A stretch of DNA of 64,000 nt from an uncultured Parcubacteria group bacterium (GTDB lineage Bacteria; Patescibacteriota; Patescibacteriia; UBA9934; CAMTUG01), in contig CAMTUG010000001.1 of the NCBI GenBank assembly GCA_947084965.1, forward strand, positions 345,293 to 409,292. Direction: 5' to 3'. The position numbers were made by a program, and so were the translations under genes. Positions 1 through 64,000 of the stretch are shown here, in pieces. Under the pieces are notes generated by a model that worked only from the letters and a program-made list of their open reading frames with translations, was not told where the DNA came from and ran no database searches. Within the stretch, counting starts at the first letter, position 1. Each line of letters begins with the position of its first letter.

Positions 1-162
1 GTCATCGCCATTTTTTCTGACAACGATCACTTTGTCCCGCTCGAGAACGTAGAATTTTTCAAAGACCGCCTCGGTGCAGAGACGATCGTTTTGCACGACC
101 GTGGCCATATGGGTGGGGGTGATGGGATTGCGGAGTTGCCCGAGGTTCTGAATGCGGTATAA
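1..162 (+). CDS. 3' fragment of an upstream gene; alpha/beta-hydrolase-like C-terminus (…FVPLENVEFFKDRLGAETIVLHDRGHMGGGDG…*)
   Basis: Open frame 1 runs from the window edge to a TAA at 160-162. The DRGHM motif is typical of the catalytic-His region of serine hydrolases. Confidence 0.35.
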   Translation, partial: VIAIFSDNDHFVPLENVEFFKDRLGAETIVLHDRGHMGGGDGIAELPEVLNAV

Positions 163-163
163 T
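136..163 (+). promoter_or_regulatory. sigma70-like promoter (TTGCCC-16-TATAAT) upstream of 193..546
   Basis: TTGCCC at 136-141 and TATAAT at 158-163, about 30 nt upstream of the ATG at 193. Confidence 0.35.
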
Positions 164-192
164 CGTGGCCTCACGCACTTTCGTTTTACGTT

Positions 193-546
193 ATGATGAG
201 CCATGAAGAGATTTACAAGCGGATCCAGATCAACAAAAAAGAGCGGGCCGAAGCGGCCAAGATGATTCGCGACGAGTTGGCCAATAATGCCAAGTATCAG
301 GCGCTGGCCGAAGAAGCGAAGAAGATTCGTGAGGAGATGGCCTCGATCAAAAACGAAGTGCGCGCTTTTTCTGCCAGCGAAGCGCAGAAGTTAGATGATC
401 TGACCGAAGAGATCAAGACCGACATGCAGTTGCTCACGGACGCAACGATCACCAAGTTTATGGCCGGCGAAACGGTTGAGATCGTGGACGAATGGAATCA
501 AAAGTGGGTGCCGGCGTTTTCGGTGAAGTTCCAAAAGGATCGATAG
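193..546 (+). CDS. hypothetical protein, charged/coiled-coil-like (117 aa)
   Basis: Clean ORF. Its stop sits inside the TAGTATG junction leading into the next gene. Confidence 0.5.
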   Translation: MMSHEEIYKRIQINKKERAEAAKMIRDELANNAKYQALAEEAKKIREEMASIKNEVRAFSASEAQKLDDLTEEIKTDMQLLTDATITKFMAGETVEIVDEWNQKWVPAFSVKFQKDR

Positions 547-547
547 T

Positions 548-1090
548 ATGCCGTGGAAAGTGCATTCAACAAAAGACGTTTATACGAGCAAATGGATGCG
601 CGTGACCGAAGACGAAGTCGAAACCGACTTTGGCAAGCGGCTGATGTATAACGTTTTGCATCGTACAGACTTTTCTCTCGTCATCCCGTGGGATGGGGAG
701 AAGTTTGTTCTTGTCGGACAGTATCGCTATCCGATCGACGCTTACTCCTGGGAGTTTCCGATGGGGAGCGCGGATGAGCATTCGCCGGATGAGGTCGCTG
801 CACGAGAGCTTGCTGAGGAAACCGGGATGACCGCTGGAGTCATGCAAAAGATCGGTATGTTTTATGTGGCCAATGGCCATTGTACGCAGGCCTGCCATGC
901 GTATCTGGCAACGGATCTCGTCGAGGGCGAACAGCATCTAGAAGCTGGCGAAGAAGGGATGGGAGTGAGGCGTGTCAGTTTTGATGCGTTGTCGCAGATG
1001 ATCAACGACGGGACGATCAAAGATGGTCCAACGATCTCCGCCTTTGCGTATCTGCACACGAGCGGTTGGGTCAAGAAGAACATTGGTTGA
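548..1090 (+). CDS. NUDIX hydrolase (ADP-ribose pyrophosphatase-like)
   Basis: NUDIX box G(x5)E(x7)REL.EETG is present (GSADEHSPDEVAARELAEETGM). Confidence 0.75.
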   Translation: MPWKVHSTKDVYTSKWMRVTEDEVETDFGKRLMYNVLHRTDFSLVIPWDGEKFVLVGQYRYPIDAYSWEFPMGSADEHSPDEVAARELAEETGMTAGVMQKIGMFYVANGHCTQACHAYLATDLVEGEQHLEAGEEGMGVRRVSFDALSQMINDGTIKDGPTISAFAYLHTSGWVKKNIG

Positions 1091-1091
1091 T

Positions 1092-2078
1092 ATGTCAGGT
1101 CTTTATCAGCAGATTCTGGATGCCACCGCCGAACTTGATCAGAGTTTTTCTCAGATCCCTGATGAAGACCTGGTGCATTTTCACGCGTCGTTCGAAGTTC
1201 CGACATCACATCCACGAGCAAAGGTCCTTCAAGAATATACGTACGATGTTGCTCCGATGGAAACAGCGTTCGTGGATAAAAAAACGTTGGTGATTATTGA
1301 TGCGGCATTGCAGGACCTGCCGTGGGTTACGAAATCGATCCCTACAGATGCGACAGTTTATTGGATCACGCCCGTTGAATCAGAGACCAAAAACTGTGCT
1401 TGGATTGATGCGTTCATCGAAGAACACAAGCTCGAGAGCGCGGGGATTGAAGTTGTTGTGGCTGTCGGTGGGGGAATTATCACCAACGTTTCGGCGTACA
1501 TCGCTGAAAAGATTGGATCTGATTTGATCTATGTCCCGACTACGGTACTCTCCATGTCCGACGGAGCGATCGGGGGCAAAGTGCGGGCGAATCGTGTGGA
1601 AGGGGCTTCATACCAAAAGCACACGCACAAAAGTTTTTACGAACCGAACCGAATTGTCGTTGATTCGCGATTTCTCGAGGCATTGCCCGATGCACAGATT
1701 CGTGTCGGCATGGGGGAGATTATTAAGCACGGTGTGTATCAATCGCGCCCGCTGCTCCAGTTTCTTGCCTCGGATCAGTTTGATCCATTTAACGATCGTG
1801 CGGTCCTTCTTCGATCAATTCTTTGGGCCGCGGCGTTAAAAGCCGTGTGTTTGGATATTGATCCGGAGGAAACAAAAGAAGGTTCGCATATCATCATGCG
1901 TGGTGCGCACGAGGCGTCCGATAAGATCGAGGAAGGATCAAAGTTTACTATTCCTCACGGGACGGCGGTTGCTCTAGCGATTCGGAATGAACTCATGGCC
2001 TCAAAGAGCGAGCTTCTTCCGTATGTCGAAACGTGTTTCAAAAAGTTTCGAATTGCAGACGAGTATGTCCGAACTTAG
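1092..2078 (+). CDS. 3-dehydroquinate synthase-like / sugar-phosphate cyclase superfamily protein (DHQS / iron-ADH fold)
   Basis: Contains VVAVGGGIITNVSAYIAEKIGSDLIYVPTTVLSMSDGAIGGKVRAN, matching the DHQS-family GGG...PTT..DSS.GGK pattern. Start placed at the ATG at 1092 (MSGLYQQ) rather than the tracked 1023 start, which overlaps the NUDIX gene. Confidence 0.6.
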   Translation: MSGLYQQILDATAELDQSFSQIPDEDLVHFHASFEVPTSHPRAKVLQEYTYDVAPMETAFVDKKTLVIIDAALQDLPWVTKSIPTDATVYWITPVESETKNCAWIDAFIEEHKLESAGIEVVVAVGGGIITNVSAYIAEKIGSDLIYVPTTVLSMSDGAIGGKVRANRVEGASYQKHTHKSFYEPNRIVVDSRFLEALPDAQIRVGMGEIIKHGVYQSRPLLQFLASDQFDPFNDRAVLLRSILWAAALKAVCLDIDPEETKEGSHIIMRGAHEASDKIEEGSKFTIPHGTAVALAIRNELMASKSELLPYVETCFKKFRIADEYVRT

Positions 2079-2496
2079 GCCAAACAAACCAACAGTCGTC
2101 ATTTCCGTCATGGTGATGAAAGAGGGGAAGGTGCTGTTGAATTTTCGCAAAGGGAGTTTTGCGGCGGACAAGTTTGGGGTGGCGGGCGGGAAGCTCGACA
2201 ACATGGAGTCGTTTCAGGCTTGTGCAGAACGTGAATGTTATGAAGAGGCCGGAATCAAGATTGGGCCGGTGCGATTTGTCGGGGTGATGAATAATCATCT
2301 CCATAATCCGACGCATTTTGTGATGATCGGGGTGGTGGCCGACTGGGTAGAAGGAGAGCCGCAGGTGATGGAGCCGGAGAAGTGCGAGAGCTGGGGGTGG
2401 TATGACGTAGCTAACCCGCCGCTCCCGCTGACCGAGGTGAGCGCCTGGCTGATCAAGGCGTATCAATCTGGGGAAACGTATTTGGATGCCGCATAG
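2065..2496 (+). CDS. NUDIX hydrolase
   Basis: NUDIX box GGKLDNMESFQACAERECYEEAGI. Start chosen at MSELRP (2065) to avoid overlapping the upstream gene. Confidence 0.7.
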   Translation: MSELRPNKPTVVISVMVMKEGKVLLNFRKGSFAADKFGVAGGKLDNMESFQACAERECYEEAGIKIGPVRFVGVMNNHLHNPTHFVMIGVVADWVEGEPQVMEPEKCESWGWYDVANPPLPLTEVSAWLIKAYQSGETYLDAA

Positions 2497-2515
2497 TGTG
2501 GTAGGATAGTAACGT

Positions 2516-3499
2516 ATGAAATTTCACGGCTATTCCTTGGCGATCCCGTTTTTGTTGATCCACCTGATGCCGTTCTTCGCCATTTTTACTGGAGTGACGT
2601 GGTTTAGTGTCTTCCTCTGCGCTGTGCTCTATGCCGCGCGGATGTTTTTTATCACCGCTGGTTACCATCGCTACTTTTCGCACCGAACGTACAAACTCGG
2701 CCGGGTGGCCCAGTTTGTGATGGCCCTTGGGGGTACGCTCGCCTGGCAGAAGGGGCCGCTGTGGTGGGCGGCGCATCATCGCAATCATCATCAGTTCTCG
2801 GACACGGATCGTGACATGCATTCACCGACCAAGGGGTTTTGGTGGAGTCATATCGGTTGGATCTTGTCTGAGAAGTCCAAAACCGTTTCGTTTGACAACA
2901 TTCAGGATCTGACCAAGTTCCCGGAACTGCGTTGGCTGGATCGCCATTTTATTTTTCCGTCCGTGATCCTCGGTGCGGTGGTTTTCTTGCTCTGGGGCGC
3001 GAGTGCGTTATTCATCGGTTTCTTCCTCTCGGCTGTACTCGTGAGCCACAACACCTTTTTCATCAACTCTCTGGCCCACGTGTTCGGTCGTCGTCGTTTT
3101 GCTACGCCGGACGCCAGCCGCAACAACTTCTTCCTTGCACTCGCCACATTTGGTGAAGGCTGGCACAACAATCACCATCACTTTATGGCCTCCGCTCGCC
3201 AAGGATTTTTCTGGTGGGAGCTTGATCTGACGTATTATGTGCTGAAGGCACTTTCTTGGATCAACGTCGTCCGTGACTTACACGTGCCACCGAAGATCGT
3301 CCTGATGAAAGACCGCATCATCAGCCGCGCCCACGACATCGGACTTCTTGAATTTAAGCTGACCAAAGCTCGTGCCGCCCTTGCTCGCGTCAAACTCCGT
3401 GCCGGCAAGGTGTACGAACGTCGGCGTGCGCAAGTTGAGTATCTTGAGTCTGAATTGCGTCGTATGATTCATTCAAATACCCAGGTTCGTGCGGTATGA
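2516..3499 (+). CDS. acyl-CoA/acyl-lipid delta-9-type fatty acid desaturase
   Basis: Histidine boxes HRYFSH, HHRNHHQFSD and GEGWHNNHHHF, plus TM segments. Confidence 0.8.
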   Translation: MKFHGYSLAIPFLLIHLMPFFAIFTGVTWFSVFLCAVLYAARMFFITAGYHRYFSHRTYKLGRVAQFVMALGGTLAWQKGPLWWAAHHRNHHQFSDTDRDMHSPTKGFWWSHIGWILSEKSKTVSFDNIQDLTKFPELRWLDRHFIFPSVILGAVVFLLWGASALFIGFFLSAVLVSHNTFFINSLAHVFGRRRFATPDASRNNFFLALATFGEGWHNNHHHFMASARQGFFWWELDLTYYVLKALSWINVVRDLHVPPKIVLMKDRIISRAHDIGLLEFKLTKARAALARVKLRAGKVYERRRAQVEYLESELRRMIHSNTQVRAV

Positions 3500-3747
3500 A
3501 ACTTCGCCCAACGACAATGACCGAAGCGCTTGGTTGGATCGGCGTGGTCGCTATTTTGGCCGCTTACGCCCTCCTTACTCTACGCATTTGGAGTAATACC
3601 AGCATGCTGTATTTTGTTTTCAATGGTATCGGTGCGGTCGGAATTCTCATCGATGCCTTGGCTCAAAAAAATTGGCAGCCCGCCGTCCTTAATCTTTTTT
3701 GGTTGATTCTCGCCGTTATCGGCGCGATCTCATCTATCGTCCTATGA
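3496..3747 (+). CDS. small integral membrane protein
   Basis: 83 aa with two hydrophobic helices. Overlapping ATGA junctions on both sides. Confidence 0.45.
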   Translation: MKLRPTTMTEALGWIGVVAILAAYALLTLRIWSNTSMLYFVFNGIGAVGILIDALAQKNWQPAVLNLFWLILAVIGAISSIVL

Positions 3748-4496
3748 CCAGTCTTCAGCGATCCGTTCGTCAGTGGACCGTTTCGTTCCTCGTGATTGAT
3801 GCCGCCTTTTGGCTGTGGGTGATCGGGACCTGCCTCTTTAATAACCTGGAGTGTGCGGATACCTGGGCGTTTGGAAGTTATTTCTATTACCTCCCATTTT
3901 CAACGATCAACTTTCCTTGGTACGCCAGCGTGACGACGCAAACCGGAGTCGTGGTCGCCAGCTTCCTGACGCTCGTTGCCTGTCACGCCGCGGTTGGTGC
4001 CGTCATTGGTTGGTTGATGAAAGACAAGGCGTTATCCTGGGTGAAATCGATCTTGATCTCATTTGCGATCGTGTTGATCGCCGGTTTTGTACAAGGTTCT
4101 ATCGCTACAACCCAAGAGATCGAACGCGAAACATACACCCAGCTTTGGTCCGTTTATGAAATCGATGAGTCATCCGTGACGTTTAAGGTAGCAGAGTGGC
4201 AGGTTGACGCGGATGTGAACACACCGTTTTATGTGGAAGAAGAGGGTGAGAATTGGCAGGCGCTTGAGAACACAGAGCAGACCGTGGTCAAAGTTCTCTG
4301 TATGTCGGACCGTTGTAAGCAGGAAGAGGACAGCTACGAAGTGATGACCTTTGACGAATACCTCGCCGCGCGCCGCGCCTGTCTCGACGCACCGATCGAC
4401 TGCGCTTACTACAGCATTCACGTCACCCCAGATCTGTTCGACGTGACCTACAACCCGACCGGAATCGTCTTGATGCAAGAACGGTATTTGCCATAA
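3744..4496 (+). CDS. hypothetical membrane protein
   Basis: ORF with several TM helices followed by an acidic C-terminal domain. Start at MTSLQRS (ATGA overlap with the upstream stop). Confidence 0.45.
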   Translation: MTSLQRSVRQWTVSFLVIDAAFWLWVIGTCLFNNLECADTWAFGSYFYYLPFSTINFPWYASVTTQTGVVVASFLTLVACHAAVGAVIGWLMKDKALSWVKSILISFAIVLIAGFVQGSIATTQEIERETYTQLWSVYEIDESSVTFKVAEWQVDADVNTPFYVEEEGENWQALENTEQTVVKVLCMSDRCKQEEDSYEVMTFDEYLAARRACLDAPIDCAYYSIHVTPDLFDVTYNPTGIVLMQERYLP

Positions 4497-4498
4497 CT

Positions 4499-4966
4499 AT
4501 GGCACTAAAAGTTGGAGACAAGGCCCCAGGGTTCGAGCTTCCTGATCAAGACGGAAAGTTGCACACGCTCAAAGAGTACGCGGGGAAGTTTGTATTGCTC
4601 TATTTTTATCCGAAAGATGATACTCCGGGGTGTACCAAAGAGGCCTGTACGATTCGCGATAACTACGGAGCGTTTAAGAAAGCAGGGATCGTTGTGTTAG
4701 GTGCTTCCGTTGATCCGGTGAAAAAGCACAAAAAGTTTGTGGAGAAGTATGATCTTCCGTTCACGCTTTTAGCTGATGAGGAGAAAACGTTAGTCAACGA
4801 TTACGGCGTTTGGGGGAAGAAAAAGTTCATGGGTCGTGAGTACATGGGGATCAAACGCTGGTCGTTTTTGATTGATCCGAAGGGCAAAATTGCGAAAGTC
4901 TATGAAGATGTAAAGCCGGCTGATCACGCGGAGGAGGTGTTGGCGGATGTAAACGCGTTGGTATGA
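4499..4966 (+). CDS. bcp: peroxiredoxin, Bcp-type thiol peroxidase
   Basis: FVLLYFYPKDDTPGCTKEAC peroxidatic-Cys motif. 155 aa. Confidence 0.8.
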   Translation: MALKVGDKAPGFELPDQDGKLHTLKEYAGKFVLLYFYPKDDTPGCTKEACTIRDNYGAFKKAGIVVLGASVDPVKKHKKFVEKYDLPFTLLADEEKTLVNDYGVWGKKKFMGREYMGIKRWSFLIDPKGKIAKVYEDVKPADHAEEVLADVNALV

Positions 4967-5577
4967 AGCTACTAATGATCGATTTTGACGGTGTGTTTGT
5001 CGATTCATTTGAATTGTCGTACGCCGCGAGCATCAAGTCCTCAGGGAAAGAAGTCCCGCGCGAAGAGTATCGCACCTGGTTTCATGGAAATATCTTCGAG
5101 CACTTCGAGGTCGTGAAACAAACCCAGAAAGCCAAACCATCGGCAGAGAATCTGTTTTTCAAACTGTACACGCCGGCGTTGATGGAAGTTCTGCCCGTTG
5201 AGGGGATGAAGGAGTTGGCGCGCGAACTCTCGTCGAAGTATGCGCTGTCAATCGTCTCTTCCACGATCAACGCCCCTTTGCGACAGTATTTACATTTGCA
5301 TGACTTGGGGCAGTTCTTCGACACAATTTTGGGTGGCGATGTGCACACCAGCAAAGTGTTCAAGATCAACATGCTGAAGGAGTTGTATCAGGTCGCTCCG
5401 GAAGATTGTTTGTTCATCACCGACACTCTCGGTGACATTCGTGAAGCGACCAAGTGTGGGGTGCGTTCGATCGCAGTCAGTTGGGGATTTCATGATAAAG
5501 AAACGCTGAAGCAAGGAGAGCCGTCGGCTATTGTAGATTCTCCGGATGAACTCCGTCGAGCCATCGAGGGGATCTAA
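4963..5577 (+). CDS. HAD-superfamily hydrolase
   Basis: N-terminal MIDFDGVFVDS (DxDG motif I). Motifs III/IV appear as ITDTLGDI. Confidence 0.65.
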   Translation: MKLLMIDFDGVFVDSFELSYAASIKSSGKEVPREEYRTWFHGNIFEHFEVVKQTQKAKPSAENLFFKLYTPALMEVLPVEGMKELARELSSKYALSIVSSTINAPLRQYLHLHDLGQFFDTILGGDVHTSKVFKINMLKELYQVAPEDCLFITDTLGDIREATKCGVRSIAVSWGFHDKETLKQGEPSAIVDSPDELRRAIEGI

Positions 5578-5610
5578 ACGATGAACGGACCCGCGAGTGG
5601 CGCGAGTCCG

Positions 5611-5988
5611 TCATTTGTTGTGCTTGGCCCGAGGGACGTCTTGCCCGCGGCGGAGAAGGACGAGCTCGAGAACGATGAGCTGCTTGCCTTCAGGGATGTC
5701 GCCGAAGGTGTCGACGAAGTAGAGCTCTGTGGTCCTTCGATCGCCGTGGTCGAGGGCCGTCAGATCCTCGTGCGCCAGGAGTTCCTCGAGCGTCGGATAT
5801 CTCCGGATGGCCGTCACCAGGCAGGTGCAGGCGTAGTCGCCGCTGCAGATGGTGATCTTCTCGTTGGCCTGGTGTCGGACAAAGACCGTTTCATCCAGGC
5901 GGACCAGGAGGCGCTTGCGGCCTTCTTTGATCGCTTGGAGGGCCCCCTTTTTGACGTGGAGGCGCCACGGGTGTTTTTTGTGACCCAT
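5611..5988 (-). CDS. hypothetical small protein in a high-GC islet (possible paralog of 38789..39163)
   Basis: Minus-strand ORF starting MGHKKHPW, with AGGAGG 6 nt upstream of the ATG. Composition is protein-like, whereas the overlapping plus ORF looks like an antisense artefact. Shares a …EELLAHEDLTAL… stretch with the 38789 gene (EEGQLLAHLESLGY). Confidence 0.45.
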   Translation of the reverse strand: MGHKKHPWRLHVKKGALQAIKEGRKRLLVRLDETVFVRHQANEKITICSGDYACTCLVTAIRRYPTLEELLAHEDLTALDHGDRRTTELYFVDTFGDIPEGKQLIVLELVLLRRGQDVPRAKHNK

Positions 5989-6076
5989 AAGACCTCCTGG
6001 TGGGACAGGGGAGAGTAGCATGTTTGGCGCTAAAGTCAATGCTAGGCTAAAGTTAGCCAAGAAGTAGGCTTTTCCC

Positions 6077-6105
6077 TTGACAAATAGCCCTGAATCGTGT
6101 ATTCT
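6077..6105 (+). promoter_or_regulatory. sigma70-like promoter TTGACA-17-TATTCT
   Basis: Consensus -35 TTGACA at 6077-6082, a 17-nt spacer, and -10 TATTCT at 6100-6105. No ORF follows it. Confidence 0.45.
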
Positions 6106-6262
6106 GGTGTTATTGCAATCGATGCATCGATACGTTTGAACGGTTCCAACGCGATAGGGAGCAATCCAAGGATCTTCGACAGGATTTAGTAACACAGTTT
6201 ACGCCTGACCGACATTCGCCTTTCAAACCCGCCCCGGCCCTTGTGGCCGGGGATTTGGTTTT
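6106..6262 (+). ncRNA. candidate small non-coding RNA (~150 nt) bounded by a promoter and an intrinsic terminator; identity unknown
   Basis: No ORF longer than a few codons. Ends are predicted to pair (GTGTTA at 5' with TAACAC near 6199). Contains a 14-bp palindrome ATCGATGCATCGAT and ends in a GC hairpin plus U-tract. Confidence 0.3.
6232..6262 (+). terminator. rho-independent terminator (CCCCGGCC-cttgt-GGCCGGGG + TTTGGTTTT)
   Basis: Perfect 8-bp GC stem followed by a T-rich tract. Confidence 0.5.
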
Positions 6263-6413
6263 ATCGGACTTTGCAAAATTTGCGATCTGTCGGTTTGCGG
6301 GTCCCTGCTCGCTCGTCATCGTACCTTTTAGTACGTCTCCGAGCTCGCTGTCCCGCGCACCGACATCTCATCAAATTTTGCAAAGTCCGTAATCCGCGCT
6401 AAGATCACCGGGT

Positions 6414-6965
6414 ATGAAGGAATTTGAAACGCGTGTTTTAGGGATTAATAAGGCGGAGCTCGCTAAAAAGCTCGAAGCGCTCGGGGCGAAGAAGGTGAAG
6501 GACGTTCTTCAGAAACGGATCACCTTTGATTATCCGGATCGCCGATTGGACGCCAAGAATGCCTTTATTCGTGTGCGCGATAACGGCTCAGGAAAAGTTG
6601 AGCTTGCGTACAAACGTAATCCACTCAGCTCCGAAGCTGGGGTGAGTGCAAGTGAAGAGATTGAGCTTGAAATTTCGGACATGGGCAAAGCAAAAGCCTT
6701 TTTTGAAGCGATCGGATTGGACGCAAAACAACTGATTGAGACGAAACGCATTACCTACACACTTGATGATTTAACGTTCGATATTGATGAGTGGCCGCTC
6801 CTTCCTCCGTTCGTCGAGGTCGAGGGTCCAAATGAGGCCCGTGTAATGGAAGGCGTCGCTCTCCTTGGATTCACAGAAGCGGATACGTTTCAAGGGGATG
6901 CGGGAAGTATGTATGACCAGAAAGGGATTGATTGGAAGGCGATGAAGGTGATTGCGTTCGATTAG
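6414..6965 (+). CDS. CYTH-domain protein (class IV adenylate cyclase / triphosphatase-like)
   Basis: N-terminal EFETRVL (ExExR/K), and EIELEIS later. 183 aa. Confidence 0.65.
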   Translation: MKEFETRVLGINKAELAKKLEALGAKKVKDVLQKRITFDYPDRRLDAKNAFIRVRDNGSGKVELAYKRNPLSSEAGVSASEEIELEISDMGKAKAFFEAIGLDAKQLIETKRITYTLDDLTFDIDEWPLLPPFVEVEGPNEARVMEGVALLGFTEADTFQGDAGSMYDQKGIDWKAMKVIAFD

Positions 6966-6966
6966 T

Positions 6967-7539
6967 ATGGGTACATTGATTTTGGTGCGGCATGGGGAAT
7001 CAGAATGGAATAAGTTGGGGCTGTGGACGGGGCATACGGATGTGGGTCTTACCGATCTCGGCATCGAGCAAGCGCGGACGGCGGCGGAGCAATTGCGTGA
7101 TCTGGAAGTGCACATCTGTCACACCTCGTCGCTCGGCCGTGTGAAGCGCACTTGGGAGCTGATTCGCGATCACCTCGGTTGGCACCATGTCGATCATCGG
7201 GTGCATGACGCGACGATCGAGCGCGATTACGGAGAACTGACAGGCAAGAACAAATGGCAGATTCAGGCCGAAGTCGGAGAGGAGCTGTTTCAAAAGATTC
7301 GTCGTAGTTGGGATTATCCGGTGCCGGGCGGAGAGACGTTGAAAGATGTGCATACGCGCATGTTGCCGTATTTTGAAACGTGTATTCGGCCGGATGTGGC
7401 GGCGGGGAAGAACGTCATGCTCTGCTCACACGGCAACACCCTCAGAGCACTGGTCAAGCACCTGGAAGAGATCTCTGATGCAGATGTAGCGGCGCTTGAA
7501 ATCGGTTTTGGCGAGGTGCGAACGTATGTGATAGAGTAA
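6967..7539 (+). CDS. histidine phosphatase family protein (phosphoglycerate mutase-like)
   Basis: LILVRHGESEWNKLGLWTGHTDVGLT, the RHGE catalytic motif. Start placed at the ATG at 6967. Confidence 0.7.
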   Translation: MGTLILVRHGESEWNKLGLWTGHTDVGLTDLGIEQARTAAEQLRDLEVHICHTSSLGRVKRTWELIRDHLGWHHVDHRVHDATIERDYGELTGKNKWQIQAEVGEELFQKIRRSWDYPVPGGETLKDVHTRMLPYFETCIRPDVAAGKNVMLCSHGNTLRALVKHLEEISDADVAALEIGFGEVRTYVIE

Positions 7540-7545
7540 TCGCAT

Positions 7546-7917
7546 ATGGCAAAACGCATTTTAATTATTGATGACGAAGTGCAGATTCGTGACCTACTCA
7601 AGTTGATGCTCGTCAAGGAGGGATTCGAAGTGATCGAAGCTGATAACGCCGGGGTTGGCTACGAAACGGCTTGTGCCCAAAAACCGGATCTGATTATCTC
7701 GGACATTATCATGCCGGGCGGTGACGGGCTGACCATGATCGGTCAGATTCGCGAGCATGCCGCCTGCAAAAAAACGCCGATCATCGTCCTTTCCAACCTG
7801 GACGACGAAGGCAGTGTCCAGATCGCAAACGACAGCGGTGTTTCTTGCTTCATCGTCAAAACGAATCTTGTTCCAGAGGTGATCATCCCTAAAGTCAAAG
7901 AGCTGCTCGGTCTTTAA
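7546..7917 (+). CDS. response regulator receiver-domain protein (CheY-like, stand-alone)
   Basis: ILIIDDE…LIISDIIMPG…K. 123 aa with no output domain. Confidence 0.75.
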   Translation: MAKRILIIDDEVQIRDLLKLMLVKEGFEVIEADNAGVGYETACAQKPDLIISDIIMPGGDGLTMIGQIREHAACKKTPIIVLSNLDDEGSVQIANDSGVSCFIVKTNLVPEVIIPKVKELLGL

Positions 7918-7935
7918 TTCTTCGCGTTCAACGCT

Positions 7936-8355
7936 ATGCAAATCGTGGAGGTCAATATCGTGGCGGCCCTTGTGGCCACCGTCGTTGCGTTCGTGGTCGG
8001 AGGGCTGTGGTATTCACCGCTGTTGTTCGGCAAGATGTGGATGAAGGAGATGAAGGCGACGGATGCGGATATCAAAAAGGCAAAAGAGAAAGGGATGGCA
8101 AAAGAGTACGCGCTGCAGTTTGTGGGAACCTTTTTAACGGCGTATGTGTTTGCTCATGTCCTTGCCTATGCAGAGGCCGTTCATGTAAACGAAGCGTTGC
8201 AAGGGGCGTTTTGGATGTGGCTCGGGTTTATCGTTCCCCTACAAATTGCTGCGATCGCTTGGACCAAGAAGAGCTGGACCTGGTTTGCTATTGATGGCGG
8301 ACACTACCTTGTGAGCTTGCTTGCCATGGCTGTTGTTTTGACCTGGATGTCGTAG
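7936..8355 (+). CDS. hypothetical membrane protein (DUF1761-like)
   Basis: 139 aa, several TM helices, WYSPLLFGKMW motif. Confidence 0.45.
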   Translation: MQIVEVNIVAALVATVVAFVVGGLWYSPLLFGKMWMKEMKATDADIKKAKEKGMAKEYALQFVGTFLTAYVFAHVLAYAEAVHVNEALQGAFWMWLGFIVPLQIAAIAWTKKSWTWFAIDGGHYLVSLLAMAVVLTWMS

Positions 8356-8395
8356 TTGCGAGATTTTCATAGGCCGAGTAGAATAGCGACGTTCT

Positions 8396-10393
8396 ATGAA
8401 ACGACGCACACATTCTATCCGGCCCCGTTGGATAACATGGGCCACAGCGACCGCCTGTTTCGTTCTGTTCCTGTTTTCGACCGTGGTCGCGTTCCCAAAT
8501 CAGACCTGGAATCGCGTCCCAGGGCTCCCGCCGCTTAGCCTGGCGGATTTTCGTCTCGGCCTTGATCTGCAAGGCGGAGCGCATTTAGTGTACGAGGCAG
8601 ACATGAGTCAGATCGCGGAGGCGGATCGCGACGAAGCGTTGAACGGGGTGAAAGATGTGATTGAGCGCCGTGTCAACGCTTTTGGGGTGGCTGAGCCGCT
8701 CGTGCAGACGACCGTGGTGGACGGTCACTACCGGGTGATCATTGAATTGGCCGGTGTGCTCGATATCTCCGAAGCGATTAAGCAGATCGGAGAGACACCG
8801 ATTTTGGAATTTAAAGAACAGAATCTTGAATATACCGGCGACCTGACGGAAGAACAGCAGGCACAAATTGATGCTGCTAATGCTCTGGAAAAAACCAAGG
8901 CGGACGGGCTCCTTGCTGATGCTCGTTCGGTCACAGATTTCTTGCAATTTGCGACAGACACAGCTGCGGCGGATCCAGAAACACTCGGGGGTGACCTCCC
9001 GTCCGTTTCTGGCGGGGTGTATCAAGCGGTCATTGATGACATTACCAAGAATCGCTACGCGGCAGGCACCGTTCTGCCGAACGTTTATGCACTAACGAAC
9101 AGCTACTCGATCTTCAAGTACGTTGAACCTTCGACAGACACCAACGAAATGCAGCTCTCGCATATTTTGGTCTGTTTTCAAGGGGCGACCGGCTGTGCCT
9201 CTGACCGCGATCAGATCGGAGCGAGTCTGATTATTTCGGAAATCCTTTCCAAGGTGAACGGGGAGAATTTTGCTGATCTTGCCATGCAATACTCGGAAGA
9301 CGGGGCGGCCGAAGCGGGTGGAGATTTGGGCTGGATTCAGCCGGGCGGGACGGTACCTGCCTTTGACGCCGCGGCACAAGCGCTCGCTGTTGGAGCGATC
9401 TCCACATCGGCCGTGGAAACGGAATACGGCTATCACCTGATCTACAAGCGAGGAGAGCGCCCGATCACGACCTATCATCTCCAGCACCTGAGCGTTCGCA
9501 AAACACTGGCTGGTGATCTGTTCCCGTTTGAGCAGTGGCAGAACACCGGGCTTTCGGGAAAGCAGCTAGAAACGGCGCGAGTAGAATTTGATCCAAATAC
9601 TGGCGCTCCACTCGTTTCGCTGAACTTTGATAGTGAAGGCGGAGAACTTTTTGCTGAGCTTACCGGTGCGCACATTGGCGAGCAGATCGCCATTTTCCTC
9701 GACGGAGAAGTGATCAGCGCACCGATGGTCCAGCAGCGCATTAGTGGCGGACAGGCGGTTATCACCGGGGACTTTACCCTGGCCGAAGCCAAATTACTCG
9801 CTCAGCGTTTAAATGCCGGTGCCTTGCCCGTTCCGGTCACTCTCGTTTCTCAGCAAACGGTCGGACCAACGCTCGGACAGGAATCCTTAGCCAAATCGAT
9901 CGACGCCGCGTTGATCGGTTTCGGCCTCGTTGCGCTCTTCATGATTCTGTACTACCGCTTGCCAGGGGCGGTCGCTGTGCTGACCTTGGCTGGCTACGCC
10001 GTCTTGAACTTACTCGCCTATAAAGGCTTGGACGTGACGATCACCCTCGCGGGTGTGGCCGGGTTTATCCTATCGATGGGGATGGCCGTTGATGCAAACG
10101 TCTTGATCTTCGAACGATTGAAGGAAGAGGTGCGAAGCGGCCGCGATGTTCCGTCGGCGCTTGAAGAGGCATTTGTGCGCGCCTGGCCGTCGATTCGCGA
10201 CGGGAACCTAACGACGCTGATCGCTTCGTTTATTCTCTTCTGGTTCTCCACGAGCTTTATTAAGGGGTTTGCCTTGACGCTGTCGATCGGGGTGTTGTTG
10301 AGCATGTTCTCGGCAGTGGTGATCACCCGCGTCGTCTTACGTCTCGCTTCATTCACCGGCGCTCGACGCTTCCCTTGGCTTTTCGGAAAATAG
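8396..10393 (+). CDS. secD: protein translocase subunit SecD with an inserted parvulin-type (PpiC) peptidyl-prolyl isomerase domain
   Basis: SecD head region (LGLDLQGGAHLVYEAD…) and the C-terminal TM bundle are present. Residues ~250-355 (nt ~9150-9460) read as a parvulin domain: LSHILV…FADLAMQYSEDGAAEAGGDLGWIQPGG…EYGYHLIYK. secF follows with a 1-nt gap. Confidence 0.85.
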   Translation: MKRRTHSIRPRWITWATATACFVLFLFSTVVAFPNQTWNRVPGLPPLSLADFRLGLDLQGGAHLVYEADMSQIAEADRDEALNGVKDVIERRVNAFGVAEPLVQTTVVDGHYRVIIELAGVLDISEAIKQIGETPILEFKEQNLEYTGDLTEEQQAQIDAANALEKTKADGLLADARSVTDFLQFATDTAAADPETLGGDLPSVSGGVYQAVIDDITKNRYAAGTVLPNVYALTNSYSIFKYVEPSTDTNEMQLSHILVCFQGATGCASDRDQIGASLIISEILSKVNGENFADLAMQYSEDGAAEAGGDLGWIQPGGTVPAFDAAAQALAVGAISTSAVETEYGYHLIYKRGERPITTYHLQHLSVRKTLAGDLFPFEQWQNTGLSGKQLETARVEFDPNTGAPLVSLNFDSEGGELFAELTGAHIGEQIAIFLDGEVISAPMVQQRISGGQAVITGDFTLAEAKLLAQRLNAGALPVPVTLVSQQTVGPTLGQESLAKSIDAALIGFGLVALFMILYYRLPGAVAVLTLAGYAVLNLLAYKGLDVTITLAGVAGFILSMGMAVDANVLIFERLKEEVRSGRDVPSALEEAFVRAWPSIRDGNLTTLIASFILFWFSTSFIKGFALTLSIGVLLSMFSAVVITRVVLRLASFTGARRFPWLFGK

Positions 10394-10394
10394 T

Positions 10395-11285
10395 ATGCAA
10401 TTTCCCATCATCAAACAGCGAAAGATTTGGTTCGGCTTCTCGGCAATCCTCCTTGTGGCGAGTATCTACGGATTGGTCGCTTACGGATTAAATCTTGGCG
10501 TTGATTTTACTGGCGGGTCGTTGATTGAACTGCGTATTTCGGGAGAAGCATCGAATACGCAGATGCGTGAACTCATCGAATCACAAGGGTTTGGCGAGGT
10601 GCGTGTTCAGGCATCAGAGGGCGGCGATTATCTGATCCGCTTGCAGGCCCTAAACGAAGAACAGCACCAGGCGCTTCTGACGGCCATCGAAACGTCGTTC
10701 GGAGAGACGGAAGAACTGCGTTTCGATTTTGTCGGTCCGGTGATCGGTGCAGAGCTCGCTCGTAAGGCGATCTGGTCCGTGGTTGTCCTGCTCATCCTGA
10801 TTGTGTTGTACGTGGCCTGGGCATTTCGCAAGGTTGCTCATCCTGTTACATCCTGGAAATACGGTGTCCTTACGATGGTCACAGCGTTACATGACGTGAT
10901 CGTGCCACTCGGGGTGTTCGCCTTCCTCGGCCATTTCTACGGGTACCAGGTTGATTCTGCCTTTGTGGCAGCGATTCTCACGATTCTTGGGTATTCGATC
11001 AATGATACGATCGTGGTCTTTGATCGCACCCGTGAAAATCTCGCTCAGCGATCGAGTGAAGATCCGTTCGAAGAGGTCGTCAATCGCGGCGTCAATCAAT
11101 CACTGGCCCGCTCCCTGAATACTACGCTGACAACCTTACTCGCCCTTGTTGCTGTCTACTTTTTTGGAGGGGACACAACGCGTCAATTCGCTCTGGCTCT
11201 CATGATCGGTATCGCCACTGGGGCGTATTCATCGGTTTTCATCGCTTCGCCACTTCTTGTTGTTTGGGAGAAGTGGAAGCGCTAA
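10395..11285 (+). CDS. secF: protein translocase subunit SecF
   Basis: 296 aa with a six-TM SecF pattern, immediately after secD. Confidence 0.85.
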   Translation: MQFPIIKQRKIWFGFSAILLVASIYGLVAYGLNLGVDFTGGSLIELRISGEASNTQMRELIESQGFGEVRVQASEGGDYLIRLQALNEEQHQALLTAIETSFGETEELRFDFVGPVIGAELARKAIWSVVVLLILIVLYVAWAFRKVAHPVTSWKYGVLTMVTALHDVIVPLGVFAFLGHFYGYQVDSAFVAAILTILGYSINDTIVVFDRTRENLAQRSSEDPFEEVVNRGVNQSLARSLNTTLTTLLALVAVYFFGGDTTRQFALALMIGIATGAYSSVFIASPLLVVWEKWKR

Positions 11286-11304
11286 TCAAGATATCCTCAA
11301 ACGG

Positions 11305-11340
11305 CACGGGGCCCTGCGCTCCCGTGTCGTTTGTTTTTGT
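11305..11340 (+). terminator. intrinsic terminator after secF (CACGGG…CCCGTG + TCGTTTGTTTTTGT)
   Basis: GC stem followed by a T-rich run. An extended -10-like TGCTAAAAT follows at ~11339-11347, before the next block. Confidence 0.45.
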
Positions 11341-11359
11341 GCTAAAATAATGACGGTCT

Positions 11360-13084
11360 ATGCCTGAGATTGAAATCGACCTTTCCTTTCTTTTCGCCTT
11401 TCTCCAAAGGCCGGACGTTTTTTTAGTCAAGGCGTTTCCGTATGTCGCCTGGATTCCGATCGCGGGAGTGTTGATCTGGGGGTTTTTTGAAGTCTGGAAG
11501 TTCAATCGCCAACACCATTTCCGACACGCGATGAAATACATCCTTTTGGCAATCGATGTGCCAAAGATGACCGAACAGTCGCCACAAGCGGTTGAGCAGA
11601 TTTTTGCTTCTTGTGCGGCGGCCTGGGGTGGAGCAACGTTCAAGGAGCAATGGATCGACGGGGAAGTCGCGCCTGTTTTTAGTTTTGAGCTGGTCTCTGA
11701 TGGTGGATACATTCAGTACTATGTTCGTACCCCGACAAAGTTTCGCGATATGATCGAAGCGGCGATTTACGCACAGTATCCGGATGCTGAAATCAGCGAA
11801 GCGCATGATTATGCCCATGATTGGCCCGAGCAGTACCCGAATGATACGCATGACTGTTGGGGGACGGAACAGAAGTTGAGCCAGCCGTACTACTTTCCGA
11901 TTCGCACCTGGCCGGAGTTCGAGCACAAGCTCTCACAAGAAATTAAAGACCCCGTAGGAATCTGGTTGGAGCAGATTTCCCGCCTTCAACCAGGAGAGGT
12001 GTTTGCCACCCAGATTTTGTGCATGCCGTTAGGTGAAGCGAAGACGAGTTGGACCAAAAAAGGGGTGGAGTATATTTATAAAGAGATCGGAAAAGAATCT
12101 AAGGACGCGCATAAAAAGGCTGGGATTCTGGGCGAAACGCTCGGTCAACTTTCTTCCTTGCCAATCGAAGCCGCTCAGCAATTTGGGGTGGCGATGTTTG
12201 GGGGCGGAGCCGATGCGCACGAAGAAAAGAAGGAAGACCCTTGGAAATTCTTGCGTTCTACACCGATCGACAAGGAACGTTTGGATAAAGTGACGGAGAA
12301 GATTCAAAAGCCGGCGATGTTGGTGAAGATTCGTCATGCGTATGTCGCGAAAAAAGAGGTGTATAAAAAGGGTCCGCGTGATAAGATGATCGCGTCCATC
12401 ATGTTCCAATACATGAACCCAAACACGAACTGGTTTGGACGCGTCGGGAAAATTACGCCGAAGACAGATTATTTTTGGCAGAACTGGTCGTTGGAAAAGC
12501 GCAAGCGAAGACTGATTAAGTCCTACATCCACCGTGATGAAGAATATGGACTCCATGGCAATATTCTGAACGTGGAAGAATTGGCTTCACTCTGGCACTT
12601 CCCAACGATCACCATCCTTGCTCCGTTCGTGAAAAAGACCGTTGCCAAGCGTGCGGAACCACCGGTGCAGTTGCCGTATGAGGAACCGGGCGCGGCTGAT
12701 TTTACTGGTGCAATAGCGGGCAAAAAGCCTTCGCGTTTGGCGATGCCGGTGGAATTTATTGAGCCAACGATACCTGGTCGTCCGCGTACTGCTTCGCCAG
12801 AAGCTCATCATGATGAACACGGCGCTGCGGTGGCTCACCAGCATCCAGAATCAAAGGAACATCATGCAGAAGCCCCACGGACGCACGAACGTAAAGCCGC
12901 TCCGCCGATCGGGCTTCCGGTTGAGCCGGATGTCGCGCCACATGTGCCGCAGACCCCAGGGCATCCTGCTTCCGTCCCTGAACATGCTGTTCCTGCGCCA
13001 AAGGCCCAGGCCCCGAGTCATCCATCCGCAACCGACGGCATTCCTGACGAAATCCGTCGGATGATTGACCCCAACTTCGAATAG
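11360..13084 (+). CDS. membrane-anchored N-domain protein of a split VirD4/TraD-like coupling-protein system, with a His/Pro/Ala-rich low-complexity tail
   Basis: N-terminal TM helix. The central region aligns with the N-terminal ~380 aa of the fused protein 47328..49847 (FELVSDGGYIQYYVRTPTKFRDMIEAAIYAQYPDAE vs FEIVAHEKVIKFYVTVPRRYQEFVEQQITAQHPDAF; EELASLWHFPT vs EEMASLFHLPL). The C-terminal ~100 aa are His-rich and low-complexity. Confidence 0.6.
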   Translation: MPEIEIDLSFLFAFLQRPDVFLVKAFPYVAWIPIAGVLIWGFFEVWKFNRQHHFRHAMKYILLAIDVPKMTEQSPQAVEQIFASCAAAWGGATFKEQWIDGEVAPVFSFELVSDGGYIQYYVRTPTKFRDMIEAAIYAQYPDAEISEAHDYAHDWPEQYPNDTHDCWGTEQKLSQPYYFPIRTWPEFEHKLSQEIKDPVGIWLEQISRLQPGEVFATQILCMPLGEAKTSWTKKGVEYIYKEIGKESKDAHKKAGILGETLGQLSSLPIEAAQQFGVAMFGGGADAHEEKKEDPWKFLRSTPIDKERLDKVTEKIQKPAMLVKIRHAYVAKKEVYKKGPRDKMIASIMFQYMNPNTNWFGRVGKITPKTDYFWQNWSLEKRKRRLIKSYIHRDEEYGLHGNILNVEELASLWHFPTITILAPFVKKTVAKRAEPPVQLPYEEPGAADFTGAIAGKKPSRLAMPVEFIEPTIPGRPRTASPEAHHDEHGAAVAHQHPESKEHHAEAPRTHERKAAPPIGLPVEPDVAPHVPQTPGHPASVPEHAVPAPKAQAPSHPSATDGIPDEIRRMIDPNFE

Positions 13085-13085
13085 T

Positions 13086-15065
13086 ATGGAGGACCACGTT
13101 CACACACATCACGGCGCTTCGCCGGACACGACGGGGCACGAAAAAGCGGGCCCGCCGCCGTACGATCACGATCATGAAAATGACATCATCTTTTTTGGTC
13201 GGACAAATTTTCGTAATCAGCTGAAAAAGTTCGGGATCAAAACCGATGATCGCCGCCGTCACATGTATCTGATCGGAAAGACCGGTGTGGGGAAGTCGAC
13301 GTTGCTGGAAAACATGGTGTTGGCCGATATCTACATGGGCCATGGTATCGGGCTGATCGATCCACACGGAGACTTTGCCGAAAAGATCGTTGATTTTATT
13401 CCGCCGCATCGGGTTAATGACGTCGTTTATTTTAACCCGGCGGACGCGGACTATCCGGTTGCCTTTAATATTCTCGAGTCGATTAATCCGGATCATAAAC
13501 ATCTTATTGCATCTGGGCTGATGGGGGTGTTTAAAAAGATCTGGCCGGACGTGTGGAGTGCACGTATGGAGCACATCATGAACATGGCGATCTTGTCGCT
13601 CCTCGAAATGCCGGGCAATACGTTGCTTGGAATTAATCGCCTGTTGGTAGATCAGGATTTCCGTCGTCACTTGATCGTGCAAATTAAAGATCCAGTCGTG
13701 AAGTCGTTCTGGATTACGGAGTTTGAGCAGTGGGAAGTAAAGTTTCGATCAGAAGCGATCGCCCCGATTCAAAACAAAGTTGGACAGTTTTTGTCGACCT
13801 CGCTTATTCGCAACATCGTCGGTCAGCAAAAGTCAACGATCGTTCCGCGAAAGATCATGGACGAACGCAAAATTTTCATCATCAACTTGGCCAAAGGACG
13901 CGTGGGGGAGGACGCCTCGCGCCTAATCGGTGGGATGCTTATTACCAAGATGCAGTTGGCGGCGATGGAGCGCGTGGACATTCCAGAGCCTGATCGTCAG
14001 GACTTCTACCTCTACATCGACGAGTTTCAAAACTTCGCCACAGAATCCTTCGCCAACATCTTGTCCGAGGCGCGTAAATATCGCTTGGCCCTGATCATGG
14101 CGCATCAGTACATCGAGCAGTTGGAAGAGGAAGTTGCCTCCGCCGTATTCGGGAACGTTGGGACGATGGTTGCCTATCGCGTCGGGGCGGGGGATGCGGA
14201 AAAGATGGCCACGGAATTTGCTCCGCGGTTCACGGAAGAGGACTTGGTCAACTTGCCGAAGTTCAACGTTTATTTGAAGTTGATGATCGATGGGATCGCA
14301 TCGGATCCATTTTCAGCAACGACCTTGCCGCCGATCAGTGCGCGTACCAATTCAACGGATGTGGTCGTTGCCGCTTCGCGTCGGCAGTACGCGCGTCCGC
14401 GCGAAGATGTAGAGGCGTCAATCGTTTCGTGGAGCGAAACAAAACGCGCCTTGACGCCGGAAGCGGCTGCGGCCTTACCGCCGCCAAAGATGGGCGGAGC
14501 AAAAAAGTTGAACGAATACGACTGTACGCGCTGCGGCAAGAAGATGCTGCTGCCAGTTGAGTTGGATCGCTCGCGGCCGATTTACTGCGAAACGTGCATT
14601 GAGATCGTTCGTGCAGAACGCAAGGCAGGGAAGCCGGCCGATGGGGCACCTGCGGCCAAACCGACGGATGCGAAGCCGGTAACTCCGGCGCTGCCAAAAC
14701 CGGCCGATTCTTCAGCTCCGGCTCGTCCGGAGCCGCCAAAAGTGGTGGAAACGGATCTAGCGCAAAAAGATGCCGCTGCCCCTGTTTCTCTTACCGAGCT
14801 CAATAAACCGGCCGCGCCGATTATTAAGGCGACTACTACGGAGCCGAAAGTTCCATCGACCCCGAGCGTTGTTCGCCCCGCGCCGACAAGCCCGGCTGGC
14901 GGTTCGAGTTCTGGCGGAGAGACTGAAGAGCAGAAAAAGCGCCGGCGCCGTCGACGCCGGTCTGGTTCTGGTGGCGGAGGTGGATCATCATCTCCTTCAG
15001 GTGGTGGATCCTCGACTCCAGCACCAACCAAGCCGTCGGGTGGTAATGATTTATTTCCTTGGTAA
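13086..15065 (+). CDS. VirD4/TraD/TrwB-like (type IV coupling protein family) P-loop ATPase, copy 1; carries a C-terminal Cys4 zinc-ribbon and an Ala/Pro/Lys-rich, poly-Arg, Gly/Ser-rich disordered tail
   Basis: Walker A YLIGKTGVGKST, DPHGDF (DPxGD-like), Walker B YLYIDEFQNF, and ALIMAHQY. The zinc-ribbon CTRCGKK…RPIYCETC is followed by low-complexity sequence ending in RRRRRRRSGSGGGGGSSS. Start at MEDHV, right after the TAGTATG junction. Confidence 0.75.
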   Translation: MEDHVHTHHGASPDTTGHEKAGPPPYDHDHENDIIFFGRTNFRNQLKKFGIKTDDRRRHMYLIGKTGVGKSTLLENMVLADIYMGHGIGLIDPHGDFAEKIVDFIPPHRVNDVVYFNPADADYPVAFNILESINPDHKHLIASGLMGVFKKIWPDVWSARMEHIMNMAILSLLEMPGNTLLGINRLLVDQDFRRHLIVQIKDPVVKSFWITEFEQWEVKFRSEAIAPIQNKVGQFLSTSLIRNIVGQQKSTIVPRKIMDERKIFIINLAKGRVGEDASRLIGGMLITKMQLAAMERVDIPEPDRQDFYLYIDEFQNFATESFANILSEARKYRLALIMAHQYIEQLEEEVASAVFGNVGTMVAYRVGAGDAEKMATEFAPRFTEEDLVNLPKFNVYLKLMIDGIASDPFSATTLPPISARTNSTDVVVAASRRQYARPREDVEASIVSWSETKRALTPEAAAALPPPKMGGAKKLNEYDCTRCGKKMLLPVELDRSRPIYCETCIEIVRAERKAGKPADGAPAAKPTDAKPVTPALPKPADSSAPARPEPPKVVETDLAQKDAAAPVSLTELNKPAAPIIKATTTEPKVPSTPSVVRPAPTSPAGGSSSGGETEEQKKRRRRRRRSGSGGGGGSSSPSGGGSSTPAPTKPSGGNDLFPW

Positions 15066-15068
15066 TGT

Positions 15069-16523
15069 ATGGAAGACGATCTCCAAGGTGGGTTCGGATC
15101 ATTTGCAGCGCCAACAACGCCGCCCGAGTTTGAGGCGTTCGTTGCTCGTCGCCATGAGCCGCCAGAAACTGTTCCGGTCAAAGGGTCGATCCCTGACGCG
15201 GACATCTCCCTATTTGGTCAAACAAATTACAGCCGCGGGTATGCCGGCGAACGGTATATTTTCGGTATCAAGCGCAAGGATCGCCGCCGTCATCTCTACG
15301 TTATTGGAAAGTCTGGCGTGGGAAAGACCAAGCTGCTCGAACAGTTGATTCGGGCGGACATCTTTTTTGGCCACGGCGTCGGAGTGATCGATCCGCACGG
15401 AGATTTGATCAACTCGATGCTCGAGTTCATTCCAGAGAATCGCATCAACGACGTGGTGGTGATCGATCCGGCCGATCGTGATTTTCCGATTAGCTTCAAC
15501 CCGATCGCCAACGTGGCTGAAGAGGACAAGCACATGGTCACCGACTCGATGATCGAAATTTTCAAAAAGCAGTTTGCGTCGGATTGGTCGCCACGTATTG
15601 AACACTTGCTGCGTTTTTCCACGCTCGCCATGATCGATTACCCCAAAGGAACGATGAACGGGATGGTTTCTTTGCTCTCGAGCGGGCCGTATCGTTCCAA
15701 GGTGATTGAGCATATTAAAGATCCGGTCGTGCGTCGTTTCTGGGCGATCGAATTTCCAGAGTGGTCACAGCGCTATGACGCTGAAGCGGTGTCGCCGCTT
15801 TTGAACAAACTCGGTCAGTTGCTGGCGGACCCATTGATGCGCAACATTTTTGGACAGACAGAATCGAAGATCGATCTGTACGACATCATGCAGAAGAAAA
15901 AGATTCTCCTCGTCAACTTGTCCAAAGGACGCGTTGGTGACGAAAAATCGGCGTTCTTCGGTGCGGTGCTTGTGACGAAGTTGTACCAAGCATCAATGCA
16001 GCGCATTCGCTTGGCAGAAAAAGATCGTCTGCCGTTTTATCTGTACGTTGATGAATTTCAAAACATCGCTACCAAGACGTTTGAAAATATTTTGGCCGAG
16101 GCGCGCAAATTCGGATTTTGTTTGACCGTGGCGAACCAAAACTTGTCACAGTTATCGCCGTCCTTGCGCTCGTCCTTGTTTGGAAACGTCGCTTCGATCA
16201 TCGTTTTCCAAATCAGTGCTGAAGACGCTGATCTGATGAGCAATGAAATGAAGCCGATCTTTGAAACACAAGACATGATCAACCTTTCTGAACGTGAAGT
16301 GTATGTCAAAATGACGATCGATGGTCGCCGCTGGGATCCGTTCTCGGCCGAAGTGCTCCCCGTGACCGCTCCGCGTCATGCCCCGTTTACGGAAGCGATC
16401 ATGAAGCAATCCCGCGAGCTGTATGCCAAACCGCGCGACGTGGTGGAGCGTGAACTAGAAGGTGGCGCGGTCGAAGAGCAAAAAGCCGCCCCGGTCATCA
16501 GCGCCGACGATATTATTGTATAA
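15069..16523 (+). CDS. VirD4/TraD/TrwB-like P-loop ATPase, copy 2 (tandem paralog without the zinc-ribbon/IDR tail)
   Basis: YVIGKSGVGKTKL, DPHGDL, YLYVDEFQNI, LTVANQNL. Also starts MED…. Confidence 0.75.
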   Translation: MEDDLQGGFGSFAAPTTPPEFEAFVARRHEPPETVPVKGSIPDADISLFGQTNYSRGYAGERYIFGIKRKDRRRHLYVIGKSGVGKTKLLEQLIRADIFFGHGVGVIDPHGDLINSMLEFIPENRINDVVVIDPADRDFPISFNPIANVAEEDKHMVTDSMIEIFKKQFASDWSPRIEHLLRFSTLAMIDYPKGTMNGMVSLLSSGPYRSKVIEHIKDPVVRRFWAIEFPEWSQRYDAEAVSPLLNKLGQLLADPLMRNIFGQTESKIDLYDIMQKKKILLVNLSKGRVGDEKSAFFGAVLVTKLYQASMQRIRLAEKDRLPFYLYVDEFQNIATKTFENILAEARKFGFCLTVANQNLSQLSPSLRSSLFGNVASIIVFQISAEDADLMSNEMKPIFETQDMINLSEREVYVKMTIDGRRWDPFSAEVLPVTAPRHAPFTEAIMKQSRELYAKPRDVVERELEGGAVEEQKAAPVISADDIIV

Positions 16524-16543
16524 TCAAGAGGTATCCGATACGA

Positions 16544-16567
16544 TAGGCGGGGTCACGTACCCCGCCT
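16544..16567 (+). promoter_or_regulatory. GC hairpin (GGCGGGGT-cacgt-ACCCCGCC) + TTT in the only >2-bp gap of the block; possible attenuator or processing site
   Basis: Perfect 8-bp stem between ATPase copy 2 and the first array gene. Confidence 0.3.
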
Positions 16568-16581
16568 TTCACGCAAAAAAT

Positions 16582-18312
16582 ATGTCCAACACCCCCAACT
16601 ACGACGCCAAGGTTCAAGCGATTCTCGACGCGACTCAGCCGGGGGAGAGGACGTGCGCGATTACGGGGGAGAAATGGGTTCAGGACGACGAAGAGCTTCG
16701 CTGGTACAAAGAGTTTAACGTCCCACCGTCGGCCCATGCGCCGTACACACGGATGCAGTGTTTTACATCGTTTTTTCGAAGCGGACAGTGGTGGTGGAAT
16801 AAACATCCGGTGACGGGAAAGCCCCTTATCTCGTCGGTGCACCCGGCGTGCGGTGTCCCTGTTCTACCGGACAAAGAATGGCATCAGAAAGATTTTCAGG
16901 AGGTGCAGTCTGAAGTCGATCTTTCGCGATCGTTCATTGATCAGATGTTTGAGCTGCGGAAACGCGTTCCGGCCGCAGCGCATGGAAATTATCAGGAGCC
17001 GGAGAATTCGATCGCCGTTGCTTCGTTTGGCGACGTCAATTCGTATTTTATGGTGGCGAGCAAAGGGAAGAATTGTTTCTTCAGCATCGTGGTGTTGAAC
17101 GGCGAGAATTCATCCGAGGTGTACAACAGCGAATCGATCACCGACAGCTATCACGTCATTCACTGCGAGCGGATGTTTAATTGTCAGTACGTGCGCGAGT
17201 CAAAGGATTGTCTCAACGCGCTTTTCTTGTTTGATTGTCGCAATTGCGAGTTTGTTTTCGGTGGATCGAATCTACGCAATAAAAAGTACGTGTGGTTCAA
17301 CGAACAATTAACGCAGGAAGAATGGGAACGTCGTCGAGCCGAAGTGAACACCGCTTCACGGTCGGCGATGCAACCACATCTCGAACGCTTCGAACAGATG
17401 ATTCAGGACGCGGTCTGGCCAGAAAATTTTAACATCAAATCAGAGAACTGCGTCGGTGAATATCTGACTAACTGTGAAGACAGTCGCTTTGTTTACTATG
17501 CCGACGGCGGCGCCCGTAATAACTACTGGATCGCTTGGTTAATTGGCAAGGCCGAACACAACGCCTTTGTCGCCGATCCGGCTAGTTCGCAAGATACGTA
17601 TTGCTCGACCGCGCTTTCGAGCTGTTTCAATACCAAGTTCTCTGTCTATTCCGTGCGCTGTAAAGATGTCGAATATTGTCTTGAGTGTTATGACTCGGAA
17701 TACTGCTTTGGATGCGTCGGCTTGCGTAAGAAGAGGTTCTGTATTTTGAACAAGCAGTACACCGAATCTGAGTATTGGCCAATGATCGACGCGATCAAGT
17801 GTGCGATGATCGATCGAGGGGAATATGCCGAAGGAGTTCCTCCGAAGTTTTCGCTCGGCTGGTTTCCAGAATCTGGCGCGGCCAAATATTATCAGTCGAC
17901 AGAAGAGTTTGGGCGCAGGATCGGTGCCAACGTATTTGATCCTGCATCTGAAGGAGCGTACGGCGACGAATTGATGACCGCCCGCGAGGTACGCGACGTT
18001 TCGCAAATCCCAGACGATGCCAAGGAATTGGATGGCTGGGCAGGTGTTGCTTTATTCGATCCGGAATTTAAGCGCCGGTATTCTTTGCTCGCGCCCGAAA
18101 TCGCTTTGTACCAAAAGCTGAAGATCGCTCCGCCGAACACACACTTCATTGATCGCGTTCATAAGTACATTCGCCTCGGCAACGCTCCAATCTTCCTCGA
18201 GGCCTCCTGTGCAAACTGCAGCAAGCAAGTGACGATCGCCAAAAATCCAACGTACACCAATCGCAAAATCTACTGCACCGAGTGCTACGTGAAGTACTTG
18301 GAAAGCAAATAA
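16582..18312 (+). CDS. Cys-rich paralog family protein, member 1 of 10 (uncharacterized family)
   Basis: MSNTPNYDAKVQAILDA…FDCRNCEFVFGGSNLRNKKYVWFNEQLTQEEWERRR…EYCLECYDSEYCFGCVGL…CANCSKQVTIAKNPTYTNRKIYCTECY. Start placed at the conserved MSNTP motif (tracked ORF begins upstream at 16462). Confidence 0.7.
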   Translation: MSNTPNYDAKVQAILDATQPGERTCAITGEKWVQDDEELRWYKEFNVPPSAHAPYTRMQCFTSFFRSGQWWWNKHPVTGKPLISSVHPACGVPVLPDKEWHQKDFQEVQSEVDLSRSFIDQMFELRKRVPAAAHGNYQEPENSIAVASFGDVNSYFMVASKGKNCFFSIVVLNGENSSEVYNSESITDSYHVIHCERMFNCQYVRESKDCLNALFLFDCRNCEFVFGGSNLRNKKYVWFNEQLTQEEWERRRAEVNTASRSAMQPHLERFEQMIQDAVWPENFNIKSENCVGEYLTNCEDSRFVYYADGGARNNYWIAWLIGKAEHNAFVADPASSQDTYCSTALSSCFNTKFSVYSVRCKDVEYCLECYDSEYCFGCVGLRKKRFCILNKQYTESEYWPMIDAIKCAMIDRGEYAEGVPPKFSLGWFPESGAAKYYQSTEEFGRRIGANVFDPASEGAYGDELMTAREVRDVSQIPDDAKELDGWAGVALFDPEFKRRYSLLAPEIALYQKLKIAPPNTHFIDRVHKYIRLGNAPIFLEASCANCSKQVTIAKNPTYTNRKIYCTECYVKYLESK

Positions 18313-18313
18313 T

Positions 18314-20044
18314 ATGTCCAACACCCCCAACTACGACGCCAAAGTCAGAGCGATTCTCGACGGGCTTACACCCGGCGAGCGTGTTTGTTCGCTCACAGGC
18401 GAGAAGTGGATGATGACCGAGGAAGAGATCGGTTGGTATAAAAAGTTTAATGTGCCACCGAGCACAGTTGCGCCGATGAATCGGGTTAAGCTGACCACTC
18501 TTTTTGGTACGGGATTTGGCTGGTGGTGGAATAAGCACGCCAAAACAGGGAAGCCGTTGTTGTCGTATGTGCATCCGGCCAACGGAATCAAAGTTCTGCC
18601 TGATCCAGAGTTTTTTGAACAGGACAATACGGACAAAGCGCGTGAGTACGACACAGAACAGAGTTTTTTTGATCAGATTCGTGCCCTTCAGCTTGAAGTT
18701 CCCTTTACGGCTTGGCGTTCGTTGACTGTGCCGGTCAATTCGATCGCTCTTTTGTCGCAAGGGGACGAGAACAGCTATTTCGTCACCGCCTGTAAATCCA
18801 AAAATTCATTCTACGCCTATTCGGTTGATGACATGGAAAACTCGGCCGAAGCGTTCGAATCCAAGTTTGTTGTTAATTCCTACAACGTTCTTAACTCGCA
18901 GCGCATTCATAACTGTAAGTTTGTGCGTCAGTCGTATGACTGCATGAACTGTAGTTTTGTTTTTGACTGTCGTAACTGCGAGTTTGTCTTTGGTGGCTCA
19001 AACCTGCGCAACAGAAAGTACGTATTTTTCAACGAGCAGTTGAGCAAAGAGGGCTGGGAAGCGCGCGTTGCCGCAATCGACCTCGGCAGCCGTCAGGTTC
19101 TCGAGGAATATATCGCCAAGTTCCAAGATCTGGTGGGACATAAAGCGGTCTGGCCAGAGAACTTCAATGAACAAGTCGAGGATTGCATCGGTGAATACTT
19201 GAATAAGTGCCGACAGTGTAAGTATCTGCTGGCAGGACATGGATCAGCCAATAACTACTACGGCGCGGTCTTTATCGACAACAGCGAAAATAATGCCTTC
19301 GTCGGCGGGGCGATTGGAAGCTTCGACAACATCTATTGTCATGCTCCGCTCAAGTCACGTGGTTGTAAGTACGTGCATTCAACGTACGAATCACAGAACA
19401 TGGAATACTGTATGCAGTGCTACAACTGTGAAAATTGTTTTGGGTGTGTTGGTCTGATCCGCAAGTCGTTCTGCATCTTCAATAAACAGTACACGCCAGA
19501 AGAGTATTGGAAGCGCGTCGATGAGTTAAAATGTGCCATGCTTGATCGCGGAGAGTACGGAGAATTCTTCCCAGCGAAGTTCTCCCCGAGCTACTGGGCC
19601 GTTTCTGTCGGGTTGCTCTATCAGATCGAAGATCCTGAAGCGATTAAGCTCGGAGCGCTCATGCTTGATCCGGAATCGGCCGGCGCGCTTGGGGAATTGC
19701 CGGTCGGGGCGGTGATGCGTTCATCTGATGATCTGCCAGATAACATCAAAGAGGTTGGTGAGGACTGGGGTGGTCAACCGATGATGGATCCGGTTGAAAA
19801 GCGTCGTTACGCCCTGTTAAAGCCCGAGATCGCCCTCTACAAGCAGTTAGGGGTCGCTGTGCGCGCTATGCACCCAATGAAGCGTCTTCGATCGATGGTT
19901 TTTGAAGCCAACTCGGGGAACTTCATCGACTCAACCTGCGCCAAGTGTGGCAAAGCAGTGACGGTAGCAACCAATAAAACATATCCCGACCGCGTCATCT
20001 ACTGCCGCGAGGATTACCTCAAATTCATCGAACAAAACGGCTAG
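18314..20044 (+). CDS. Cys-rich paralog family protein, member 2 of 10
   Basis: MSNTPNYDAKVRAILDG…. The terminal motif is CAKCGK…IYCREDY, with the fourth Cys replaced by Asp. Confidence 0.7.
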   Translation: MSNTPNYDAKVRAILDGLTPGERVCSLTGEKWMMTEEEIGWYKKFNVPPSTVAPMNRVKLTTLFGTGFGWWWNKHAKTGKPLLSYVHPANGIKVLPDPEFFEQDNTDKAREYDTEQSFFDQIRALQLEVPFTAWRSLTVPVNSIALLSQGDENSYFVTACKSKNSFYAYSVDDMENSAEAFESKFVVNSYNVLNSQRIHNCKFVRQSYDCMNCSFVFDCRNCEFVFGGSNLRNRKYVFFNEQLSKEGWEARVAAIDLGSRQVLEEYIAKFQDLVGHKAVWPENFNEQVEDCIGEYLNKCRQCKYLLAGHGSANNYYGAVFIDNSENNAFVGGAIGSFDNIYCHAPLKSRGCKYVHSTYESQNMEYCMQCYNCENCFGCVGLIRKSFCIFNKQYTPEEYWKRVDELKCAMLDRGEYGEFFPAKFSPSYWAVSVGLLYQIEDPEAIKLGALMLDPESAGALGELPVGAVMRSSDDLPDNIKEVGEDWGGQPMMDPVEKRRYALLKPEIALYKQLGVAVRAMHPMKRLRSMVFEANSGNFIDSTCAKCGKAVTVATNKTYPDRVIYCREDYLKFIEQNG

Positions 20045-20045
20045 T

Positions 20046-21785
20046 ATGAGTAACACCCCCAACTACGACGCCAAAGTCAAAGCGATTATCGACGGCATTC
20101 AGCCGGGCGCACGGGTGTGTTCGGTGCTCGGAGAGAAGTGGGAGATGACGGAGAAGGAGATCGATCTCTACCGTCGATTCAATATGCCGCCGCGGACGGT
20201 CGCAACGAACACACTGTGGAAACAGATGGCGTATTACGATGCCGGCTATCAGTTTTGGTGGAACAAGCATCCGGACACAGGAAAGCCTGTGCTTTCGTTT
20301 CATCATCCCGCTTCAGGTGTAAAAGTGCTTCCAGATGCAGAGTGGCACGCGCGAGACTTTAGCACGATCAACATCGATATCGATCCTTCGAAGCCATTCT
20401 TCGAGCAACTGCGTTCGTTGCAAGTTCAGGTTCCACTGCTTGCTACATTTAGCCGCGTCGAACCAGAAAACTCCATCACCTTGTTTTCGTTTGGTGATCG
20501 TAACAGTTACTTCACCTTTGCCTGTACGTCGGAGCGTACCTTTTTTGCTACCGGCGGATTTGAAGCGCAAGGGTCATCGCTGCTGTTCACCACGAATCAA
20601 ACGACGGACTGTCACCATGTTTTTAAATCTCAACGCATCTTCAAATGTCGTTATGTGCGTGAATCGCTTGACTGCATCGACAGCGCGTTCCTGTTCGATT
20701 GTCGTAACTGTCAGAACTGCTTCGGGGCGAGCAACAAGCGCAATCGGCAGTATGTCTTCATGAATGAGCAGTTGACGAAGGAAGAATACGAACAGCGCAT
20801 GAGTCAGATTGATTTAAGCAAGCGCAGTGAAGTGGAAACGTGGTCAAAGGCGTTTGATGAACTCTTAGCACGTGATGGTGTCTGGCCGGAAAACTTTAAT
20901 GTCAATTGTCAGGATTCGACCGGTGAATATCTCACGGGCGCGGTACGCTGTGATACTTGCTATGACTCGGCGGATGCGCCGAGCGATCAGTATCACACCT
21001 GTTGGAGTTATGGGGTCAATAACAATAATGCCTTCATGTGGGGCTCGGTCGATAGCACGGACGGGTACATGGTTTGTTCCTGTCCAAACTCAAACCAGAC
21101 GAAGTTTTCGTATCGCTCGTTCCGGTTAGATAACTGCGAGTACTGTTTCATGTGTGCGGACTTGCGCGATTGTTTCGGTTGCATCGGCTTAAAGAAAAAA
21201 CGGTTTTGTATTTTTAACAAGCAATACGAAGAGGAGGAGTATTGGCGTCTGGTCGACGAAATAAAATGTGCCATGCTCGAACGCGGGGAATATGGTCAGT
21301 ATTTTCCAACTTCGATGGCGACGACGTTCGTGCCGGAAGGCGGAGCAGTTGTGTACTGCGGGGCGACGCCAGAAGAGTTGCAAAAGCTCGGCGGGCAAAC
21401 GTTCGGGGCGGAAGACATGGATGCTACGGGTACGGGCCGGATCGACCCATCAAAAGCGCGTCGCCGTGAGGACATTCCAGATGCGATCGATGACCTTGGC
21501 GACGAATGGATCGGTGTACCGATCTACGATGAGGTGTCTGGACGGACGTTCGCCTTTTTAAAGCCAGAGGTCGAACATTATCGCCGCTTACGCATCGCTC
21601 CTCCGAATACGCACTTCATTCGTCGTATGCATGAGGTATCAAGTGCGGGACAGCGTGCCTGTTTGCAAAACGCTTCCTGTGCGCAGTGCAGCGCTACATT
21701 TATCGTAGCCAAGAATTTCCGCTATCCGGACCGCCGCATCTACTGCAAGGCGTGCTACACTGCCTTCATTGAAAAGAACGGCTAG
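20046..21785 (+). CDS. Cys-rich paralog family protein, member 3 of 10
   Basis: MSNTPNYDAKVKAIIDG…FDCRNCQNCFGASNKRN…CAQCSATFIVAKNFRYPDRRIYCKACY. Confidence 0.7.
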   Translation: MSNTPNYDAKVKAIIDGIQPGARVCSVLGEKWEMTEKEIDLYRRFNMPPRTVATNTLWKQMAYYDAGYQFWWNKHPDTGKPVLSFHHPASGVKVLPDAEWHARDFSTINIDIDPSKPFFEQLRSLQVQVPLLATFSRVEPENSITLFSFGDRNSYFTFACTSERTFFATGGFEAQGSSLLFTTNQTTDCHHVFKSQRIFKCRYVRESLDCIDSAFLFDCRNCQNCFGASNKRNRQYVFMNEQLTKEEYEQRMSQIDLSKRSEVETWSKAFDELLARDGVWPENFNVNCQDSTGEYLTGAVRCDTCYDSADAPSDQYHTCWSYGVNNNNAFMWGSVDSTDGYMVCSCPNSNQTKFSYRSFRLDNCEYCFMCADLRDCFGCIGLKKKRFCIFNKQYEEEEYWRLVDEIKCAMLERGEYGQYFPTSMATTFVPEGGAVVYCGATPEELQKLGGQTFGAEDMDATGTGRIDPSKARRREDIPDAIDDLGDEWIGVPIYDEVSGRTFAFLKPEVEHYRRLRIAPPNTHFIRRMHEVSSAGQRACLQNASCAQCSATFIVAKNFRYPDRRIYCKACYTAFIEKNG

Positions 21786-21786
21786 T

Positions 21787-23514
21787 ATGTCCAAAACTCC
21801 TCAGTACGAAGCAAGAGTAAAGGCAATTCTCGGCGGGCTCACGCCTGGCGAGCGGGTCTGTGCGATGACAGGGGAGAAGTGGATGATGGATGATGAGGAG
21901 ATCAGCTGGTATCGCAAATTTAACGTCCCACCGTCGCCGTTTTCGCCAAAGGCGCGTTTGTGGCACTTGGCTGCGAACGGCTGGAGCGCCTACCAGTGGT
22001 GGTGGAATAAGCATCCAGAAACTGGAGCGCCGGTGTTGTCCTATGTGCATCCAGCAAGTGGAATTAAGGTTTTGCCAGACAAGGAATGGTTTGCCAAAGA
22101 TTTCTCGAACGTGTTTTTAGAGCCAGCCGTGGAGCAGCCGTTTTTCGAACAATTCCGCACGCTTCAGGTACAGATTCCGGTCAACGCCACGCGCAATGTA
22201 AAGGAGCCTGAAAATTCAATCGCTACGGTCTCCGCGGGGGATGTAAATAGTTTTTTCGTCCAGGCTTCGCGCACCCGCGACTGCGTGTATACGATCGATT
22301 GCATGGATGCAGAAAATTGTGTGGAATGCAGTGGTTGTGAATCCATTCAGGAGTGTTATCGCGTCGGTCACTCTCAGCGGATGTTTCGTTGTGGATTTGC
22401 GAATGAGTGCATCGACTGTCAATCTTCGTCATTCATTTTTGATTGTCGCAATTGTGAGTTCTGCTTCGGCGCTTGCAATCAACGCAACAAAAAGTACTTG
22501 TGGTGGAATGAACAGTTGACCAAGGAAGAATGGGAAAAGCGCATCGCTGAGATTACACCGGGGAATCGTGGTTGGCTCGAGGCGCAGAAGGAACGCTATC
22601 TCAAGATGGTCGGATCAGAGGCGGTTTGGCCAGAGCATTTCAATTCGCAGAGCGAAGGTTCAATTGGCGAGTATTTGTTGCGTTGTGCTAATTGTCGTTA
22701 TAGCTTCTTTGGTCTTGATTCGCAGGATAATTACTACGCCTTCGGATTTTATAATGCGCGGAACAGCACGTTCTGTACTTCGATCGTCGGTGACAATAAT
22801 TATCAGTCGGGTACAAACGGCGAGTCTTCAAATACCAAGTTCTCGAATTCGCTCGTACGCTGTGATGACCTCGAGTACTCGTTCAATTGCTATGACTGCA
22901 CGCACTGTTTCGGCTGTGTCGGTTTGCGCCACAAAAAGTTTTGTATTTTGAACAAGCAATATACTGAAGCGGAGTACTGGAAAAAGGTGGATGAAATGAA
23001 GTGCGCCATGCTCGAACGAGGGGAGTATGGAAAACCAGTTCCTACAAAATATTCATTCTCTTACTTCCCGGAATCGGGCCCAGCGATGTATTTAGCGGCA
23101 AAACAGGAGGACTGGGATGCGGTCGGTATGCAGAAATTTGATGCCTCGGCTGAGGGGGCATTCGGTGCAGTGCGTGAAGGGGCACGTCCCGCCGCAGATG
23201 TGCCGGAGAATATTGATGATCTGGATCCTGCTGTTTGGTCAGGTGTGCCGATCGAGGACGCCGAAGAACATCGCCCGTTTACGCTTCTCGCCCCGGAAAT
23301 CGCTTTTTACAAAGAAAAGCGGATCGCCCCGCCCCGCACCCATTTTATCTCGCGAATGCGTGAGTTGATCTGGATGCAGAATACCGGCTTGTTTGAAAAG
23401 GCTACCTGTTCGGCCTGTAAGAAAGAGTTAACCGTCGCAGTGAATCGTACTTTCACAAAACGGAATCTTCACTGCTACGAATGCTACCTGAAGTATCTTT
23501 CACAAAGGGGATAG
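21787..23514 (+). CDS. Cys-rich paralog family protein, member 4 of 10
   Basis: MSKTPQYEARVKAILGG…FDCRNCEFCFGACNQRNKKYLWWNEQLTKEEWEKR…CSACKKELTVAVNRTFTKRNLHCYECY. Start at the conserved motif (tracked ORF begins at 21769). Confidence 0.7.
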   Translation: MSKTPQYEARVKAILGGLTPGERVCAMTGEKWMMDDEEISWYRKFNVPPSPFSPKARLWHLAANGWSAYQWWWNKHPETGAPVLSYVHPASGIKVLPDKEWFAKDFSNVFLEPAVEQPFFEQFRTLQVQIPVNATRNVKEPENSIATVSAGDVNSFFVQASRTRDCVYTIDCMDAENCVECSGCESIQECYRVGHSQRMFRCGFANECIDCQSSSFIFDCRNCEFCFGACNQRNKKYLWWNEQLTKEEWEKRIAEITPGNRGWLEAQKERYLKMVGSEAVWPEHFNSQSEGSIGEYLLRCANCRYSFFGLDSQDNYYAFGFYNARNSTFCTSIVGDNNYQSGTNGESSNTKFSNSLVRCDDLEYSFNCYDCTHCFGCVGLRHKKFCILNKQYTEAEYWKKVDEMKCAMLERGEYGKPVPTKYSFSYFPESGPAMYLAAKQEDWDAVGMQKFDASAEGAFGAVREGARPAADVPENIDDLDPAVWSGVPIEDAEEHRPFTLLAPEIAFYKEKRIAPPRTHFISRMRELIWMQNTGLFEKATCSACKKELTVAVNRTFTKRNLHCYECYLKYLSQRG

Positions 23515-23515
23515 T

Positions 23516-25249
23516 ATGTCACAGACACCAAACTTTGACGCGAAGATGAAGCAGATTCTCGAGGCCACACAACCGGGTGAGCGAGTTTGTGCACTGACAG
23601 GTCGTGCATGGAAAATGGATGAGGAAGAACTTGCTTGGTATCGGAGATTTAATGTGCCACCATCCAATCGGGAACCATTGGCCCGTACACAGCTGCGAGC
23701 AAGTTTTTGGACAGGGTATCAGTGGTGGAATCATAAGCATCCGATAACTGGCAAGACCCTTATTAGCAATATTCATCCGGCGACAGGAATTAAAGTTATT
23801 CCAGACAAGGAATGGCACGCGCAAGACTTTTCTGAAATCAACAGTGATTACAGCGTAGACCAGCCATTTTTCGATCAGCTTCGAGCGTTACAACTTCGAG
23901 TTCCGCATCCGGCCAGCAGAAATGTCGTTGAGCCAGAAAACTCTATCGCCACAATTTCAATGGGGGATCGTAACAGTTACTTCACCCTCGGTTGCACCTC
24001 CGAAAACTCTCTCTACAGTATTTGGGCAGCAAACTTGAGTAATTCTTCCGAGGTGAATTTTGCCGGGGTCATTAGTGATAGTTACAGCGTTAACAATGCC
24101 AAGAACGTCCATGGCTCACTTTTTGTACGTGAGAGTAAAGACGTTATCAAGTCCGCGTTTGTTTTTCTTTGTGATGACGTTGAATATTGTTTTGGTGCCA
24201 CGAATCAATCACACAAAAAGTTTATCTTCTTTAATAAGCAACTGACAGAAGATGAGTTTAAGGCAGAGATCACCAAGATTGATCTCTCCCGACGCGATCA
24301 ACTTCAAATGTACATAGGTCGTTTTCGCGATCTCGTGGGTAACCAAACGATCTGGCCAGAAACCTTGAGTAACCGTAACGTAAACGTGACAGGTGAGTAC
24401 AACTACGACTGCCGAGATCTGCAGAATTGTTACGGGTGTGTTGATAACTGTGCAAATTTGTTTTGGTGTAATTACGGAGTCGACGGTACGGACAGTGCTT
24501 TTTCTACACCTGTTCGCTCAACGGCGTGTTACGAAGGAGATAATACGTATAATTCGCACGACGTAAAGTTTTCGTATGCGACGTACCGTTGTCGGTCGAT
24601 GGAGTATTGCTTGATGAACTACGACTGCGAAGATTGTTTCGGGTGCGTCGGATTGCGCCACAAAAAGTTTCACATCTTTAACAAGCCTTATGAGGAAGCA
24701 GAGTATTGGAGGCGTGTCGACGAACTAAAGTGTGCGATGCTTGATCGTGGGGAGTATGGAAACTTCTTTCCGCTTTCTATGTCGACGGCCTACTTCGGGG
24801 AATCAGGTGGAGTGATGTATTACGACGCGGACCCTTCGTTAAACAAAACCTTTGGTGGATTGGAGTACGATCCAGAGTCTGCCGGGGCCATTGGGGACTT
24901 GGCCATGGCATCAGTCGTCAAAAAAACAACGGATATCCCAAACAGTATCGCTGATGTACAGGACGCGGATTGGGTTGGTGTACCTGTGATGGACGTTGTT
25001 CATAATCGACGTTTTGCTTTTTTGAAGCCGGAAATGGATTTTTATCGTCGAAAAAAGTTGGCACCACCTGCAGAACATTTCGTGTATCGCATCAAAAAGT
25101 TATCGTGGGAAGGCAACTTGGGTATTTTGGAAGAGCGGTCCTGTGCGAAGTGCGGAAAGAAGATACAGGTTGCTAAAAACCTCACATATCCAAATCGTCA
25201 GGTGTATTGCATGGACGATTACCTTCAATATCTTGAAGAAGCAACTTAG
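23516..25249 (+). CDS. Cys-rich paralog family protein, member 5 of 10
   Basis: MSQTPNFDAKMKQILEA…. The most diverged central region. Terminal CAKCGKKIQVAKNLTYPNRQVYCMDDY, with Cys replaced by Asp. Confidence 0.7.
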   Translation: MSQTPNFDAKMKQILEATQPGERVCALTGRAWKMDEEELAWYRRFNVPPSNREPLARTQLRASFWTGYQWWNHKHPITGKTLISNIHPATGIKVIPDKEWHAQDFSEINSDYSVDQPFFDQLRALQLRVPHPASRNVVEPENSIATISMGDRNSYFTLGCTSENSLYSIWAANLSNSSEVNFAGVISDSYSVNNAKNVHGSLFVRESKDVIKSAFVFLCDDVEYCFGATNQSHKKFIFFNKQLTEDEFKAEITKIDLSRRDQLQMYIGRFRDLVGNQTIWPETLSNRNVNVTGEYNYDCRDLQNCYGCVDNCANLFWCNYGVDGTDSAFSTPVRSTACYEGDNTYNSHDVKFSYATYRCRSMEYCLMNYDCEDCFGCVGLRHKKFHIFNKPYEEAEYWRRVDELKCAMLDRGEYGNFFPLSMSTAYFGESGGVMYYDADPSLNKTFGGLEYDPESAGAIGDLAMASVVKKTTDIPNSIADVQDADWVGVPVMDVVHNRRFAFLKPEMDFYRRKKLAPPAEHFVYRIKKLSWEGNLGILEERSCAKCGKKIQVAKNLTYPNRQVYCMDDYLQYLEEAT

Positions 25250-25250
25250 T

Positions 25251-26996
25251 ATGTCGCATACACCAAATTTTGACGCCAAGATCAACGCCATTCTCGATGC
25301 AATCCAAGCAGGCGAGCAAACCTGTGCATTGACTGGAGAGAAATGGATGCTGGATGAACTTGAATTAAACTTTTATCGCAAGTTTAGTTCTCCTCTATCT
25401 GTGTATTCTCCGCAAACGCGCATGAAGCTTCTCGGTGGGTTTCGGACGGGTTTTGAAATTTTTTGGAATAAGCATGCGAAGTCCGGGGAGCCGATCCTTA
25501 GTTATATTCACCCGGATAATCCAATTCCTGTTGTCACCGATGCGGATTGGCACGCCATGGATATCGGCGGCTTGCAGGAGTACCAACGCGAGATCGACCC
25601 TGCCCAACCATTTTTCGAGCAGTTTCGCAGCTTGGCACATGTGGTACCAATGGGCGCGCGCCGCGAATGGAAGAACGTCGTCAATACGGTCGGGGTTGGT
25701 ATGTGGGATATTGAAGATAGTTATCTTGTTTTTTCGACCGTTGGCGTGAAGCGCTGCATGTACACCTTTTACTGTCTTGAAGGATCAGAGGACATCACTC
25801 AGTCCGTGCATATCAATCACTCACAAAACTGCTTTGGATCAACGCAGATTACTCGTTGTCATTCATGTACTGTAGCGGTCATTAGCTTCGATTGCTTGAA
25901 GTGTGATTTCGTTTATGACTGTCGTAACTGTGAGTTTGTCTTTGGGGGAGCGAATTTGCGTAACAAAAAGTACGTCTGGTTCAACGAGCAATTGAGTAAG
26001 GACGAGTGGGAACGTCGTCGCGCGGCGGTCGATCTCTCCTGTCGTTCTGTGTTCAAGGAGTACCAACAGAAGTTCCTTCAACTTGTCGAACAGTCGGCCA
26101 CACCGGAACATTTTAATGTGAACGCGCCGGACTGTACGGGGGATTATCTTACGGACTGTGTGCGCTGCAAGGATTGCTATAGCTCGCAGCGGCTGACGGA
26201 TTGCGCCTATATGCATGGATCGACCGGGGCTGAAGGCAGTGCATTCTGTGTCGGGGCGTACCCAGCGACGCAGTCCTGGATGTGCAGCATGATCTCGAAT
26301 TCCAGCAATCTTAAATACTCCATGACCTGCGGGCGGAGCCAGAATCTCGAGTACTGCTTCAATTGTCATGATTGTGAAAACTGTTTCGGGTGTGACGGTC
26401 TGCGCAATCGTAAGTTTTGCATTGGGAACGTGCAGTACAGCGAGGACGAGTACTGGCGCCGTGTCGATGCGTTGAAGTGCGCCATGCTGGAACGGGGAGA
26501 ATACGGCCAGTTCTTTCCTCAGGATCTTTCGCCGACCGGCATGCAGTTTAGCCATTCGGCTATGTATTATCGGCTTTCAACCGCCGATGTGCAGGCTCTT
26601 GGGGCGCCGCTGTATGATCCGGATCAAGGCGTGGTGCTGGCTCCAAAGAAAACGGTTGAAGAACCTCCAAAAGATGCATCTGCGGCTCCAGACTGTTTGC
26701 GGGACGTTGATCCGGCCGTGTGGGTTAGTAAACCGTTCATGGACGAGCGGGTGCGTCGTCGCTGGAGTGTTGTGCCAAAAGAGTTCGCTTATTACACGGA
26801 TCGTCAGTTGCCATTTCCGGAAGAGCACTATTCTTCTCGGTTGCAAAAACAGATTCAGATGATGAACCAGCCGGCCTTTGAACAACTGCCGTGCGTGGTC
26901 TGTCAAAAGCCAGTGCAGGTCGGGCGCAACCCAGCATTTACAAAGCGTCGCGTGCATTGCATGAGTTGCTACCTGAAGTATTTGGAAGCACACTAG
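25251..26996 (+). CDS. Cys-rich paralog family protein, member 6 of 10
   Basis: MSHTPNFDAKINAILDA…YDCRNCEFVFGGANLRNKKYVWFNEQLSKDEWERRR…CVVCQKPVQVGRNPAFTKRRVHCMSCY. Start at the conserved motif (tracked ORF begins at 25143). Confidence 0.7.
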   Translation: MSHTPNFDAKINAILDAIQAGEQTCALTGEKWMLDELELNFYRKFSSPLSVYSPQTRMKLLGGFRTGFEIFWNKHAKSGEPILSYIHPDNPIPVVTDADWHAMDIGGLQEYQREIDPAQPFFEQFRSLAHVVPMGARREWKNVVNTVGVGMWDIEDSYLVFSTVGVKRCMYTFYCLEGSEDITQSVHINHSQNCFGSTQITRCHSCTVAVISFDCLKCDFVYDCRNCEFVFGGANLRNKKYVWFNEQLSKDEWERRRAAVDLSCRSVFKEYQQKFLQLVEQSATPEHFNVNAPDCTGDYLTDCVRCKDCYSSQRLTDCAYMHGSTGAEGSAFCVGAYPATQSWMCSMISNSSNLKYSMTCGRSQNLEYCFNCHDCENCFGCDGLRNRKFCIGNVQYSEDEYWRRVDALKCAMLERGEYGQFFPQDLSPTGMQFSHSAMYYRLSTADVQALGAPLYDPDQGVVLAPKKTVEEPPKDASAAPDCLRDVDPAVWVSKPFMDERVRRRWSVVPKEFAYYTDRQLPFPEEHYSSRLQKQIQMMNQPAFEQLPCVVCQKPVQVGRNPAFTKRRVHCMSCYLKYLEAH

Positions 26997-26997
26997 T

Positions 26998-28683
26998 ATG
27001 TCGCATACGCCAAACTTTGACGCCAAGATCAACGCTGTCATCGACGCTTTGCCTGCGGGTAAGGACGCGGAGATCTGTCGCAAGTTTCGTGTCCCGCCAA
27101 TTAAAATGGATCCAACCGAGCAGTTGGATCTTCTAACCGGATTTAACACCGGAATGGCTTTTTTTTGGAAGCCGCACATGAAGACCGGTGTGCCACTGCT
27201 TTCGGCAATTCACCCAGATACCCCGATTCCTGTCGTCACCGAAGAGGAGTGGGTGGAGATGGATGCAACGACATTTGGTCAAGAGATTGATCTGGCACAG
27301 CCGGTGTTTGATCAACTCTGGGGATTAGTGACACGTGTCCCGCATAATCCGACGCGTAACTTGAATTGCACACAATCGGTCGCGGTTGGAACGATTAATG
27401 CTAATGATTGTTATTGCGTTTCTGCCTCGTATATTGTGAACCGCTGTTTATATGGATACGCCATGCTCAACGGGGAAGACTGTATCGATTCCGGCAATGG
27501 GATGAACGTCGCCCGTTCGTATCAATCCGGCGGAAGTAACGACATCAGTGATTGCCAGTATGTTTATGAATCAAAAGGGTGTTTGAACTCTTCGTTCTTA
27601 TTTGATTGCTGGAACTGCGAATTTTGTTTCGGAGCCACGAACCAGCGTAACAAACGGTTTCTCTTTTTTAATGAACAGTTAGACGAGGCGGAGTACAAAA
27701 AACGCCTTGCCGAGATTGATCTCTCCGATGCCTCGGTCGCTAACGTGTACATTAAGCGCTTTATGGCCTTATGGAGGGCGGAAGGTGTCTGGCCAGAGGC
27801 GTTTGGCTACGGAAATACCGAGGCGGAAGGGGAACACGTCTTCGGTTGTGTGCGTTGTCAGGAATGTTTCTGGCAGAACATGTCTGTTGACTGTTATCGT
27901 TGTCGTCTGGGTGCGAGCAACAGTGGTTGTGCGTACACATCAGGGGCCGGTTCCCAGCAGGATAGTTACATGACGACCGGAGGTACGTTCGGATCAGGAA
28001 ACAAGTTTTGCGTTGGTGCAACCAAATGCATTGGCTGTGAGTATTGTTTTAATTGTCGTGAGTGCGAGAACTGCTTTGGATGCGTTGGATTACAGCACAA
28101 GAAGTTTTGTATTTTTAACAAACAGTATACGGAGGAAGAATACTGGCGTCGTTTGGATGAACTTAAGTGTCAGATGTTAGAAGCAGAAGAGTACGGGTCG
28201 TTTTTCCCAGCCAAGTTTTCACCGTGTGGATTGCAGTTTTCCGCCGGGGAGATTTATGTTGGATACAGCGCTGAGCGTCTGAAGCAGTACGGGGCGCCGT
28301 ATCTTGATCCAAAACGCGGGCAGGTCTTTGCCCCACATCCGCAGGAGCTACAGCCGATTGAAGCTGACAGCTTACCGCTTCGTTTAGATGATGTTGATTC
28401 ATCGCTGTTCGTGGGAAAAGCTATTCATGATCCAGAATGCGATCGTCTTTTTACGATTCTCCCCTCTGAATTTGAAACGTATAAGGCGAAGCGTTGGCCC
28501 CTACCACGAAGGCACTTTACGACGCGGCTGATTGAGCTCGTCCGTCGCTCTAACTCGCCTATGCCAAAAGATGCTGAATGCGCTGCGTGTCATGTGGCGA
28601 TCACTACCTATCGTAACTTCACCTTTCCAGAACGGACGGTCTATTGTCGTTCATGTTACTTGAAGTTTTTGGAGACGCGCTAA
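26998..28683 (+). CDS. Cys-rich paralog family protein, member 7 of 10 (N-terminally truncated variant)
   Basis: MSHTPNFDAKINAVIDALPAGKDAEICRKFRVPP…. Lacks the GERVCxxTGEKW…WYKKFNVPP segment found in the other members. The rest of the family signature is intact. Confidence 0.65.
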   Translation: MSHTPNFDAKINAVIDALPAGKDAEICRKFRVPPIKMDPTEQLDLLTGFNTGMAFFWKPHMKTGVPLLSAIHPDTPIPVVTEEEWVEMDATTFGQEIDLAQPVFDQLWGLVTRVPHNPTRNLNCTQSVAVGTINANDCYCVSASYIVNRCLYGYAMLNGEDCIDSGNGMNVARSYQSGGSNDISDCQYVYESKGCLNSSFLFDCWNCEFCFGATNQRNKRFLFFNEQLDEAEYKKRLAEIDLSDASVANVYIKRFMALWRAEGVWPEAFGYGNTEAEGEHVFGCVRCQECFWQNMSVDCYRCRLGASNSGCAYTSGAGSQQDSYMTTGGTFGSGNKFCVGATKCIGCEYCFNCRECENCFGCVGLQHKKFCIFNKQYTEEEYWRRLDELKCQMLEAEEYGSFFPAKFSPCGLQFSAGEIYVGYSAERLKQYGAPYLDPKRGQVFAPHPQELQPIEADSLPLRLDDVDSSLFVGKAIHDPECDRLFTILPSEFETYKAKRWPLPRRHFTTRLIELVRRSNSPMPKDAECAACHVAITTYRNFTFPERTVYCRSCYLKFLETR

Positions 28684-28684
28684 T

Positions 28685-30415
28685 ATGTCGCATACACCAA
28701 ATTTTGATAGCAAATTACAAGCTCTTCTCGACGCCACCACGCCGGGTGAGCGCGTTTGTCGCATCTCTGACGAACGCTGGCTGCTCACGCCAGAGGAGAT
28801 CGATCGCTGTCGCGCTTGGGGTGTGCCTCCAAGCCCATACGCCCCAACAATGCGCCTCAAGCTGCTCGCTGCCTCAGCTGCGGGAGTTGATCTGTGGTGG
28901 CGTCCGCACGCTTTGACCCAAAAACCGATCCTTTCTTCTAGTGATCCGGACGCCCTTGCGCCCGTGGTGACAGACGATGAATGGTATACGCTCGATGATG
29001 GTTCTGCTCACGGCTTTTCTGCCGACGCGGAGCGTCCATTTTTTGAACAGTATGTTAAACTGATCCCGCTCATTCCGATGCAGGCGAACTACTCAACCGG
29101 ATCAGAAAACTGCATTGGGGGTGGTTTTGAAAAGTGCGTTAACGGATTCATGATATTCGGGTCGTTCACTTTGCAGGATTGCTGGTACACCTTTCGCAGT
29201 AAATCGGATGAGCGCTGTATGGATGTGGCATTCGTCGCTTACTCGCAGGACTGTTTTTCTTGCTGCATGGCCGACCGTTTGCACGGATGCACGCAGGTCT
29301 TTGATTCTCTTGATTGTATCAACTCACAATTCCTCTTTGACGCCCGCGACTGCGAATCCTGCTTCTGCTCGACCAACCTGCGTCGCCGCAAGTATGTTTT
29401 CATGAACGAACAGCTGACCAAAGACGAATATGAACGCCGGATGAGCGAGATCGATCTCGGCTGCTCGTCTGTCTTTGCAAAGTGGAAAGAGATCTTTCAT
29501 CAACTGCTTGCGACACAAGCGGTCTGGCCAGAGGCCTTTAGTATCAACTCGCCTGGGTGCGTTGGGGATTATCTATTGAATTGCCTGGATAGCTCGGGGT
29601 GGTACATGGATGATGCCCGCGACGTGCGAGGAGGATGGATGGTCTTCGGACAGTCCAGCCATTCGGAGGCGATCGTTGTGGCTCGCTCGGCGCAAGATGC
29701 GTACATGTCCGCTGGCGTCCTCGGAAGTCAGAATGTGAAGTTCTCGCTGGTGTCCAAGGACTCGACGGCGCTTGAGTATTGCAATAACTGTCGCGATTGC
29801 GAGAACTGCTTTGGCTGTCATTCGCTCCGCAGTAAAAAGTTTCATATCTTTAACAAGCCGTACAGCGAAGAGGAGTATTGGAAGACCATTGATGCCCTGA
29901 AGTGCGCCATGCTCGATCGTGGCGAGTACGGCCAGTGGTTTCCGCCGGTTGTTAGCAACTGGCGACCAGAAACGGGGTTCGCCTCTATTGTTTCGCCGCT
30001 GACGGATGTGGAGATCGCGCGTCTTGGTCTTACACCGTTCGATCCGAAGTCGGCGATGCGCTTTGCTCCGGCGAACAATCAAGCGGTCGGTAACTTGGCG
30101 GAAGTGCCAGACTGCATCGATCAGGTTGGTGCTGAATGGGCGAACGTGCCGTTTGACGATGTTTCTCAAGCTCGCCGGTTCAATGTGAGCTCACGCGAAG
30201 TTGAATTTCGCAAAGAGCGTCGTTATCCGTTTCCAAAATCGCATTACCGCGCTCGGCTGACCGAGCTTGTACGCCAGATCAACGGACCGGAAACGGAAAG
30301 CCGCCCCTGCGCCAAATGCCAGAAGGCGATGACAGTGAATAAAAATCAGATGTTCCCAGACCGTACGATCTATTGCATGGACTGTTTTTACACGTTCATC
30401 GAAAGTCGTGGTTAA
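28685..30415 (+). CDS. Cys-rich paralog family protein, member 8 of 10
   Basis: MSHTPNFDSKLQALLDATTPGERVCRISDERW…CAKCQKAMTVNKNQMFPDRTIYCMDCF. Confidence 0.7.
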   Translation: MSHTPNFDSKLQALLDATTPGERVCRISDERWLLTPEEIDRCRAWGVPPSPYAPTMRLKLLAASAAGVDLWWRPHALTQKPILSSSDPDALAPVVTDDEWYTLDDGSAHGFSADAERPFFEQYVKLIPLIPMQANYSTGSENCIGGGFEKCVNGFMIFGSFTLQDCWYTFRSKSDERCMDVAFVAYSQDCFSCCMADRLHGCTQVFDSLDCINSQFLFDARDCESCFCSTNLRRRKYVFMNEQLTKDEYERRMSEIDLGCSSVFAKWKEIFHQLLATQAVWPEAFSINSPGCVGDYLLNCLDSSGWYMDDARDVRGGWMVFGQSSHSEAIVVARSAQDAYMSAGVLGSQNVKFSLVSKDSTALEYCNNCRDCENCFGCHSLRSKKFHIFNKPYSEEEYWKTIDALKCAMLDRGEYGQWFPPVVSNWRPETGFASIVSPLTDVEIARLGLTPFDPKSAMRFAPANNQAVGNLAEVPDCIDQVGAEWANVPFDDVSQARRFNVSSREVEFRKERRYPFPKSHYRARLTELVRQINGPETESRPCAKCQKAMTVNKNQMFPDRTIYCMDCFYTFIESRG

Positions 30416-30416
30416 T

Positions 30417-32144
30417 ATGTCCAACACGCCCAACTACAACGCCAAAGTGAAGGCGATTCTCGAGGCGACAACGCCTGGGGAGCGGGTTTGTGCGTTAACG
30501 GGTGAGAAATGGATGCTGACAGATGAAGAGATCGGCTGGCTCAAAAAATTCCAGGTTCCGCCACATCCGTGGGCGCCGATCATGCGTTTGAAACAGATGA
30601 TGGGATTTCCGACTGGAATCGCCATCTGGCGCAAGCCCCACGCAGACACAGGGGAGCCGATCTTATCGTTCGTTCACCCAGACAATCCGTTCAAGGTGAT
30701 TACGGACAAAGAATGGTTTGCTCGAGACTTTGCGCAATCAACCAAAGAACTTGATCCTGACCGGCCGGTGTTCCCGCAACTGCAGGCACTAGCACAAGCA
30801 ACGCCTGTGGGCGCCCTGCGCGACGATGGAAGTAATATCAATTGCGTCGGCGTAGATATTATTGACGGCCAAGATTGCTACATGTTTTTTGGTGGCTACG
30901 GTAACAAACGCAGCATGTACGGTGCGGTTAGTTACGAATCTGAAGACGCTTGCCTGCTCACCAACACCAAGGGTATTCAGCGCTCCTACATGATCAATGC
31001 CTGTTCGGACCTGCATGGTTGTCGTTACTGTTTTCAAAATGGCAAGTTGATAAACTGCACTTTTTGTTTCGATTGTGACAATCTCGAATTTTGTTTTGGC
31101 GCATCAAATCAAAGTCACAAAAAGTATCTCTTCTGGAATGAACAGTTAACGAAAGAAGAGTGGGAACGTCGTGTTAGTGAAGTCGATCTTTCCGATCGTG
31201 GGGTTTGGGAAGCGCAGGTCAGGCGGTTTCATCAAATGGTTTGCGAAGAGGCGTACTGGCGTGCGGATTTTAACCTTGAGCCGCTCGAGGATAGCACTGG
31301 GGAATACTTGTTAAATTCGACCCGCCTGCACGATTGTTACTGGCAGGATGGCGGCACGGATCTCTATCGTTCTTGGATCGGGGTGGAGTCGCGCGAAAGT
31401 GCCTTTGTCGTTTGGTCCGGTTGGGGAGATGCGGCTTACATGTGCACAGATATTTTGAAGCATCATAATATCAAAATGTGCATGCGCGTCTGGCGTTCAC
31501 AAAACTTGGAATACTGTATCGATTGTTTTGACTGCGAGGACTGTTTTGGTTGTGTGGGCCTGCAACGCAAATCGTTCTGTATCTATAACAAACAGTACAG
31601 CGAAGCCGACTATTGGCAGAGGGTTGATGCCCTGAAGTGTGCCATGCTGGACCGTGGGGAGTACGGACAGTTTTTCCCCGCGCAGTTTTCTCAGGTCGGT
31701 TATGCCTATTCCATGGGGGAGTTGTACTTGGGCTACACACCGGAAGAATTGTCCCTTTTTGGAGCGCTGGAGTTTGATTCAACAAAGGGGAACGTGCATA
31801 CGGTCGATGGCACGCTCAAGGTAACGGATTTGCCGGACCGCCTGATAGACACCATTCCGGAGCAGCACGTGGGCAAGCCGATCCTCGACACCGCTCTCGG
31901 GCGACCGTTTACGATCACACCGACAGAGTTCGCCTTTTATCAGTCGCACGGGCTTCCTCTCCCACGCGAACACTTTTTGTCGCGAATGACGACCCTCTTC
32001 CGTCACGCCAACGGCCCAATCCCTGAACAGGCTCCGTGCGCCAAGTGCGGCACAAACGTGACAACGTGGAAAAACGCGCTCTTCTCCGGTCGCCGTCGTG
32101 TACTATGCAGGCCGTGTTATTTGCAGTATTTTGAGACACGATAA
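30417..32144 (+). CDS. Cys-rich paralog family protein, member 9 of 10
   Basis: MSNTPNYNAKVKAILEATTPGERVCALTGEKWMLTDEEIGW…CAKCGTNVTTWKNALFSGRRRVLCRPCY. Start at the conserved motif (tracked ORF begins at 30408). Confidence 0.7.
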   Translation: MSNTPNYNAKVKAILEATTPGERVCALTGEKWMLTDEEIGWLKKFQVPPHPWAPIMRLKQMMGFPTGIAIWRKPHADTGEPILSFVHPDNPFKVITDKEWFARDFAQSTKELDPDRPVFPQLQALAQATPVGALRDDGSNINCVGVDIIDGQDCYMFFGGYGNKRSMYGAVSYESEDACLLTNTKGIQRSYMINACSDLHGCRYCFQNGKLINCTFCFDCDNLEFCFGASNQSHKKYLFWNEQLTKEEWERRVSEVDLSDRGVWEAQVRRFHQMVCEEAYWRADFNLEPLEDSTGEYLLNSTRLHDCYWQDGGTDLYRSWIGVESRESAFVVWSGWGDAAYMCTDILKHHNIKMCMRVWRSQNLEYCIDCFDCEDCFGCVGLQRKSFCIYNKQYSEADYWQRVDALKCAMLDRGEYGQFFPAQFSQVGYAYSMGELYLGYTPEELSLFGALEFDSTKGNVHTVDGTLKVTDLPDRLIDTIPEQHVGKPILDTALGRPFTITPTEFAFYQSHGLPLPREHFLSRMTTLFRHANGPIPEQAPCAKCGTNVTTWKNALFSGRRRVLCRPCYLQYFETR

Positions 32145-32146
32145 GT

Positions 32147-33883
32147 ATGTCCAATACCCCGAATTTTGATCTGAAAGTGAAAGCAATTCTCGACGCCACT
32201 ACGGCTGGCGAGCGTGTTGATCGTTTGACGGGAGAGGCGTGGATGTTAACGGACACGGAGATCGATTGGTGTAAGAAGTTCAATGTACCACCAGCGACGG
32301 TCAGTCCAGAAACGCGCTGGAAGCACCATGGCGTTTGGTATGTTGGGTATCAGTATTGGTACCAATCGCATCCAGAAACGAGGAAGCCGATTATCTGCAC
32401 CGTCCATCCGGCGACAGGAATCAAAGTACTTCCAGACAAAGAATGGTTTGAAAAAGATTTTCTCTCCCACGGCCGCGAGTACCAACTCGACCGTCCATTT
32501 TTTGAGCAGTGGCGCGAACTGCAGCTTGCTGTACCGATGCCAGCCAGTCGCAATCATGTTGAGCCGGTCAATTCAATCGCCTTTGTATCGCAAGGTGATG
32601 AGGATAGCTATTTTGTCGGTGCTTCGAAAACAAAACGCACCTATTATGCTCATGCCGCCATGGATGTTGAAGATTGCGCAGAGGTATATGAATCCTCGAA
32701 GTTGCAGGAGTGTTTTAATGTCGCCGACTCTTCGCGTTTGCATCGGTGTTCATTTGTACGTGCGAGCTACGATTGTCTGAACTCCAGCTTCTTGTTTGAC
32801 TGCCGCAACTGTGAATTCTGTTTTGGTGCGACCAACAAGCGCAACAAGAAGTATCTGTGGTGGAACGAACAGTTAACGAAGGAGGAGTGGGAAAAACGAC
32901 GAGCGGAAGTTGATCTTGGGTCGCGTGCTGTTGTCAGTGAGCAGATGCAAAGATTCCGTACGTTCGTGCGCGAACGGGCCGTTTGGCCAGAAAATTTTAA
33001 CGATCATGCGATCGACTCGACAGGAGAGTATTTGTTCAAAACAACGCGGGTGATGGACTCCTATCTTTGCGGCGAAGGAGCGATAGACCAGTACTTCTGC
33101 AATTTTAGTTTCGGTCAGTCTGAGAACAATGCCTTTACAGGCTATCCCGTGAACGGAAGCGATATGTATTCTTGCGCCTCGATTTCCGGTCGGCGTCAGA
33201 AGTTTTGTTTTTTGACGATTCGTTCGGAGAATATGGAGTACTGCATGCTCTGTTATAATTGCACGGACTGCTTCGGGTGCATCGGGCTTCAACGCAAGCA
33301 GTTCTGCATTTTCAATAAACAATACACAGAGGAAGAGTATTGGAAGCGTGTAGATGCGCTCAGGTGCACTATGCTTGATCGCGGCGAGTATGGAGAGTTT
33401 TATCCAGCCGGGTTTTCACCGAGCTATCCGGGGGATTCGGGGGCGATGTATTGGTTTGGAGCGACCAAGGAAGAGTTGAAAAAGATGGGAGTGATGGAAT
33501 TTGAACCGGAATCCCTGGGAGCGATCGGGGAGGAATTGGCGGATCCTTCTAAAATGAGAAACGTGAGTGAGCTCCCGGATTATGTACGTGATCTCACCGA
33601 CGATTGGATCGGTGTGCCGTTGTTTGATCCGGTGGCAAACCGTCGCTTCGCTATGATTCGTCCAGAAGTTGAGTTTTACCGTCGGATGAACGTCGCTCCG
33701 CCGACCAAGCATTTCACTGCTCGGTTAAAGGATCTGTGGGTGGAGGTTAATCAAGGGAGCTTTATGGAAACTACCTGCACTGCTTGCGGAAAAGCGTTAC
33801 GCGTTGCCAAGAACGCAGGACACCCCGAACGGAAGATCCTTTGTATTGAGGACTATCTCAAATTCATCGAGCAACACGGATAA
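32147..33883 (+). CDS. Cys-rich paralog family protein, member 10 of 10
   Basis: MSNTPNFDLKVKAILDATTAGERVDRLTGEAW…FDCRNCEFCFGATNKRNKKYLWWNEQLTKEEWEKRR…CTACGKALRVAKNAGHPERKILCIEDY, with Cys replaced by Asp. Confidence 0.7.
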   Translation: MSNTPNFDLKVKAILDATTAGERVDRLTGEAWMLTDTEIDWCKKFNVPPATVSPETRWKHHGVWYVGYQYWYQSHPETRKPIICTVHPATGIKVLPDKEWFEKDFLSHGREYQLDRPFFEQWRELQLAVPMPASRNHVEPVNSIAFVSQGDEDSYFVGASKTKRTYYAHAAMDVEDCAEVYESSKLQECFNVADSSRLHRCSFVRASYDCLNSSFLFDCRNCEFCFGATNKRNKKYLWWNEQLTKEEWEKRRAEVDLGSRAVVSEQMQRFRTFVRERAVWPENFNDHAIDSTGEYLFKTTRVMDSYLCGEGAIDQYFCNFSFGQSENNAFTGYPVNGSDMYSCASISGRRQKFCFLTIRSENMEYCMLCYNCTDCFGCIGLQRKQFCIFNKQYTEEEYWKRVDALRCTMLDRGEYGEFYPAGFSPSYPGDSGAMYWFGATKEELKKMGVMEFEPESLGAIGEELADPSKMRNVSELPDYVRDLTDDWIGVPLFDPVANRRFAMIRPEVEFYRRMNVAPPTKHFTARLKDLWVEVNQGSFMETTCTACGKALRVAKNAGHPERKILCIEDYLKFIEQHG

Positions 33884-33884
33884 T

Positions 33885-34529
33885 ATGCATCAACGCGTTA
33901 CATTCAACACGACAGACGGGGTTGAGATCGTTGGTAATTTGTATCGTGGTGGGGCGGGGAGATTTGTGATTCTGCTCCATATGCGCCCTTCAACAAAAGA
34001 AGGATGGGAACTGCTTGCCACAAAACTGCAAGAACTGGGGACGACTGTGCTGGCGATTGATCAGCGCGGGCATGGAGAATCGACGATGCATGGGACGTTG
34101 AATTACGAGAACTTTTCGGACGAAGAAAGTCGAGCCAAGATTTTGGACGTCGAAGCGGCATTCGTGTTCCTCACGTCCCTCGGCGCGACGGAGGAGAACA
34201 CCAGCGTGATCGGCGGATCGATCGGGGCAAACTTGGCGATTCAGTTTTTGACTGAGCATCCCGGGATGAAAAAAGTCGTCGCCCTTTCACCCGGTTTGCT
34301 CTATCGCGGAGTATCGACGGACGACAAGGTTGTGAGGCTCGGGGCTGATCAACACATCTTGTTGGTTGCAAGCGATGACGACCAACATCGAGCGTACGAA
34401 GGCGCTCAAAAGCTCCACGAATTAAATCCAAGTCAGACGGAGCTGGTGCTCGTGAGCGGCCTCGGTCATGCGGAGGCGATGTTTGATAAAGACCCATCAC
34501 TCGCAGATAACGTGATCGCCTGGTTATGA
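33885..34529 (+). CDS. alpha/beta-hydrolase fold protein (dienelactone-hydrolase-like)
   Basis: GxSxG nucleophile elbow VIGGSIGANLAI. Terminal His in GLGHAEAMFD. Begins 1 nt after array member 10. Confidence 0.6.
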   Translation: MHQRVTFNTTDGVEIVGNLYRGGAGRFVILLHMRPSTKEGWELLATKLQELGTTVLAIDQRGHGESTMHGTLNYENFSDEESRAKILDVEAAFVFLTSLGATEENTSVIGGSIGANLAIQFLTEHPGMKKVVALSPGLLYRGVSTDDKVVRLGADQHILLVASDDDQHRAYEGAQKLHELNPSQTELVLVSGLGHAEAMFDKDPSLADNVIAWL

Positions 34530-35317
34530 GTATTCTCCAAGCAATCATTCTCGGCATCGTTCAAGGTATTTCTGAATTTCTTCCAATTTCAAGCTCGGGG
34601 CATTTGATTTTGATCCCGCGTCTGTTTGGCTGGGAAGATCAAGGCGTTGTGTTCGATGTTGCTCTGCACATGGCTACCCTTGCCGCCATCTTGTACGTCT
34701 TCTGGCCAGAAGTTTCGCGCACAGGCAAGGCGTTTATCGGCGACGTAAAATCTGCAGACGCCCGACTTGGTTGGATGATTATTGTCGCCACCGTGCCGGC
34801 CGTGCTCGTCGGACTCTTTTTTGGTGATGCGATTGAAACAGCGTTCCGCGATCCAAAGATCATCGCCCTGAACCTTGCCTTTTGGGGTGTTGTGCTCGCC
34901 CTAGCAGATCGTTTCGCTGTGAACCGAGGCCCACAGCAAGGTGTGCGTGTCACTTGGCGCTCGGCGATCGCGGCTGGATGCGCACAAGCCCTCGCCTTGA
35001 TCCCAGGTACTTCGCGTTCGGGAATCACCATCACTGCCGGCCTGTTCACTGGCCTTGATCGTGTGCAAGCCGCGCGGTTTTCTTTTCTTCTTGGGATCCC
35101 GGCGATTGCCGGTGCTGGGGCGCTGACGTTCGCCAGGGCTTACGCTGCCCAAACAGCGGTCGAATGGCTCCCCACGATCGTCGGTTTCACGGCCGCTCTT
35201 ATTGCTGGCATTGTCAGCATCAAGTGGCTTTTGCGTATTTTAACCAAAATCAGCTATTCCTGGTTTGCTTTTTATCGCATTTTGATCGCCATTTTGATCC
35301 TTGTCTTGATCGTCTAA
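34526..35317 (+). CDS. uppP: undecaprenyl-diphosphate phosphatase
   Basis: MSILQAIILGIVQGISEFLPISSSGHL… (BacA/UppP signature). 8 TM helices. Confidence 0.85.
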   Translation: MSILQAIILGIVQGISEFLPISSSGHLILIPRLFGWEDQGVVFDVALHMATLAAILYVFWPEVSRTGKAFIGDVKSADARLGWMIIVATVPAVLVGLFFGDAIETAFRDPKIIALNLAFWGVVLALADRFAVNRGPQQGVRVTWRSAIAAGCAQALALIPGTSRSGITITAGLFTGLDRVQAARFSFLLGIPAIAGAGALTFARAYAAQTAVEWLPTIVGFTAALIAGIVSIKWLLRILTKISYSWFAFYRILIAILILVLIV

Positions 35318-35319
35318 CC

Positions 35320-35348
35320 TTGACAAAAGGGGATTTGCCGAGTACGAT
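35320..35348 (+). promoter_or_regulatory. sigma70-like promoter TTGACA-17-TACGAT
   Basis: Consensus -35 with a 17-nt spacer, 24 nt upstream of the ATG at 35372. Confidence 0.4.
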
Positions 35349-35371
35349 CCTCCTCCACCCAAGGACCAACC

Positions 35372-35791
35372 ATGTTTCGTGATCTTCTCTTCGGTCTTCT
35401 CGACGTCATCGATCGCCGCCTCCGGACCAAGCGACCCGAGATGCGGATCGTCGATCCGCAGATCTTCATCGAGAAGATCATCGAAGCGTGCCCGGGCGAG
35501 CTCGACGTCCACATCTTCGGAACGGACAGCGGCGGGTGTGAGTTCGACCTCCTCGCGACCGAGCCGGACGGCCCCGGAACGCTCTACCGGGTGATCTTCT
35601 TCCCGGAGATGCACCCCTTCCCGCCGATCTACCGCGTCCTGGTCGCCCAACACGACGGGTGTGGCACCATCCGGAACCCCCTGCAGGTCCTTGAAGCGAA
35701 CCGTCACACGCTCCTGGACTACATCGGGATCGAGCGCCTCGAGAAGGCGGTCGGCATCCAACCGGTCCCTGAACAACTCGCCGAGGCCTGA
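35372..35791 (+). CDS. hypothetical protein in a high-GC islet
   Basis: 139 aa ORF at about 62% GC with strong GC3, unlike its neighbours. It has its own promoter. Confidence 0.45.
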   Translation: MFRDLLFGLLDVIDRRLRTKRPEMRIVDPQIFIEKIIEACPGELDVHIFGTDSGGCEFDLLATEPDGPGTLYRVIFFPEMHPFPPIYRVLVAQHDGCGTIRNPLQVLEANRHTLLDYIGIERLEKAVGIQPVPEQLAEA

Positions 35792-35856
35792 ACCTCGCGC
35801 TTCGACCCTCCCTGGACACTCCAGGGAGGGCCGCTGCTTGATAAAGGAGGATTTCT

Positions 35857-36939
35857 TTGATAGTCTCAAACGTTATGGAAGCAAAGAAGCCCAAAGTTCT
35901 GGTCGGTATGTCTGGCGGAGTCGATTCATCGCTCTCCGCGGCGTTGTTATTGGAACAAGGGTTTGAAGTCATCGGTGGGTTCATGAAGAACTGGAGTGGG
36001 TCAACGAAGGTTTGCGAAGGGACGGAGGAGTTTAAAGAATGCGATTGGCGCGATGAGCGCCGTGATGCCATGCGCGTCGCCGCCCAACTTGGCATCCCGC
36101 TTCTGACGTTCGATTTTGAAAACGCATATCGCGCTAATGTTGTGGATTACATGGTTGCCGAATACGAAGCAGGTCGCACACCAAATCCCGACGTGATGTG
36201 CAACAAGTTCATGAAGTTCGATCTGTTTGTGAAAGAGGCGGATAAGCTTGGTTGTGAGTATGTCGCGACAGGTCACTATGCGCGACAAGAGAATGGAAAG
36301 CTTCTTGCAGGATCGGATCCAAATAAGGATCAAAGTTATTTTCTCTGTCAGATGCCACGTGAGGTGTTGCCTCGGGTCCTTTTTCCTGTCGGCGGAATGC
36401 TCAAACCTGACGTTCGTCGTGAAGCAGAGGAACGTGGTCTTGTCGTTGCTGATAAGCCAGACAGTCAAGGCGTCTGCTTCATCGGGGAAATCAACATGAC
36501 GGCATTCCTCCAGGAGCGCATTCCAAAAAAACCGGGAAAGATCGTGACGACGGATGGAGTAATCGTCGGGGATCACGACGGCATCGCCTTTTACACGATC
36601 GGCCAGCGCGAAGGGCTGAAGATCGGCGGACTGGCCACTCCGTATTATGTTGTTGCCAAGAATGCGGAGCGCAACGAGCTCGTTGTTTCTAGTAACTTTC
36701 ATGAGGAGTTGTATAAAGATGAACTCGAAGTGGCGGACATGAATTGGCTCGTGGATCCAAAAGAAGGGGAGTTTACTGCGCGCATCCGCTATCGCCAGCC
36801 GCTCGAGACGTGTCAGCTCACAATGAACGGCGACACACTTCACATCAAATTCAAAACGCCCCAGCGCGCAGTGACGCCAGGGCAGTTTATTGTGTTCTAC
36901 GATGGGGAGATCGTCCTCGGCGGTGGAGTGATTGTCTAA
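35857..36939 (+). CDS. mnmA: tRNA-specific 2-thiouridylase MnmA
   Basis: PP-loop VLVGMSGGVDSS and catalytic Cys residues. 360 aa. Confidence 0.85.
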   Translation: MIVSNVMEAKKPKVLVGMSGGVDSSLSAALLLEQGFEVIGGFMKNWSGSTKVCEGTEEFKECDWRDERRDAMRVAAQLGIPLLTFDFENAYRANVVDYMVAEYEAGRTPNPDVMCNKFMKFDLFVKEADKLGCEYVATGHYARQENGKLLAGSDPNKDQSYFLCQMPREVLPRVLFPVGGMLKPDVRREAEERGLVVADKPDSQGVCFIGEINMTAFLQERIPKKPGKIVTTDGVIVGDHDGIAFYTIGQREGLKIGGLATPYYVVAKNAERNELVVSSNFHEELYKDELEVADMNWLVDPKEGEFTARIRYRQPLETCQLTMNGDTLHIKFKTPQRAVTPGQFIVFYDGEIVLGGGVIV

Positions 36940-36940
36940 T

Positions 36941-36979
36941 TTGACATCGCCGTTTTTTCGTGATAATTTTTTCGTGATA
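36941..36979 (+). promoter_or_regulatory. TTGACA-containing promoter-like element overlapping a 13-bp exact direct repeat (TTTTTTCGTGATA x2)
   Basis: TTGACA at 36941-46. Repeats at 36953-36965 and 36967-36979. No long ORF before the terminator at 37070. Confidence 0.3.
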
Positions 36980-37069
36980 TGAATATTTTCCGCCGCCATT
37001 ACGACTATAAGAACTTCTCACCTTCTTCCGAGAGCGGGCTGCGTTGATGTACTCAAAGCATAAATTCGG

Positions 37070-37101
37070 CCCCTTCTCGAAAGAGAAGGGGTCTTTCGTT
37101 T
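37070..37101 (+). terminator. rho-independent terminator (CCCCTTCTC-gaaa-GAGAAGGGG + TCTTTCGTTT)
   Basis: Perfect 9-bp stem, GAAA tetraloop and a T-rich tail. Confidence 0.5.
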
Positions 37102-37162
37102 AATCAAGGACGAGAGCTTGATTCGAGCCGTCCTTTCACAACTCACACGGGATAGGTGAAAC

Positions 37163-38152
37163 ATGTCGAAGAACAAACCCCCTCCGCCGGGTAGTGTGGA
37201 GGTCGATCCGCTTCTGTTCGTCATCATCTTCGGTGCCCTGGCTTTTTGGGCCATTGTCCTGGCTTTGATTGCCGGTGTGTATGCTGTGTGCGTTGCGGTG
37301 TGGATGTTCATGACCACCTACCCGTTGGTGAGCGTGCTCATCGTTGTTGCGGTGACTATCCTCCTCCTCGTGATGTGGACCGTCCACACGAGCAAGCCCG
37401 AGCTGCTCCCGGGTCACTTCAAGGTGATCCCGCTCTGCGATCGTGACCGCCGCGAGTACCGGGTTGCCAAGGTCAACGATGCTTGGTGGCTGATCCTCCC
37501 TGGCGCCTGGATCATCGCCACGGCCATGGGGTTCGTGTTGAGCGCCATCTCTGGGCTCATCGGCCTGGCTGACGTCCTCTTCAGTGATGCTTTGGCCGGC
37601 GCCCTCCAGTTCGATCCGGCGCTGTCCGCGATCGTCAGTAGTCATCCGTGGCTGGGGTACATGTTCCTTGTTCTGGTGTTTTTCTCCGCCGCCATCGGGG
37701 CGATGCGCCAGACGATCTGGCTCGCCTGGGTTCGCTCCTCGGCCGTGCGCAAGGATCCGCGGCGGATCCAGCTCCTCAAGCTCATTCGTACGATCAACTG
37801 GTGGAACGAACATCTGCCGGTCTTCAACGATCTGGCCGCCTCGGGCGAGGGTAAGGAGCAGGTGGAGAAGCTCGCGCAGACCCGTGCCAAGCTCGTGGAA
37901 TGGCTTAACCGGATGTGCAGTCGGCTCGCTGTCGCCCCGCTCGGTTCCTTCCCGCAGAGCGCCACCCCGCTCGAGATTCCCGAACTTCGGGAACTTGGCG
38001 CGCTGGTCGAAGACCTGAAGCACCAGCCGATCCTTCAGGCCATCAAGGCCGATCTCGAGGATCTCGAGCACCCCGACCGCACCCCTGACCCGAAGACGGT
38101 CGAGCGCTGGCACGCGTTTGCCAGGTTCCTTCGTCTTAAGGTCAATCGCTAG
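37163..38152 (+). CDS. hypothetical membrane protein in a high-GC islet (N-terminal TM helices, C-terminal helical cytoplasmic domain)
   Basis: 329 aa, about 62% GC. No recognisable motif. Confidence 0.5.
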   Translation: MSKNKPPPPGSVEVDPLLFVIIFGALAFWAIVLALIAGVYAVCVAVWMFMTTYPLVSVLIVVAVTILLLVMWTVHTSKPELLPGHFKVIPLCDRDRREYRVAKVNDAWWLILPGAWIIATAMGFVLSAISGLIGLADVLFSDALAGALQFDPALSAIVSSHPWLGYMFLVLVFFSAAIGAMRQTIWLAWVRSSAVRKDPRRIQLLKLIRTINWWNEHLPVFNDLAASGEGKEQVEKLAQTRAKLVEWLNRMCSRLAVAPLGSFPQSATPLEIPELRELGALVEDLKHQPILQAIKADLEDLEHPDRTPDPKTVERWHAFARFLRLKVNR

Positions 38153-38178
38153 TGGCAACTTCATGCCGCAAAGAAATG

Positions 38179-38220
38179 CCCCGGACCGTACTGGTCCGGG
38201 GTACTTTCATTATTTTTTCT
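38179..38220. terminator. bidirectional intrinsic terminator hairpin (CCCCGGACC-gtact-GGTCCGGGG) between convergent genes
   Basis: 9-bp stem with a T-run on the plus strand. Lies between 37163..38152(+) and 38210..38737(-). Confidence 0.45.
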
Positions 38221-38737
38221 TCTTCCCGTTCATCGACGTTTCAATGCTGCGTTCAATTTTGCCAAGATCGAGCCATTCTTTCATCTGTTCGAGTTCAGGG
38301 TCGTCTGCGTGCTTGACGTTCAGTTTGTGTTGAATGTCATCGAGCATGCGTAAAACTTTCGTCACTTCTTTTTCAGCGTTGACGTTGATTTGAAAATTTA
38401 CTTCGTCGCGGATGACGTCGATCTTTGCCGCGCGGTTTTGACTGACCAAGACGAAGATAGATAGGAAGATCGCTTCCAAAGAGACGACCATGGTCAACAT
38501 TCCGTACGGATACGGATCAAAAATAGAGATCTGCGGAATCCACCCTTGATTCGTCACTACCCAAAAAGTGAAAAAAATGATGTTTAACAACAAAAACCAA
38601 ATACTACCGAACGCCTCCGTCATCCAGTCCGCCAAACGTTCGCTCCGCGTTTTGGTGTACTGCAACTTTTCTTCGAACAGGTCGACAATTTTCTCGTGCG
38701 GTAATTTCCTCCGTGCCATATAAATAAAGTATACCAT
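38210..38737 (-). CDS. DUF1003-family membrane protein
   Basis: 175 aa with two TM helices. Contains …ADWMTEAFGS…DPYPYGMLTMVVSLEAIF…VLVSQNR…, which is DUF1003-like. Confidence 0.55.
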   Translation of the reverse strand: MVYFIYMARRKLPHEKIVDLFEEKLQYTKTRSERLADWMTEAFGSIWFLLLNIIFFTFWVVTNQGWIPQISIFDPYPYGMLTMVVSLEAIFLSIFVLVSQNRAAKIDVIRDEVNFQINVNAEKEVTKVLRMLDDIQHKLNVKHADDPELEQMKEWLDLGKIERSIETSMNGKKKK

Positions 38738-38748
38738 AAAATCGAAGC

Positions 38749-38772
38749 GCCCGGGACCAGTACGGCCCGGGG
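38749..38772 (-). terminator. hairpin (CCCGGGACC-agtac-GGCCCGGG), an inverted copy of the 38179 hairpin; terminator for 38789..39163(-)
   Basis: Its sequence is approximately the reverse complement of the hairpin at 38179-38201. Confidence 0.4.
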
Positions 38773-38788
38773 CTTGAAGAAGATGTGC

Positions 38789-39163
38789 TCAGACGGAGCG
38801 ACGGATGACCTGCACCGGTTCGAGGTCGTACAGGTACACCAGCTGCTTCTGGCGGCGGCTGCCTCCGAGGTGTCGGCCCATGGGGCGGGCCGGGACGATC
38901 ACCCGCGAACCCTCCTCGATGTAGATCTTCGACCTCCGCGGATGGACGAAGGTCAGGCGTTCTTCGCAGCGCTTGATCGTCGCGACCTTGGCGTTGAACC
39001 TGCGATCGACCTCCGCGGTGGTGACGAAGTAGCCGAGCGATTCGAGGTGAGCCAGGAGCTGACCTTCCTCGGTCGAGTAGGGCTTGATCTGTCCGCGGAG
39101 TTCGCGGAAGACGCGGATGGCGTTGTCGGCGGTCATTGTGGCCAGGACAGCAGCGAGCAGCAT
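38789..39163 (-). CDS. hypothetical small protein in a high-GC islet (possible paralog of 5611..5988)
   Basis: GGAGG 7 nt upstream of the ATG at 39163. The overlapping plus-strand N-extension of the lepA ORF looks like an antisense artefact. Confidence 0.45.
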   Translation of the reverse strand: MLLAAVLATMTADNAIRVFRELRGQIKPYSTEEGQLLAHLESLGYFVTTAEVDRRFNAKVATIKRCEERLTFVHPRRSKIYIEEGSRVIVPARPMGRHLGGSRRQKQLVYLYDLEPVQVIRRSV

Positions 39164-39229
39164 GGGTACCTCCACCCGCAACCTACCGACAATGGACGGA
39201 ATGGTCAAGATTCGCTAAAGTGCGCACGT

Positions 39230-41017
39230 ATGGCCGACCAAAAACAGATTCGCAACTTCTGCATTATCGCCCACATCGACCACGGCAAATCGACCCTTGC
39301 TGACCGGTTGCTTGAAGTCACTGGGACGGTGGAAAAGCGCAAAATGCAGGAGCAGATTCTGGACTCCATGGACCTGGAGCGCGAAAAGGGGATTACGATC
39401 AAGCTCGCTCCGGCACGCATGCATTTCAAAGATCACGTCTTGAACTTGATCGACACTCCCGGCCACGTTGATTTTCATTACGAAGTTTCGCGCTCGCTCG
39501 CTTCGGTCGAGGGGGCTGTTCTGCTCGTTGACGCCGCCCAGGGGGTACAGGCCCAGACGATCGGAAACTTGTACACCGCCCTTGAGCACAACCTCACCAT
39601 CATCCCGGTGTTGAATAAGATCGACTTGCCCGCGGCGGACATCCCTCGTTGTACGGCCGAACTGGTCAACTTGCTCGGTTGCGCTCCAGAAGAAATTTTG
39701 CACGTCAGTGGAAAAACGGGCGCCGGCGTGCCAGAACTTCTTGATGCCATTGTCGAGCGGATCCCTGCGCCAAAAGGGGAATCCGCAAACCCTCCACGCG
39801 CGGTTGTGTTTGATGCCAAATATGATGAGTATAAAGGGGTCGTAGCGTACGTTCGTGTTGTGGATGGTACGTTCAAAAAGGGTGACAAGATGATCATGCA
39901 TGCCACCCATGCGGATTCGGAAATTTTGGAACTCGGTGCACTGACCCCGAAGTACTCGCCCCTTTCGCAACTCGAAACGGGCCAGATCGGCTACGTCGTC
40001 ACCGGTTTTAAAGACCTCTCCGCTTGTCGCGTTGGGGATACCGTTTCCTTGCAAGGGGAAGACGTTGCCGCGCTCCCTGGATATCGTGAAGTGAAACCGA
40101 TGGTTTACGCCGGTATTTTCCCAAAAGAAGGGCATACCTACGAACATCTGCGCAACGCCATGGGTAAGTTGAAGTTAAACGATGCTGGATTGGTCTTTGA
40201 ACCAGAGCATTCGCCCGCGCTTGGCTATGGATTTCGTGTAGGCCTCCTGGGGATGTTGCACTTGGAGATCGTTACTCAGCGCTTAGAGCGTGAATCGAAC
40301 ATGGAGATCGTCGTTACGGTGCCGTCTGTTGTCTATCATATCTATGCTAAGGGCAAGCCGGAAGCGATCCCGATCAAATCTCCGCTCGAAATGCCCGATC
40401 CGTCGCATATTGATCGGATTGAAGAGCCGTGGGCAACGGTCGACATGATTACCCCCAAGGAGTACATCGGGGCTGTGATGCGCGTGGCAACGGAAGGCAA
40501 AGGGGAGTACGTCAATACCAACTATCTCTCCGGCGAACGGGCTATTTTGCGTTACAACATGCCGCTTTCGCAAGTGATCGTTGATTTTTACGACATCTTA
40601 AAGTCTGTTTCGAGCGGCTATGCATCACTCAACTATGATTTGATCGGCTACCGCGAGGCCGATGTGGTGCGTTTGAGTATCCTCGTGGCCGAAGAGGAAG
40701 TGGAATCCTTATCAATGCTCGTCTATCGCTCCGAAGCCGAACGCGTCGGCCGCCGTATCTGTGAAAAACTGAAGGAGTCAATCCCACAACAGATGTTTGA
40801 TATCAAATTGCAGGCAGCGATCGGTGGGAAGATCATTGCGGCGGAGCGCATTCAAGCGATGAAGAAAGATGTCATCGCCAAATTGTACGGCGGTGACGTA
40901 ACGCGCAAGAACAAGTTGCTCGACAAGCAGAAAAAGGGCAAAAAGAAGATGATGGCGATGGGGGTTGGGAAGGTTGATATTCCAACGGACGCTTATTTGA
41001 ATGTGCTAAAACGCTGA
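39230..41017 (+). CDS. lepA: translation elongation factor 4 (LepA)
   Basis: IRNFCIIAHIDHGKSTLADRLL, DTPGHVDF, NKIDLP, and the LepA C-terminal domain. Start at MADQKQ. Confidence 0.9.
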   Translation: MADQKQIRNFCIIAHIDHGKSTLADRLLEVTGTVEKRKMQEQILDSMDLEREKGITIKLAPARMHFKDHVLNLIDTPGHVDFHYEVSRSLASVEGAVLLVDAAQGVQAQTIGNLYTALEHNLTIIPVLNKIDLPAADIPRCTAELVNLLGCAPEEILHVSGKTGAGVPELLDAIVERIPAPKGESANPPRAVVFDAKYDEYKGVVAYVRVVDGTFKKGDKMIMHATHADSEILELGALTPKYSPLSQLETGQIGYVVTGFKDLSACRVGDTVSLQGEDVAALPGYREVKPMVYAGIFPKEGHTYEHLRNAMGKLKLNDAGLVFEPEHSPALGYGFRVGLLGMLHLEIVTQRLERESNMEIVVTVPSVVYHIYAKGKPEAIPIKSPLEMPDPSHIDRIEEPWATVDMITPKEYIGAVMRVATEGKGEYVNTNYLSGERAILRYNMPLSQVIVDFYDILKSVSSGYASLNYDLIGYREADVVRLSILVAEEEVESLSMLVYRSEAERVGRRICEKLKESIPQQMFDIKLQAAIGGKIIAAERIQAMKKDVIAKLYGGDVTRKNKLLDKQKKGKKKMMAMGVGKVDIPTDAYLNVLKR

Positions 41018-41018
41018 T

Positions 41019-42767
41019 ATGCAAAAGCAATGGGTCGTGGCTCCAGCGATCCCTGCGCTCGAAGCGCTTGCTTTTCCTGAGATTCATCCGACGGTGCTGC
41101 AGATTTTGTGGAATCGCGGGATCAGAACACAGGAAGAGATGGATCTCTTTTTGAGCCCGGATTGGAGCCGTGATGTTTGCGATCCGTCGCTATTTTTGCA
41201 GATGCCGGCCGCGGTCGCTCGTGTTTTTAAAGCACTTGCATCAGGTGAAGTGATTACGGTTCACGGGGATTACGACGCTGACGGCGTGTGTGGATCGACC
41301 GTGCTCATGTCTACGCTGCGCGAGTTGATCGCACATGGATTTGGTGGACAGGCAACGCCGACGATCTTTCTTCCACATCGAGAAAAAGATGGATACGGTT
41401 TGTCCGTCAAAACGGTCGAGCACCTGCACGAACATGAAAAAACGAAGCTGATTATCACCGTCGACTGTGGGATCAGCAACACCGAAGCGATCGCCCGCGC
41501 GGGCGAATTGGGAATTGATGTTATCGTTTGTGATCATCATCAGATGCCGCCAGAATTGCCAAAAGCTATTTTGCTCCATCCACTCGTTCCTGGTGAAACG
41601 TTTCCGAACAAAAAACTGTGCGGAACGGGTGTGGCGTTTAAGCTCGCTTGTGGATTAATCGAAGAGGCGCGCAAGAAAAATCCAGAGGCGTTTCCTGAGG
41701 GCTATGAGAAATGGCTTCTCGATTTGGTAGCGATTGCAACGGTCACGGACGTTATGCCGATCCTCGGAGAAAATCGTTTGCTTGAGAAATATGGCCTGGT
41801 TGTTTTAAATAAAACAAAGCGCGTCGGCTTGAAAGCTCTTCTCAAAGCTGCGGGGGTTGAAGGCAAACCCCTCGATACATGGTCGATCGGATTTCAGATC
41901 GGGCCGCGCATTAATGCGGCTGGTCGCATGAACCACGCCAACGCGGCGTTTAACCTGTTGATGTGTGAAGACCCTCTTGAGGCAGAACAGCTAGCGCTCG
42001 CACTGAATATCTCTAATCAGGATCGTCAAAAGGCTTCGGAAGAGATGTATCAGGCGGCCAAGGCGCAGATCGGTGATCCGGGTGAGCGAAAGATTTTGTT
42101 TGCTGTTGGGGATGGCTGGCCGGCCGGATTGGTTGGGTTGGTTGCGGGAAAGTTGATGAATGATTTTCAAAAGCCTGTGTTCGTTGTTGGAAAGAATGAA
42201 GAAGGGAAGTACACCGGTTCTGGTCGATCGTTGCATGGATTTGATGTCACAGCGGCGATGAAAAACGCGGCCCATACGTTGCTCAGATTTGGTGGTCATC
42301 CACAGGCCTGTGGGATGTCGACCGACACGGCAGAAAAGCTCGAGGCCTTTATGCAGTCGATGTCTGCCCAGGCGGAAGAGTATTTTGCTCACAACGACGG
42401 TACACCAACGCTGAACATTGATGGTGATGTTCCACTCGGAAACGTTGACTGGCAGCTTGTTGAGTCGCTCGAAAAGCTCGAACCATTCGGTGAAGGAAAT
42501 CCAAAACCGCTCTTCATGCGCGCTGGTCTTACGGTCGTCTCGGCCGATTCGCTCGGGGCCGACGGAAAGCATATGCGGCTGACCGTTAAGGATCCTGCCT
42601 CGGGTCGCAATCACAAATTTGTCGCCTTTCGCTTTGGTGAATGGGTGCAGAAGTTACGAACGGGTGATACGATAGACGTGGCTTTTGAAGTCGGCATTAA
42701 TGAGTGGAACGGAAATCGGGAGATTCAATTGAGAGTGGTCGATTTGAAGTTGGAGGAAAGAGGTTAA
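41019..42767 (+). CDS. recJ: single-stranded-DNA-specific exonuclease RecJ
   Basis: DHH motifs (HGDYDADGVCG, VIVCDHHQ) and DHHA1 (FGGHPQACG). Confidence 0.85.
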   Translation: MQKQWVVAPAIPALEALAFPEIHPTVLQILWNRGIRTQEEMDLFLSPDWSRDVCDPSLFLQMPAAVARVFKALASGEVITVHGDYDADGVCGSTVLMSTLRELIAHGFGGQATPTIFLPHREKDGYGLSVKTVEHLHEHEKTKLIITVDCGISNTEAIARAGELGIDVIVCDHHQMPPELPKAILLHPLVPGETFPNKKLCGTGVAFKLACGLIEEARKKNPEAFPEGYEKWLLDLVAIATVTDVMPILGENRLLEKYGLVVLNKTKRVGLKALLKAAGVEGKPLDTWSIGFQIGPRINAAGRMNHANAAFNLLMCEDPLEAEQLALALNISNQDRQKASEEMYQAAKAQIGDPGERKILFAVGDGWPAGLVGLVAGKLMNDFQKPVFVVGKNEEGKYTGSGRSLHGFDVTAAMKNAAHTLLRFGGHPQACGMSTDTAEKLEAFMQSMSAQAEEYFAHNDGTPTLNIDGDVPLGNVDWQLVESLEKLEPFGEGNPKPLFMRAGLTVVSADSLGADGKHMRLTVKDPASGRNHKFVAFRFGEWVQKLRTGDTIDVAFEVGINEWNGNREIQLRVVDLKLEERG

Positions 42768-42784
42768 AGGACAGAAGAGATGCT

Positions 42785-43207
42785 ATGCACAAACGTCTAA
42801 GAATTTATACAGACGGCGGTTCTCGCGGAAATCCAGGTCCTGCCGGACTTGGCGTTGCTATTCATGCTGTGCATACCGATGGGAGTGAAGGTGAAACGAT
42901 CGCCACGGTACACGAATATCTCGGGAAAACAACCAATAATCAGGCGGAGTACATGGCGATCATTCGTGGGCTTGAAAAAGCCAAGGCTCTCGGCGCAGAC
43001 GAGGTCGAGATGTTGATGGATTCGGAACTCGCCGTTAAACAATTGAATGGCCAGTACCGCGTAAAAAATCCGGAACTGGGTAAGCGATTTATGGAGGTGC
43101 ATAACTTGCGCCAGCAGTTTTCCAAAGTCACCTTCCGACACATCCGGCGCGAGAAGAACACCGAAGCCGATGCATTGGCGAATGCGGCGATGGACGAGGG
43201 TCATTAG
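42785..43207 (+). CDS. rnhA: ribonuclease HI
   Basis: RIYTDGGSRGNPGPAG…NNQAEYMA…DSELAV…; the catalytic D/E/D/D pattern is present. Confidence 0.8.
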   Translation: MHKRLRIYTDGGSRGNPGPAGLGVAIHAVHTDGSEGETIATVHEYLGKTTNNQAEYMAIIRGLEKAKALGADEVEMLMDSELAVKQLNGQYRVKNPELGKRFMEVHNLRQQFSKVTFRHIRREKNTEADALANAAMDEGH

Positions 43208-43213
43208 AGCCCA

Positions 43214-43314
43214 GACGGCGGAGGTGCGAGCTGACGAGTTCTCTTTTCGCGCGCAGCCCTTATACCGTCCGCAAGGGGTCGAGCACGAAAAGAGTGTCAG
43301 CGAGACCGAGTACG
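43214..43314 (+). repeat. copy 1 of a ~100-nt conserved structured intergenic element (conserved arms, variable central loop)
   Basis: Near-identical to 59534..59632 apart from a 12-14-nt loop and two point differences. Contains an inverted repeat CTCTTTTCG…CGAAAAGAG. Confidence 0.6.
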
Positions 43315-43370
43315 ACTGGGCTTAAGTGAATCTCCGCCGGTTACACAAGCTGTGCTATACTATTCCCACT

Positions 43371-44471
43371 ATGTCCCTTTTTGGTAAATCGAAATCACAA
43401 TCCTTTCTCGGGATCGATGTTGGTGTTCATGGCATGAAGCTCGTCGAAATGCAGAACGAACACGGTCGTGCCAAGCTGATGACCTATGCCTACTCCGAGC
43501 GAGGACTCGAAGAGCAGTCAAAATCGCTCCTCGATAATCCGCAAGTCGCGGCCAATTTACTTTCAACAATCGTAAAAAAGAGCGGAGCCACGACAACGCG
43601 TGCAGTCAGCGGTCTGCCCCAGAACGCCGTCTTTTCTGCGATCGTCACCGTGCCGAAACTGAAAGATCCGCGCCAGATGAAACCGCTGATCGAGGGTCAG
43701 GTGGCAAAGCTCACTCCGATCCCGGTCACAGAGATGATTTTAGACTCCAAGGTTATTGATGAAGAGAAGTTAAAAACGCCAGAAGAAAAGAAGGAGGAGA
43801 AAAAGGCCCCGCCTGTTGATCCAAAGAAAGGGGAGCTAGTACGTGTATTAGTCACAGGCGCGGCTAAAACACTCGTTCAGAAGTATGTGGAAGTGTTTAA
43901 ACTCGCCAAGATCGAGCTTGTTGCGCTAGAAACGGAATCCTTCGCCTTAATTCGTGCGCTTGTTGGTCGTGACCGTTCAACGATTCTTATTATCGACATG
44001 GGGGCGATGCGCACCAACATGACGATCGTCGAACGTGGAATCCCTATTTTTACTCGTTCGGTCAACGTTGGTGGCGGCCAGCTGACGAAGACGATCGCGG
44101 AGCAGATGGGTATTTCGTTGGCGGATGCGGAGCAGATGAAAGTCGATCTTTCCAAGGGCCAGGTGGACGGAGTCCCCCCGCAAGTGGAATTGATCCTGCA
44201 GCCGATTCTGACCGAAATTAATTACTCGTTCGGTGAGTTTAAGCGTTTAGAAGCAGACAGTGCTAAGCGCGTGGAGAAGATTATCATTACAGGGGGGTCA
44301 GCAAATTTGCCAGGGATGGTGACGTATCTTTCGCAAAAGTTAAACATCAATACCTACGTCGGTGATCCCTGGGCACGCGTTCAATTGCCACAGGCACTGC
44401 GCCCTGTTCTCGATGAGATCGGTCCTCGCTTTGCCGTATCGATCGGTCTGGCGATGCGGGACATGGAATGA
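43371..44471 (+). CDS. pilM: type IV pilus assembly protein PilM
   Basis: MSLFGKSKSQSFLGIDVGVHGMKLVE… actin-like ATPase fold. Followed by a receiver-like gene and a pilin gene. Confidence 0.75.
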   Translation: MSLFGKSKSQSFLGIDVGVHGMKLVEMQNEHGRAKLMTYAYSERGLEEQSKSLLDNPQVAANLLSTIVKKSGATTTRAVSGLPQNAVFSAIVTVPKLKDPRQMKPLIEGQVAKLTPIPVTEMILDSKVIDEEKLKTPEEKKEEKKAPPVDPKKGELVRVLVTGAAKTLVQKYVEVFKLAKIELVALETESFALIRALVGRDRSTILIIDMGAMRTNMTIVERGIPIFTRSVNVGGGQLTKTIAEQMGISLADAEQMKVDLSKGQVDGVPPQVELILQPILTEINYSFGEFKRLEADSAKRVEKIIITGGSANLPGMVTYLSQKLNINTYVGDPWARVQLPQALRPVLDEIGPRFAVSIGLAMRDME

Positions 44472-44472
44472 T

Positions 44473-44847
44473 ATGGCCACAAAGTTGATTATTCAAATCA
44501 TTGAGCCGGACAACTATCTCGCCGGCATTTATGGCCGCAAGTTTGAAGCAGAAGGCTGGAAAGTACTCATCGCCGAGAATTTTGAGGAAGCAGAAAAACA
44601 GCGCTTAAAGGTTAAGGTTTCCGCTATTATTCTTGAACCAGATATCGACATCAAGGCCGCAGAGAACGTTTTAAAAAGCTTGCGCAAGGATCCGGCGACA
44701 GCAACGATTCCGCTCCTTATTTTTTCAACGATCGCCGAAAAGGCCGAGATCGCCAAGATGAAAAAGGCCGGCGCTAACGCCTATCTGCTCAAAGGGCATT
44801 TTGTCCCGAGCGAGGTTGTGCGCAAAGTTAAATCCATGTTACTCTAA
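44473..44847 (+). CDS. receiver-domain-like protein (atypical: EPD in place of the DD acidic pair)
   Basis: 124 aa with a CheY-like fold pattern (…AIILEPDIDI…IPLLIFST…AYLLKG) but non-canonical acidic-pocket residues. Confidence 0.45.
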   Translation: MATKLIIQIIEPDNYLAGIYGRKFEAEGWKVLIAENFEEAEKQRLKVKVSAIILEPDIDIKAAENVLKSLRKDPATATIPLLIFSTIAEKAEIAKMKKAGANAYLLKGHFVPSEVVRKVKSMLL

Positions 44848-44854
44848 TAGTCGT

Positions 44855-45346
44855 ATGCGTGGTTTTACCAAGATCGAACTTATCGTCGCCCTGGCCATCG
44901 TCGGTATTTTGGCTTCACTTTCGGCGGTCGCTTTGAATTCTGCCCGCGAACGCGCCCGAGACGCCAAACGCATCGCGGATGTCGCTCGCACCCAAGTCGC
45001 GCTCGAACTCTATTTCAACGATCACAACAGCTATCCTGTTTTGACTTCAGCAACGGCGCTCGGTTCTTCGGCGGCCCGTTGTTTGGCTGGAGAGGGGTTT
45101 GTCCCTTCCTGCGACACCCAGACCGAGTCGGTTTACCTGGAACGCGTACCGTCTACCCCGACCGACGGGCTCGGTGAATTAGTTGGGTGCTCCGGAGCAG
45201 AAAATGCCTATTGTTACGTTGGAGAGGCCGAGGCGTATCGTATTCAGTTTGAAGTGGAGAACGACAATCCCGAAGGGAAATTACAAGCCGGCGTAAATTG
45301 TGCGACAGAATCCGGTATCGTTGCTGGAGCCTGTGAAGCATTATAG
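44855..45346 (+). CDS. type IV pilin / pseudopilin (prepilin-type N-terminal cleavage/methylation domain)
   Basis: MRGFTKIELIVALAIVGILASL class-III signal (G|FTxxE). Confidence 0.7.
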   Translation: MRGFTKIELIVALAIVGILASLSAVALNSARERARDAKRIADVARTQVALELYFNDHNSYPVLTSATALGSSAARCLAGEGFVPSCDTQTESVYLERVPSTPTDGLGELVGCSGAENAYCYVGEAEAYRIQFEVENDNPEGKLQAGVNCATESGIVAGACEAL

Positions 45347-45429
45347 GAGGAAAGTCGTAAGCGGTAATGGGTAAGCGTAGACGCACGTATCTCTGCTTTC
45401 TGCTTACCACGTACTGCTTTCTCTTTTTT

Positions 45430-46776
45430 ATGATCAAATTCTACAACACGCTTAGTCGCAAAGAAGAGATTTTTCAGCCTATCTACGACGGCAAGGTTGG
45501 TGTGTATTCCTGCGGGCCGACGGTCTATAACTTCGTCCACATTGGAAACCTCCGGACGTTTGTATTTGAGGATATTCTTCGTCGGGCAATTAAAGCGAAT
45601 GGTTTGCAAGTAAAGCAAGTGAAAAACTTGACCGATGTTGATGACAAGACGATACGCGACAGTCAAAAGGCAAAGGTGTCGCTGAAGGAATTTACAGAAA
45701 AGTACTCCGACGAGTTTTTTAAGGATAGCGATGCTCTCAATATCGAACGCGTAGAAGTTTATCCAAAAGCCACGGAGCACATCGCTGAGATGATTTCGTT
45801 GATTGAACGTTTGCTTGAAAAAGGGCTCGCTTATGCGAGTGATGATGGAGTGTACTTTGCCATCAGCAAATTTCCTGCATACGGCAAACTCGCACATCTC
45901 GATCTCGACGGCCTGAAAGCTGGAGCTTCTGGCCGTGTGCTTTCTGACGAATATGAAAAAGAGAACGTCGGTGATTTTGCACTCTGGAAGTTTTGGGATG
46001 AAAATGATGGTGATGTGAAGTGGGAGGCTCCGTTCGGAGCTGGTCGTCCAGGTTGGCACATCGAATGTTCGGCGATGAGCACAAAGCATCTCGGGGAGAC
46101 GTTCGATGTCCACACCGGGGGGATCGACCTGCTCTTTCCGCATCATCAAGATGAAGTCGCACAAAGCGAAGGGTGCACAGGCAAACCGCTTGCCAACTAC
46201 TGGCTTCACGCGGAACACCTGCTTGTTGATGGCAAGAAAATGTCTAAGTCGCTCGGGAATTTTTATACCTTACGCGATGTGTTGGATAAAGGGTTCGATC
46301 CCCTGGCACTGCGTTACTTATTCCTCGGAGCTACGTATCGTTCGAAGCTCAACTTTACCTGGGAAGCGCTCGAAGGGGCCCAGAACGCTCTGCGGAAGCT
46401 CCAGGTCCTGGCGCGCGAGCTCGAGGCTTCTGCTGGCAAGGCAGGGAAGTATGAACAGGATTTTCTTGAAGCAGTCAACAACGACCTGAACACCCCGCAA
46501 GCGTTGGCGGTCATGTGGATGATGCTTGACGATGCCTCGGTTCCAAGCGCGTCAAAGGCGGCAAGTTTGCTTACATTCGACAAGGTGCTCGGCCTGAAGC
46601 TGGAGGACCATGTTGGGAAGCGCAGGGAAGTACCAGCCGAGATCCTCGACCTGGCCAAACAACGGGAAGAAGCCCGTGCCGCCAAAGATTGGCAAAAATC
46701 TGATGAACTGCGTGACCTGATTATTTCAAAGGGATTTACGGTTGAAGACACACCTGACGGACAAAAAATTCGGTAA
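45430..46776 (+). CDS. cysS: cysteine--tRNA ligase
   Basis: CGPTVYNFVHIGNLRT (HIGH) and KMSKSLGN (KMSKS). Start at MIKFYNTL. Confidence 0.9.
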   Translation: MIKFYNTLSRKEEIFQPIYDGKVGVYSCGPTVYNFVHIGNLRTFVFEDILRRAIKANGLQVKQVKNLTDVDDKTIRDSQKAKVSLKEFTEKYSDEFFKDSDALNIERVEVYPKATEHIAEMISLIERLLEKGLAYASDDGVYFAISKFPAYGKLAHLDLDGLKAGASGRVLSDEYEKENVGDFALWKFWDENDGDVKWEAPFGAGRPGWHIECSAMSTKHLGETFDVHTGGIDLLFPHHQDEVAQSEGCTGKPLANYWLHAEHLLVDGKKMSKSLGNFYTLRDVLDKGFDPLALRYLFLGATYRSKLNFTWEALEGAQNALRKLQVLARELEASAGKAGKYEQDFLEAVNNDLNTPQALAVMWMMLDDASVPSASKAASLLTFDKVLGLKLEDHVGKRREVPAEILDLAKQREEARAAKDWQKSDELRDLIISKGFTVEDTPDGQKIR

Positions 46777-46787
46777 GACGAGGCGGG

Positions 46788-47324
46788 GTGCATGGACCCT
46801 GCCTCTATGTTATAATTTCCGCATCTATGGCCGAAGTTGAAAAACTCATCCCAGAAGTTCCGCGCGCGGCGTCGCCTGAAGGGCAGGCTGGTGTGCCGAA
46901 TGCGGCTGAAACGGTGGAATCAAAGCCCGCGGTACCAGAACTTTCGCACCCATCGCCGGAGCGGGTCGCGGAGCCTGTGCCTGTACCTACGCCCGTTGCT
47001 ATTCCTGCGGCTCCGGTTCGGCATGCTCCAGCAAAGGATGTGCTCACCCAAGAAATCGAGGACGTTCTTGCCGAGGACCTTGGGGATATTTATAAAAATC
47101 TTCCGCCCGAAAAACAGAAGAAATTTAAAGAAGAGGGGGAAAAGACCGCGACACGCATTAAGCAGATGATCGAAACGGGAAAGCTTCACGGTCGCAAGCT
47201 TGTTCAGCTGATCATTCATTGGCTTAAATTGATCCCTGGTGTCAATACTTTTTTCTTAGAACAGGAATCAAAGATCAAAGCGGATAAGTTGATCGAAATC
47301 GCCGAAGAACAAAAACGAAAATAG
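46788..47324 (+). CDS. hypothetical protein, Pro/Ala-rich N-terminal half, Lys/Glu-rich C-terminal half
   Basis: ORF directly upstream of the fused coupling-protein gene, joined by a TAGCGTATG junction. Confidence 0.35.
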   Translation: MHGPCLYVIISASMAEVEKLIPEVPRAASPEGQAGVPNAAETVESKPAVPELSHPSPERVAEPVPVPTPVAIPAAPVRHAPAKDVLTQEIEDVLAEDLGDIYKNLPPEKQKKFKEEGEKTATRIKQMIETGKLHGRKLVQLIIHWLKLIPGVNTFFLEQESKIKADKLIEIAEEQKRK

Positions 47325-47327
47325 CGT

Positions 47328-49847
47328 ATGCCCCTTGAGGTGCAATCAGGAGGAGTGGATTCAGCAACGATCGTCATGATCGCCGTCTTAGTGTTGTGGC
47401 CAGCCGCCCTGGCGATCGTCGTTTTTGCTGTGCGCTGGGCCGCCCGTCAGTTTTTGCACCGTCACGGCAAGACGTTTAAGATGGTTACCCTGTTGGTAAC
47501 GTTGCCAAAGTTTCGTCGTGAGGAAGAGACCAAAGAGGATTCTACAGCACAGAAGGTGCAGGAAGATATTTCGGTAGACGAAACATTTTTCGCGGCGATT
47601 GCTGGATTGCACGCCCAACGCGGGGTGATGCCCTGGTTGCTCGGCCGTTCGGATAATTATGCGTTCGAAATCGTTGCTCACGAAAAGGTGATCAAGTTTT
47701 ACGTGACCGTGCCACGGCGTTATCAGGAGTTTGTTGAGCAGCAGATCACTGCCCAGCATCCAGATGCGTTCGTCGAAGAGGTTGAAGATTACAACATCTT
47801 CAGTCCAACCGGAACGATCCTCGGTGGATATTTGCAGCAGGCCCGCGAAACATTTTTTCCGATCAAGACATTTCGTAAACTTGAAACCGATCCACTGAAT
47901 GCGATCACCAACGCCTTGTCAAAAGTTCCAGAAACGGACGGCGTAGCCATTCAGTATATGGTCCGGCCGGCCACGCCGGGTTGGCGCAAGCAGGGCGCTA
48001 AGGTGGGAAAGAACATGTTGAAAGGGATGACGTTGCGCGAAGCGATGAAGGGCCATAAAAAAGGATCAAGCTGGGTTTCTCTTCTTTCTGGTAAGAAATC
48101 GGAGCAGGCCGAACAAAAGTCCGGCTCCTATTACATGACCCAGACCGAGCAGGACATGACCAAGAATATTGAAGAGAAGATCAGTAAAGGCGGACTTGAG
48201 GTCAATATTCGCGTCGTCGTTTCGGCGAAAGGCCCTGAAGAGGCGCATGATTTACTAAAGGATGTCATGAGCGCCTACGCCCAGTACAACATCTTCGAAT
48301 ACGGAAACGCCCTCGAGAAGTTTATTCCGCTGCGCAAAAAGCACTTGATTAAGAAGTTCATCTACCGCGGGTTTGATGAAACGCGTACCTGTGTGTTCAA
48401 TACCGAAGAGATGGCCTCGCTTTTCCATTTGCCGTTGAAAACAACAGAAACGCCAAACATTCAATGGCTGACCGCACGCACCGCTCCGGTTCCAGCCCAA
48501 GTACCTCAGCGGGTGCCAGAAGATGCCGACCTGCTCCTTGGCTATAACGTCTATCGCGGTCGTAAAATCAACGTGGCGATTAAACGGCCGGATCGTCAGC
48601 GCCACATGTACATCATCGGTAAATCTGGTTCCGGTAAAACGGTCTTCATCCAAACGTTGGCCTTGCAAGATATTATGCGCGGGGAAGGGGTTTGTGTTCT
48701 TGATCCGCACGGAGACATGATCGAATGGCTACTCGGTCACATTCCGAAGAGCCGGATTGACGACGTCGTTTTGTTCGATCCTTCAGACCTTGATCGCCCG
48801 GTCGGATTAAACATGCTGGAAGTCAACCAGGAATCGCAGCAGGACATGGCGACGTCGGAGATGATCTCGATCTTTTACAAGCTTTTCCCGCCAGAAATGA
48901 TCGGGCCGATGTTTGAACACCACATGCGCAACGTGATGTTGACCTTGATGGCCGATCCGGGCAATCAGGGGACGATCGCAGAAATTCCGCGCATGTTTAG
49001 CGATAATGATTTTCAAAAGGCCTGGGTGGCTAAAGTGAAGAATCCGGTCGTGCGGTCGTATTGGGAAAACGAAGTAGCCAAGACGAGCGATTTTCATAAA
49101 TCAGAAATGCTCGGCTATTTGATCTCCAAAGTTGGTCGCTTTGTGGAAGACACGATGATGCGCAACATCATCGGTCAACAGAAGTCCGGATTCAACTTCC
49201 GCGAGATCATGGATAAGAAAAAGATTTTGCTCGTTAACCTAGCCAAAGGAAAGACAGGCGAAGTCAACTCGTCCCTTCTGGGGATGATTATCGTTTCCAA
49301 GTTACAGATGGCCGCCTTGGCGCGTGCGGATATGCCAGAAGAAGAGCGGAGTGATTTTTACTTATACATTGACGAGTTCCAAAACTTTATTACTGATTCG
49401 ATCTCGACGATTCTGTCTGAGGCGCGTAAGTATCGCTTGAACTTGATCGTCGGCCACCAGTACATGGGCCAGCTGGTCAAGGATGGGAAGACGGACATCC
49501 GTGATGCGATTCTCGGGAACGTCGGTTCAACGTTCGTCTCGCGTATCGGGCCTGAAGACGCGGAAACGCTCGAAAAGTTGTATTCGCCGACTTTTGCTGG
49601 ATACGATCTGATCAACTCAGATAAGTATACGTGGTATGCGAAGCTAATCGTTGATAATACCCAAGTAAAGCCGTTTACGTTAAAGACCTTCCCCCCACCA
49701 AAGACCGATCCCAAGTTGGCTGCGGCTATTAAGCAGTTGGCCCGCTTGAAGTACGGTCGTGATCGCGCGATCGTCGAGGCAGAGATTCTTGAGCGCTCGT
49801 CGATCAAGGCGCAAGTGGTGACCGGGACGGGCGAACGAGGCGTATAA
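47328..49847 (+). CDS. VirD4/TraD/TrwB-like coupling-protein-family ATPase, fused form (membrane N-domain + P-loop ATPase in one 839-aa protein)
   Basis: N-terminal TM plus a region homologous to 11360..13084. C-terminal YIIGKSGSGKT, DPHGDM, YLYIDEFQNF, LIVGHQYM homologous to 13086..15065. No zinc-ribbon tail. Confidence 0.75.
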   Translation: MPLEVQSGGVDSATIVMIAVLVLWPAALAIVVFAVRWAARQFLHRHGKTFKMVTLLVTLPKFRREEETKEDSTAQKVQEDISVDETFFAAIAGLHAQRGVMPWLLGRSDNYAFEIVAHEKVIKFYVTVPRRYQEFVEQQITAQHPDAFVEEVEDYNIFSPTGTILGGYLQQARETFFPIKTFRKLETDPLNAITNALSKVPETDGVAIQYMVRPATPGWRKQGAKVGKNMLKGMTLREAMKGHKKGSSWVSLLSGKKSEQAEQKSGSYYMTQTEQDMTKNIEEKISKGGLEVNIRVVVSAKGPEEAHDLLKDVMSAYAQYNIFEYGNALEKFIPLRKKHLIKKFIYRGFDETRTCVFNTEEMASLFHLPLKTTETPNIQWLTARTAPVPAQVPQRVPEDADLLLGYNVYRGRKINVAIKRPDRQRHMYIIGKSGSGKTVFIQTLALQDIMRGEGVCVLDPHGDMIEWLLGHIPKSRIDDVVLFDPSDLDRPVGLNMLEVNQESQQDMATSEMISIFYKLFPPEMIGPMFEHHMRNVMLTLMADPGNQGTIAEIPRMFSDNDFQKAWVAKVKNPVVRSYWENEVAKTSDFHKSEMLGYLISKVGRFVEDTMMRNIIGQQKSGFNFREIMDKKKILLVNLAKGKTGEVNSSLLGMIIVSKLQMAALARADMPEEERSDFYLYIDEFQNFITDSISTILSEARKYRLNLIVGHQYMGQLVKDGKTDIRDAILGNVGSTFVSRIGPEDAETLEKLYSPTFAGYDLINSDKYTWYAKLIVDNTQVKPFTLKTFPPPKTDPKLAAAIKQLARLKYGRDRAIVEAEILERSSIKAQVVTGTGERGV

Positions 49848-49889
49848 TAGTGAAAACGGAAAAAGTCAAAACAAAAAAACCGAAACCTT

Positions 49890-50489
49890 ATGAAAAATCA
49901 AGATCAAACATTCTACGTCGAACGTGAGCCGCAAGAACTTGGACGTGATCCGCGTTTGAATCTTTCACTGAAGATTTTAAGGCAGATGCAGGATTCGCTT
50001 GCTAACGTTATTCAGCTGCTAGAAGCGGGGAGTCACGAAGAGGCGCAGAAGCTGGCAGGGGAGTTGATCATGCAAAAACACGGACTAGATGCCGAATTTG
50101 CGCAATCGACGGGGATGCGGGTGATCGAGGGGGTTTTTGATGGCTGTAATATGGTTGGGAGTGATGGGAATAGTTATAACGTCCCTCCAAACTATGCGTC
50201 CAAGTCACGGCTGGTTGAAGGGGACATGCTTAAGTTAACGATCAAGCCGGACGGGGGGTTTTTGTTTAAGCAGATCGCTCCGATCGAACGTCAGCGCATC
50301 ACCGCCACGCTGGCCGAAGATGTGGCCACGGGTGATTACATCGGGGTCCACGAAGATGGCCGACGCTGGCGCCTGATCCGCGCCTCAATCACGTACTATC
50401 ATGGGGTGCCCGGGGACGAAGTCGTCTTGCTCGTTCCCAAAGGTTCACCTTCAACCTGGGCGGCGGTTGAGAACGTGGTCAAGCATTAA
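49890..50489 (+). CDS. hypothetical protein
   Basis: 199 aa ORF with no recognisable motif. Confidence 0.4.
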   Translation: MKNQDQTFYVEREPQELGRDPRLNLSLKILRQMQDSLANVIQLLEAGSHEEAQKLAGELIMQKHGLDAEFAQSTGMRVIEGVFDGCNMVGSDGNSYNVPPNYASKSRLVEGDMLKLTIKPDGGFLFKQIAPIERQRITATLAEDVATGDYIGVHEDGRRWRLIRASITYYHGVPGDEVVLLVPKGSPSTWAAVENVVKH

Positions 50490-50567
50490 ATTGCTCTATT
50501 TTGCTCGAGGTGCGGCCGGATTTCGGTTGTGTATTTTTGGCATTGTGTGTGTTAAACTGATGCCGCT

Positions 50568-52088
50568 ATGAGTGAAACGATCTACCGCAAATACCGCCCA
50601 AAAACGTTCGCTGAGGTGACCGATCAGGAGCACGTAAAAGCGACGATTCAGAACCAGCTCAAGGCCGGTACGGTCAGTCATGCCTATCTGTTTACTGGTC
50701 CTCGGGGGGTGGGAAAGACAACGATCGCCCGTCTTTTAGCCAAGGCGGTAAATTGTTTGAAATTGAAGGACGGGGAGCCGTGCGGAGGCTGTGTGGCTTG
50801 CGAAGCGATCACCGAAGGCCGGACGATGGATATCATGGAGATTGATGCGGCGAGTAACACCGGCGTCGACAACGTTCGTGAAAATATTATCGATGCCGCG
50901 CGGTTCGCTCCGACGCAGCTTAAGAAAAAGGTGTTCATCATCGATGAAGTGCACGGGCTTTCGATCAACGCCTTTAACGCGTTGTTGAAGACACTCGAAG
51001 AACCGCCAGCGCATGTCGTTTTTATTCTCGCCACGACCGAGCTTCACAAGGTTCCTGAAACGATCGTTTCTCGCTGTCAAAAGTTTGAATTTCATCGGGT
51101 GAAGCCAGGGGATATCGTCGATCGTTTGGCCACGATCGCCAAAGCAGAAAAGGTGAAGATCGATGCAGATGTTCTGACCGCGATCGCTTATCGCTCGGAA
51201 GGCTGTCTGCGCGATGCGGAAAGTTTGTTCGGGCAGATTTTGGCAATTACAGATGGTGAGAAGATCACGCTCGATGTTGCCTCGCTTGTCTTGCCGTTGA
51301 CCAATGAGAAAACGCTGACCGCCTTGATCATCGCCCTCGCGCAGAAGGATGGAATTGAATCGCTGAAGATCGTGGCCGAGATCGCTGAGAGTGGCGGACG
51401 GATCGATCCGCTGCTTGACGAACTGATCGAGATGCTTCGTGCACAGATGATCACCTCATTAAAAGGCGAGCCCTCGCACCTCCCCTCGGACGATGCGCGG
51501 AATCTTCTTGAACTCCTCCTAGACAATCGCAAGCGCTTTTCCAATGATCGCATCCCGCAGCTTCCGCTCGAATTACTCGTTGTTCAGTGGTGTGGGCCAA
51601 AAACCGCGATCGTTTCGAACGGGATCTGTGCCGTACCTGCCGCGGCCCCGGCTCTGGCTCCCGCTCCCGCTCCCGCTCCCGTGCCGACAGCTCCCGGCGA
51701 TCGTTCCGACTCCACTCCTGTTCAGAAAGCTGCGCCATCCAAGGAATCTCCACCGTCGAGTACGTCCGCTTTGTCGATCACCCTCGATGACATTAAATCA
51801 AAATGGAGGGAGTGCTGTGCGAGCATCAAGGAGCGCTCAGGTACACTTCCTGTTTTACTGCAGGATGTCGAGCTATCCTCGCTTGACGGAGATACCCTGA
51901 AACTCAGGGCGCGGATGAGTTTTGTCTGCGATCAGCTCAACGAAAATCGTAATCGCGTCATTTTACTCGAGGTGTTACAAAACCTGATGCAAGCTCCGGT
52001 TAAGGTCCACGCCGAATACGTCGCGACAGACCAGGACGCCCTTGTTTCTGATCTGCTCGGAGAATTTGGAGGCCGCGTTGTTGATTAA
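50568..52088 (+). CDS. dnaX: DNA polymerase III subunit gamma/tau
   Basis: GPRGVGKTTIARLLAKAVNC, Zn module CGGCVACE, and a clamp-loader AAA+ domain. Confidence 0.85.
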   Translation: MSETIYRKYRPKTFAEVTDQEHVKATIQNQLKAGTVSHAYLFTGPRGVGKTTIARLLAKAVNCLKLKDGEPCGGCVACEAITEGRTMDIMEIDAASNTGVDNVRENIIDAARFAPTQLKKKVFIIDEVHGLSINAFNALLKTLEEPPAHVVFILATTELHKVPETIVSRCQKFEFHRVKPGDIVDRLATIAKAEKVKIDADVLTAIAYRSEGCLRDAESLFGQILAITDGEKITLDVASLVLPLTNEKTLTALIIALAQKDGIESLKIVAEIAESGGRIDPLLDELIEMLRAQMITSLKGEPSHLPSDDARNLLELLLDNRKRFSNDRIPQLPLELLVVQWCGPKTAIVSNGICAVPAAAPALAPAPAPAPVPTAPGDRSDSTPVQKAAPSKESPPSSTSALSITLDDIKSKWRECCASIKERSGTLPVLLQDVELSSLDGDTLKLRARMSFVCDQLNENRNRVILLEVLQNLMQAPVKVHAEYVATDQDALVSDLLGEFGGRVVD

Positions 52089-52884
52089 TGTGAACATCCG
52101 CCCTTATCTCGTTGCCTTTCGTCTCGCTCTTTCGAAAGCGCTGGTCTATCGCGCCAATCTTTTGCTCGGAGCGATCAACGTGTTGATCTGGTTTGGAACA
52201 CTGATCCTTATTTATCGCGCTGTTGGTGGTTCGCTCGGTTCCTATTCGGAAGCAGAATTGGTGACTTACATTCTGGCAACGTCGTTTATGGCTTCGACGC
52301 TGTTCAACACCGCCACACAGGAGCAAATTTCAGACGAAATTGTTGAGGGCGACCTTGTCAACTTTCTCTTGCGTCCAATTAATTACTTTTGCTATTGGAT
52401 TTCGCGCGCGCTCGCGGTGCGCTGTGTGTTTATGGTGGTCGCAACGATTGCGGTCTTTATTCTCGCCCAATGGGTGCGGGAGGACATCTTAGTACCGACC
52501 GATTCCGTGATTATTTTTCAGACACTCACGATCGCTTTTGGAGCGATCGTCCTGATGACCGTTTTGGATTTTATCTCCGCCTCGTCTTCTTTTTGGACCG
52601 GACGGAACTTTGGCCCGCGTTGGATGTTTATGATCTTCGCGCGATTTCTTTCTGGGGCCGCGTTTCCGATCGCCCTGATGCCCGGTTGGGCTCAGACGAT
52701 CTTTCACGCTACACCGTTTCCATACTTAGTCGGAGCTGCGGCAGAAACGGTCATCGGCAAACTGGCTGGCCCCGCCTTTCTCCAAGCGCTGATGATCCAG
52801 TGGATCTGGATATGCGCATCAATACTCGTCCTTAGTTTCCTTTGGCGAAAAGGGATCAGATCATACGCCGCCTATGGAAGTTAA
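52089..52884 (+). CDS. ABC-2 family transporter permease
   Basis: Six TM helices. GTG start overlaps the dnaX stop. Followed by a second permease and an ABC ATPase. Confidence 0.55.
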
Positions 52885-53668
52885 ACGCTACGCCCGCATC
52901 TTTCGGCAGGCCGCGATCAATCGCTTTGCCCTTTATTCGGCTTCGCGCGCGGACTTAGTGACATTTATCCTCGGTAAGTTTGTAAGAATGGGGTTCTTTA
53001 TCCTGTTGGCGGTTTCGCTTTTTAATCACACCGACACGCTCGTTGGATTCAAAGAGATGGAAGTTCTTCTGTTTTTTGCGATCATGAACATGGTCGATGT
53101 TCTTATTCAGGTCATCTGGTATCGTGGCATGTACAATTTGCGGGATTGGATTAAGCGCGGAAAGTTTGATGCCTTTTTGATTCAGCCGGTGTCGCCACTC
53201 TTTAAAGTGGCGGCGATGCAGTTGGATCTGTTCGATATCATCACGTTACCGGTCGCGGTTGGGTACATCGTTGTCGTCTGGATTCATTTACCGGTGCAGC
53301 CGGATCTGATCATGGCCCTCACCGCTGCGGCGTTCTTTGTCTTGTCGATGATCCTGGCGTTCTCGATCAACCTTTGTATCGCTTCAACGGCCTTTTGGAT
53401 TCAGGAAAACGAAGGGGCTTGGGCACTTTTCCGCGACTCAATTTACGTCGCTCGATTCCCGAGCGAAATCTTTCCGGACGCGATTCGTCTGGCTTTCACA
53501 TTTATGATCCCTATCCTCGCGATCGTCGCGTTCCCAGCCCGCGCTCTGCTCGGTCTCCTCCAGCCCACGACCCTCATCTGGGCCGCGCTCCTGACCGGCG
53601 CTTGGCTCCTCCTCGCGGTTACCTTGTGGCGCGCCGGGCTCAGGCATTATACTTCTGCAAGCGGTTAA
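52874..53668 (+). CDS. ABC-2 family transporter permease
   Basis: 264 aa, multi-TM, overlaps the upstream permease. Confidence 0.6.
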   Translation: MEVKRYARIFRQAAINRFALYSASRADLVTFILGKFVRMGFFILLAVSLFNHTDTLVGFKEMEVLLFFAIMNMVDVLIQVIWYRGMYNLRDWIKRGKFDAFLIQPVSPLFKVAAMQLDLFDIITLPVAVGYIVVVWIHLPVQPDLIMALTAAAFFVLSMILAFSINLCIASTAFWIQENEGAWALFRDSIYVARFPSEIFPDAIRLAFTFMIPILAIVAFPARALLGLLQPTTLIWAALLTGAWLLLAVTLWRAGLRHYTSASG

Positions 53669-53669
53669 T

Positions 53670-54641
53670 ATGCATGCGATCGAAGCACACAATCTGTCGA
53701 AGTCGTACTCCTCCTGGAAAAAGCAGGCGGGATTTTGGGGGACAGTGAGATCCATCACGCATCGCGAGACGATCACCGTACACGCGGTGAAGGATTTGAG
53801 TTTCACGATTGACGAAGGAGAATTTGTCGGGTTCATCGGTCCGAATGGGGCGGGGAAGACGACGACACTCAAAATGCTCTCTGGCATTCTTTGGCCGACA
53901 TCCGGCGAAGCGACGGTGCTCGGATACACCCCCTGGAAGCGCCAGAAGGAGTTCCAGCGCCAATTTGCGATCGTTCTTGGGCAGAAGAATCAGTTGTGGT
54001 GGGATCTGCCAGCTAAGGACTCGTTTTTGTTGAATAAAGAAATTTTTGAGATTCCAAAAAAGGATTTCGAACAACGTCTTAAACAGTTTGGTGAGATGTT
54101 GAATATCACCCACTTGTACGAGATTCCCGTGAACAAACTTTCGCTTGGCGAACGTATGAAGTGCGAGCTCGTCAATTCGCTCCTCCATCGTCCGCGTGTG
54201 CTGTTCCTCGATGAACCGACGATCGGTCTAGACGTCGTATCACAGCAGGCGATCCGCGAGTTTTTGAAGAAGTGGAACAAAGAGGAGGGGGCAACGATTA
54301 TTCTGACCTCGCACGCCATGGCCGATGTGGAAGCGCTCTGTCCGCGGGTGATCGTCATCGATCACGGCACGATGAACTTTGACGGCTCCCTTCATGCATT
54401 GGTTCAGACCGTCGCTGATCATAAAGAGATGACGGTTAAATTCAGCGAACCGGTTAAACGTGATAGGATCAAAGGGTTCGGAACGGTGAGTGCGTTTGAG
54501 GGAGTCCGCGTTACCCTGCACGTGCCACGAGATGATGTTCGCACGGTCGCGAAGCAACTGCTTGATGAACTTCCCGTGGCGGATCTGAACATTCAAGAGA
54601 TTTCGATCGACGAGGTTGTTCGTAAAGTTTTTAGGTCATGA
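53670..54641 (+). CDS. ABC transporter ATP-binding protein
   Basis: Walker A GPNGAGKTT, signature LSLGERMKCEL, Walker B VLFLDEP. Confidence 0.85.
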   Translation: MHAIEAHNLSKSYSSWKKQAGFWGTVRSITHRETITVHAVKDLSFTIDEGEFVGFIGPNGAGKTTTLKMLSGILWPTSGEATVLGYTPWKRQKEFQRQFAIVLGQKNQLWWDLPAKDSFLLNKEIFEIPKKDFEQRLKQFGEMLNITHLYEIPVNKLSLGERMKCELVNSLLHRPRVLFLDEPTIGLDVVSQQAIREFLKKWNKEEGATIILTSHAMADVEALCPRVIVIDHGTMNFDGSLHALVQTVADHKEMTVKFSEPVKRDRIKGFGTVSAFEGVRVTLHVPRDDVRTVAKQLLDELPVADLNIQEISIDEVVRKVFRS

Positions 54642-55036
54642 TGCTACACACTATGAACTTCAAGCGCCCTGTGTTGCTCGGTTACGCCTTAACGTGGATT
54701 TCTCTCATCCTTTCGTATCGAGAAAATCCTTTGTTTAATCCATCCGGAGAGGCCGGGGCTTTGCGTTTTGACATTACGGACCCGACAACGATCTTCGCTA
54801 CCGGCGGTTGGCCGTTCAAGGTGTATGACTATCCGGTGCCGCCGATGGGTCCTGGACCGGAGCAATCAGAGCTCCCGTTCCTCGCCAACTTGATCGTCTG
54901 GACCGCGCTGAGCTTCGTGATCCTCCGCTTGGCAAAAGAAGAAAAATTGCCCAAAAACCTTGACGCCAAACTCGTCACCCTAGCGGTCGTTCTGACCATC
55001 ATCGGATGCGTCTATCTGTTGTTGAAGTTTGACTAG
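54638..55036 (+). CDS. hypothetical membrane protein
   Basis: 132 aa with hydrophobic N- and C-terminal helices. ATGA overlap with the ABC ATPase gene. Confidence 0.4.
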   Translation: MMLHTMNFKRPVLLGYALTWISLILSYRENPLFNPSGEAGALRFDITDPTTIFATGGWPFKVYDYPVPPMGPGPEQSELPFLANLIVWTALSFVILRLAKEEKLPKNLDAKLVTLAVVLTIIGCVYLLLKFD

Positions 55037-55042
55037 TCGTGC

Positions 55043-55071
55043 GTTGACCACAGCGCGATGATCTGATAGCA
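55043..55071 (+). promoter_or_regulatory. sigma70-like promoter TTGACC-17-TAGCAT upstream of tRNA-Gln
   Basis: Near-consensus -35, 17-nt spacer, about 95 nt upstream of the tRNA. Confidence 0.35.
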
Positions 55072-55167
55072 TCTGCCTGGAAACAACATTCCGGGAGCCG
55101 ACTGCGTCGGTCCCGTCGTTCGCTCGGGAATGTCGAAACATTGAGTTTCTCCATCCCGCTCACTCAC

Positions 55168-55241
55168 TCCGGGATCGTCTAACGGCAGGACAGCGGACTC
55201 TGAATCCGCTAATCATGGTTCGAATCCATGTCCCGGAACCA
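55168..55241 (+). tRNA. tRNA-Gln (anticodon CTG), CCA encoded
   Basis: Acceptor stem TCCGGGA/TCCCGGA (7 bp), anticodon stem GCGGA/TCCGC with loop CTCTGAA, T-arm CATGG-TTCGAAT-CCATG, discriminator A plus CCA. Confidence 0.85.
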
Positions 55242-55246
55242 GAAAA

Positions 55247-55272
55247 AATCTCAGCAGTTGCTGAGGTTTTTT
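55247..55272 (+). terminator. intrinsic terminator after the tRNA (CTCAGCA-gt-TGCTGAG + GTTTTTTC)
   Basis: 7-bp stem followed by a T6 run. Confidence 0.5.
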
Positions 55273-55392
55273 CTTGTCATGAATGAAAACGAAGAGCCGC
55301 ACCTGCCAGGGGCGACCTTCGTGCGTCCGAGAGTGGCTCGGAAGCGGGTCGCAGGCAGGCGCGGCGGTGGGGCCCCGAGGAGTCGGAGGGGC

Positions 55393-55917
55393 TCAGGCCG
55401 GCGGGGTGTAGGCGGCGCGCATCAGGCGCTCGATCCCGGCGGGGTCGAGGAAGGCAAGCGCTTGGTTGCTGTAGATCTCGGGGTCGTCGGTGACTTCTCG
55501 GACCACGGTGACCCCAGCCGGGAAGTCGGGCAGCTCCTCGTCCTCGCTCGAGAGTTCGATTTCGAGGATGACAAGCCCCTCGAACGGCCCCAGGAAGACG
55601 TCGAGCTCCCAGCGACCGAAGCGGTAGCGCGTCTTCTCGATCTTGTGCTCGCACATCTTGAGGAGACCGTGCCCGTCGACCGGATCGAGGACATCGACCT
55701 CGATCTCGGTGCGGACCATGCCACCGCCGCTCTTGAAGGTGAGGTAGAACAGCTTGTCGAAGCGGCGAATGCGCACGGCCGGCGGCGATCGGGTGAAGTA
55801 GCCCTGGCAGATCGCGATCTGCTCGTTGGCCTCGCCGTCGACGTCGAAGTCCTCCTTGAGCATGACGATGAAGCGGCGCTCGATCTCGATGTTCTCGGCC
55901 GGTGCGGTTCCTGACAT
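55393..55917 (-). CDS. CYTH-domain protein (second copy in the window), in a high-GC islet
   Basis: EIERRFIV (ExExK/R), EIEVDV, ILEIELS. About 65% GC. Start at MSGTAPAEN. Confidence 0.6.
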   Translation of the reverse strand: MSGTAPAENIEIERRFIVMLKEDFDVDGEANEQIAICQGYFTRSPPAVRIRRFDKLFYLTFKSGGGMVRTEIEVDVLDPVDGHGLLKMCEHKIEKTRYRFGRWELDVFLGPFEGLVILEIELSSEDEELPDFPAGVTVVREVTDDPEIYSNQALAFLDPAGIERLMRAAYTPPA

Positions 55918-55994
55918 GGGTGCCTCCTTGCGGCCCCTTGAACCTAGGGTATTTTGCGTCACCTGTCAACCTGCTGTGTTATGATAGACCCCGT

Positions 55995-56420
55995 ATGATT
56001 AAGGAAAGGCAGATCGCCATTGGGCTGGTCATGAAAGATGGATCCCTCTTGATGCTCGAGCGCAAAGACGAAAACCCCATGTGGGATCGCAAGTGGGAAT
56101 TTCCTGGCGGCAAAATCGAGGCGGGGGAAGACCCGCACACCGCCGTCTGCCGTGAAGTACAGGAAGAAACAGGGCTTCTTATCGAATCCCCCGAGTTTCT
56201 CGGGCTTCATTCGCACGACTGGAACCTTCCAGACGGCAGCATTTTGCGCGTCCATTTGCATTGTTTTTTGTGTACAGCGACGACAGATACGGTCATCCGC
56301 GAAGTCGATCACTCTTATGGCCACATTTGGATCGATCCAAAGACGATCGATACCTGGAATCTTCTCGAAGCCAACGCCGACTTGACCAAGGATTTACTCT
56401 GGCCAAGGTTGCAGAAGTAA
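55995..56420 (+). CDS. NUDIX hydrolase (MutT-like)
   Basis: GGKIEAGEDPHTAVCREVQEETGL. Start at MIKERQIAIG. Confidence 0.7.
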   Translation: MIKERQIAIGLVMKDGSLLMLERKDENPMWDRKWEFPGGKIEAGEDPHTAVCREVQEETGLLIESPEFLGLHSHDWNLPDGSILRVHLHCFLCTATTDTVIREVDHSYGHIWIDPKTIDTWNLLEANADLTKDLLWPRLQK

Positions 56421-57308
56421 ATGCGTCAGTATATTCTAATAGTTATTATGACAAAAGAAGGACATAGACCGCCAGAGTTTTCTGCAGAATTACAAAAGCA
56501 GATTGAGAATCCTGAAGTCCGTGCCGCAGACATAAGTCGTTCATTGCCAGAGATGGACGGCACAAAGATCATCATCCAACGTCATGAACGCTATCAGCGA
56601 TCTGGTGAATCGCTCGGGAGTTTGACGCCTGAGTCAGCGCAGAAGGCATACGATCAGTCACGACAGCTAATCAACGATATGCTTCGGAGCGTTCCAGAGC
56701 AGGAGCGTACAGATGTGCAGTTTCTTGTCGTCGGAAGTAACACCAAGTTTAGAGGAGAGGGAATGCGTAGCATGGAGACTGCTGGTCAGGTTTTGCGGGC
56801 GCTGCACGACGAGTTGTCGGAAGAACATTTGAATGCCTCGCAGATCGAAAATCAGAAATCCGTAAGAAAAGATGTTGCACCAATCACGCGAATGCAAGCC
56901 CCGCGTTTTCTCGACGACTCAAAGGAGTATTTTGATCTGCTTCTTCAAAGATACGGAGATGAAACTCAGGAATTTTGGAAGGCGTTCGAAGAGGATTCTC
57001 ACAAAGAAGAGCGTCTAAGACTTGGTGCAGAAGGACCTGATGAAATGGACCAGCGGTTCACGAATTATCTGAGGGCACTGACCAAATATGCAGAATATTT
57101 TCATAAAACAAATCCCGGCAAGCGTCTGGTGGTTTGGGCCGTGTCTCACTATGATACTGTCAGCCCATTCATTAAGAGGCATATCACAAAATCAGACCCC
57201 CATCAGTACTTGGCGATAGATTATGGAGCCGGAGTCAGTATTGAAGTGGATCCACAGGGTAATCTTACAAGTAGGTTTCAGGGTACTGAGTATCAGGTCG
57301 ATCTATAA
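56421..57308 (+). CDS. hypothetical protein (weak histidine-phosphatase-like features)
   Basis: 295 aa ORF with QRHERYQRSGE and AVSHYD. Assignment is weak. Confidence 0.35.
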   Translation: MRQYILIVIMTKEGHRPPEFSAELQKQIENPEVRAADISRSLPEMDGTKIIIQRHERYQRSGESLGSLTPESAQKAYDQSRQLINDMLRSVPEQERTDVQFLVVGSNTKFRGEGMRSMETAGQVLRALHDELSEEHLNASQIENQKSVRKDVAPITRMQAPRFLDDSKEYFDLLLQRYGDETQEFWKAFEEDSHKEERLRLGAEGPDEMDQRFTNYLRALTKYAEYFHKTNPGKRLVVWAVSHYDTVSPFIKRHITKSDPHQYLAIDYGAGVSIEVDPQGNLTSRFQGTEYQVDL

Positions 57309-57313
57309 GTTTT

Positions 57314-57832
57314 ATGCCGCAAGTATTTTGTGATGGCCGCGCCATTTATAAAAAAGTCCTAAAAGATTTTATTGTTCATAAAAAAGGTCTTTTTATTGTT
57401 GCTCCATCAGGGACGGGGAAATCTTATTTCGTGAATCATCAGAAAGAGAAAAATTGGGTTGACGGCGACGTCATCTGGAAAGCGGCCGGGGCGATTCCTA
57501 AAGGGGATTGGTGGAAGGAGGGTCTGCAGCGAGTTTTTGAAGTTGATCAGAAGTGTGACGTTGTCACTGCTGAGTGTATGCGCATGGGGTACTGGATACT
57601 GGGAGCGTCTTACTTTTGGTTGGTGCCGGATGCGATTGTTATTCCTGACTTAAAAACACAGAAGCGCTATATACTAGATCGTCAAAAGAATGCTTACGAT
57701 GGTGGAGCTAGGCTTGATGACATGAAGAATGTGCTGAATCATAGGGCCTGGCTTTTAGACCAGGCAAAGCAGCATCGGATCCCCGTATTCAAATCGATCG
57801 ATGCGGCGTGCTACTCTGGCTGGATGACTTGA
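57314..57832 (+). CDS. P-loop NTPase-like hypothetical protein
   Basis: Walker A-like LFIVAPSGTGKSYF. Confidence 0.45.
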   Translation: MPQVFCDGRAIYKKVLKDFIVHKKGLFIVAPSGTGKSYFVNHQKEKNWVDGDVIWKAAGAIPKGDWWKEGLQRVFEVDQKCDVVTAECMRMGYWILGASYFWLVPDAIVIPDLKTQKRYILDRQKNAYDGGARLDDMKNVLNHRAWLLDQAKQHRIPVFKSIDAACYSGWMT

Positions 57833-57865
57833 CCAAGGCCCTTTTGTGGCCTAGGTTATGAGGGT

Positions 57866-58201
57866 ATGACGATCAAGGGGAAGGTCATTCCTGGAGAAGG
57901 AAAGGCCGGCAGATATTATAAAACGCCGACCGCCAATCTTTCTGTTGCGCCCGCGGGACTTGCTAAGGGGGTCTACGCTGGTTTTGCGACTCTTGATGGG
58001 GCGACCTGGCCGAGCGTTATCTGTTGGGGGGAGAAGTTTGAAGCTCATCTCTTCGGTTACGACGGCGATCTGTATGGCAAGGAGGTGACGGTCGAGATCA
58101 AAGAAAAGGTAAGTGACCTGGAGTCATTCAAAGGGGAAGCACAGATGCGCAGGAAGATTGAGAGCGACGTTGCTCGGGCTAAAGCCATTCTCAACGTATA
58201 A
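57866..58201 (+). CDS. riboflavin kinase (monofunctional, RibF C-terminal-domain type)
   Basis: GKVIPGEGKAGRYYKTPTANL…GVYAG…DLYGKEV matches the riboflavin kinase domain. No FAD-synthetase domain. Confidence 0.75.
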   Translation: MTIKGKVIPGEGKAGRYYKTPTANLSVAPAGLAKGVYAGFATLDGATWPSVICWGEKFEAHLFGYDGDLYGKEVTVEIKEKVSDLESFKGEAQMRRKIESDVARAKAILNV

Positions 58202-58203
58202 GT

Positions 58204-58785
58204 ATGTACACCGGTATTATTTTGCATCAAGGGACAGTCAAGAACGTGAAGCCCGCAGATGGTGGCGGGCTCCGTCTTCGTATTGATGCGCCAGAAGTGA
58301 TGGATCGGGTTCATGGCGGAAGTTCAGTCAACGTTGAAGGGATCTGTCTCACTGCGACCGAGACCGATGCCAACGGATTTTGGTCAGATGTAATGCCGGA
58401 AACGCTTGCTAAAACGAATATCGGTGGTTGGACTCCAGGTCGCACGGTGAACATTGAACCTTCGCTGCGCGTCGGGGACGAGATGGGGGGTCATATCGTC
58501 TACGGCCATGTTGATGGTACGGTTGAAGTGGTCGATCTAGCGATGGATGGAAATGCAAGAGTTGCCTGGTTTCGCATGTCACCTGAGTTAGCGAAATTCA
58601 TCGTGCCTAAAGGTTCGGTTGCCTTAAATGGAGCGAGCTTGACGGTCGTCGATGTCACTCCCGAATCCTTTACCGTTTCGATGATCCCTGAAACGGTTGC
58701 ACGTACAACCTTTCGTGATGTGCAGATCGGTGATCGCGTAAACGTTGAAGCTGACATGATTCTCCGTTATGGCGAACGCCGTTAA
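58204..58785 (+). CDS. ribE: riboflavin synthase alpha chain
   Basis: MYTGII…NGICLT…DVMPETL…GGHIVYGHVDG, two lumazine-binding repeats. Confidence 0.85.
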   Translation: MYTGIILHQGTVKNVKPADGGGLRLRIDAPEVMDRVHGGSSVNVEGICLTATETDANGFWSDVMPETLAKTNIGGWTPGRTVNIEPSLRVGDEMGGHIVYGHVDGTVEVVDLAMDGNARVAWFRMSPELAKFIVPKGSVALNGASLTVVDVTPESFTVSMIPETVARTTFRDVQIGDRVNVEADMILRYGERR

Positions 58786-59284
58786 TCCACTCGAACTTGC
58801 GATTGAAAATTGGCTCGACCGGATCGAGCACGGTTCGCATTGCGCCGCTTTTCGTGACGCTTGGTTGCGACTCAATACACTCTCAACCGCTGACTTGGAA
58901 CTCACCCCCCAAGACCTTGGTCCGCACAACACCTCCCTCCTGCTGGCGATCGAGCTGAAGTCGTTCGGTAAGCCGCTTGGGTCGTTTTGCTGCGCCGTAC
59001 GCGACGGGCATCCGACCGAAGATCGTACGATGATGATCTCCGCACCGACCTTTTCTGCTCGTGTTCCAGAAGATTTGCGCCGAGCAACGCTCAGTTGTCT
59101 CTATCGATTGTCTCCACCCAAATCTATTCTTGAAGTCGTTCTTGATGATGATGTTTCCTCGCCGACCTCGACGCTTGAGGTGGCGGGGCGGTATACTGAT
59201 GCGGGGTGGGGACTTGATCCGAAATCAACGGAACTTATTTCGGAAAATCCGCGCCGCTGGGTCTTTCGCTTTACAAAAAATTAG
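58769..59284 (+). CDS. hypothetical protein
   Basis: 171 aa ORF overlapping the ribE stop. No recognisable motif. Confidence 0.35.
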   Translation: MANAVNPLELAIENWLDRIEHGSHCAAFRDAWLRLNTLSTADLELTPQDLGPHNTSLLLAIELKSFGKPLGSFCCAVRDGHPTEDRTMMISAPTFSARVPEDLRRATLSCLYRLSPPKSILEVVLDDDVSSPTSTLEVAGRYTDAGWGLDPKSTELISENPRRWVFRFTKN

Positions 59285-59294
59285 CCTCACGGAT

Positions 59295-59519
59295 ATGGTG
59301 GAGAATCTTTCGTACGATCGCGAGTTGGTCTGGTCCGAAATTGTGGAACGCGCCCGGGAACAGGCGGTCACCAGCCAAGAAGCATTTCATGAACTGGTCG
59401 ACGACTATTTTATGGAGCGGCTCGAGGTTGGCGAACTTGATGAAGATCAGAACGTGCAGGAACTGGCGGCAGAAATCAAAGGACGCTGGGAGGATTTTAA
59501 GATCGATCTCGGTATCTAG
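59295..59519 (+). CDS. hypothetical small acidic protein
   Basis: 74 aa. The tracked 152-aa ORF overlaps the previous gene; start chosen at MVENLSY. Confidence 0.3.
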   Translation: MVENLSYDRELVWSEIVERAREQAVTSQEAFHELVDDYFMERLEVGELDEDQNVQELAAEIKGRWEDFKIDLGI

Positions 59520-59533
59520 CCGAAACTTGTCGT

Positions 59534-59632
59534 GACGGCGGAGGTTCGAGCTGACGAGTTCTCTTTTCGCGCGCAGCCCTTATCCTTTCTTCGGGGTCGA
59601 GCACGAAAAGAGTGTCCGCGAGACCGAGTACG
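59534..59632 (+). repeat. copy 2 of the ~100-nt conserved structured intergenic element
   Basis: See 43214..43314. Lies 15 nt upstream of the MBL-fold gene ATG. Confidence 0.6.
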
Positions 59633-59647
59633 GCACGACTAAACTTT

Positions 59648-60991
59648 ATGAAATTGTCCTTTCACGGCGCAGCGAAAGAAGTGACCGGATCTTGCATGCT
59701 TCTCGAAACAGCGACCACAAAGCTGCTGATCGACTGTGGCATGTTTCAAGGGGAGCGCGTCTGTGGACGCAAAAATTTCGATGATTTTGAATTTGATCCA
59801 AAACAGATTGACGCCGTTGTTGTCACGCACCCACACTTGGATCATACCGGCCGCTTGCCGCGGTTGATTGATCTTGGCTTCAGCGGGAAGATCTACATGA
59901 CTGAACCGGGTTGTGCGCTCTCCAAGATTGTGATGGAGGATGCCTTTCACGTCATGACCGAGAACGCGGAGCGCTGTCAGGACAAGGTTCTTTACGATCT
60001 TGAGGATTTAAAAAAAACGTTCACCCACTGCCATCCCGTTGGCTACCACGAGGCGTTCGAAGTCGGCGACATGTCGGTCATGTTGCATGAAGCGGGGCAT
60101 GTCCTTGGCTCGGCCTATATCTCTGTTGAGGCGGAAGGAAAGCGCGTCGTGTTTTCTGGAGATATTGGCAATGACAACGTTCCGATTTTAAACGCTACCG
60201 AACCAATTTCTCGGGCGGACGTTGTTGTCTGTGAATCGACGTACGGTGGCCGTGTTCATGAACCGATCGAAACGCGCCGAGTGAAGCTTCGTGAGGTGGT
60301 GGAAAAAACGATCACCCGTGGTGGAGCATTGCTTATACCAGCGTTTTCCATTGAGCGCACGCAGGAATTGTTGTATGAGCTGAACAATATGCTGCCGTCG
60401 TTTTCAAAAGAGATCCCCATTTTTCTCGACAGCCCGCTGGCGATCCGCGCCACGGAACTGTATCGTCACTACAAAACGTACTTACACTTTGATCATCCGA
60501 TCATGGGTGAAAAAGATCGGGATTTCTTTTCGTTTCCGGGATTGCATGAAACACTCGACGTCAAGGATTCAAAGCACATTCACAACGTCGCCAATCCAAA
60601 AATTATTATCGCCGGGAGTGGAATGATGACAGGTGGACGCATTTTGCATCACCTCATCGATGAATTACCGAATCCAAAATCGATGCTGCTGGTGATCGGG
60701 TATGTGGCTCACGGTACCCTTGGGCGCCTGTTGTATGAAGGAGCGAAAAAGGTTCGCATTTTTGGGAAGGAGGTGCAGGTGAAAGCAGATGTTGAAGCGA
60801 TTGGTGCTTTTTCGGCGCATGGCGACATGAACAAGTTAACGACCTGGATACAACCGGTTGATGGCAAGATGCCAAAAGTTTTTCTCGTCCACGGTGACCC
60901 AGAAGCCAAAGAACTTTTTGCTACCCATTTACGCCACCACTTGAAAACAGAGGTGGTGATTCCGGAATATCACGAAGCGTTTACACTTTGA
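59648..60991 (+). CDS. MBL-fold beta-CASP family hydrolase (RNase J / CPSF-like putative ribonuclease)
   Basis: HPHLDHTG (HxHxDH), the SGDIGND…H…H pattern, and a beta-CASP-like C-terminal half. Confidence 0.7.
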   Translation: MKLSFHGAAKEVTGSCMLLETATTKLLIDCGMFQGERVCGRKNFDDFEFDPKQIDAVVVTHPHLDHTGRLPRLIDLGFSGKIYMTEPGCALSKIVMEDAFHVMTENAERCQDKVLYDLEDLKKTFTHCHPVGYHEAFEVGDMSVMLHEAGHVLGSAYISVEAEGKRVVFSGDIGNDNVPILNATEPISRADVVVCESTYGGRVHEPIETRRVKLREVVEKTITRGGALLIPAFSIERTQELLYELNNMLPSFSKEIPIFLDSPLAIRATELYRHYKTYLHFDHPIMGEKDRDFFSFPGLHETLDVKDSKHIHNVANPKIIIAGSGMMTGGRILHHLIDELPNPKSMLLVIGYVAHGTLGRLLYEGAKKVRIFGKEVQVKADVEAIGAFSAHGDMNKLTTWIQPVDGKMPKVFLVHGDPEAKELFATHLRHHLKTEVVIPEYHEAFTL

Positions 60992-61581
60992 AACCATAGG
61001 TAAAACGCCTCTGCCGCGCTTCCTTCCACCACAAAGGTTGTATCGGTGACGGCATAAGGAGCAACTTCTGAAACATCAAATGGAGCGGAGCTGATCTGAC
61101 CTATCTGGTCGTTGATGATCGCGCTCACGAGTCCCGTCAAGGGAATGACACTGACGCGCTGCTGCCAATCGTAGTAAACGAACGACATCTGTCCGCCGAT
61201 CGTGGTGGCAGAAACGACCTGCGTCTGTGCTGTTACGGCGCGATCTGGTGCGCGAAGGGTGTCGATGGCGAGCCGTCCTTTTTTAACGGTCAGCTCGATC
61301 TGCTCCTTGGTGAGCGTGGTCAGTTCAATTTCTGTGTCTTCGTAGAGGCCGATGCGTGTACCGTCGATCTCTAACAGCGTGTGTTCACCGCGCCCAGTTG
61401 AGACGATCGCTCCGCGGCGCAGTTCCGTGACGACCCCAGAAGCATCCATCACCGTTGCCCGAAGGTTCGGTGCATAGCCAGCCCCACCAGCAATAGTTAA
61501 TTGTAAGCGCGTGCCAACGAGTAACATCAAGGTGATAACGCCAATGAAACCGATTATGCTATACTGAAATGGTCTACTCAT
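60970..61581 (-). CDS. hypothetical membrane-anchored protein
   Basis: N-terminal TM helix after MSRPFQYSIIGFIGVITLML, then a Thr/Val-rich beta-strand-like domain. Confidence 0.4.
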   Translation of the reverse strand: MSRPFQYSIIGFIGVITLMLLVGTRLQLTIAGGAGYAPNLRATVMDASGVVTELRRGAIVSTGRGEHTLLEIDGTRIGLYEDTEIELTTLTKEQIELTVKKGRLAIDTLRAPDRAVTAQTQVVSATTIGGQMSFVYYDWQQRVSVIPLTGLVSAIINDQIGQISSAPFDVSEVAPYAVTDTTFVVEGSAAEAFYLWFQSVNAS

Positions 61582-61624
61582 AATTTCGAATTTCGTTTTT
61601 CGAATTCGTACTTTCAACAGCATT

Positions 61625-61900
61625 ATGGCTCTGATTGAATTCTACGGCAAGGAGTGCCCGCACTGTGTGCGCATGGCGCCACTCGTTGAACAGCTTAAAA
61701 AAGAAGGGGTGAAGATTGAACAGTTTGAAGTTTGGCATGATGAAAAAAATGCGGCCAAGATGGAAGAATATGATCGCGGCTATTGTGGTGGGGTGCCGTT
61801 TTTTGTGAACACGACCAGCAAAAAGTTTATTTGCGGCGGGGCGGATGAAAAAGACCTCCGCGCTTGGGCAGAGGGCAAGGGTGGCGATGCGATGAAATAG
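61625..61900 (+). CDS. thioredoxin/glutaredoxin-fold small protein
   Basis: CPHC active-site motif. 91 aa. Confidence 0.55.
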   Translation: MALIEFYGKECPHCVRMAPLVEQLKKEGVKIEQFEVWHDEKNAAKMEEYDRGYCGGVPFFVNTTSKKFICGGADEKDLRAWAEGKGGDAMK

Positions 61901-61928
61901 TTAGTACTTAGGTCAGAGCGTGCTCGGT

Positions 61929-62780
61929 CTAGACGAGCCGTTCCACCCAGTGCGGATCGACTTCGACGTTCAGGTCGATGAAGACCTTTTTTTGGAGCAC
62001 GCCTTCCAATTCTTTGCGTGCTGATTGTCCGACTTCGGTCAGGCCGACGCCACCCTTGCCGATAACCATCCCTTTGTACCGCGCTTCGTTCAATAAAATG
62101 CGTGCAGCGATGTAGATCGTCCCCGGTTTTTTCTCAGAAATATCGACCACTTCAACATGAATCGAATACGGCACCTCCTTGCGCAAACGCATGAACAGTT
62201 TTTCGCGGATCAATTCCGCCACCCACACTTCGTGCGGCAAACTAGAAAGCTGACCTTCTGGATAAAACGGTTCACCTTCCGGTAGGACTTCAAAGAGACG
62301 ATCCTTCAGCTGATTGAGGTTGATGTGACGCAGGGCAGAGACTTCGATCACGGTGTCGAAGTTTTTTGCCATATCGCGGTAGGTGTCGATAAATGGCTTT
62401 TCCGTGTAATCGATCTTGTTGATGACCAGGATTTTTGGCGCTGTGGCGTGAGCGATCATCTCAAGCGCCTGGTGTTCTTCGTTGCCGATCGCTCGCGAAG
62501 GATCAACGACATAGACGATCGCATCAACGTCTTTCAAGGATTCTGCAGCAAACGAGATCAACTTTTTTGTCAGGGCATCACGGGAGACTTGCATCACCCC
62601 TGGTGTATCAACGAAAACGATCTGACCGCGTTCTTCACTGATAATTCCGTGAATCGGATAGCGGGTCGTCTGTGGTTTTGGAGTAGTGATCGCTACTTTT
62701 GAGCCAACCAAAGCGTTGAGAAGCGTGGACTTCCCGACGTTGCTGCGACCGATTAATGCGACGAAACCCGATGTAGGCAT
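61929..62780 (-). CDS. era: GTPase Era
   Basis: GRSNVGKSTLLNAL, DTPG, NKID, and a C-terminal KH domain (VIGKGG). Confidence 0.9.
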   Translation of the reverse strand: MPTSGFVALIGRSNVGKSTLLNALVGSKVAITTPKPQTTRYPIHGIISEERGQIVFVDTPGVMQVSRDALTKKLISFAAESLKDVDAIVYVVDPSRAIGNEEHQALEMIAHATAPKILVINKIDYTEKPFIDTYRDMAKNFDTVIEVSALRHINLNQLKDRLFEVLPEGEPFYPEGQLSSLPHEVWVAELIREKLFMRLRKEVPYSIHVEVVDISEKKPGTIYIAARILLNEARYKGMVIGKGGVGLTEVGQSARKELEGVLQKKVFIDLNVEVDPHWVERLV

Positions 62781-63922
62781 ACGACAACTTCGACGTGGGG
62801 GGTGTGAGGAAATAAGTCTAAGGCGATGATCTTTTCGATCGTGTACTCCTTTAAGAAGGCCGGAAGCTCCTCAATCAACTTTTCGTATTTACAGGAGACG
62901 TAGATGATACGCTCGGGAAGCGCTTTTGTCAACGCATCGATCACGTCCGGATGAAGTCCGGCGCGCGGTGGATCAACGATCACGGTGTCCGGCTGATGCA
63001 CCGTCCAGTCGTAATCCTCTGTTTTGGAAGCGACAAAGGGGATTCCGTCCAGGTTATTGAGCTTCGCATTTGCCTTTGCGGCCTCGATCGCCAACGGATC
63101 AATTTCGATGCCCATCGTTTTGATGCCACGTTTTGCAAGGGCCAAGGTAAAAAATCCTGCCCCACAGTACAGATCCATCACCTGTTTGCCGTTTGCTGCG
63201 GCTTCGACAACAACATCCTGGAGCTGGGCGGCCATGAGCGAGTTCGTCTGAAAGAAACTCCCGTGCTCGATCGCGTAGGTGATTCCGTTGATCGATTCCT
63301 TAAAGCTCATGCCCCCTTTGAGCACGGCGATCTGCGAGGATCGCGAGACTTCAGACTTCGTACCGTTGACGCCCCAGAGGATATGCGTTGCCAGCGAATC
63401 GAGCGCTTGGCGAAACTGCTCTTGCTGTTCGACAGATCCTTCGGAGGAGGTAATTAATTCCACGAGACGCTCGCTGGTATTCTTTCCCTCACGCACAACG
63501 AGATAGCGAAAAAACCCTTCCTGCGTTTTGCTATCCCAAAACGGGAGACCGGTTGATCGTGTCCACTCGCGCACGGCGCGCAGAATTTCTGGAGTTTCTG
63601 GCGACAACAAATAACAGGTGGTGATGTCGAGCGTCTCCCACCACCGGCCGACCGCCTTTAATCCGAGCTCGCCGCCACGACCAAAGGCGTAATCCATCCG
63701 ATTGCGGTAGTAAAAAGGATCAGGGCAGGGGATGATTTCAGAAACATGCGCAGAAAGTCCGGCGGCTGCAAATGCATCATCCACGGACTGCCGTTTAAGC
63801 TGAACTTGAAAATCATAGGCAACGTCCTGGCTCGAACAGCCGCCACAGTCTGCGGCAAACGGACAGCGCGCCAAAACGCGCGCTTCGGGCGGGATAAATG
63901 CTGGTTGAGTCGGTTTCGACAT
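62753..63922 (-). CDS. class I SAM-dependent RNA (uracil-5-)-methyltransferase, RumA/TrmA family, with an Fe-S Cys cluster
   Basis: N-terminal CPFAADCGGC. SAM motif VMDLYCGAGFFTLALA. C-terminal catalytic Cys (VSCKY). Confidence 0.8.
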   Translation of the reverse strand: MSKPTQPAFIPPEARVLARCPFAADCGGCSSQDVAYDFQVQLKRQSVDDAFAAAGLSAHVSEIIPCPDPFYYRNRMDYAFGRGGELGLKAVGRWWETLDITTCYLLSPETPEILRAVREWTRSTGLPFWDSKTQEGFFRYLVVREGKNTSERLVELITSSEGSVEQQEQFRQALDSLATHILWGVNGTKSEVSRSSQIAVLKGGMSFKESINGITYAIEHGSFFQTNSLMAAQLQDVVVEAAANGKQVMDLYCGAGFFTLALAKRGIKTMGIEIDPLAIEAAKANAKLNNLDGIPFVASKTEDYDWTVHQPDTVIVDPPRAGLHPDVIDALTKALPERIIYVSCKYEKLIEELPAFLKEYTIEKIIALDLFPHTPHVEVVVCLHRVSSH

Positions 63923-63954
63923 AGATTTTCCCTTATGCTACCATAGTTAAACAT

Positions 63955-64000
63955 ATGCTCACGATCGTCATCCCAACAAAGAATGAAGAGGAGTATCTGC
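63955..64000 (+). CDS. 5' fragment of a family-2 glycosyltransferase-like gene (MLTIVIPTKNEEEYL…)
   Basis: The IVIPTKNE motif is typical of GT2 N-termini. The gene runs off the window edge. Confidence 0.35.
   Translation, partial: MLTIVIPTKNEEEYL

Follow-up and report, generated by a model that had tools for sequence, protein, structure and literature searches.

How exported chains, still unfolded, get from the Sec channel to extracytoplasmic folding helpers is a matter of debate, and the contacts proposed so far (SurA with SecDF, PpiD with SecY, and the Mycoplasma dome) are either weak or transient, or have been seen at low resolution only. The secD gene found in the 64-kb window (the whole stretch of DNA that was analysed) bears on this debate. 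The initial annotation had proposed a SecD with an embedded parvulin domain, and called this architecture non-canonical. Both claims held, as the Pfam scan and the TIGR01129 model score above their cut-offs, far beyond chance, and the predicted fold agrees, and the structurally characterized SecD or SecDF proteins of Thermus, Deinococcus and E. coli have only about 17 residues in place of the insert. The foreign segment itself turned out to differ from the single parvulin of about 105 residues described earlier: it comprises about 225 amino acids (143-368) and, as judged by hhalign and HMM comparison, two parvulin folds.

SecD and its insertion point

The SecD parts are retained on both sides of the insert (Table 1). 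The NCBIfam model TIGR01129 matches with 374 bits (cut-off 244.4), its positions 1-396 covering residues 54-647, and the flanking Pfam-A domains are SecD_1st (85-142), SecDF_P1_head (384-479) and SecD_SecF_C (483-648). The protein has a basic N-terminus (MKRRTHSIRPR) ahead of TM1, the base and head of P1, and a C-terminal bundle of five TM helices. The SecDF fold is also present: the top Foldseek structures for the AlphaFold2 (AF2) model are the SecDF entries 5YHF, 5XAN and 3AQP (E 1e-20 to 1e-23), and the P1 domain 3AQO is matched around the insert with a TM-score of 0.74. The N-terminal part of the P1 base, whose last strand is ILEFKE, aligns to residues 33-118 of Thermus thermophilus SecDF, and the P1 head to residues 142-250. 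The full-length AF2 model has a pLDDT of 89.7 with a pTM of only 0.52; the insert modelled alone has a pLDDT of 88.9.

The secF gene starts 1 nt past the secD stop. SecD D566 is aligned to T. thermophilus D340 (AVDANV versus AVDGNV, 3AQP) and is invariant in the alignment of homologues, and SecF residues D204 and R239 are aligned to D637 and R671 of the same structure. The T. thermophilus residues are reported to be the functional ones of the proton path (Tsukazaki 2011, Furukawa 2017). Judged from these alignments, the proton-path residues D566, D204 and R239 are intact. The protein thus shares family, fold and parts with the canonical SecD and SecDF proteins (T. thermophilus 3AQP/5YHF, D. 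radiodurans 5XAN, E. coli 5MG3), including the conserved Asp of TM4 and an adjacent SecF with its Asp and Arg. It differs from them in that some 225 residues with two parvulin folds stand where the T. thermophilus protein has about 17, and a PPIase domain is absent from every solved SecD or SecDF.

The insert replaces a connector of about 17 residues (T. thermophilus 125-141), since residues 21-148 correspond to T. thermophilus 9-124 and residues 368-662 to 142-437 (3AQP). It had been assigned to the head region, which lies between TM1 and the bundle of TM helices. The location in P1 between these membrane segments is correct, but the insertion point is the base-to-head junction, right after the hinge strand ILEFKE and directly ahead of the head. 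By homology to SecDF, the insert would be extracytoplasmic.

Table 1. Features of the secD-secF locus (positions in the window)
Feature	Residues	Coordinates	Strand	Evidence
secD with parvulin insert	665 aa	8396..10393	+	ORF list, TIGR01129, Pfam, Foldseek
TM1	~11-32	8426..8491	+	AF2 helix 11-32; aligns to T. thermophilus SecDF TM1
P1 base, N-terminal part	52-142	8549..8821	+	Sec_GG aa 52-71, SecD_1st aa 85-142
Parvulin-like domain 1, degenerate, without N-terminal beta1	143-249	8822..9142	+	hhalign, Pfam in relatives, DSSP
Parvulin domain 2, complete PpiC-type PPIase fold	250-354	9143..9457	+	Pfam, fold, conservation
Tetrad codon	H256	9161-9163	+
Cys pair in domain 2, loop between beta1 and alpha1 (putative disulfide)	C260-x6-C267	9173..9196	+	conservation
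Tetrad codon	D302	9299-9301	+
Tetrad codon	T342	9419-9421	+
Tetrad codon	H347	9434-9436	+
Strand ERPITTYHLQHLSV, displaced beta1 of domain 1	355-368	9458..9499	+	AF2, hhalign, His co-occurrence
P1 head subdomain	384-480	9545..9835	+	SecDF_P1_head, E 2.9e-32, profile positions 19-114
TM2-TM6 bundle		9836..10354	+	Pfam SecD_SecF_C; alignment to 3AQP
secF	296 aa	10395..11285	+	TIGR00966, 297 bits vs cut-off 160

Two parvulin folds, one nested in the other

The complete parvulin is domain 2. It scores 86.8 bits with Rotamase_3 (PF13616; residues 237-349, E 2e-24) and 68.4 bits with Rotamase (PF00639; residues 256-350, E 1e-18), where the gathering scores are 22.5 and 21.7, and it has the parvulin topology beta-alpha3-beta-alpha-beta2, with four antiparallel strands in one sheet and four helices. 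The interval 9150-9460 marked in the initial annotation covers its core (residues 254-351), and the three parvulin motifs quoted there were all found in the plus-strand secD frame, namely LSHILVCFQGATGC at 9155-9196, SEDGAAEAGGDLGW at 9293-9334, and TEYGYHLIYK from 9419. By motif alignment, the four tetrad residues H256, D302, T342 and H347 form the catalytic hydrogen-bond network His-(Cys/Asp)-(Ser/Thr)-His of parvulins and are the counterparts of H59/C113/S154/H157 in Pin1 and H42/D74/T118/H123 in Par14.

Among 80 species loci, at 33-46% identity, the two tetrad histidines H256 and H347 are conserved in 100% of proteins, Thr or Ser at position 342 likewise in 100%, and Asp or Glu at position 302 in 93%; S300 is conserved at 98-100%. 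Position 302 is Asp in only about half of these loci and Glu in most others, a variation that may in part reflect an alignment shift. The proline-pocket residues L311 and F323 are preserved, and the proteins closest to the inserted domain are PrsA/SurA-type foldases. With its His-Asp-Thr-His network intact, domain 2 resembles the PPIase domains of PrsA and SurA-P2, and would be expected to have PPIase activity.

Domain 1 matched domain 2 in hhalign with a probability of 97.0% (E 1.9e-10), and its HMM cross-matches stand-alone parvulins. Pfam gave no match to domain 1 of this particular SecD; the equivalent segment is matched by Rotamase in 8 of 10 family members (34-64 bits), always from about position 10-15 of the profile to position 97. 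Its DSSP order is alpha-alpha-beta-alpha-beta-beta, with pLDDT mostly at or above 90 and dips to about 70 near residues 191-200. The tetrad is lacking, GYH having changed to SYS in this genome, and the catalytic-equivalent positions vary freely among homologues. The domain as such is retained in 80 of 80 species with non-catalytic residues such as L173 and A176 conserved, and it is most likely a decayed parvulin that serves as a scaffold or a peptide-binding platform. The conservation of the tetrad in domain 2, set against the free drift of its counterparts in domain 1, points to selection for the catalytic network itself. A different assignment of residues 143-249, to a helical chaperone segment like that of PrsA, was rejected, as the segment has no SurA_N match and is homologous to parvulin.

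The strand missing from domain 1 is supplied from beyond domain 2. Prepending residues 355-368 to domain 1 raised the hhalign score from 56.3 to 64.4, with this strand aligned to the SHIL strand, and a His at position 364 co-occurs with a His at position 238 of domain 1. The SecD strand 133-142 was considered for the same role and discarded, as prepending it gave no gain in hhalign. In both AF2 models residues 355-368 continue beta4 of domain 2 as a single long strand (345-368), which together with the strand 236-259 spans both parvulin domains. The chain thus runs from the SecD base through the helices and beta2-beta4 of domain 1, then through all of domain 2, and returns via beta1 of domain 1 to the SecD head; as aligned and modelled, this is a nested, circularly permuted parvulin. 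The structural prediction bears out a parvulin fold in P1; the second fold, the nested permutation and a conserved Cys pair had been missed in the earlier reading.

This Cys pair, C260 and C267, is invariant in the 120 closest homologues. Both residues are present in 65 of the 80 species loci and neither in the other 15, a single Cys never being observed, and the P1 region contains no Cys in 15 loci, two in 64 and three in one. The two residues probably form a disulfide that staples the loop between beta1 and alpha1 of domain 2. The pair is not essential to the design, because 15 of 80 species lack it.

The position and rigidity of the insert could also mean that it mainly supports or regulates the SecDF motor and is no folding factor, either as a strut or stop that tunes the swing of the P1 head between the F-form and the I-form, or as a docking site for a further part of the envelope such as YidC, the cell wall or the S-layer. 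Consistent with this, the insert lies exactly at the connection of base and head beside the hinge strand and is built on a rigid two-strand ribbon, and SecD/SecDF length varies greatly between lineages (the NCBIfam models span 604 to 1403 positions), wherever in the protein the extra length lies. We nevertheless regard a motor element as improbable: it leaves the preserved tetrad and proline pocket unexplained, as well as the kinship of the inserted domain with PrsA/SurA-type foldases. Overall, it is fairly probable that the gene encodes a SecD that is functional and works with the neighbouring SecF, and that its insert is a rigid parvulin module of two domains, one apparently active and one degenerate, where the base and head of P1 meet.

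Distribution of the fusion in Patescibacteria

The same architecture was found in all of the 120 best protein matches, which come from independent projects, in at least 437 loci of species-representative genomes, and in 80 of 80 species loci that were inspected, with insert lengths of 226-260 residues. The insertion is thus widespread among SecD homologues, as the survey proposed earlier has now established. The carriers all belong to Patescibacteria (Uhr-, Magasanik- and Falkowbacteria, and others), and the nearest labelled relative is the SecD of an Uhrbacteria MAG (58% identity). The SecD-parvulin design is the rule in a large clade of Patescibacteria and not singular to this genome. The secF gene is adjacent or fused in 75 of the 80 related loci, and the remaining five end at contig edges.

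Two apparent extensions of this distribution were rejected. Entry labels suggest a spread to Gammaproteobacteria, Binatia and Hyphomicrobiales, and the SecD proteins concerned are 48-95% identical to those labelled as Patescibacteria. Matches of about 650 residues from the search of representative genomes, which looked like further SecD fusions, have no SecD parts, being multi-parvulin proteins of the SurA/PpiD type.

As the source is a metagenome-type genome, we also considered an artefact of assembly or gene calling, in which the contig would be chimeric or read-through would have joined a separate PPIase gene to secD. Nothing was found in favour of this explanation. The insert lies inside one frame that encodes SecD sequence before and after it, AF2 folds the protein confidently as one chain, and the architecture recurs in all top matches and all inspected species. 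The probability of an artefact is negligible, and we regard this reading as already refuted.

A search among stand-alone tandem parvulins yielded no clear donor of the insert; the nearest of them, including proteins of Planctomycetota and Pseudomonadota, have 37-41% identity. No second parvulin gene was found in the window, nor was another one found within 4 kb on either side of secD in the 80 related loci. Database labels for these proteins read plain "SecD", and our literature search retrieved no description of a SecD-parvulin fusion; thousands of entries labelled only "SecD" are open to more accurate annotation.

A putative foldase at the translocon exit

A foldase at the exit of the translocon, as suggested in the initial annotation, is a reasonable proposal, because the catalytic residues are conserved. 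As also suggested there, the fusion might make up for a reduced set of chaperones. Most likely, the module is a foldase/PPIase carried on a P1 head that is driven by the proton-motive force (PMF). Unfolded chains leaving SecYEG would be captured by the P1 head as it swings under PMF, with the parvulin pair lying next to the capture site. Handed on from the head, the emerging chain would be bound by the parvulin pair, which would catalyse prolyl cis/trans isomerization, and translocation would be coupled to the first folding steps within one polypeptide. Rotation of the P1 head and a substrate cavity have been described (PMC8082313).

The SurA_N, SurA_N_2 and SurA_N_3 models have no match in this SecD at E up to 0.01; they do match the stand-alone relatives P0220, P0240 and P0256. 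An anchor or targeting signal of its own on a separate polypeptide, such as the lipobox of PrsA, the TM helix of PpiD or the signal peptide of SurA, is lacking as well, SecD itself being the membrane anchor. Since the SurA_N/NC chaperone domain and the lipobox are absent, and since a permuted domain 1 with domain 2 nested in it and the Cys-x6-Cys staple (a putative disulfide) are present, the insert belongs to neither the PrsA nor the SurA family.

For the E. coli holotranslocon, AlphaFold models dock the P1 and P2 parvulin domains of SurA onto the P1 head of SecDF (PMC9987972). The present protein likewise has two parvulin folds at the SecDF head, covalently joined in what amounts to a Rosetta-stone-type fusion of the same partners, whereas in E. 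coli the two are separate proteins with a transient, low-affinity contact serving outer-membrane protein delivery. The PpiD-YfgM complex is located at SecYEG (PMC8082313, PMC9643414). Unlike the insert, PpiD is a protein of its own that crosses the membrane once, binds SecY and is uncoupled from the PMF-driven SecDF head. In the genome-reduced Mycoplasma pneumoniae, a dome of PrsA-like Mdp proteins sits on SecYEG-SecDF (10.1101/2025.04.25.650208), where the PPIC-domain proteins are near-obligately attached to the translocon and substrate density touches an active PPIC (10.1101/2025.04.25.650208; 10.1101/2024.09.05.611430). The Mdp436/444/489 dome resembles the insert in bringing PrsA-like PPIC/parvulin domains to the Sec translocon, but it is a trimer of separate large lipoproteins without a covalent link to SecDF, in an unrelated lineage and with an unrelated architecture. 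By analogy, the SecD-parvulin is most likely a covalent version of these SurA-SecDF, PpiD-SecYEG and Mycoplasma dome contacts.

Catalysis need not be the main contribution of the module. Both PpiD and SurA-P1 are known to have an inactive parvulin domain. In B. subtilis, active-site mutations of PrsA abolish its PPIase activity and affect secretion little (PMC12445088). Both observations suggest that catalysis may rank second to binding. In the extreme case, the parvulin pair would be a non-catalytic chaperone, a holdase or a clamp against backsliding; it would bind unfolded chains as they emerge and enlarge the surface by which the P1 head binds substrate, and isomerization would not matter in vivo. 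PpiD aids release and blocks backsliding without a pulling force (PMC8082313), and the retention of domain 1 in all 80 species after loss of its catalytic residues shows that a parvulin fold has a use in this protein even without enzymatic function. The near-complete conservation of the His pair, T/S342 and S300 in domain 2, at positions whose equivalents in domain 1 vary, speaks against a role of this kind. A purely non-catalytic role is therefore, in our estimate, unlikely, though worth serious attention.

For the foldase on the P1 head, a more specific and speculative extension is that translocation and folding are mechanically coupled: the PMF-driven swing between F-form and I-form would sweep the rigid parvulin ribbon in cycles across the SecY exit, so that proton flux times capture, isomerization and release. 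We put this forward as a doubtful conjecture. If true, the foldase would draw on an energy source outside the cytoplasm, where ATP is absent, the fusion would replace free chaperones of the PrsA/PpiD type in this clade, and it would offer natural Rosetta-stone evidence for substrate transfer from SecDF to parvulin chaperones in bacteria generally.

The fusion of two parvulin folds to SecD throughout a large clade, just below the mobile P1 head, provides independent evolutionary evidence for a functional pairing of SecDF with such folding helpers, and offers structural and biochemical work a stable complex in a single chain. For fold evolution, the insert offers a nested permuted parvulin and a Cys-stapled subtype (the disulfide being putative). 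This subtype was also observed in free foldases, one of which is labelled as belonging to a DPANN archaeon.

Position of the parvulin insert in SecD

The SecD protein of the window, which exceeds the NCBIfam TIGR01129 cut-off of 244 with a score of 374 bits, was initially annotated as carrying an embedded parvulin domain of about 105 residues. The Pfam-A domain scan confirmed this, matching Rotamase between SecD domains, and the motifs quoted for it lie where they were reported: LSHILVCFQGATGC at 9155-9196, SEDGAAEAGGDLGW at 9293-9334, and TEYGYHLIYK from 9419. The recognised segment is a genuine parvulin (domain 2, residues 250-354), but it is not a single fold, as the insert (residues 143-368) comprises two.

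Features of the secD locus and of the encoded protein
Feature	Nucleotides	Strand	SecD residues	Evidence or remark
secD ORF	8396..10393	+		encodes 665 aa
SecD_1st			85-142	Pfam-A
Rotamase_3			237-349	Pfam-A, E 2e-24, 86.8 bits vs gathering score 22.5
Rotamase PF00639			256-350	Pfam-A, E 1e-18
C260-x6-C267 pair	9173-9196	+	260, 267	beta1-alpha1 loop of domain 2
SecDF_P1_head			384-479	Pfam-A, E 2.9e-32; profile match begins at position 19
SecD_SecF_C			483-648	Pfam-A
secF (next ORF)	10395..11285			NCBIfam TIGR00966, 297 bits vs cut-off 160

In the alignment to Thermus thermophilus SecDF (Tt, structure 3AQP), Tt residues 9-124 are matched by 21-148 of our protein and Tt 142-437 by 368-662; thus, about 220 residues replace some 17 in Thermus. 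The insert directly follows the strand ILEFKE (AVLEFRIV in Tt), just ahead of the P1 head. The earlier placement in the periplasmic part between the first TM helix and the TM bundle therefore holds, but the insert precedes the head.

The full-length AF2 model has a mean pLDDT of 89.7, mostly above 90 in the insert, and a pTM of 0.52, which mobile domains would lead one to expect. Foldseek grouped it with SecDF crystal structures (E 1e-20 to 1e-23) and superposed it on the isolated P1 domain of Thermus (3AQO) at a target-normalised TM-score of 0.74; hence the SecD scaffold is intact around the insert. Three residues that we take to form the proton path of Thermus SecDF, D340, D637 and R671, align with SecD D566, which is invariant in the family, and with SecF D204 and R239. 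Nothing in the aligned sequences suggests decay of the SecDF motor, whose proton-path residues appear to be kept.

The second parvulin fold and its chain order

HMMs for the insert segments were built from the 120 closest homologs. The HMM of domain 1 (residues 143-249), upstream of the recognised parvulin, cross-matches parvulin domains of unrelated proteins, and the parvulin HMM matches the equivalent segment in diverged family members. Profile-profile comparison of residues 143-249 with 250-354 gave 97.0% probability (E 1.9e-10, 90 columns). Pfam Rotamase recognised the excised domain 1 segment in eight of ten family members (34-64 bits, gathering score 21.7), always from about profile position 10-15 to position 97, so the first strand of domain 1 is absent. 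The query's own excised segment is below Rotamase detection, which we read as decay.

The missing beta1 comes after domain 2 in the sequence. In both AF2 models two very long strands, 236-259 and 345-368, cross both parvulin domains. With residues 355-370 prepended to domain 1, hhalign scored 64.4 instead of 56.3 (97.8%, E 6.3e-12, 103 columns) and placed tYxlq[R/H]I on eMxLSHIL. His364, in the displaced strand, co-occurs with His238, at the GYH position of domain 1, in 7 of 8 species loci (Fisher p 2.6e-5) and in 13/17 cases in the protein set (p 3e-12), both values ignoring phylogeny. The chain order is therefore SecD base, then domain 1 from alpha1 through beta4, the whole of domain 2, the beta1 strand of domain 1 and finally the SecD head, so that domain 1 is circularly permuted and encloses a second, nested parvulin. 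The SecD strand 133-142 was also tried as beta1, and its prepending gave no hhalign gain.

One subgroup keeps His at the beta4 position of domain 1 (loci L011, L018, L020, L023, L030, L033, L035 and L050; in the protein set P0020, P0057, P0059, P0064, P0084, P0090 and others), and in seven of the eight loci the displaced strand also carries His (A-H-I-E-M). A second functional site is therefore a possibility in these species.

Conservation, distribution and proposed function

Motif alignment to Pin1 and Par14, whose residue numbering we assumed, assigns the hydrogen-bond tetrad of domain 2 to H256, D302, T342 and H347. Among 80 species-representative genomes with an insert identity of only 33-46%, H256, H347, T/S342 and S/T300 are each conserved in 80/80 and D/E302 in 74/80, whereas the domain 1 equivalents drift (N, E, V, H or A at 238; R, H, A or V at 364). 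Judged by these residues, domain 2 has the look of a catalytic domain, unlike domain 1; of the evidence available here, this contrast speaks most strongly for selection acting on catalysis by domain 2. The main rival reading, a non-catalytic holdase or anti-backsliding element, is in keeping with the dispensability of PrsA PPIase activity (PMC12445088) and with the retention of a seemingly inactive domain 1; we consider it possible but doubtful.

The cysteine pair is invariant among the 120 closest homologs and all-or-none in the 80 species loci (both in 65, neither in 15, a single one in 0), where the whole extracytoplasmic region has no cysteine in 15 loci, two in 64 and three in one; C260 and C267 probably form a disulfide. 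The motif H-I-L-x-C-x6-C also occurs in the stand-alone SurA_N-plus-parvulin foldases P0220 and P0256 and in P0240, titled Woesearchaeota, which adds a thioredoxin domain, so the inserted, apparently catalytic domain belongs to their putatively disulfide-stapled parvulin subtype. No specific donor was identified among stand-alone tandem parvulins.

In a 5.8-billion-protein collection, the 120 best matches (51-66% identity, 626-978 aa, insert of 226-260 aa) all combine Rotamase and SecD Pfam domains, and those with a name are entered as 'protein translocase subunit SecD', from Candidatus Uhrbacteria or from Patescibacteria. SecD-parvulin fusions or fragments make up 15 of 150 listed representatives of an exhaustive 50%-identity library (P0005 and 14 others, one a Falkowbacteria cluster). 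Scanning one genome per GTDB species gave at least 437 confirmed loci. The best 80 of these all have the full architecture with both insert junctions spanned, and an artefact is scarcely credible; in 75 of them secF follows directly or is fused, and the remaining five are cut by contig ends. The titles of the 80 loci name Uhrbacteria, Magasanikbacteria, Falkowbacteria, one Nomurabacteria, and the Parcubacteria and Patescibacteria groups; we take the Patescibacteria lineages named to be GTDB class ABY1. Thirty-four species-representative MAG titles ('uncultured Gammaproteobacteria', 'Candidatus Binatia', 'uncultured Hyphomicrobiales') were rejected as mislabels, these SecDs being 48-95% identical to Patescibacteria-labelled ones (L004, L006, L009, L011, L017 and about 30 further loci). 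The earlier suggestion that the fusion might make up for a reduced chaperone set stays a hypothesis; the one result bearing on it is that no second parvulin gene lies elsewhere in the 64-kb window or, in the 80 loci, within 4 kb of secD on either side.

SecDF uses the PMF for pulling chains from SecYEG, and its P1 head rotates between F and I forms and has an amphiphilic cavity, the proposed precursor-binding site (PMC8082313). PpiD-YfgM meets the translocon at SecY (PMC8082313, PMC9643414), both parvulin domains of SurA sit on the SecDF P1 head in all AlphaFold models of PMC9987972, and in M. pneumoniae PrsA-like Mdp lipoproteins form a dome over SecYEG-SecDF, in which substrate density contacts the active PPIC domain (10.1101/2025.04.25.650208; 10.1101/2024.09.05.611430). 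All these contacts, known or proposed, are non-covalent, whereas our SecD is a covalent version. A rigid parvulin pair is tethered at the base of the moving P1 head, and its most likely function, which we favour with some reserve, is binding and prolyl isomerisation of the emerging chain coupled to translocation; a purely mechanical or regulatory role seems improbable.

The protein is a SecD member containing a parvulin family member. It does not belong to PrsA/SurA/PpiD, because Pfam-A detects no SurA_N/NC domain in it, whereas the stand-alone relatives match one, and because the parvulin module has no anchor of its own; by analogy, the module would work like PrsA, SurA and PpiD, but in cis. 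The homologs are public with precomputed Pfam matches, yet are named only SecD; there is no dedicated NCBIfam model, and a full-text literature search found no description. Within the literature searchable here the architecture is new, as are the nested permuted parvulin and the cysteine staple (a putative disulfide).

Other genes of the window

Ahead of secD and likewise on the + strand lies a tightly packed set of genes (6952-8355) for a His_Phos_1 histidine phosphatase, a stand-alone response-regulator receiver domain and a DUF1761 membrane protein. Directly 3' of secF, a 574-aa ORF with no Pfam match is followed by a TraG/VirD4-like coupling-protein ATPase (TrwB_AAD_bind, E 1e-10; both within 11360-15065, +). 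The two are 25% and 40% identical to an 839-aa ORF (47328-49847, +) and together resemble a split copy of it.

Nine adjacent paralogous genes (561-617 aa, 33-52% mutual identity) occupy 16462-33883 (+). The three scanned with Pfam (16462-18312, 18314-20044 and 25143-26996) had no family match except a weak C-terminal treble-clef zinc-finger match in the first; the array is large and, on this view of three of its nine members, unexplained. The window is 94% coding, with nearly all large genes on the + strand, and its cumulative GC skew climbs almost throughout, which fits a single replichore.

Follow-up and report, generated by a model that had tools for sequence, protein, structure and literature searches.

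A widely conserved secretion-type ATPase of an ultra-small bacterium has gained a second copy and ten tandem cysteine-rich genes, and we find that this linkage of ATPase and array recurs in several classes and in several gene orders, while the zinc-finger motif that the two have in common offers no explanation for it. The window, by which we mean the whole stretch of DNA that was analysed, comprises 64,000 nt from an uncultured Parcubacteria group bacterium (Patescibacteria). As first described from the letters alone, an N-domain gene (11360-13084) and two tandem ATPase genes, here called ATP1 (13086-15065) and ATP2 (15069-16523), lie upstream of the array (ARR, 16582-33883), and all are co-directional on the + strand. 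A functional link between the ATPases and the array is well supported; a ribbon-to-ribbon docking of one onto the other is not supported. The array proteins may be cargo of the ATPases or may be their partners.

The N-domain protein has 574 aa and carries DUF8128 (PF26449) in precomputed annotation, as do its homologs. It is laid out as hydrophobic N-terminal helices, a fold of ~400 aa resembling the N-terminal domain of VirB4, and a disordered Pro/His-rich tail. Its AF2 model has a pLDDT of 76 overall and >90 over most of aa 40-250 and 300-410, and when it is searched with Foldseek the top 12 matches are VirB4 chains in all 12 cases. A third ATPase gene of the window, ATP3 (47328-49847, + strand, 839 aa), joins a DUF8128-like N-domain and a T4CP-like ATPase in one protein, and the DUF8128 protein aligns with its N-terminal 400 aa at 26% identity (E 4e-23). 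This fusion indicates that N-domain and ATPase act as one unit, with the soluble part of the N-domain on the cytoplasmic side. ATP3 lacks both a ribbon and an adjoining array, just as had been noted before.

The ATP1 reading frame opens at a TTG at 13065, from which we number its residues. The P-loop ATPase core spans approximately aa 40-460, with Walker A at nt 13275-13298 and Walker B at nt 14007-14033, and the motifs quoted in the initial annotation are all present (Walker A as GKTGVGKS or GKSGVGKT, DPHGD and YLY(I/V)DEFQN). A C-terminal extension is unique to ATP1, again as described. This tail holds CTRCGKKMLLPVELDRSRPIYCETC, a treble-clef zinc ribbon of the form CxxC-x17-CxxC (aa 487-511, nt 14523-14597), and it ends (14934-15062) in a poly-Arg/Lys patch (KKRRRRRRR, nt 14934-14960), a Gly/Ser linker and a terminal DLFPW (nt 15048-15062). 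Among 24 ATP1 orthologs C487, C490 and C511 never vary and C508 almost never; the ribbon occurs in 71 of 88 complete ATP1-type proteins. The basic patch and DLFPW are conserved in Uhrbacteria-type orthologs, and ATP1 of other classes ends in KPG(Q/E)x(I/V)xF(D/E). The homologs of ATP1 number at least 8000 among the matches listed, and those from Uhrbacteria and other Patescibacteria are annotated as 'type IV secretion system DNA-binding domain-containing protein'. ATP2 (484 aa) is a ribbon-less T4CP-like paralog with intact Walker A and B and an acidic tail ending in DDIIV. Its identity to ATP1 is 44% (E 3e-135), and it belongs to a distinct clade whose members all score better against ATP2 than against ATP1, by >100 bits, and all lack the ribbon.

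The initial annotation had assigned these ATPases to the VirD4/TraD/TrwB type, which holds for the ATPase domains by sequence but not for the partner N-domain with its VirB4 N-terminal fold. Besides the P-loop domain with Walker A and B, all three ATPases match PF10412 and PF12696 above threshold (ATP1 41.2 and ATP2 37.1 bits for PF10412, Pfam cutoff 20.5; 27.4 and 28.9 bits for PF12696, cutoff 22), and TrwB is the sole solved structure found by sequence. Unlike T4CPs, however, neither ATP1 nor ATP2 has a transmembrane domain at its own N-terminus, the anchor being the separate DUF8128 protein (fused in ATP3); T4SS channel genes and a relaxase are absent nearby; scores fall far under every NCBIfam T4CP equivalog cutoff (e.g. 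54 vs 250 bits); and ATP1 ends in a zinc ribbon, a basic patch and a terminal peptide, none of them a T4CP feature. As in VirB4/TrwK, an N-terminal domain precedes a C-terminal RecA-like ATPase that is akin to T4CPs, and ATP3 in particular has VirB4-like length and layout. Here, in contrast, the two parts are encoded by two genes (11360-15065), the ATPase domain scores higher on T4CP than on VirB4 models, the Pfam CagE_TrbE_VirB match is absent, and so are VirB3, VirB6 and VirB8 neighbours, none of which Pfam finds in the window. VirD4-like T4CP homologues occur at about two per Patescibacteria genome, are rarely near virB4 and were described as 'possibly exapted' (PMC12102498). Since there are about two copies per genome and no virB4 nearby, the present ATPases appear to correspond to these 'orphan' homologues, and the canonical Patescibacteria locus with VirB4 and TrsD (PMC12102498) is probably a different locus from this one.

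The array consists of ten tandem paralogs of ~561-581 aa, which start at 16582 (the first ATG), 18314, 20046, 21787, 23516, 25251, 26998, 28685, 30417 and 32147 and align to the first member at 34-47% identity. The family is large (3630 clusters at 50% identity). Each protein begins with a degenerate zinc-finger module and continues through a beta-solenoid core and a helical region to a ribbon at its C-terminus; treble-clef modules stand at one or both ends, and two per end in distant lineages. The AF2 model (pLDDT 93.9, pTM 0.91) predicts a solenoid resembling curli (CsgA), insect and plant antifreeze proteins and the heads of trimeric autotransporter adhesins, but only ~100 of 576 residues align, sequence similarity is undetectable, and these fibre and surface proteins differ from the ARR proteins, in which treble-clef modules are added at both ends and a signal peptide is not evident. 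Reading the ARR N-termini by eye, we see neither a Sec-type signal peptide nor a TM segment. The paralogs vary most in solenoid coils, at aa 161-200 and 301-360.

SecD (8396-10393) and SecF (10395-11285), both on the + strand, are kept as the upstream neighbours of the module, in agreement with the Pfam annotation of two relatives: the order SecD-SecF-DUF8128-ATP1 is found at 41-42 of 80 species loci, and DUF8128 followed by ATP1 at ~62 of 80, in many classes. In the gap between SecF and the N-domain gene lies a terminator-like hairpin (11298-11333, + strand; 14 pairs, 8 of them G-C, then TTTTTGT), recognised by consensus match only, which suggests that the N-domain, ATPase and array genes form a transcription unit separate from SecDF. 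The downstream end of the backbone is marked by BacA/UppP (34526-35317, + strand, by Pfam). In relatives without an array, BacA follows ATP1 after a gap of 2-12 nt, so that the block 15069-34529 is an insertion relative to them; one relative (L102) has the order ATP1-ATP2-ARRx2-BacA, and the window has ATP1-ATP2-ARRx10-hydrolase-BacA. The presence of the ATP2 and ARR block and its copy number differ among close relatives.

That homologous arrays elsewhere are linked to such ATPases is borne out by metagenome loci. Among array-centred loci of at least 12 kb, 16 of 35 contain such an ATPase, against an assumed chance of ~8% (binomial p ~3e-9), and where the upstream edge of an array can be observed (22 cases), such an ATPase flanks it in 11. 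In other lineages arrays are most often adjoined by ATP2, which flanks or interrupts them at 16 metagenome loci, and its co-occurrence with ARR across the 80 species loci has an odds ratio of 36 (Fisher p = 0.002). Loci of Uhrbacteria-like, Kerfeldbacteria and Paceibacteria type repeat the adjacency, in three orders (ND-ATP1-ATP2-ARRn, ND-ATP2-ARRn-ATP1 and ND-ATP1-ARR4-ATP2-ARR4), and this variability argues against plain inheritance of one arrangement. The linkage has exceptions in both directions: six loci with single or paired ARR genes (L088, L130, L131, L133, L142 and L160) have no ATPase within 10 kb, and the retrieved DNA of three ATP2 loci (L033, L059 and L074) contains no ARR gene.

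The explanation we favour, to which we give an even chance, has two layers. In the first, the membrane-anchored DUF8128 protein and the VirD4/TrwB-type ATP1 together make up a split VirB4-like ATPase that is Patescibacteria-wide, with ATP3 as its fused form in the same window and with the PF23477-type ribbon and basic patch belonging to the ATP1 tail itself. The second is a lineage-variable accessory block between ATP1 and BacA, made of ATP2 and tandem ARR genes, in which ATP2 would join or dock onto the membrane-bound motor and confer specificity for ARR proteins. These would be its clients, whether exported or assembled cargo or co-assembling partners, and their conserved terminal zinc-finger modules the likeliest recognition handles. 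The explanation stands on gene content, homologies, predicted folds, conserved synteny and the insertion, and from these we infer physical contacts and a direction of action (export versus cytoplasmic assembly). The absence of an evident signal peptide or TM segment, the confident beta-solenoid and the variable coils fit a client or cargo role. As an organisational analogy only, type VII secretion, with its FtsK/SpoIIIE-type EccC/EssC, also sets a membrane-anchored multi-ATPase motor beside amplified, diversified families without signal peptides; unlike it, the present locus lacks WXG100-type substrates, a YxxxD/E signal and genes for EccB, EccD or MycP, and its ATPase domains are T4CP-type. 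Several points count against our explanation. The window shows no recognisable channel component. Multi-Cys zinc fingers are more usual in cytoplasmic than in exported proteins, and the pore of a hexameric ATPase is ill suited to a folded solenoid with bound zinc. In addition, the T4CP homologue of Ca. Southlakia epibionticum is dispensable for epibiotic growth (PMC12102498).

Some of the same features could be read in terms of nucleic acids. The ATPase domains match the DNA-transfer families TrwB_AAD_bind, T4SS-DNA_transf and TraG-D_C ('TraM recognition site') and, weakly, CedD/CedB, and the treble-clef finger and KKRRRRRRR of the ATP1 tail might bind DNA or RNA for a nucleic-acid translocase; the ARR proteins, with their terminal treble-clef modules and no evident signal peptide, would then be cytoplasmic nucleic-acid-binding or substrate-loading accessories, in the manner of the relaxosome proteins recognised by T4CPs, and not cargo. 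We regard this as unlikely: relaxase, origin-of-transfer and competence genes are all missing from the module, Patescibacteria have few relaxases in general (PMC12102498 counts 109 in its dataset), the variable-coil solenoid core resembles surface and fibre proteins and not known DNA-binding folds, and the conserved synteny partner SecDF is protein-export machinery.

The motif common to ATPase and array had first suggested a docking or recognition module on the ATP1 tail matched to the array ribbons, from which co-occurrence and co-evolution would be expected. Both tails do match PF23477 (zf_Tbcl_2)/TIGR04272, a family that includes zinc-binding small proteins of Methanosarcina mazei, the array tails at 11-28 bits. 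The ATP1 tail has exactly the family's CxxC-x17-CxxC spacing and aligns to the model, and many ATP1 orthologs are flagged PF23477 in precomputed annotation. Within the full-length proteins, however, the window ribbons reach 19-20 bits, under the Pfam cutoff of 27, and the CxxCGK...R.IYCxxCY ending ascribed to every array member is not general: only members 2, 5 and 10 of the ten have CxxCGK, the spacer is x18 (x19 in member 9) vs x17 in ATP1, and members 2, 5 and 10 end in CxxD instead of CxxC. With an HMM of ATP1-ortholog tails, 7 of 10 array tails outscore at least 497 of 500 shuffles in which the Cys positions are held fixed; in the reverse direction an array-tail HMM gives the ATP1 tail 12.0 bits vs 2.6 +/- 2.9 for shuffles, a score that 14 of 2000 shuffles reach. 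The similarity thus beats Cys-fixed shuffles, but it is not specific to the pair, the generic Pfam model scoring the array tails as well or better (mean 15.5 vs 11.8 bits for the ATP1 model). Judged by sequence, the ATP1 and array tails are members of one zinc-finger family with no closeness beyond that membership, which explains little because the family has no known function. Zinc binding has been demonstrated for archaeal CxxC-x17-CxxC members (PMC12704099), and the ATP1 and ARR ribbons may bind zinc likewise.

When a ribbon HMM is run against 2.2 Mb of related DNA, taking every ORF of 40 aa or more, it picks out 80 ATPases, 51 ARR proteins and no unrelated genes; this ribbon type is confined there to three settings: fused to ATP1, in a stand-alone double-ribbon gene beside it, and at ARR termini. 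In L013 and L015, for example, ATP1 has no ribbon, and the gene shortly after it, of 110-118 aa, has PF23477 in two copies (97 and 79 bits). Such confinement is what docking would lead one to expect, but its central prediction, co-occurrence, has already failed. An ATP1 ribbon is present in 14 of 18 cases with arrays and 57 of 69 without (Fisher p = 0.73), and four array-linked loci have a ribbon-less ATP1. Almost all Patescibacteria have a ribbon-bearing ATP1, and in 75 of 80 species loci there is no array closer than 10 kb, array-less status being judged from 10-kb neighbourhoods only. Within one lineage the ATP1 ribbons look identical with or without an array (L033 vs L058), and arrays travel with ATP2, which never bears a ribbon. 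Docking is therefore very unlikely in our estimate; the common ribbon is one domain family that repeatedly accompanies the ATPase, and it neither evolved for the array nor predicts it.

Variation of the block between close relatives and the diversified paralogs would also suit a module for conflict or defence, in which a HerA/FtsK-type ATPase and its sensor or effector paralogs merely landed by ATP1, and PADLOC does return ATPase-level matches (mad8 at 1e-15 to 1e-18, HerA and DndH). We give this reading little credence, as those matches are limited to the generic ATPase core, ARR and DUF8128 match nothing, no effector domain such as a nuclease or toxin can be recognised, and no relatives were found in viral contigs. 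Moreover, ATP2 is a close paralog of ATP1 and the block sits beside DUF8128/ATP1 in distant classes in differing orders, which speaks for a block that works with the motor rather than one that landed there at random. Most improbable of all to us is that there is no functional link, with generic ribbons and an array duplicated locally at a permissive site: PF23477-type ribbons do occur in unrelated archaeal small proteins (PMC12704099), the window ribbons score under threshold and some ARR genes have no ATPase nearby, but the adjacency across lineages, its excess over chance and the co-occurrence of ATP2 with ARR amount to a recurrent synteny that argues strongly against it.

In this Uhrbacteria-type patescibacterium, the genes of interest lie on the forward strand, immediately downstream of SecD (8396-10393) and SecF (10395-11285). 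They begin with a gene for a DUF8128 protein, which we call the N-domain protein (11360-13084), and continue with two tandem coupling-protein-like (T4CP-like) ATPases, ATP1 (13086-15065; its ORF begins at TTG 13065, and the ATG is the start of the public protein P0001) and ATP2 (15069-16523). These are followed by an array of ten tandem cysteine-rich paralogs of about 576 aa (16582-33883; here ARR), an alpha/beta hydrolase gene and BacA (34526-35317), all on the same strand. A third ATPase, ATP3, lies at a distance, between CysS and DnaX (47328-49847). Because the intergenic gaps within the N-domain/ATPase/array module are only 1-58 nt, the module fits a single transcription unit. Between SecF and the N-domain gene sits a strong terminator-like hairpin (11298-11333; 14 pairs, 8 of them G-C, then a T-run), which suggests that SecDF and the ATPase/array genes are probably transcribed separately despite their conserved synteny. 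A promoter scan gave matches no more numerous than in shuffled sequence.

What kind of ATPases are these? The motifs quoted for ATP1 and ATP2 in the initial annotation (Walker A, Walker B and DPHGD) are present, and the two proteins share 44% identity. ATP1, ATP2 and ATP3 score 41.2, 37.1 and 39.4 bits with PF10412 (cutoff 20.5) and 27.4, 28.9 and 26.8 bits with PF12696 (cutoff 22), and ATP2 and ATP3 reach 38.7 and 36.1 bits with PF02534 (cutoff 20.1). They thus share with the T4CPs (VirD4/TraD/TrwB) an FtsK/HerA-superfamily nucleotide-binding domain, its Walker motifs and matches to the T4CP profile models. However, a T4CP carries an N-terminal transmembrane anchor in its own polypeptide, whereas ATP1 and ATP2 are soluble core from the start and the hydrophobic helices belong to another polypeptide, the DUF8128 protein (aa 9-57 of its AlphaFold model, in which N-terminal helices precede an alpha/beta domain). 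The module also differs in having no encoded type IV secretion genes or relaxase, since VirB4, VirB6 and other T4SS or relaxase Pfam families are absent from the scanned ORFs of the 64-kb window, and in missing the NCBIfam T4CP equivalog cutoffs: the highest score, 54.2 bits, is with NF045973 (cutoff 250), and the other models give 22-47 bits (cutoffs 366-800).

The N-domain points to a second relationship. DUF8128 (PF26449) is assigned, in precomputed annotation, to the window's own N-domain protein (P0388) and to nearly all of 120 listed homologs; a literature search returned no paper mentioning it. Its predicted structure resembles the N-terminal domain of VirB4. The DUF8128 protein aligns with the N-terminal part of ATP3 (26% identity, E 4e-23), so that ATP3 is the same domain joined to an ATPase. 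In layout the unit is therefore VirB4-like, with an ATPase domain that is T4CP-like. Given this fusion, the soluble part of the DUF8128/ATPase unit must be cytoplasmic. Unlike in VirB4, the N-domain and ATPase are two genes at 11360-15065 and form one polypeptide only in ATP3, and VirB4 models match weakly (TIGR00929, 20.8 and 14.3 bits against 643; NF045975, 17-33 against 590).

ATP1 belongs to a widespread backbone. It has more than 8000 homologs, many flagged with the zinc-ribbon family PF23477 in precomputed annotation. A survey taking one genome per species yielded 80 ATP1 loci, spanning Uhr-, Magasanik-, Buchanan-, Falkow-, Kerfeld-, Doudna-, Wildermuth-, Wolfe-, Nealson-, Nomura- and Paceibacteria. 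The N-domain gene lies immediately 5' of ATP1 in about 62 of the 80, SecD-SecF lie upstream of the N-domain gene in 41, and ARR genes occur within 10 kb of ATP1 in only 5. Across 2,918 Patescibacteria genomes, 5,713 T4CP (VirD4-like) homologues have been counted, 148 of them near virB4, and described as 'possibly exapted' (PMC12102498); these orphan VirD4-like ATPases, roughly two per genome, lie outside the VirB4 secretion locus, which epibiotic growth requires (PMC12102498). Judging by this copy number, the ATPases of the window appear to be such orphan homologues.

Now we consider the zinc ribbon, which the initial annotation proposed as a docking module shared between the ATP1 tail and the array proteins. 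Of the three ATPases ATP1 alone has the C-terminal tail, with the ribbon CTRCGKKMLLPVELDRSRPIYCETC at aa 487-511, and ATP3 lacks it, as had been proposed. The further statement that every array member ends in the same motif was too generous: CxxCGK occurs only in members 2, 5 and 10, and the spacer between the two CxxC pairs is x18 in the array (x19 in member 9) against x17 in ATP1. Even so, the resemblance exceeds that of shuffled sequence. An HMM of ATP1-ortholog tails places 7 of the 10 ARR tails ahead of no fewer than 497 of 500 shuffles with fixed cysteine positions, and the reverse comparison yields 12.0 bits, where shuffles score 2.6 +/- 2.9. Both kinds of tail match one curated family, PF23477 (zf_Tbcl_2; cutoff 27 bits) / TIGR04272 ('CxxC-x17-CxxC'; cutoff 36 bits), at sub-threshold scores in whole proteins: the ATP1 ribbon scores 19.6 and 19.1 bits with the two models, and ARR member 1 scores 19.8 bits with PF23477 as a whole protein and 27.7 as an isolated tail, the other isolated tails reaching 11-17 bits. 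The family definition of two CxxC pairs 17 residues apart is followed by ATP1, whereas the ARR copies deviate in spacing (x18/x19) and, in three members, end in CxxD. Since the ARR tails score higher with the generic Pfam model (mean 15.5 bits) than with the ATP1-specific one (11.8), the two sets of tails would seem to belong to a common domain family with no added mutual closeness. Zinc binding has been demonstrated for archaeal members of the PF23477 family only (PMC12704099).

The distribution of the ribbon marks it as a feature of ATP1. In 24 ATP1 orthologs three ribbon cysteines are invariant and the fourth nearly so, and the ribbon is present in 71 of 88 complete ATP1-type proteins when the species and metagenome surveys are pooled. 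At two loci, L013 and L015, ATP1 has no ribbon and a gene of 110-118 aa just downstream (12108-12464 and 11982-12314, respectively) encodes two bona fide PF23477 copies scoring 97 and 79 bits; this is a ribbon fission/fusion pattern independent of ARR genes. One finding speaks for a real connection between ATPase and array: when 2.2 Mb of related DNA was scanned with a ribbon HMM, taking every ORF of 40 aa or more, the hits were 80 ATPases and 51 ARR proteins and no unrelated gene. The ribbon type therefore seems to accompany ATP1 in three forms: as part of the protein, in a separate gene next to it, and at the ends of ARR proteins.

If the ribbon were the reason for the link between ATPase and array, ribbon-bearing ATP1 should be found preferentially with arrays. 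It is not: the ribbon occurs in 14 of 18 ATP1 proteins with arrays and in 57 of 69 without (Fisher p = 0.73), and at four array-linked loci ATP1 is ribbon-less. Co-evolution of ATP1 and ARR ribbons was also considered and rejected, as ATP1 ribbons look alike in array-linked and array-less loci of the same lineage. The ribbon as the basis of the association is thus not supported. It is not peculiar to the ATPase in front of the array; it is common to a motor of housekeeping-like character.

What actually accompanies the array is ATP2, the paralog that has no ribbon. Linkage of homologous arrays to such ATPases does hold elsewhere, with a T4CP-like ATPase in 16 of 35 array-centred metagenome loci of at least 12 kb (p ~3e-9 against an assumed chance rate of 8%) and flanking 11 of 22 observable upstream array edges. 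The flanking ATPase is usually ATP2, which forms a distinct clade, ribbon-less throughout, and ATP2 and ARR are associated in the species survey too (odds ratio 36, p = 0.002). The gene order itself varies (N-domain-ATP1-ATP2-ARRn, N-domain-ATP2-ARRn-ATP1 and N-domain-ATP1-ARR4-ATP2-ARR4). Comparing the window with L004, L006, L012, L102, L161 and the P0119 locus, we find that array-less relatives have ATP1 and BacA separated by 2-12 nt, that L102 reads ATP1-ATP2-ARRx2-BacA and L161 ATP1-ATP2-ARRx4, and that the window reads ATP1-ATP2-ARRx10-hydrolase-BacA. ATP2 and ARR, with the hydrolase (15069-34529), are a variable-size insertion between ATP1 and BacA; no integrase was recognised by Pfam within the inserted block.

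The array proteins form a large family (3,630 clusters at 50% identity) whose profile matches no PDB sequence at E <= 1. Pfam and NCBIfam give nothing for the whole proteins beyond the weak ribbon match, and the structure prediction is confident (pLDDT 93.9, pTM 0.91). In distant lineages each end of the protein carries a double treble-clef module, PF13451 then PF23477, and the C-terminus reads ...RPEIVYCE.CYQQEV with the canonical x17 spacing; the window copies have lost most cysteines of the N-terminal module, and it is in the solenoid coils that the paralogs diverge most. On reading, the sequences show no evident signal peptide or TM segment. A literature search on cysteine-rich paralogs of Uhrbacteria, or on CPR bacteria with TraD and a zinc ribbon, found nothing relevant. 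A phage tail-fibre origin was dropped, there being no ARR relatives among IMG/VR viral contigs. PADLOC matched only the generic ATPase core, with nothing for ARR or DUF8128, and a defence reading was therefore not adopted.

The earlier proposal is therefore largely right as an observation, and the functional link that it drew between ATPases and array is well supported because the synteny recurs; its ribbon-based reason is not supported. In the best working model, ATP2 would fit the DUF8128/ATP1 motor to its clients, the ARR proteins, which may be cargo or partners. A fuller version, which we consider unlikely as a whole, is an undescribed CPR protein-delivery or fibre-assembly pathway, in which ATP2 would tune a split VirB4/T4CP-like motor (DUF8128 and ATP1), the treble-clef termini would be the targeting signal, the diversified beta-solenoid ARR proteins would be exported or assembled for host-cell contact, and the ATP1 ribbon and the stand-alone ribbon proteins would be built-in regulators at the same receptor site. 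Orphan VirD4-like ATPases can now be seen as VirB4-like in architecture, with a DUF8128 N-domain, split or fused, usually with a PF23477 ribbon, and within a SecDF-linked backbone conserved across classes. Large beta-solenoid zinc-finger arrays are accompanied in several lineages by a dedicated paralog, and so provide concrete candidates for clients. Should the ARR proteins be cargo or surface fibres, they would constitute a new host-interaction route in a vast uncultivated radiation; if not, a conserved, testable ATPase-partner pair is still defined.

Several smaller features accompany these genes. A CutA-like gene (by eye; divalent-cation tolerance protein) of about 101-108 aa lies beside ATP2 or ATP1 in seven distant ARR-linked loci (L058 9197-9502, L123 675-980, L141 9902-10222, L145 2639-2944, L146 5652-5957, L148 17843-18148 and L149 11849-12175); the window has no copy. 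Given the many putative zinc sites of ARR proteins, this neighbour is suggestive. Within the array, the ribbons of members 2 (18314-20044), 5 (23516-25249) and 10 (32147-33883) end in CRED, CMDD and CIED; with Asp exactly at the fourth-ligand position, they may be Cys3-Asp zinc sites. In member 7 (26998-28683, 561 aa), most of the conserved N-terminal 'ERVCxLTGEKW...EEI' module is lost through a deletion of about 15 aa.

In the ATPases, Uhrbacteria-type ATP2 has ANQN after Walker B (about 16120-16150), where AHQY is near-invariant in ATP1 and in ATP2 of other lineages; Walker A and B are still intact in the ANQN proteins. Uhrbacteria-type ATP1 ends in a poly-Arg patch and (D/E)(L/I)FPW (14934-15062), ATP1 of many other classes in ...KPG(Q/E)x(I/V)xF(D/E), and ATP2 in an acidic linker with EPLI or (D/E)IIV (16506-16520); these extreme C-termini, conserved among the ATP1 and ATP2 orthologs in L001-L160, may be docking peptides. 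On either side of ATP3 lies an ORF that Pfam does not match (46788-47324 and 49890-50489), and PilM (43326-44471) and a pilin-like gene (44801-45346) that has an N-methylation motif are a few kb away. Finally, SecD of L161 and of the P0119 locus contains an inserted parvulin-type PPIase (Pfam Rotamase), and the same insert can be read by eye in SecD of the window (8396-10393; …GGDLGWI…YGYHLI…).

Follow-up and report, generated by a model that had tools for sequence, protein, structure and literature searches.

An ancient two-gene version of a VirB4/VirD4-family ATPase in Patescibacteria and its one-gene fused paralog

Canonical T4CPs, such as VirD4, TrwB and TraD, have a two-helix membrane domain directly joined to the motor. 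One membrane machine may be encoded by one or by two genes, as exemplified by SecD and SecF versus the fused SecDF; this protein family is unrelated to the one considered here, and its analogy with the split locus lies in gene organisation alone. In Patescibacteria, VirD4-type proteins have been counted as T4CP homologues, and 148 of the 5,713 homologues lie near virB4 (PMC12102498). TrsD, a separately encoded homologue of the N-terminal part of VirB4, is common in the same bacteria (PMC12102498). Because TrsD is encoded separately, the VirB4 family already shows a layout with the N-domain on its own gene, and the TrsD|TrsE (pGO1-type) split of VirB4 resembles the anchor/ATPase split described below.

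The locus is best explained as an ancient and conserved form of a Patescibacteria-specific VirB4/VirD4-family ATPase that is encoded by two genes. It lies in a 64-kb stretch of DNA from an uncultured Parcubacteria group bacterium, which was analysed as a whole and is referred to here as the window; all features are on the forward strand. A terminator-like hairpin with a 14-bp stem and a T-run (11298..11333) lies between secF and the first gene and delimits the split operon on its 5' side. The first gene (11360..13084, with the stop codon TAG at 13082-13084) encodes a 574-aa protein, here called the anchor, which comprises a single N-terminal TM helix (approximately aa 18-57), a cytoplasmic, VirB4-NTD-like DUF8128 domain that ends with AKRAEPPVQLP at aa 439, and a disordered, low-complexity tail (aa 440-574; 12677..13081) that ends IPDEIRRMIDPNFE. 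The second gene (13086..15065), in the +1 frame relative to the anchor gene, encodes the first ATPase, A1 (659 aa), in which a 25-aa His-rich N-extension, YDHDHEND (aa 26-33), a VirD4/TrwB-type P-loop domain (approximately aa 34-455), a putative zinc finger of the CxxC-x17-CxxC type (aa 480-504; nt 14523-14597) and a disordered tail ending DLFPW follow one another. A second ATPase, A2 (15069..16523; 484 aa, ending DDIIV), was overlooked in the sequence-only reading; its gene starts 3 nt after that of A1, and the two proteins are 44% identical. Neither ATPase has a TM segment. The fused paralog (47328..49847) is an 839-aa protein in which DUF8128 extends to approximately aa 394 and is separated by a linker of about 8 aa from the ATPase (aa 402-825). 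The neighbours of the split and fused genes in the window are secDF, bacA, mnmA, lepA, recJ, pilM, cysS and dnaX.

Sequence comparison supports the view that each gene encodes one half of a protein for which a fused form exists as well. The sequence-only reading had described the 839-aa protein as the anchor ORF joined to the ATPase ORF, and BLASTP indeed places both halves on it in the same order, the anchor protein at residues 40-402 (26% identity, E 4e-23) and A1 at residues 398-827 (40% identity, E 3e-112). The motif EE(L/M)ASL(W/F)H(F/L)P, which was said to be shared, is also there: EELASLWHFP and EEMASLFHLP are both found when the split and fused proteins are compared. In profile-profile comparison, the split N-proteins match the fused proteins over 367 columns (probability 99.95%, E 1e-37), and the alignment stops exactly at AKRAEPPVQLP in the split form and ARTAPVPAQVP in the fused form. 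The precomputed Pfam label PF26449.1 (DUF8128) is carried by the 574-aa protein, the 839-aa protein and nearly all homologs; a literature search on DUF8128 found no paper.

The motors resemble those of T4CPs (PF10412, PF02534, PF12696) in their FtsK/HerA-type P-loop domain. A1, A2 and the fused protein exceed the Pfam gathering scores of TrwB_AAD_bind and TraG-D_C, that of T4SS-DNA_transf is passed by A2 and the fused protein, and TrwB is the sole PDB sequence match. The ATPases of the window most likely belong among the VirD4-type T4CP homologues mentioned above. Unlike canonical T4CPs, however, these systems have one TM helix and a cytoplasmic DUF8128 of about 350 aa, either fused to the motor or on its own protein; the fused protein contains one long helix (aa 12-46) before DUF8128, instead of two helices. 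The split ATPase additionally has a putative C-terminal zinc finger, the curated NCBIfam TraD/VirD4-like equivalogs score only 40-54 bits (vs cut-offs of 250-650), and no relaxase, virB4 or other T4SS genes were found in the 64-kb window. The closest structural relative is VirB4/TrwK, with which the family shares, at the level of the fold, a VirB4-type N-terminal domain followed by a motor domain. Nonetheless, there is no match to PF03135 (CagE_TrbE_VirB), TIGR00929 scores 14-21 bits vs a cut-off of 643, the window proteins possess an N-terminal TM helix and a motor nearer to the VirD4 families by sequence, and their genes do not adjoin other T4SS genes. A weak structural likeness to EccE and EccC of type VII secretion is accompanied by neither sequence similarity nor other Esx genes.

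The two-gene arrangement is not peculiar to this genome. Among 1,718 homologs of the N-domain, the best 120, from Uhrbacteria and other Patescibacteria, were examined, and all are stand-alone proteins of 468-639 aa with 41-68% identity. Of 76 informative genome loci, 73 have a distinct ATPase ORF immediately 3' of the DUF8128 ORF; in L058, L060 and L076 the DUF8128 gene has no ATPase gene within the available sequence, so adjacency is not absolute. The split form occurs in Uhrbacteria, Magasanik-, Falkow- and Buchananbacteria and in Paceibacteria-type genomes. The fused lineage, searched for with the full-length 839-aa query (the N-half query gave mostly contig-end fragments), is strongly conserved in its own right: the best 120 of 1,089 matches are 58-87% identical, almost all 810-870 aa long, and combine PF26449 with PF10412. 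All 107 of these 120 proteins that contain both motifs have a distance of 66-71 aa from EEMASxWHxP to Walker A, and their linker is 5-12 aa long with no long or His-rich stretch. The fused gene also has a conserved neighbourhood (cysS, small ORF, fused gene, small ORF, dnaX). The split form and its one-gene fused paralog coexist in the same genomes: both are present in one complete 1.0-Mb genome, with synteny as in the window, and in the locus L067. A neighbour-joining tree of the ATPase domains, midpoint-rooted with no outgroup, cleanly separates a fused, an A1 and an A2 clade and is silent on the direction of fission or fusion and on the origin of A2.

The free ends of the two proteins carry conserved motifs of their own. 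Approximately 80 of 120 anchor proteins terminate in PP[ND]LP[VILT]-COOH (83 have P.NLP within the last 12 aa, in addition to PPDLPV-type ends), and the split ATPases start with the conserved motif M-x-Y-[DN]HDHEN, with H[DE]H[DE] at the start of 55 of 75. The window anchor does not have the PP[ND]LP[VIL]-COOH end of most orthologs; its tail, the 135 aa after AEPPVQLP, consists of 18% P, 16% A, 10% E and 9% H and includes a semi-conserved IPD.xR.xxDP motif. The sequence-only reading had emphasised His-rich sequence on both sides of the joint. His is indeed enriched above chance (background of 2.2% His in 37 window ORFs), both in the anchor tail (12 of 135 residues, P 5e-5) and at the start of A1 (7 of 33, P 6e-6), but YDHDHEND is a conserved family motif and not low complexity. 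The 25-aa His-rich N-extension before it is specific to the window. Nor are His-rich tails typical of the family, given that the median His content is 1.5% in 36 orthologous anchor tails vs 8.8% in that of the window; only the window and a few relatives have such a tail. Another candidate, the N-extension of A1 as a displaced tail, was discarded, since the other two frames 3' of the TAG, translated by eye, are unlike the tail ends of orthologs.

At the joint itself, the anchor gene and A1 are linked by TAG-T-ATG (13082..13088), with a gap of 1 nt. Neither a terminator nor a promoter-like site was found between them, in agreement with the tight coupling suggested from the sequence alone. The same heptamer, TAGTATG, occurs at secD|secF and at five downstream junctions of the Cys-rich paralogs, and TAGTATG or TAATATG is found at secD|secF and at eight of the nine junctions of that array. 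Most starts at the window junctions have no SD-like motif immediately 5'. As secD|secF share the identical heptamer, this type of junction carries no special meaning; it is the ordinary operon link of the genome. It is very probable that the locus represents a conserved two-gene paralog with ordinary coupling and no recoding. Other readings of the joint fare less well. An ancestral, continuous His-rich linker broken by a stop or frameshift, as had been proposed, is contradicted by the short linker of the fused lineage, with no His-rich stretch, and a recent break is at odds with the split in all 73 ATPase-adjacent loci and with the best 120 of 1,718 homologs being stand-alone. Orthologs that uniformly have two genes had been named beforehand, together with an absence of read heterogeneity, as what would speak against such a break, and the 73 loci display the first of these. 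That a mutation recently inactivated the gene, or that an indel arose in sequencing or assembly, so that the split would be a pseudogene or an artefact, is hardly credible: although the frames of the anchor and A1 are offset by one base only, the split is kept in 73 independent genome assemblies and the best 120 stand-alone homologs, the window halves cluster with split-type orthologs, away from the fused clade, and the split lineage has a long tail, a YDHDHEN cap and a zinc finger that the fused proteins do not have.

The second mechanism envisaged in the sequence-only reading, a programmed +1 frameshift (or a bypass of the stop codon) that would yield a low-frequency fusion beside the two separate products, likewise appears very improbable. 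The A1 frame has no stop over the 20 nt leading to the TAG (13065-13084) and contains a C-run, GAC CCC AAC (13067-13075), and a fused form that clearly works is encoded elsewhere in this genome; however, the C-run is accompanied by neither a hungry or stop codon nor an SD-like sequence 5', no canonical slippery or stimulatory element is present in 13065-13084, RNA folding around the joint does not stand out (z -0.6), and an Rfam search gave no match at the joint. In 25 of 74 loci both ORFs are in frame with a short gap, but neither the frame relation nor the spacing is conserved: the ATPase ORF is in the same frame in these 25 loci, in +1 in 14 and in +2 in 35, and the gaps are -4, -1, 1, 2, 3, 5, 6 and so on up to 150 nt, some of them above 100 nt. 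Moreover, TAGTATG joins unrelated gene pairs in the window, and both termini have their own conserved motifs, as free ends should.

The direction of the change is a separate matter. A fused ancestor is somewhat favoured; we infer that the break that gave A1 falls on the C-terminal side of the A[KR]RAEPP..LP segment, whereas A2 was truncated before it. In A2, aa 24-36 correspond to the conserved segment FVARRHEPPETVP and are followed by a short, fused-type linker, and 11 of 11 A2 orthologs start with VARRHEPP..LP and then a short linker. Truncation of a fused ancestor is the easiest account of the retention by A2 of A[KR]R.EPP..LP and this linker. The tail, cap and zinc finger of the split lineage also look derived, and in VirB4/TrwK, the closest structural relative, both domains are in one chain. 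The converse, an ancestral pair of genes from which gene fusion produced the 839-aa protein, is possible though less probable; it bears on direction alone and does not conflict with the core explanation. It would fit the phylogenetic breadth of the split form (from Uhrbacteria to Paceibacteria-type genomes), the stand-alone state of remoter DUF8128 proteins (386-484 aa) and the precedent of TrsD (PMC12102498). The ATPase tree is effectively unrooted and proves neither direction.

Further features of the split operon lie downstream of A1. A2 has no zinc finger. Nesting of A2 inside A1 was considered and rejected, as the neighbour-joining tree puts A2 on a separate long branch. A2 is followed by ten tandem Cys-rich paralogs (16582..33883) of 561-581 aa, with 19-33 Cys and 33-52% identity, which begin with MS.TP and terminate in a CxxC-x17/18-CxxC finger. 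Only 1-2 nt separate neighbouring genes at each of the nine junctions, and related loci likewise keep the array 3' of A1 and A2. The spacing of the zinc-finger Cys and the flanking residues are conserved in most A1 orthologs and nearly all ten paralogs, while the last finger Cys is substituted in three of the ten. The A1 finger scores below the cut-offs of the PF23477 and TIGR04272 models (19.7 bits vs 27 and 19.1 bits vs 36, respectively), as does the first Cys-rich paralog with the treble-clef zinc finger model (19.7 bits vs 27). No NCBIfam match and no PDB sequence relative were found for the Cys-rich paralogs.

Taken as a conserved two-gene paralog with ordinary coupling, the locus would function as follows. 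The first gene would encode a single-pass membrane anchor with a VirB4-N-terminal-domain-like DUF8128 module and a disordered tail, and the second a putative hexameric-type P-loop motor with a Y-DHDHEN N-terminal cap and a C-terminal zinc finger, followed, in the sub-clade of the window, by a second presumed motor, A2, and the Cys-rich protein array. TAG-T-ATG would be a normal termination-reinitiation junction that gives two polypeptides in roughly matched amounts, and no frameshift or readthrough fusion would be expected from it. By analogy with the fused paralog, and from gene adjacency, the anchor protein may plausibly bring the ATPase(s) to the membrane by non-covalent binding, standing in for the covalent link of the fused protein. 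A bolder and rather unlikely proposal is a self-contained translocation module, independent of a VirB4 system, that consists of one anchor, two motors and Cys-rich cargo or partners. In such a module, A1 with its zinc finger and A2 without one could both be served by the single VirB4-like-domain anchor, and separation of anchor and motor would let that anchor work with two motors. The Cys-rich proteins might be recognised via the CxxC-x17-CxxC finger that A1 has as well, and docking in this lineage could be made metal- or pH-dependent by the His-rich tail together with the HDH cap.

On average, about two 'orphan' VirD4-like ATPases of unknown role are present per Patescibacteria genome (PMC12102498). 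Those two probably correspond to the fused and the split lineage, which are paralogous. Each lineage rests on the VirB4-N-domain-like DUF8128, which gives the orphans a concrete architecture with conserved, docking-type termini, and A2 and the Cys-rich array are offered as candidate partners. For annotation, a stop-T-ATG between genes with complementary domains is ordinary operon coupling, and such genes should be neither merged nor flagged as frameshifts. Overall, an ancient gene fission or fusion of an ordinary kind accounts for the locus, within a little-described family of Patescibacteria ATPases.

The anchor ORF (11360..13084, + strand, 574 aa, stop TAG at 13082-13084) and the first ATPase, A1 (13086..15065, + strand, 659 aa, with its ATG one base past the TAG in the +1 frame), are together the counterpart of the 839-aa fused paralog (47328..49847). 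In pairwise alignments, residues 40-402 of the fused protein match the anchor ORF (26% identity, E 4e-23), and residues 398-827 match A1 (40% identity, E 3e-112). Profile-profile comparison of split N-proteins (n=30) with fused proteins (n=90) gave a probability of 99.95% (E 1e-37, 367 columns), and the alignment ended exactly at AKRAEPPVQLP in the split form and ARTAPVPAQVP in the fused form. The 135 residues after AKRAEPPVQLP form a P/A/E/H-rich tail (His 9%), and A1 has seven His within its first 33 residues; relative to the 2.2% His background of 37 window ORFs, both sides of the joint are enriched (P 5e-5 for the tail, P 6e-6 for the A1 start). The sequence-only reading was correct in these observations, i.e., the split pair, the fused form and the His enrichment.

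Its explanation, a His-rich linker broken by a stop or frameshift, or else a recoding site producing a low-level fusion, is not supported. A protein database search with the N-domain returned 1,718 homologs, the best 120 of which were all stand-alone (468-639 aa, 41-68% identity; hosts Uhrbacteria and other Patescibacteria). Scanning a single genome for each species yielded 80 loci, 76 with enough downstream sequence; the ORF of the anchor family (DUF8128) was never fused, and a separate ATPase ORF followed it directly in 73 of the 76. Both results speak against a recent break or artefact at the joint. The other three loci (L058, L060 and L076, from Magasanikbacteria, Falkowbacteria and a MAG, respectively) have a DUF8128 gene without any ATPase gene in the flanks examined; in L076, it is followed by a glycosyltransferase and DUF4012 / DUF11 proteins. 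Across the 73 loci and the window, the two genes share a frame in 25 cases and are offset by +1 in 14 and +2 in 35, with gaps of -4 (ATGA), -1, 1, 2, 3, 5 or 6 nt or wider, to a maximum of 150 nt; since frames and gaps vary in this way, no recoding mechanism could be conserved. Programmed recoding was rejected also because, in the window, the open A1 frame extends only 20 nt upstream of the anchor stop, no slippery site was recognised in this stretch, local RNA folding is on a par with that of shuffled sequences (z -0.6), and an Rfam search at the joint gave 0 matches.

An ancestral continuous His-rich linker is likewise contradicted by the fused proteins. The full-length fused query retrieved 1,089 proteins, and the best 120 have 58-87% identity, lengths of 810-870 aa in almost all cases and, without exception, the labels PF26449+PF10412. 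In each of the 107 of these in which both motifs were found, EEMASxWHxP lies 66-71 residues from Walker A; the linker is therefore only 5-12 residues long, with nothing His-rich. The fused form is a lineage separate from the split form: a neighbour-joining tree of the ATPase domains has three clean clades (fused, A1 and A2, the second ATPase), and the two forms occur together in the window, in the related locus L067 and in the complete 1.0-Mb genome OZ246408.1. In the latter, as in the window, the split locus follows secDF, and the fused gene lies in the common order cysS - small ORF - fused - small ORF - dnaX. The two small ORFs of the window (46788-47324, +, 178 aa, 3 nt before the fused gene; 49890-50489, +, 199 aa, on its other side) have no family assignment; because OZ246408.1 (L081) has ORFs of 161 and 209 aa at these two positions, the window ORFs may be conserved partners.

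Nor is a His-rich tail a general feature, the median in 36 orthologous anchor tails being 1.5% (window 8.8%, rank second). The C-terminus reads PP[ND]LP[VILT]-COOH in approx. 80 of 120 anchor proteins, where it follows a disordered tail spanning 57-198 residues (median 104); some also contain IPDAxRxL..P.VELEDV. The window tail retains IPDEIRRMIDP but has no such hexapeptide at its end. In nearly every A1 ortholog, the start is M-x-Y-[DN]-H-D-H-E-N-[DE]-[VI], in which HEN[DE][IV] aligns with [DE]G.I of the fused linker. Because of this shared start, YDHDHEND is a family motif; only the 25 residues ahead of the motif (MEDHVHTHHGASPDTTGHEKAGPPP) are peculiar to the window. Most A1 orthologs also have a C-terminal CxxC-x17-CxxC finger (C[ST]RC.K...LPVELDRSRPIYCE[DE]C) and, besides it, a conserved last motif.

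The heptamer TAGTATG at the anchor/A1 joint (13082-13088) recurs at the secD|secF joint (10391-10397) and at five joints of the Cys-rich array, where three more have TAATATG (18310-32149). It is a recurring stop/start joint between co-directional genes in the window, and the anchor/A1 joint is therefore a standard coupling joint of this genome. For most starts in the window, no SD-like motif lies immediately 5', and the preceding base is T. No terminator- or promoter-like site was found between the anchor gene and A1, and a strong terminator-like hairpin lies upstream of the anchor gene (11298-11333). The proposed translational coupling stands as far as this tight adjacency goes, whereas re-initiation is inferred. 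SecD itself (665 aa, 8396-10393, +) has an unusual architecture, with a PpiC-type peptidyl-prolyl isomerase domain (Rotamase_3, aa 237-349, E 2e-24) inserted between the P1 sub-domains. The LepA ORF (38774-41017, +, 747 aa, TTG start) has approx. 155 residues ahead of the GTPase domain, reflecting a genuine N-terminal extension or else a start called too far upstream.

The direction of change is informed by A2 (15069..16523, +), an ATPase-only paralog not mentioned in the sequence-only reading, which starts 3 nt past A1 and is 44% identical to A1 and 38% to the fused protein. All 11 orthologs start with [FLI]VARRHEPP..[LV]P, followed after approx. 10 residues by [ED][DE]ISLFG.TN[FY]; the C-terminal end is [DE]EIIV. 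A2 thus retains the A[KR]R.EPP..LP segment, with which the conserved part of the anchor protein ends in the split system, and its linker is short and of the fused type. A fused ancestor is therefore the simplest explanation, and its fission appears moderately probable; A1 would have arisen by a break after this segment and A2 by truncation before it. VirB4, the closest structural relative, has both domains in one chain, which agrees with such an ancestor. However, the ATPase tree was built with no outgroup, and either arrangement is viable, as TrsD shows: this homologue of the N-terminal part of VirB4 is encoded by its own gene (PMC12102498).

A2 occurs only in the sub-clade that also carries the Cys-rich array (L001-5, L008, L022, L036, L043 and L044). 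In the window, this array comprises ten tandem paralogs (16582-33883, +, 561-581 aa, 19-33 Cys) with 33-52% mutual identity, all with an MS.TP start and a terminal CxxC-x17/18-CxxC finger like that of A1, although three of the ten have another residue in place of the last Cys. Their family, for which E<=1e-3 gives 2,167 cluster representatives, mostly of 550-580 aa, has no relative in Pfam, NCBIfam or PDB. In the 58-nt gap between A2 and the first Cys-rich gene lies a GC-rich hairpin (ggcgggg-tcacgta-ccccgcc + TTT, 16546-16566, +) that the terminator scan did not list and that could act as a partial terminator or attenuator.

A1, A2 and the fused protein all exceed the Pfam thresholds for TrwB_AAD_bind and TraG-D_C, and A2 and the fused protein also that for T4SS-DNA_transf; all three fall far under every NCBIfam equivalog cut-off, and TrwB is the sole PDB sequence match. 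The anchor protein had 0 matches in the local Pfam and NCBIfam model sets; it and its homologs carry the protein-database label PF26449, DUF8128, a name of which a literature search found no mention. The motor is related to T4CPs by sequence, but the two-helix membrane domain of T4CPs is lacking, and no relaxase or T4SS gene lies in the window; the whole protein resembles VirB4 at the fold level, although VirB4 sequence models do not match it. DUF8128 is on record as a domain of unknown function, and the ATPases have probably been included in counts of T4CP homologues. Neither the DUF8128/VirB4-NTD link nor the fused and split paralog lineages nor their conserved termini were described in the literature searched. 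A 2025 survey found 5,713 VirD4-type homologues in 2,918 genomes of Patescibacteria; of these homologues, only 148 lay near virB4, and exaptation for other roles was proposed as possible (PMC12102498).

Termination at the TAG with immediate re-initiation at the ATG would keep the membrane anchor/adaptor and the soluble motor at matched levels. The motor hexamer would be held at the membrane by the cytoplasmic VirB4-like domain of the anchor and the A[KR]RAEPP..LP segment, a hold that would be the counterpart of the covalent link in the fused paralog, in a sub-clade that encodes a second motor and ten Cys-rich proteins alongside.
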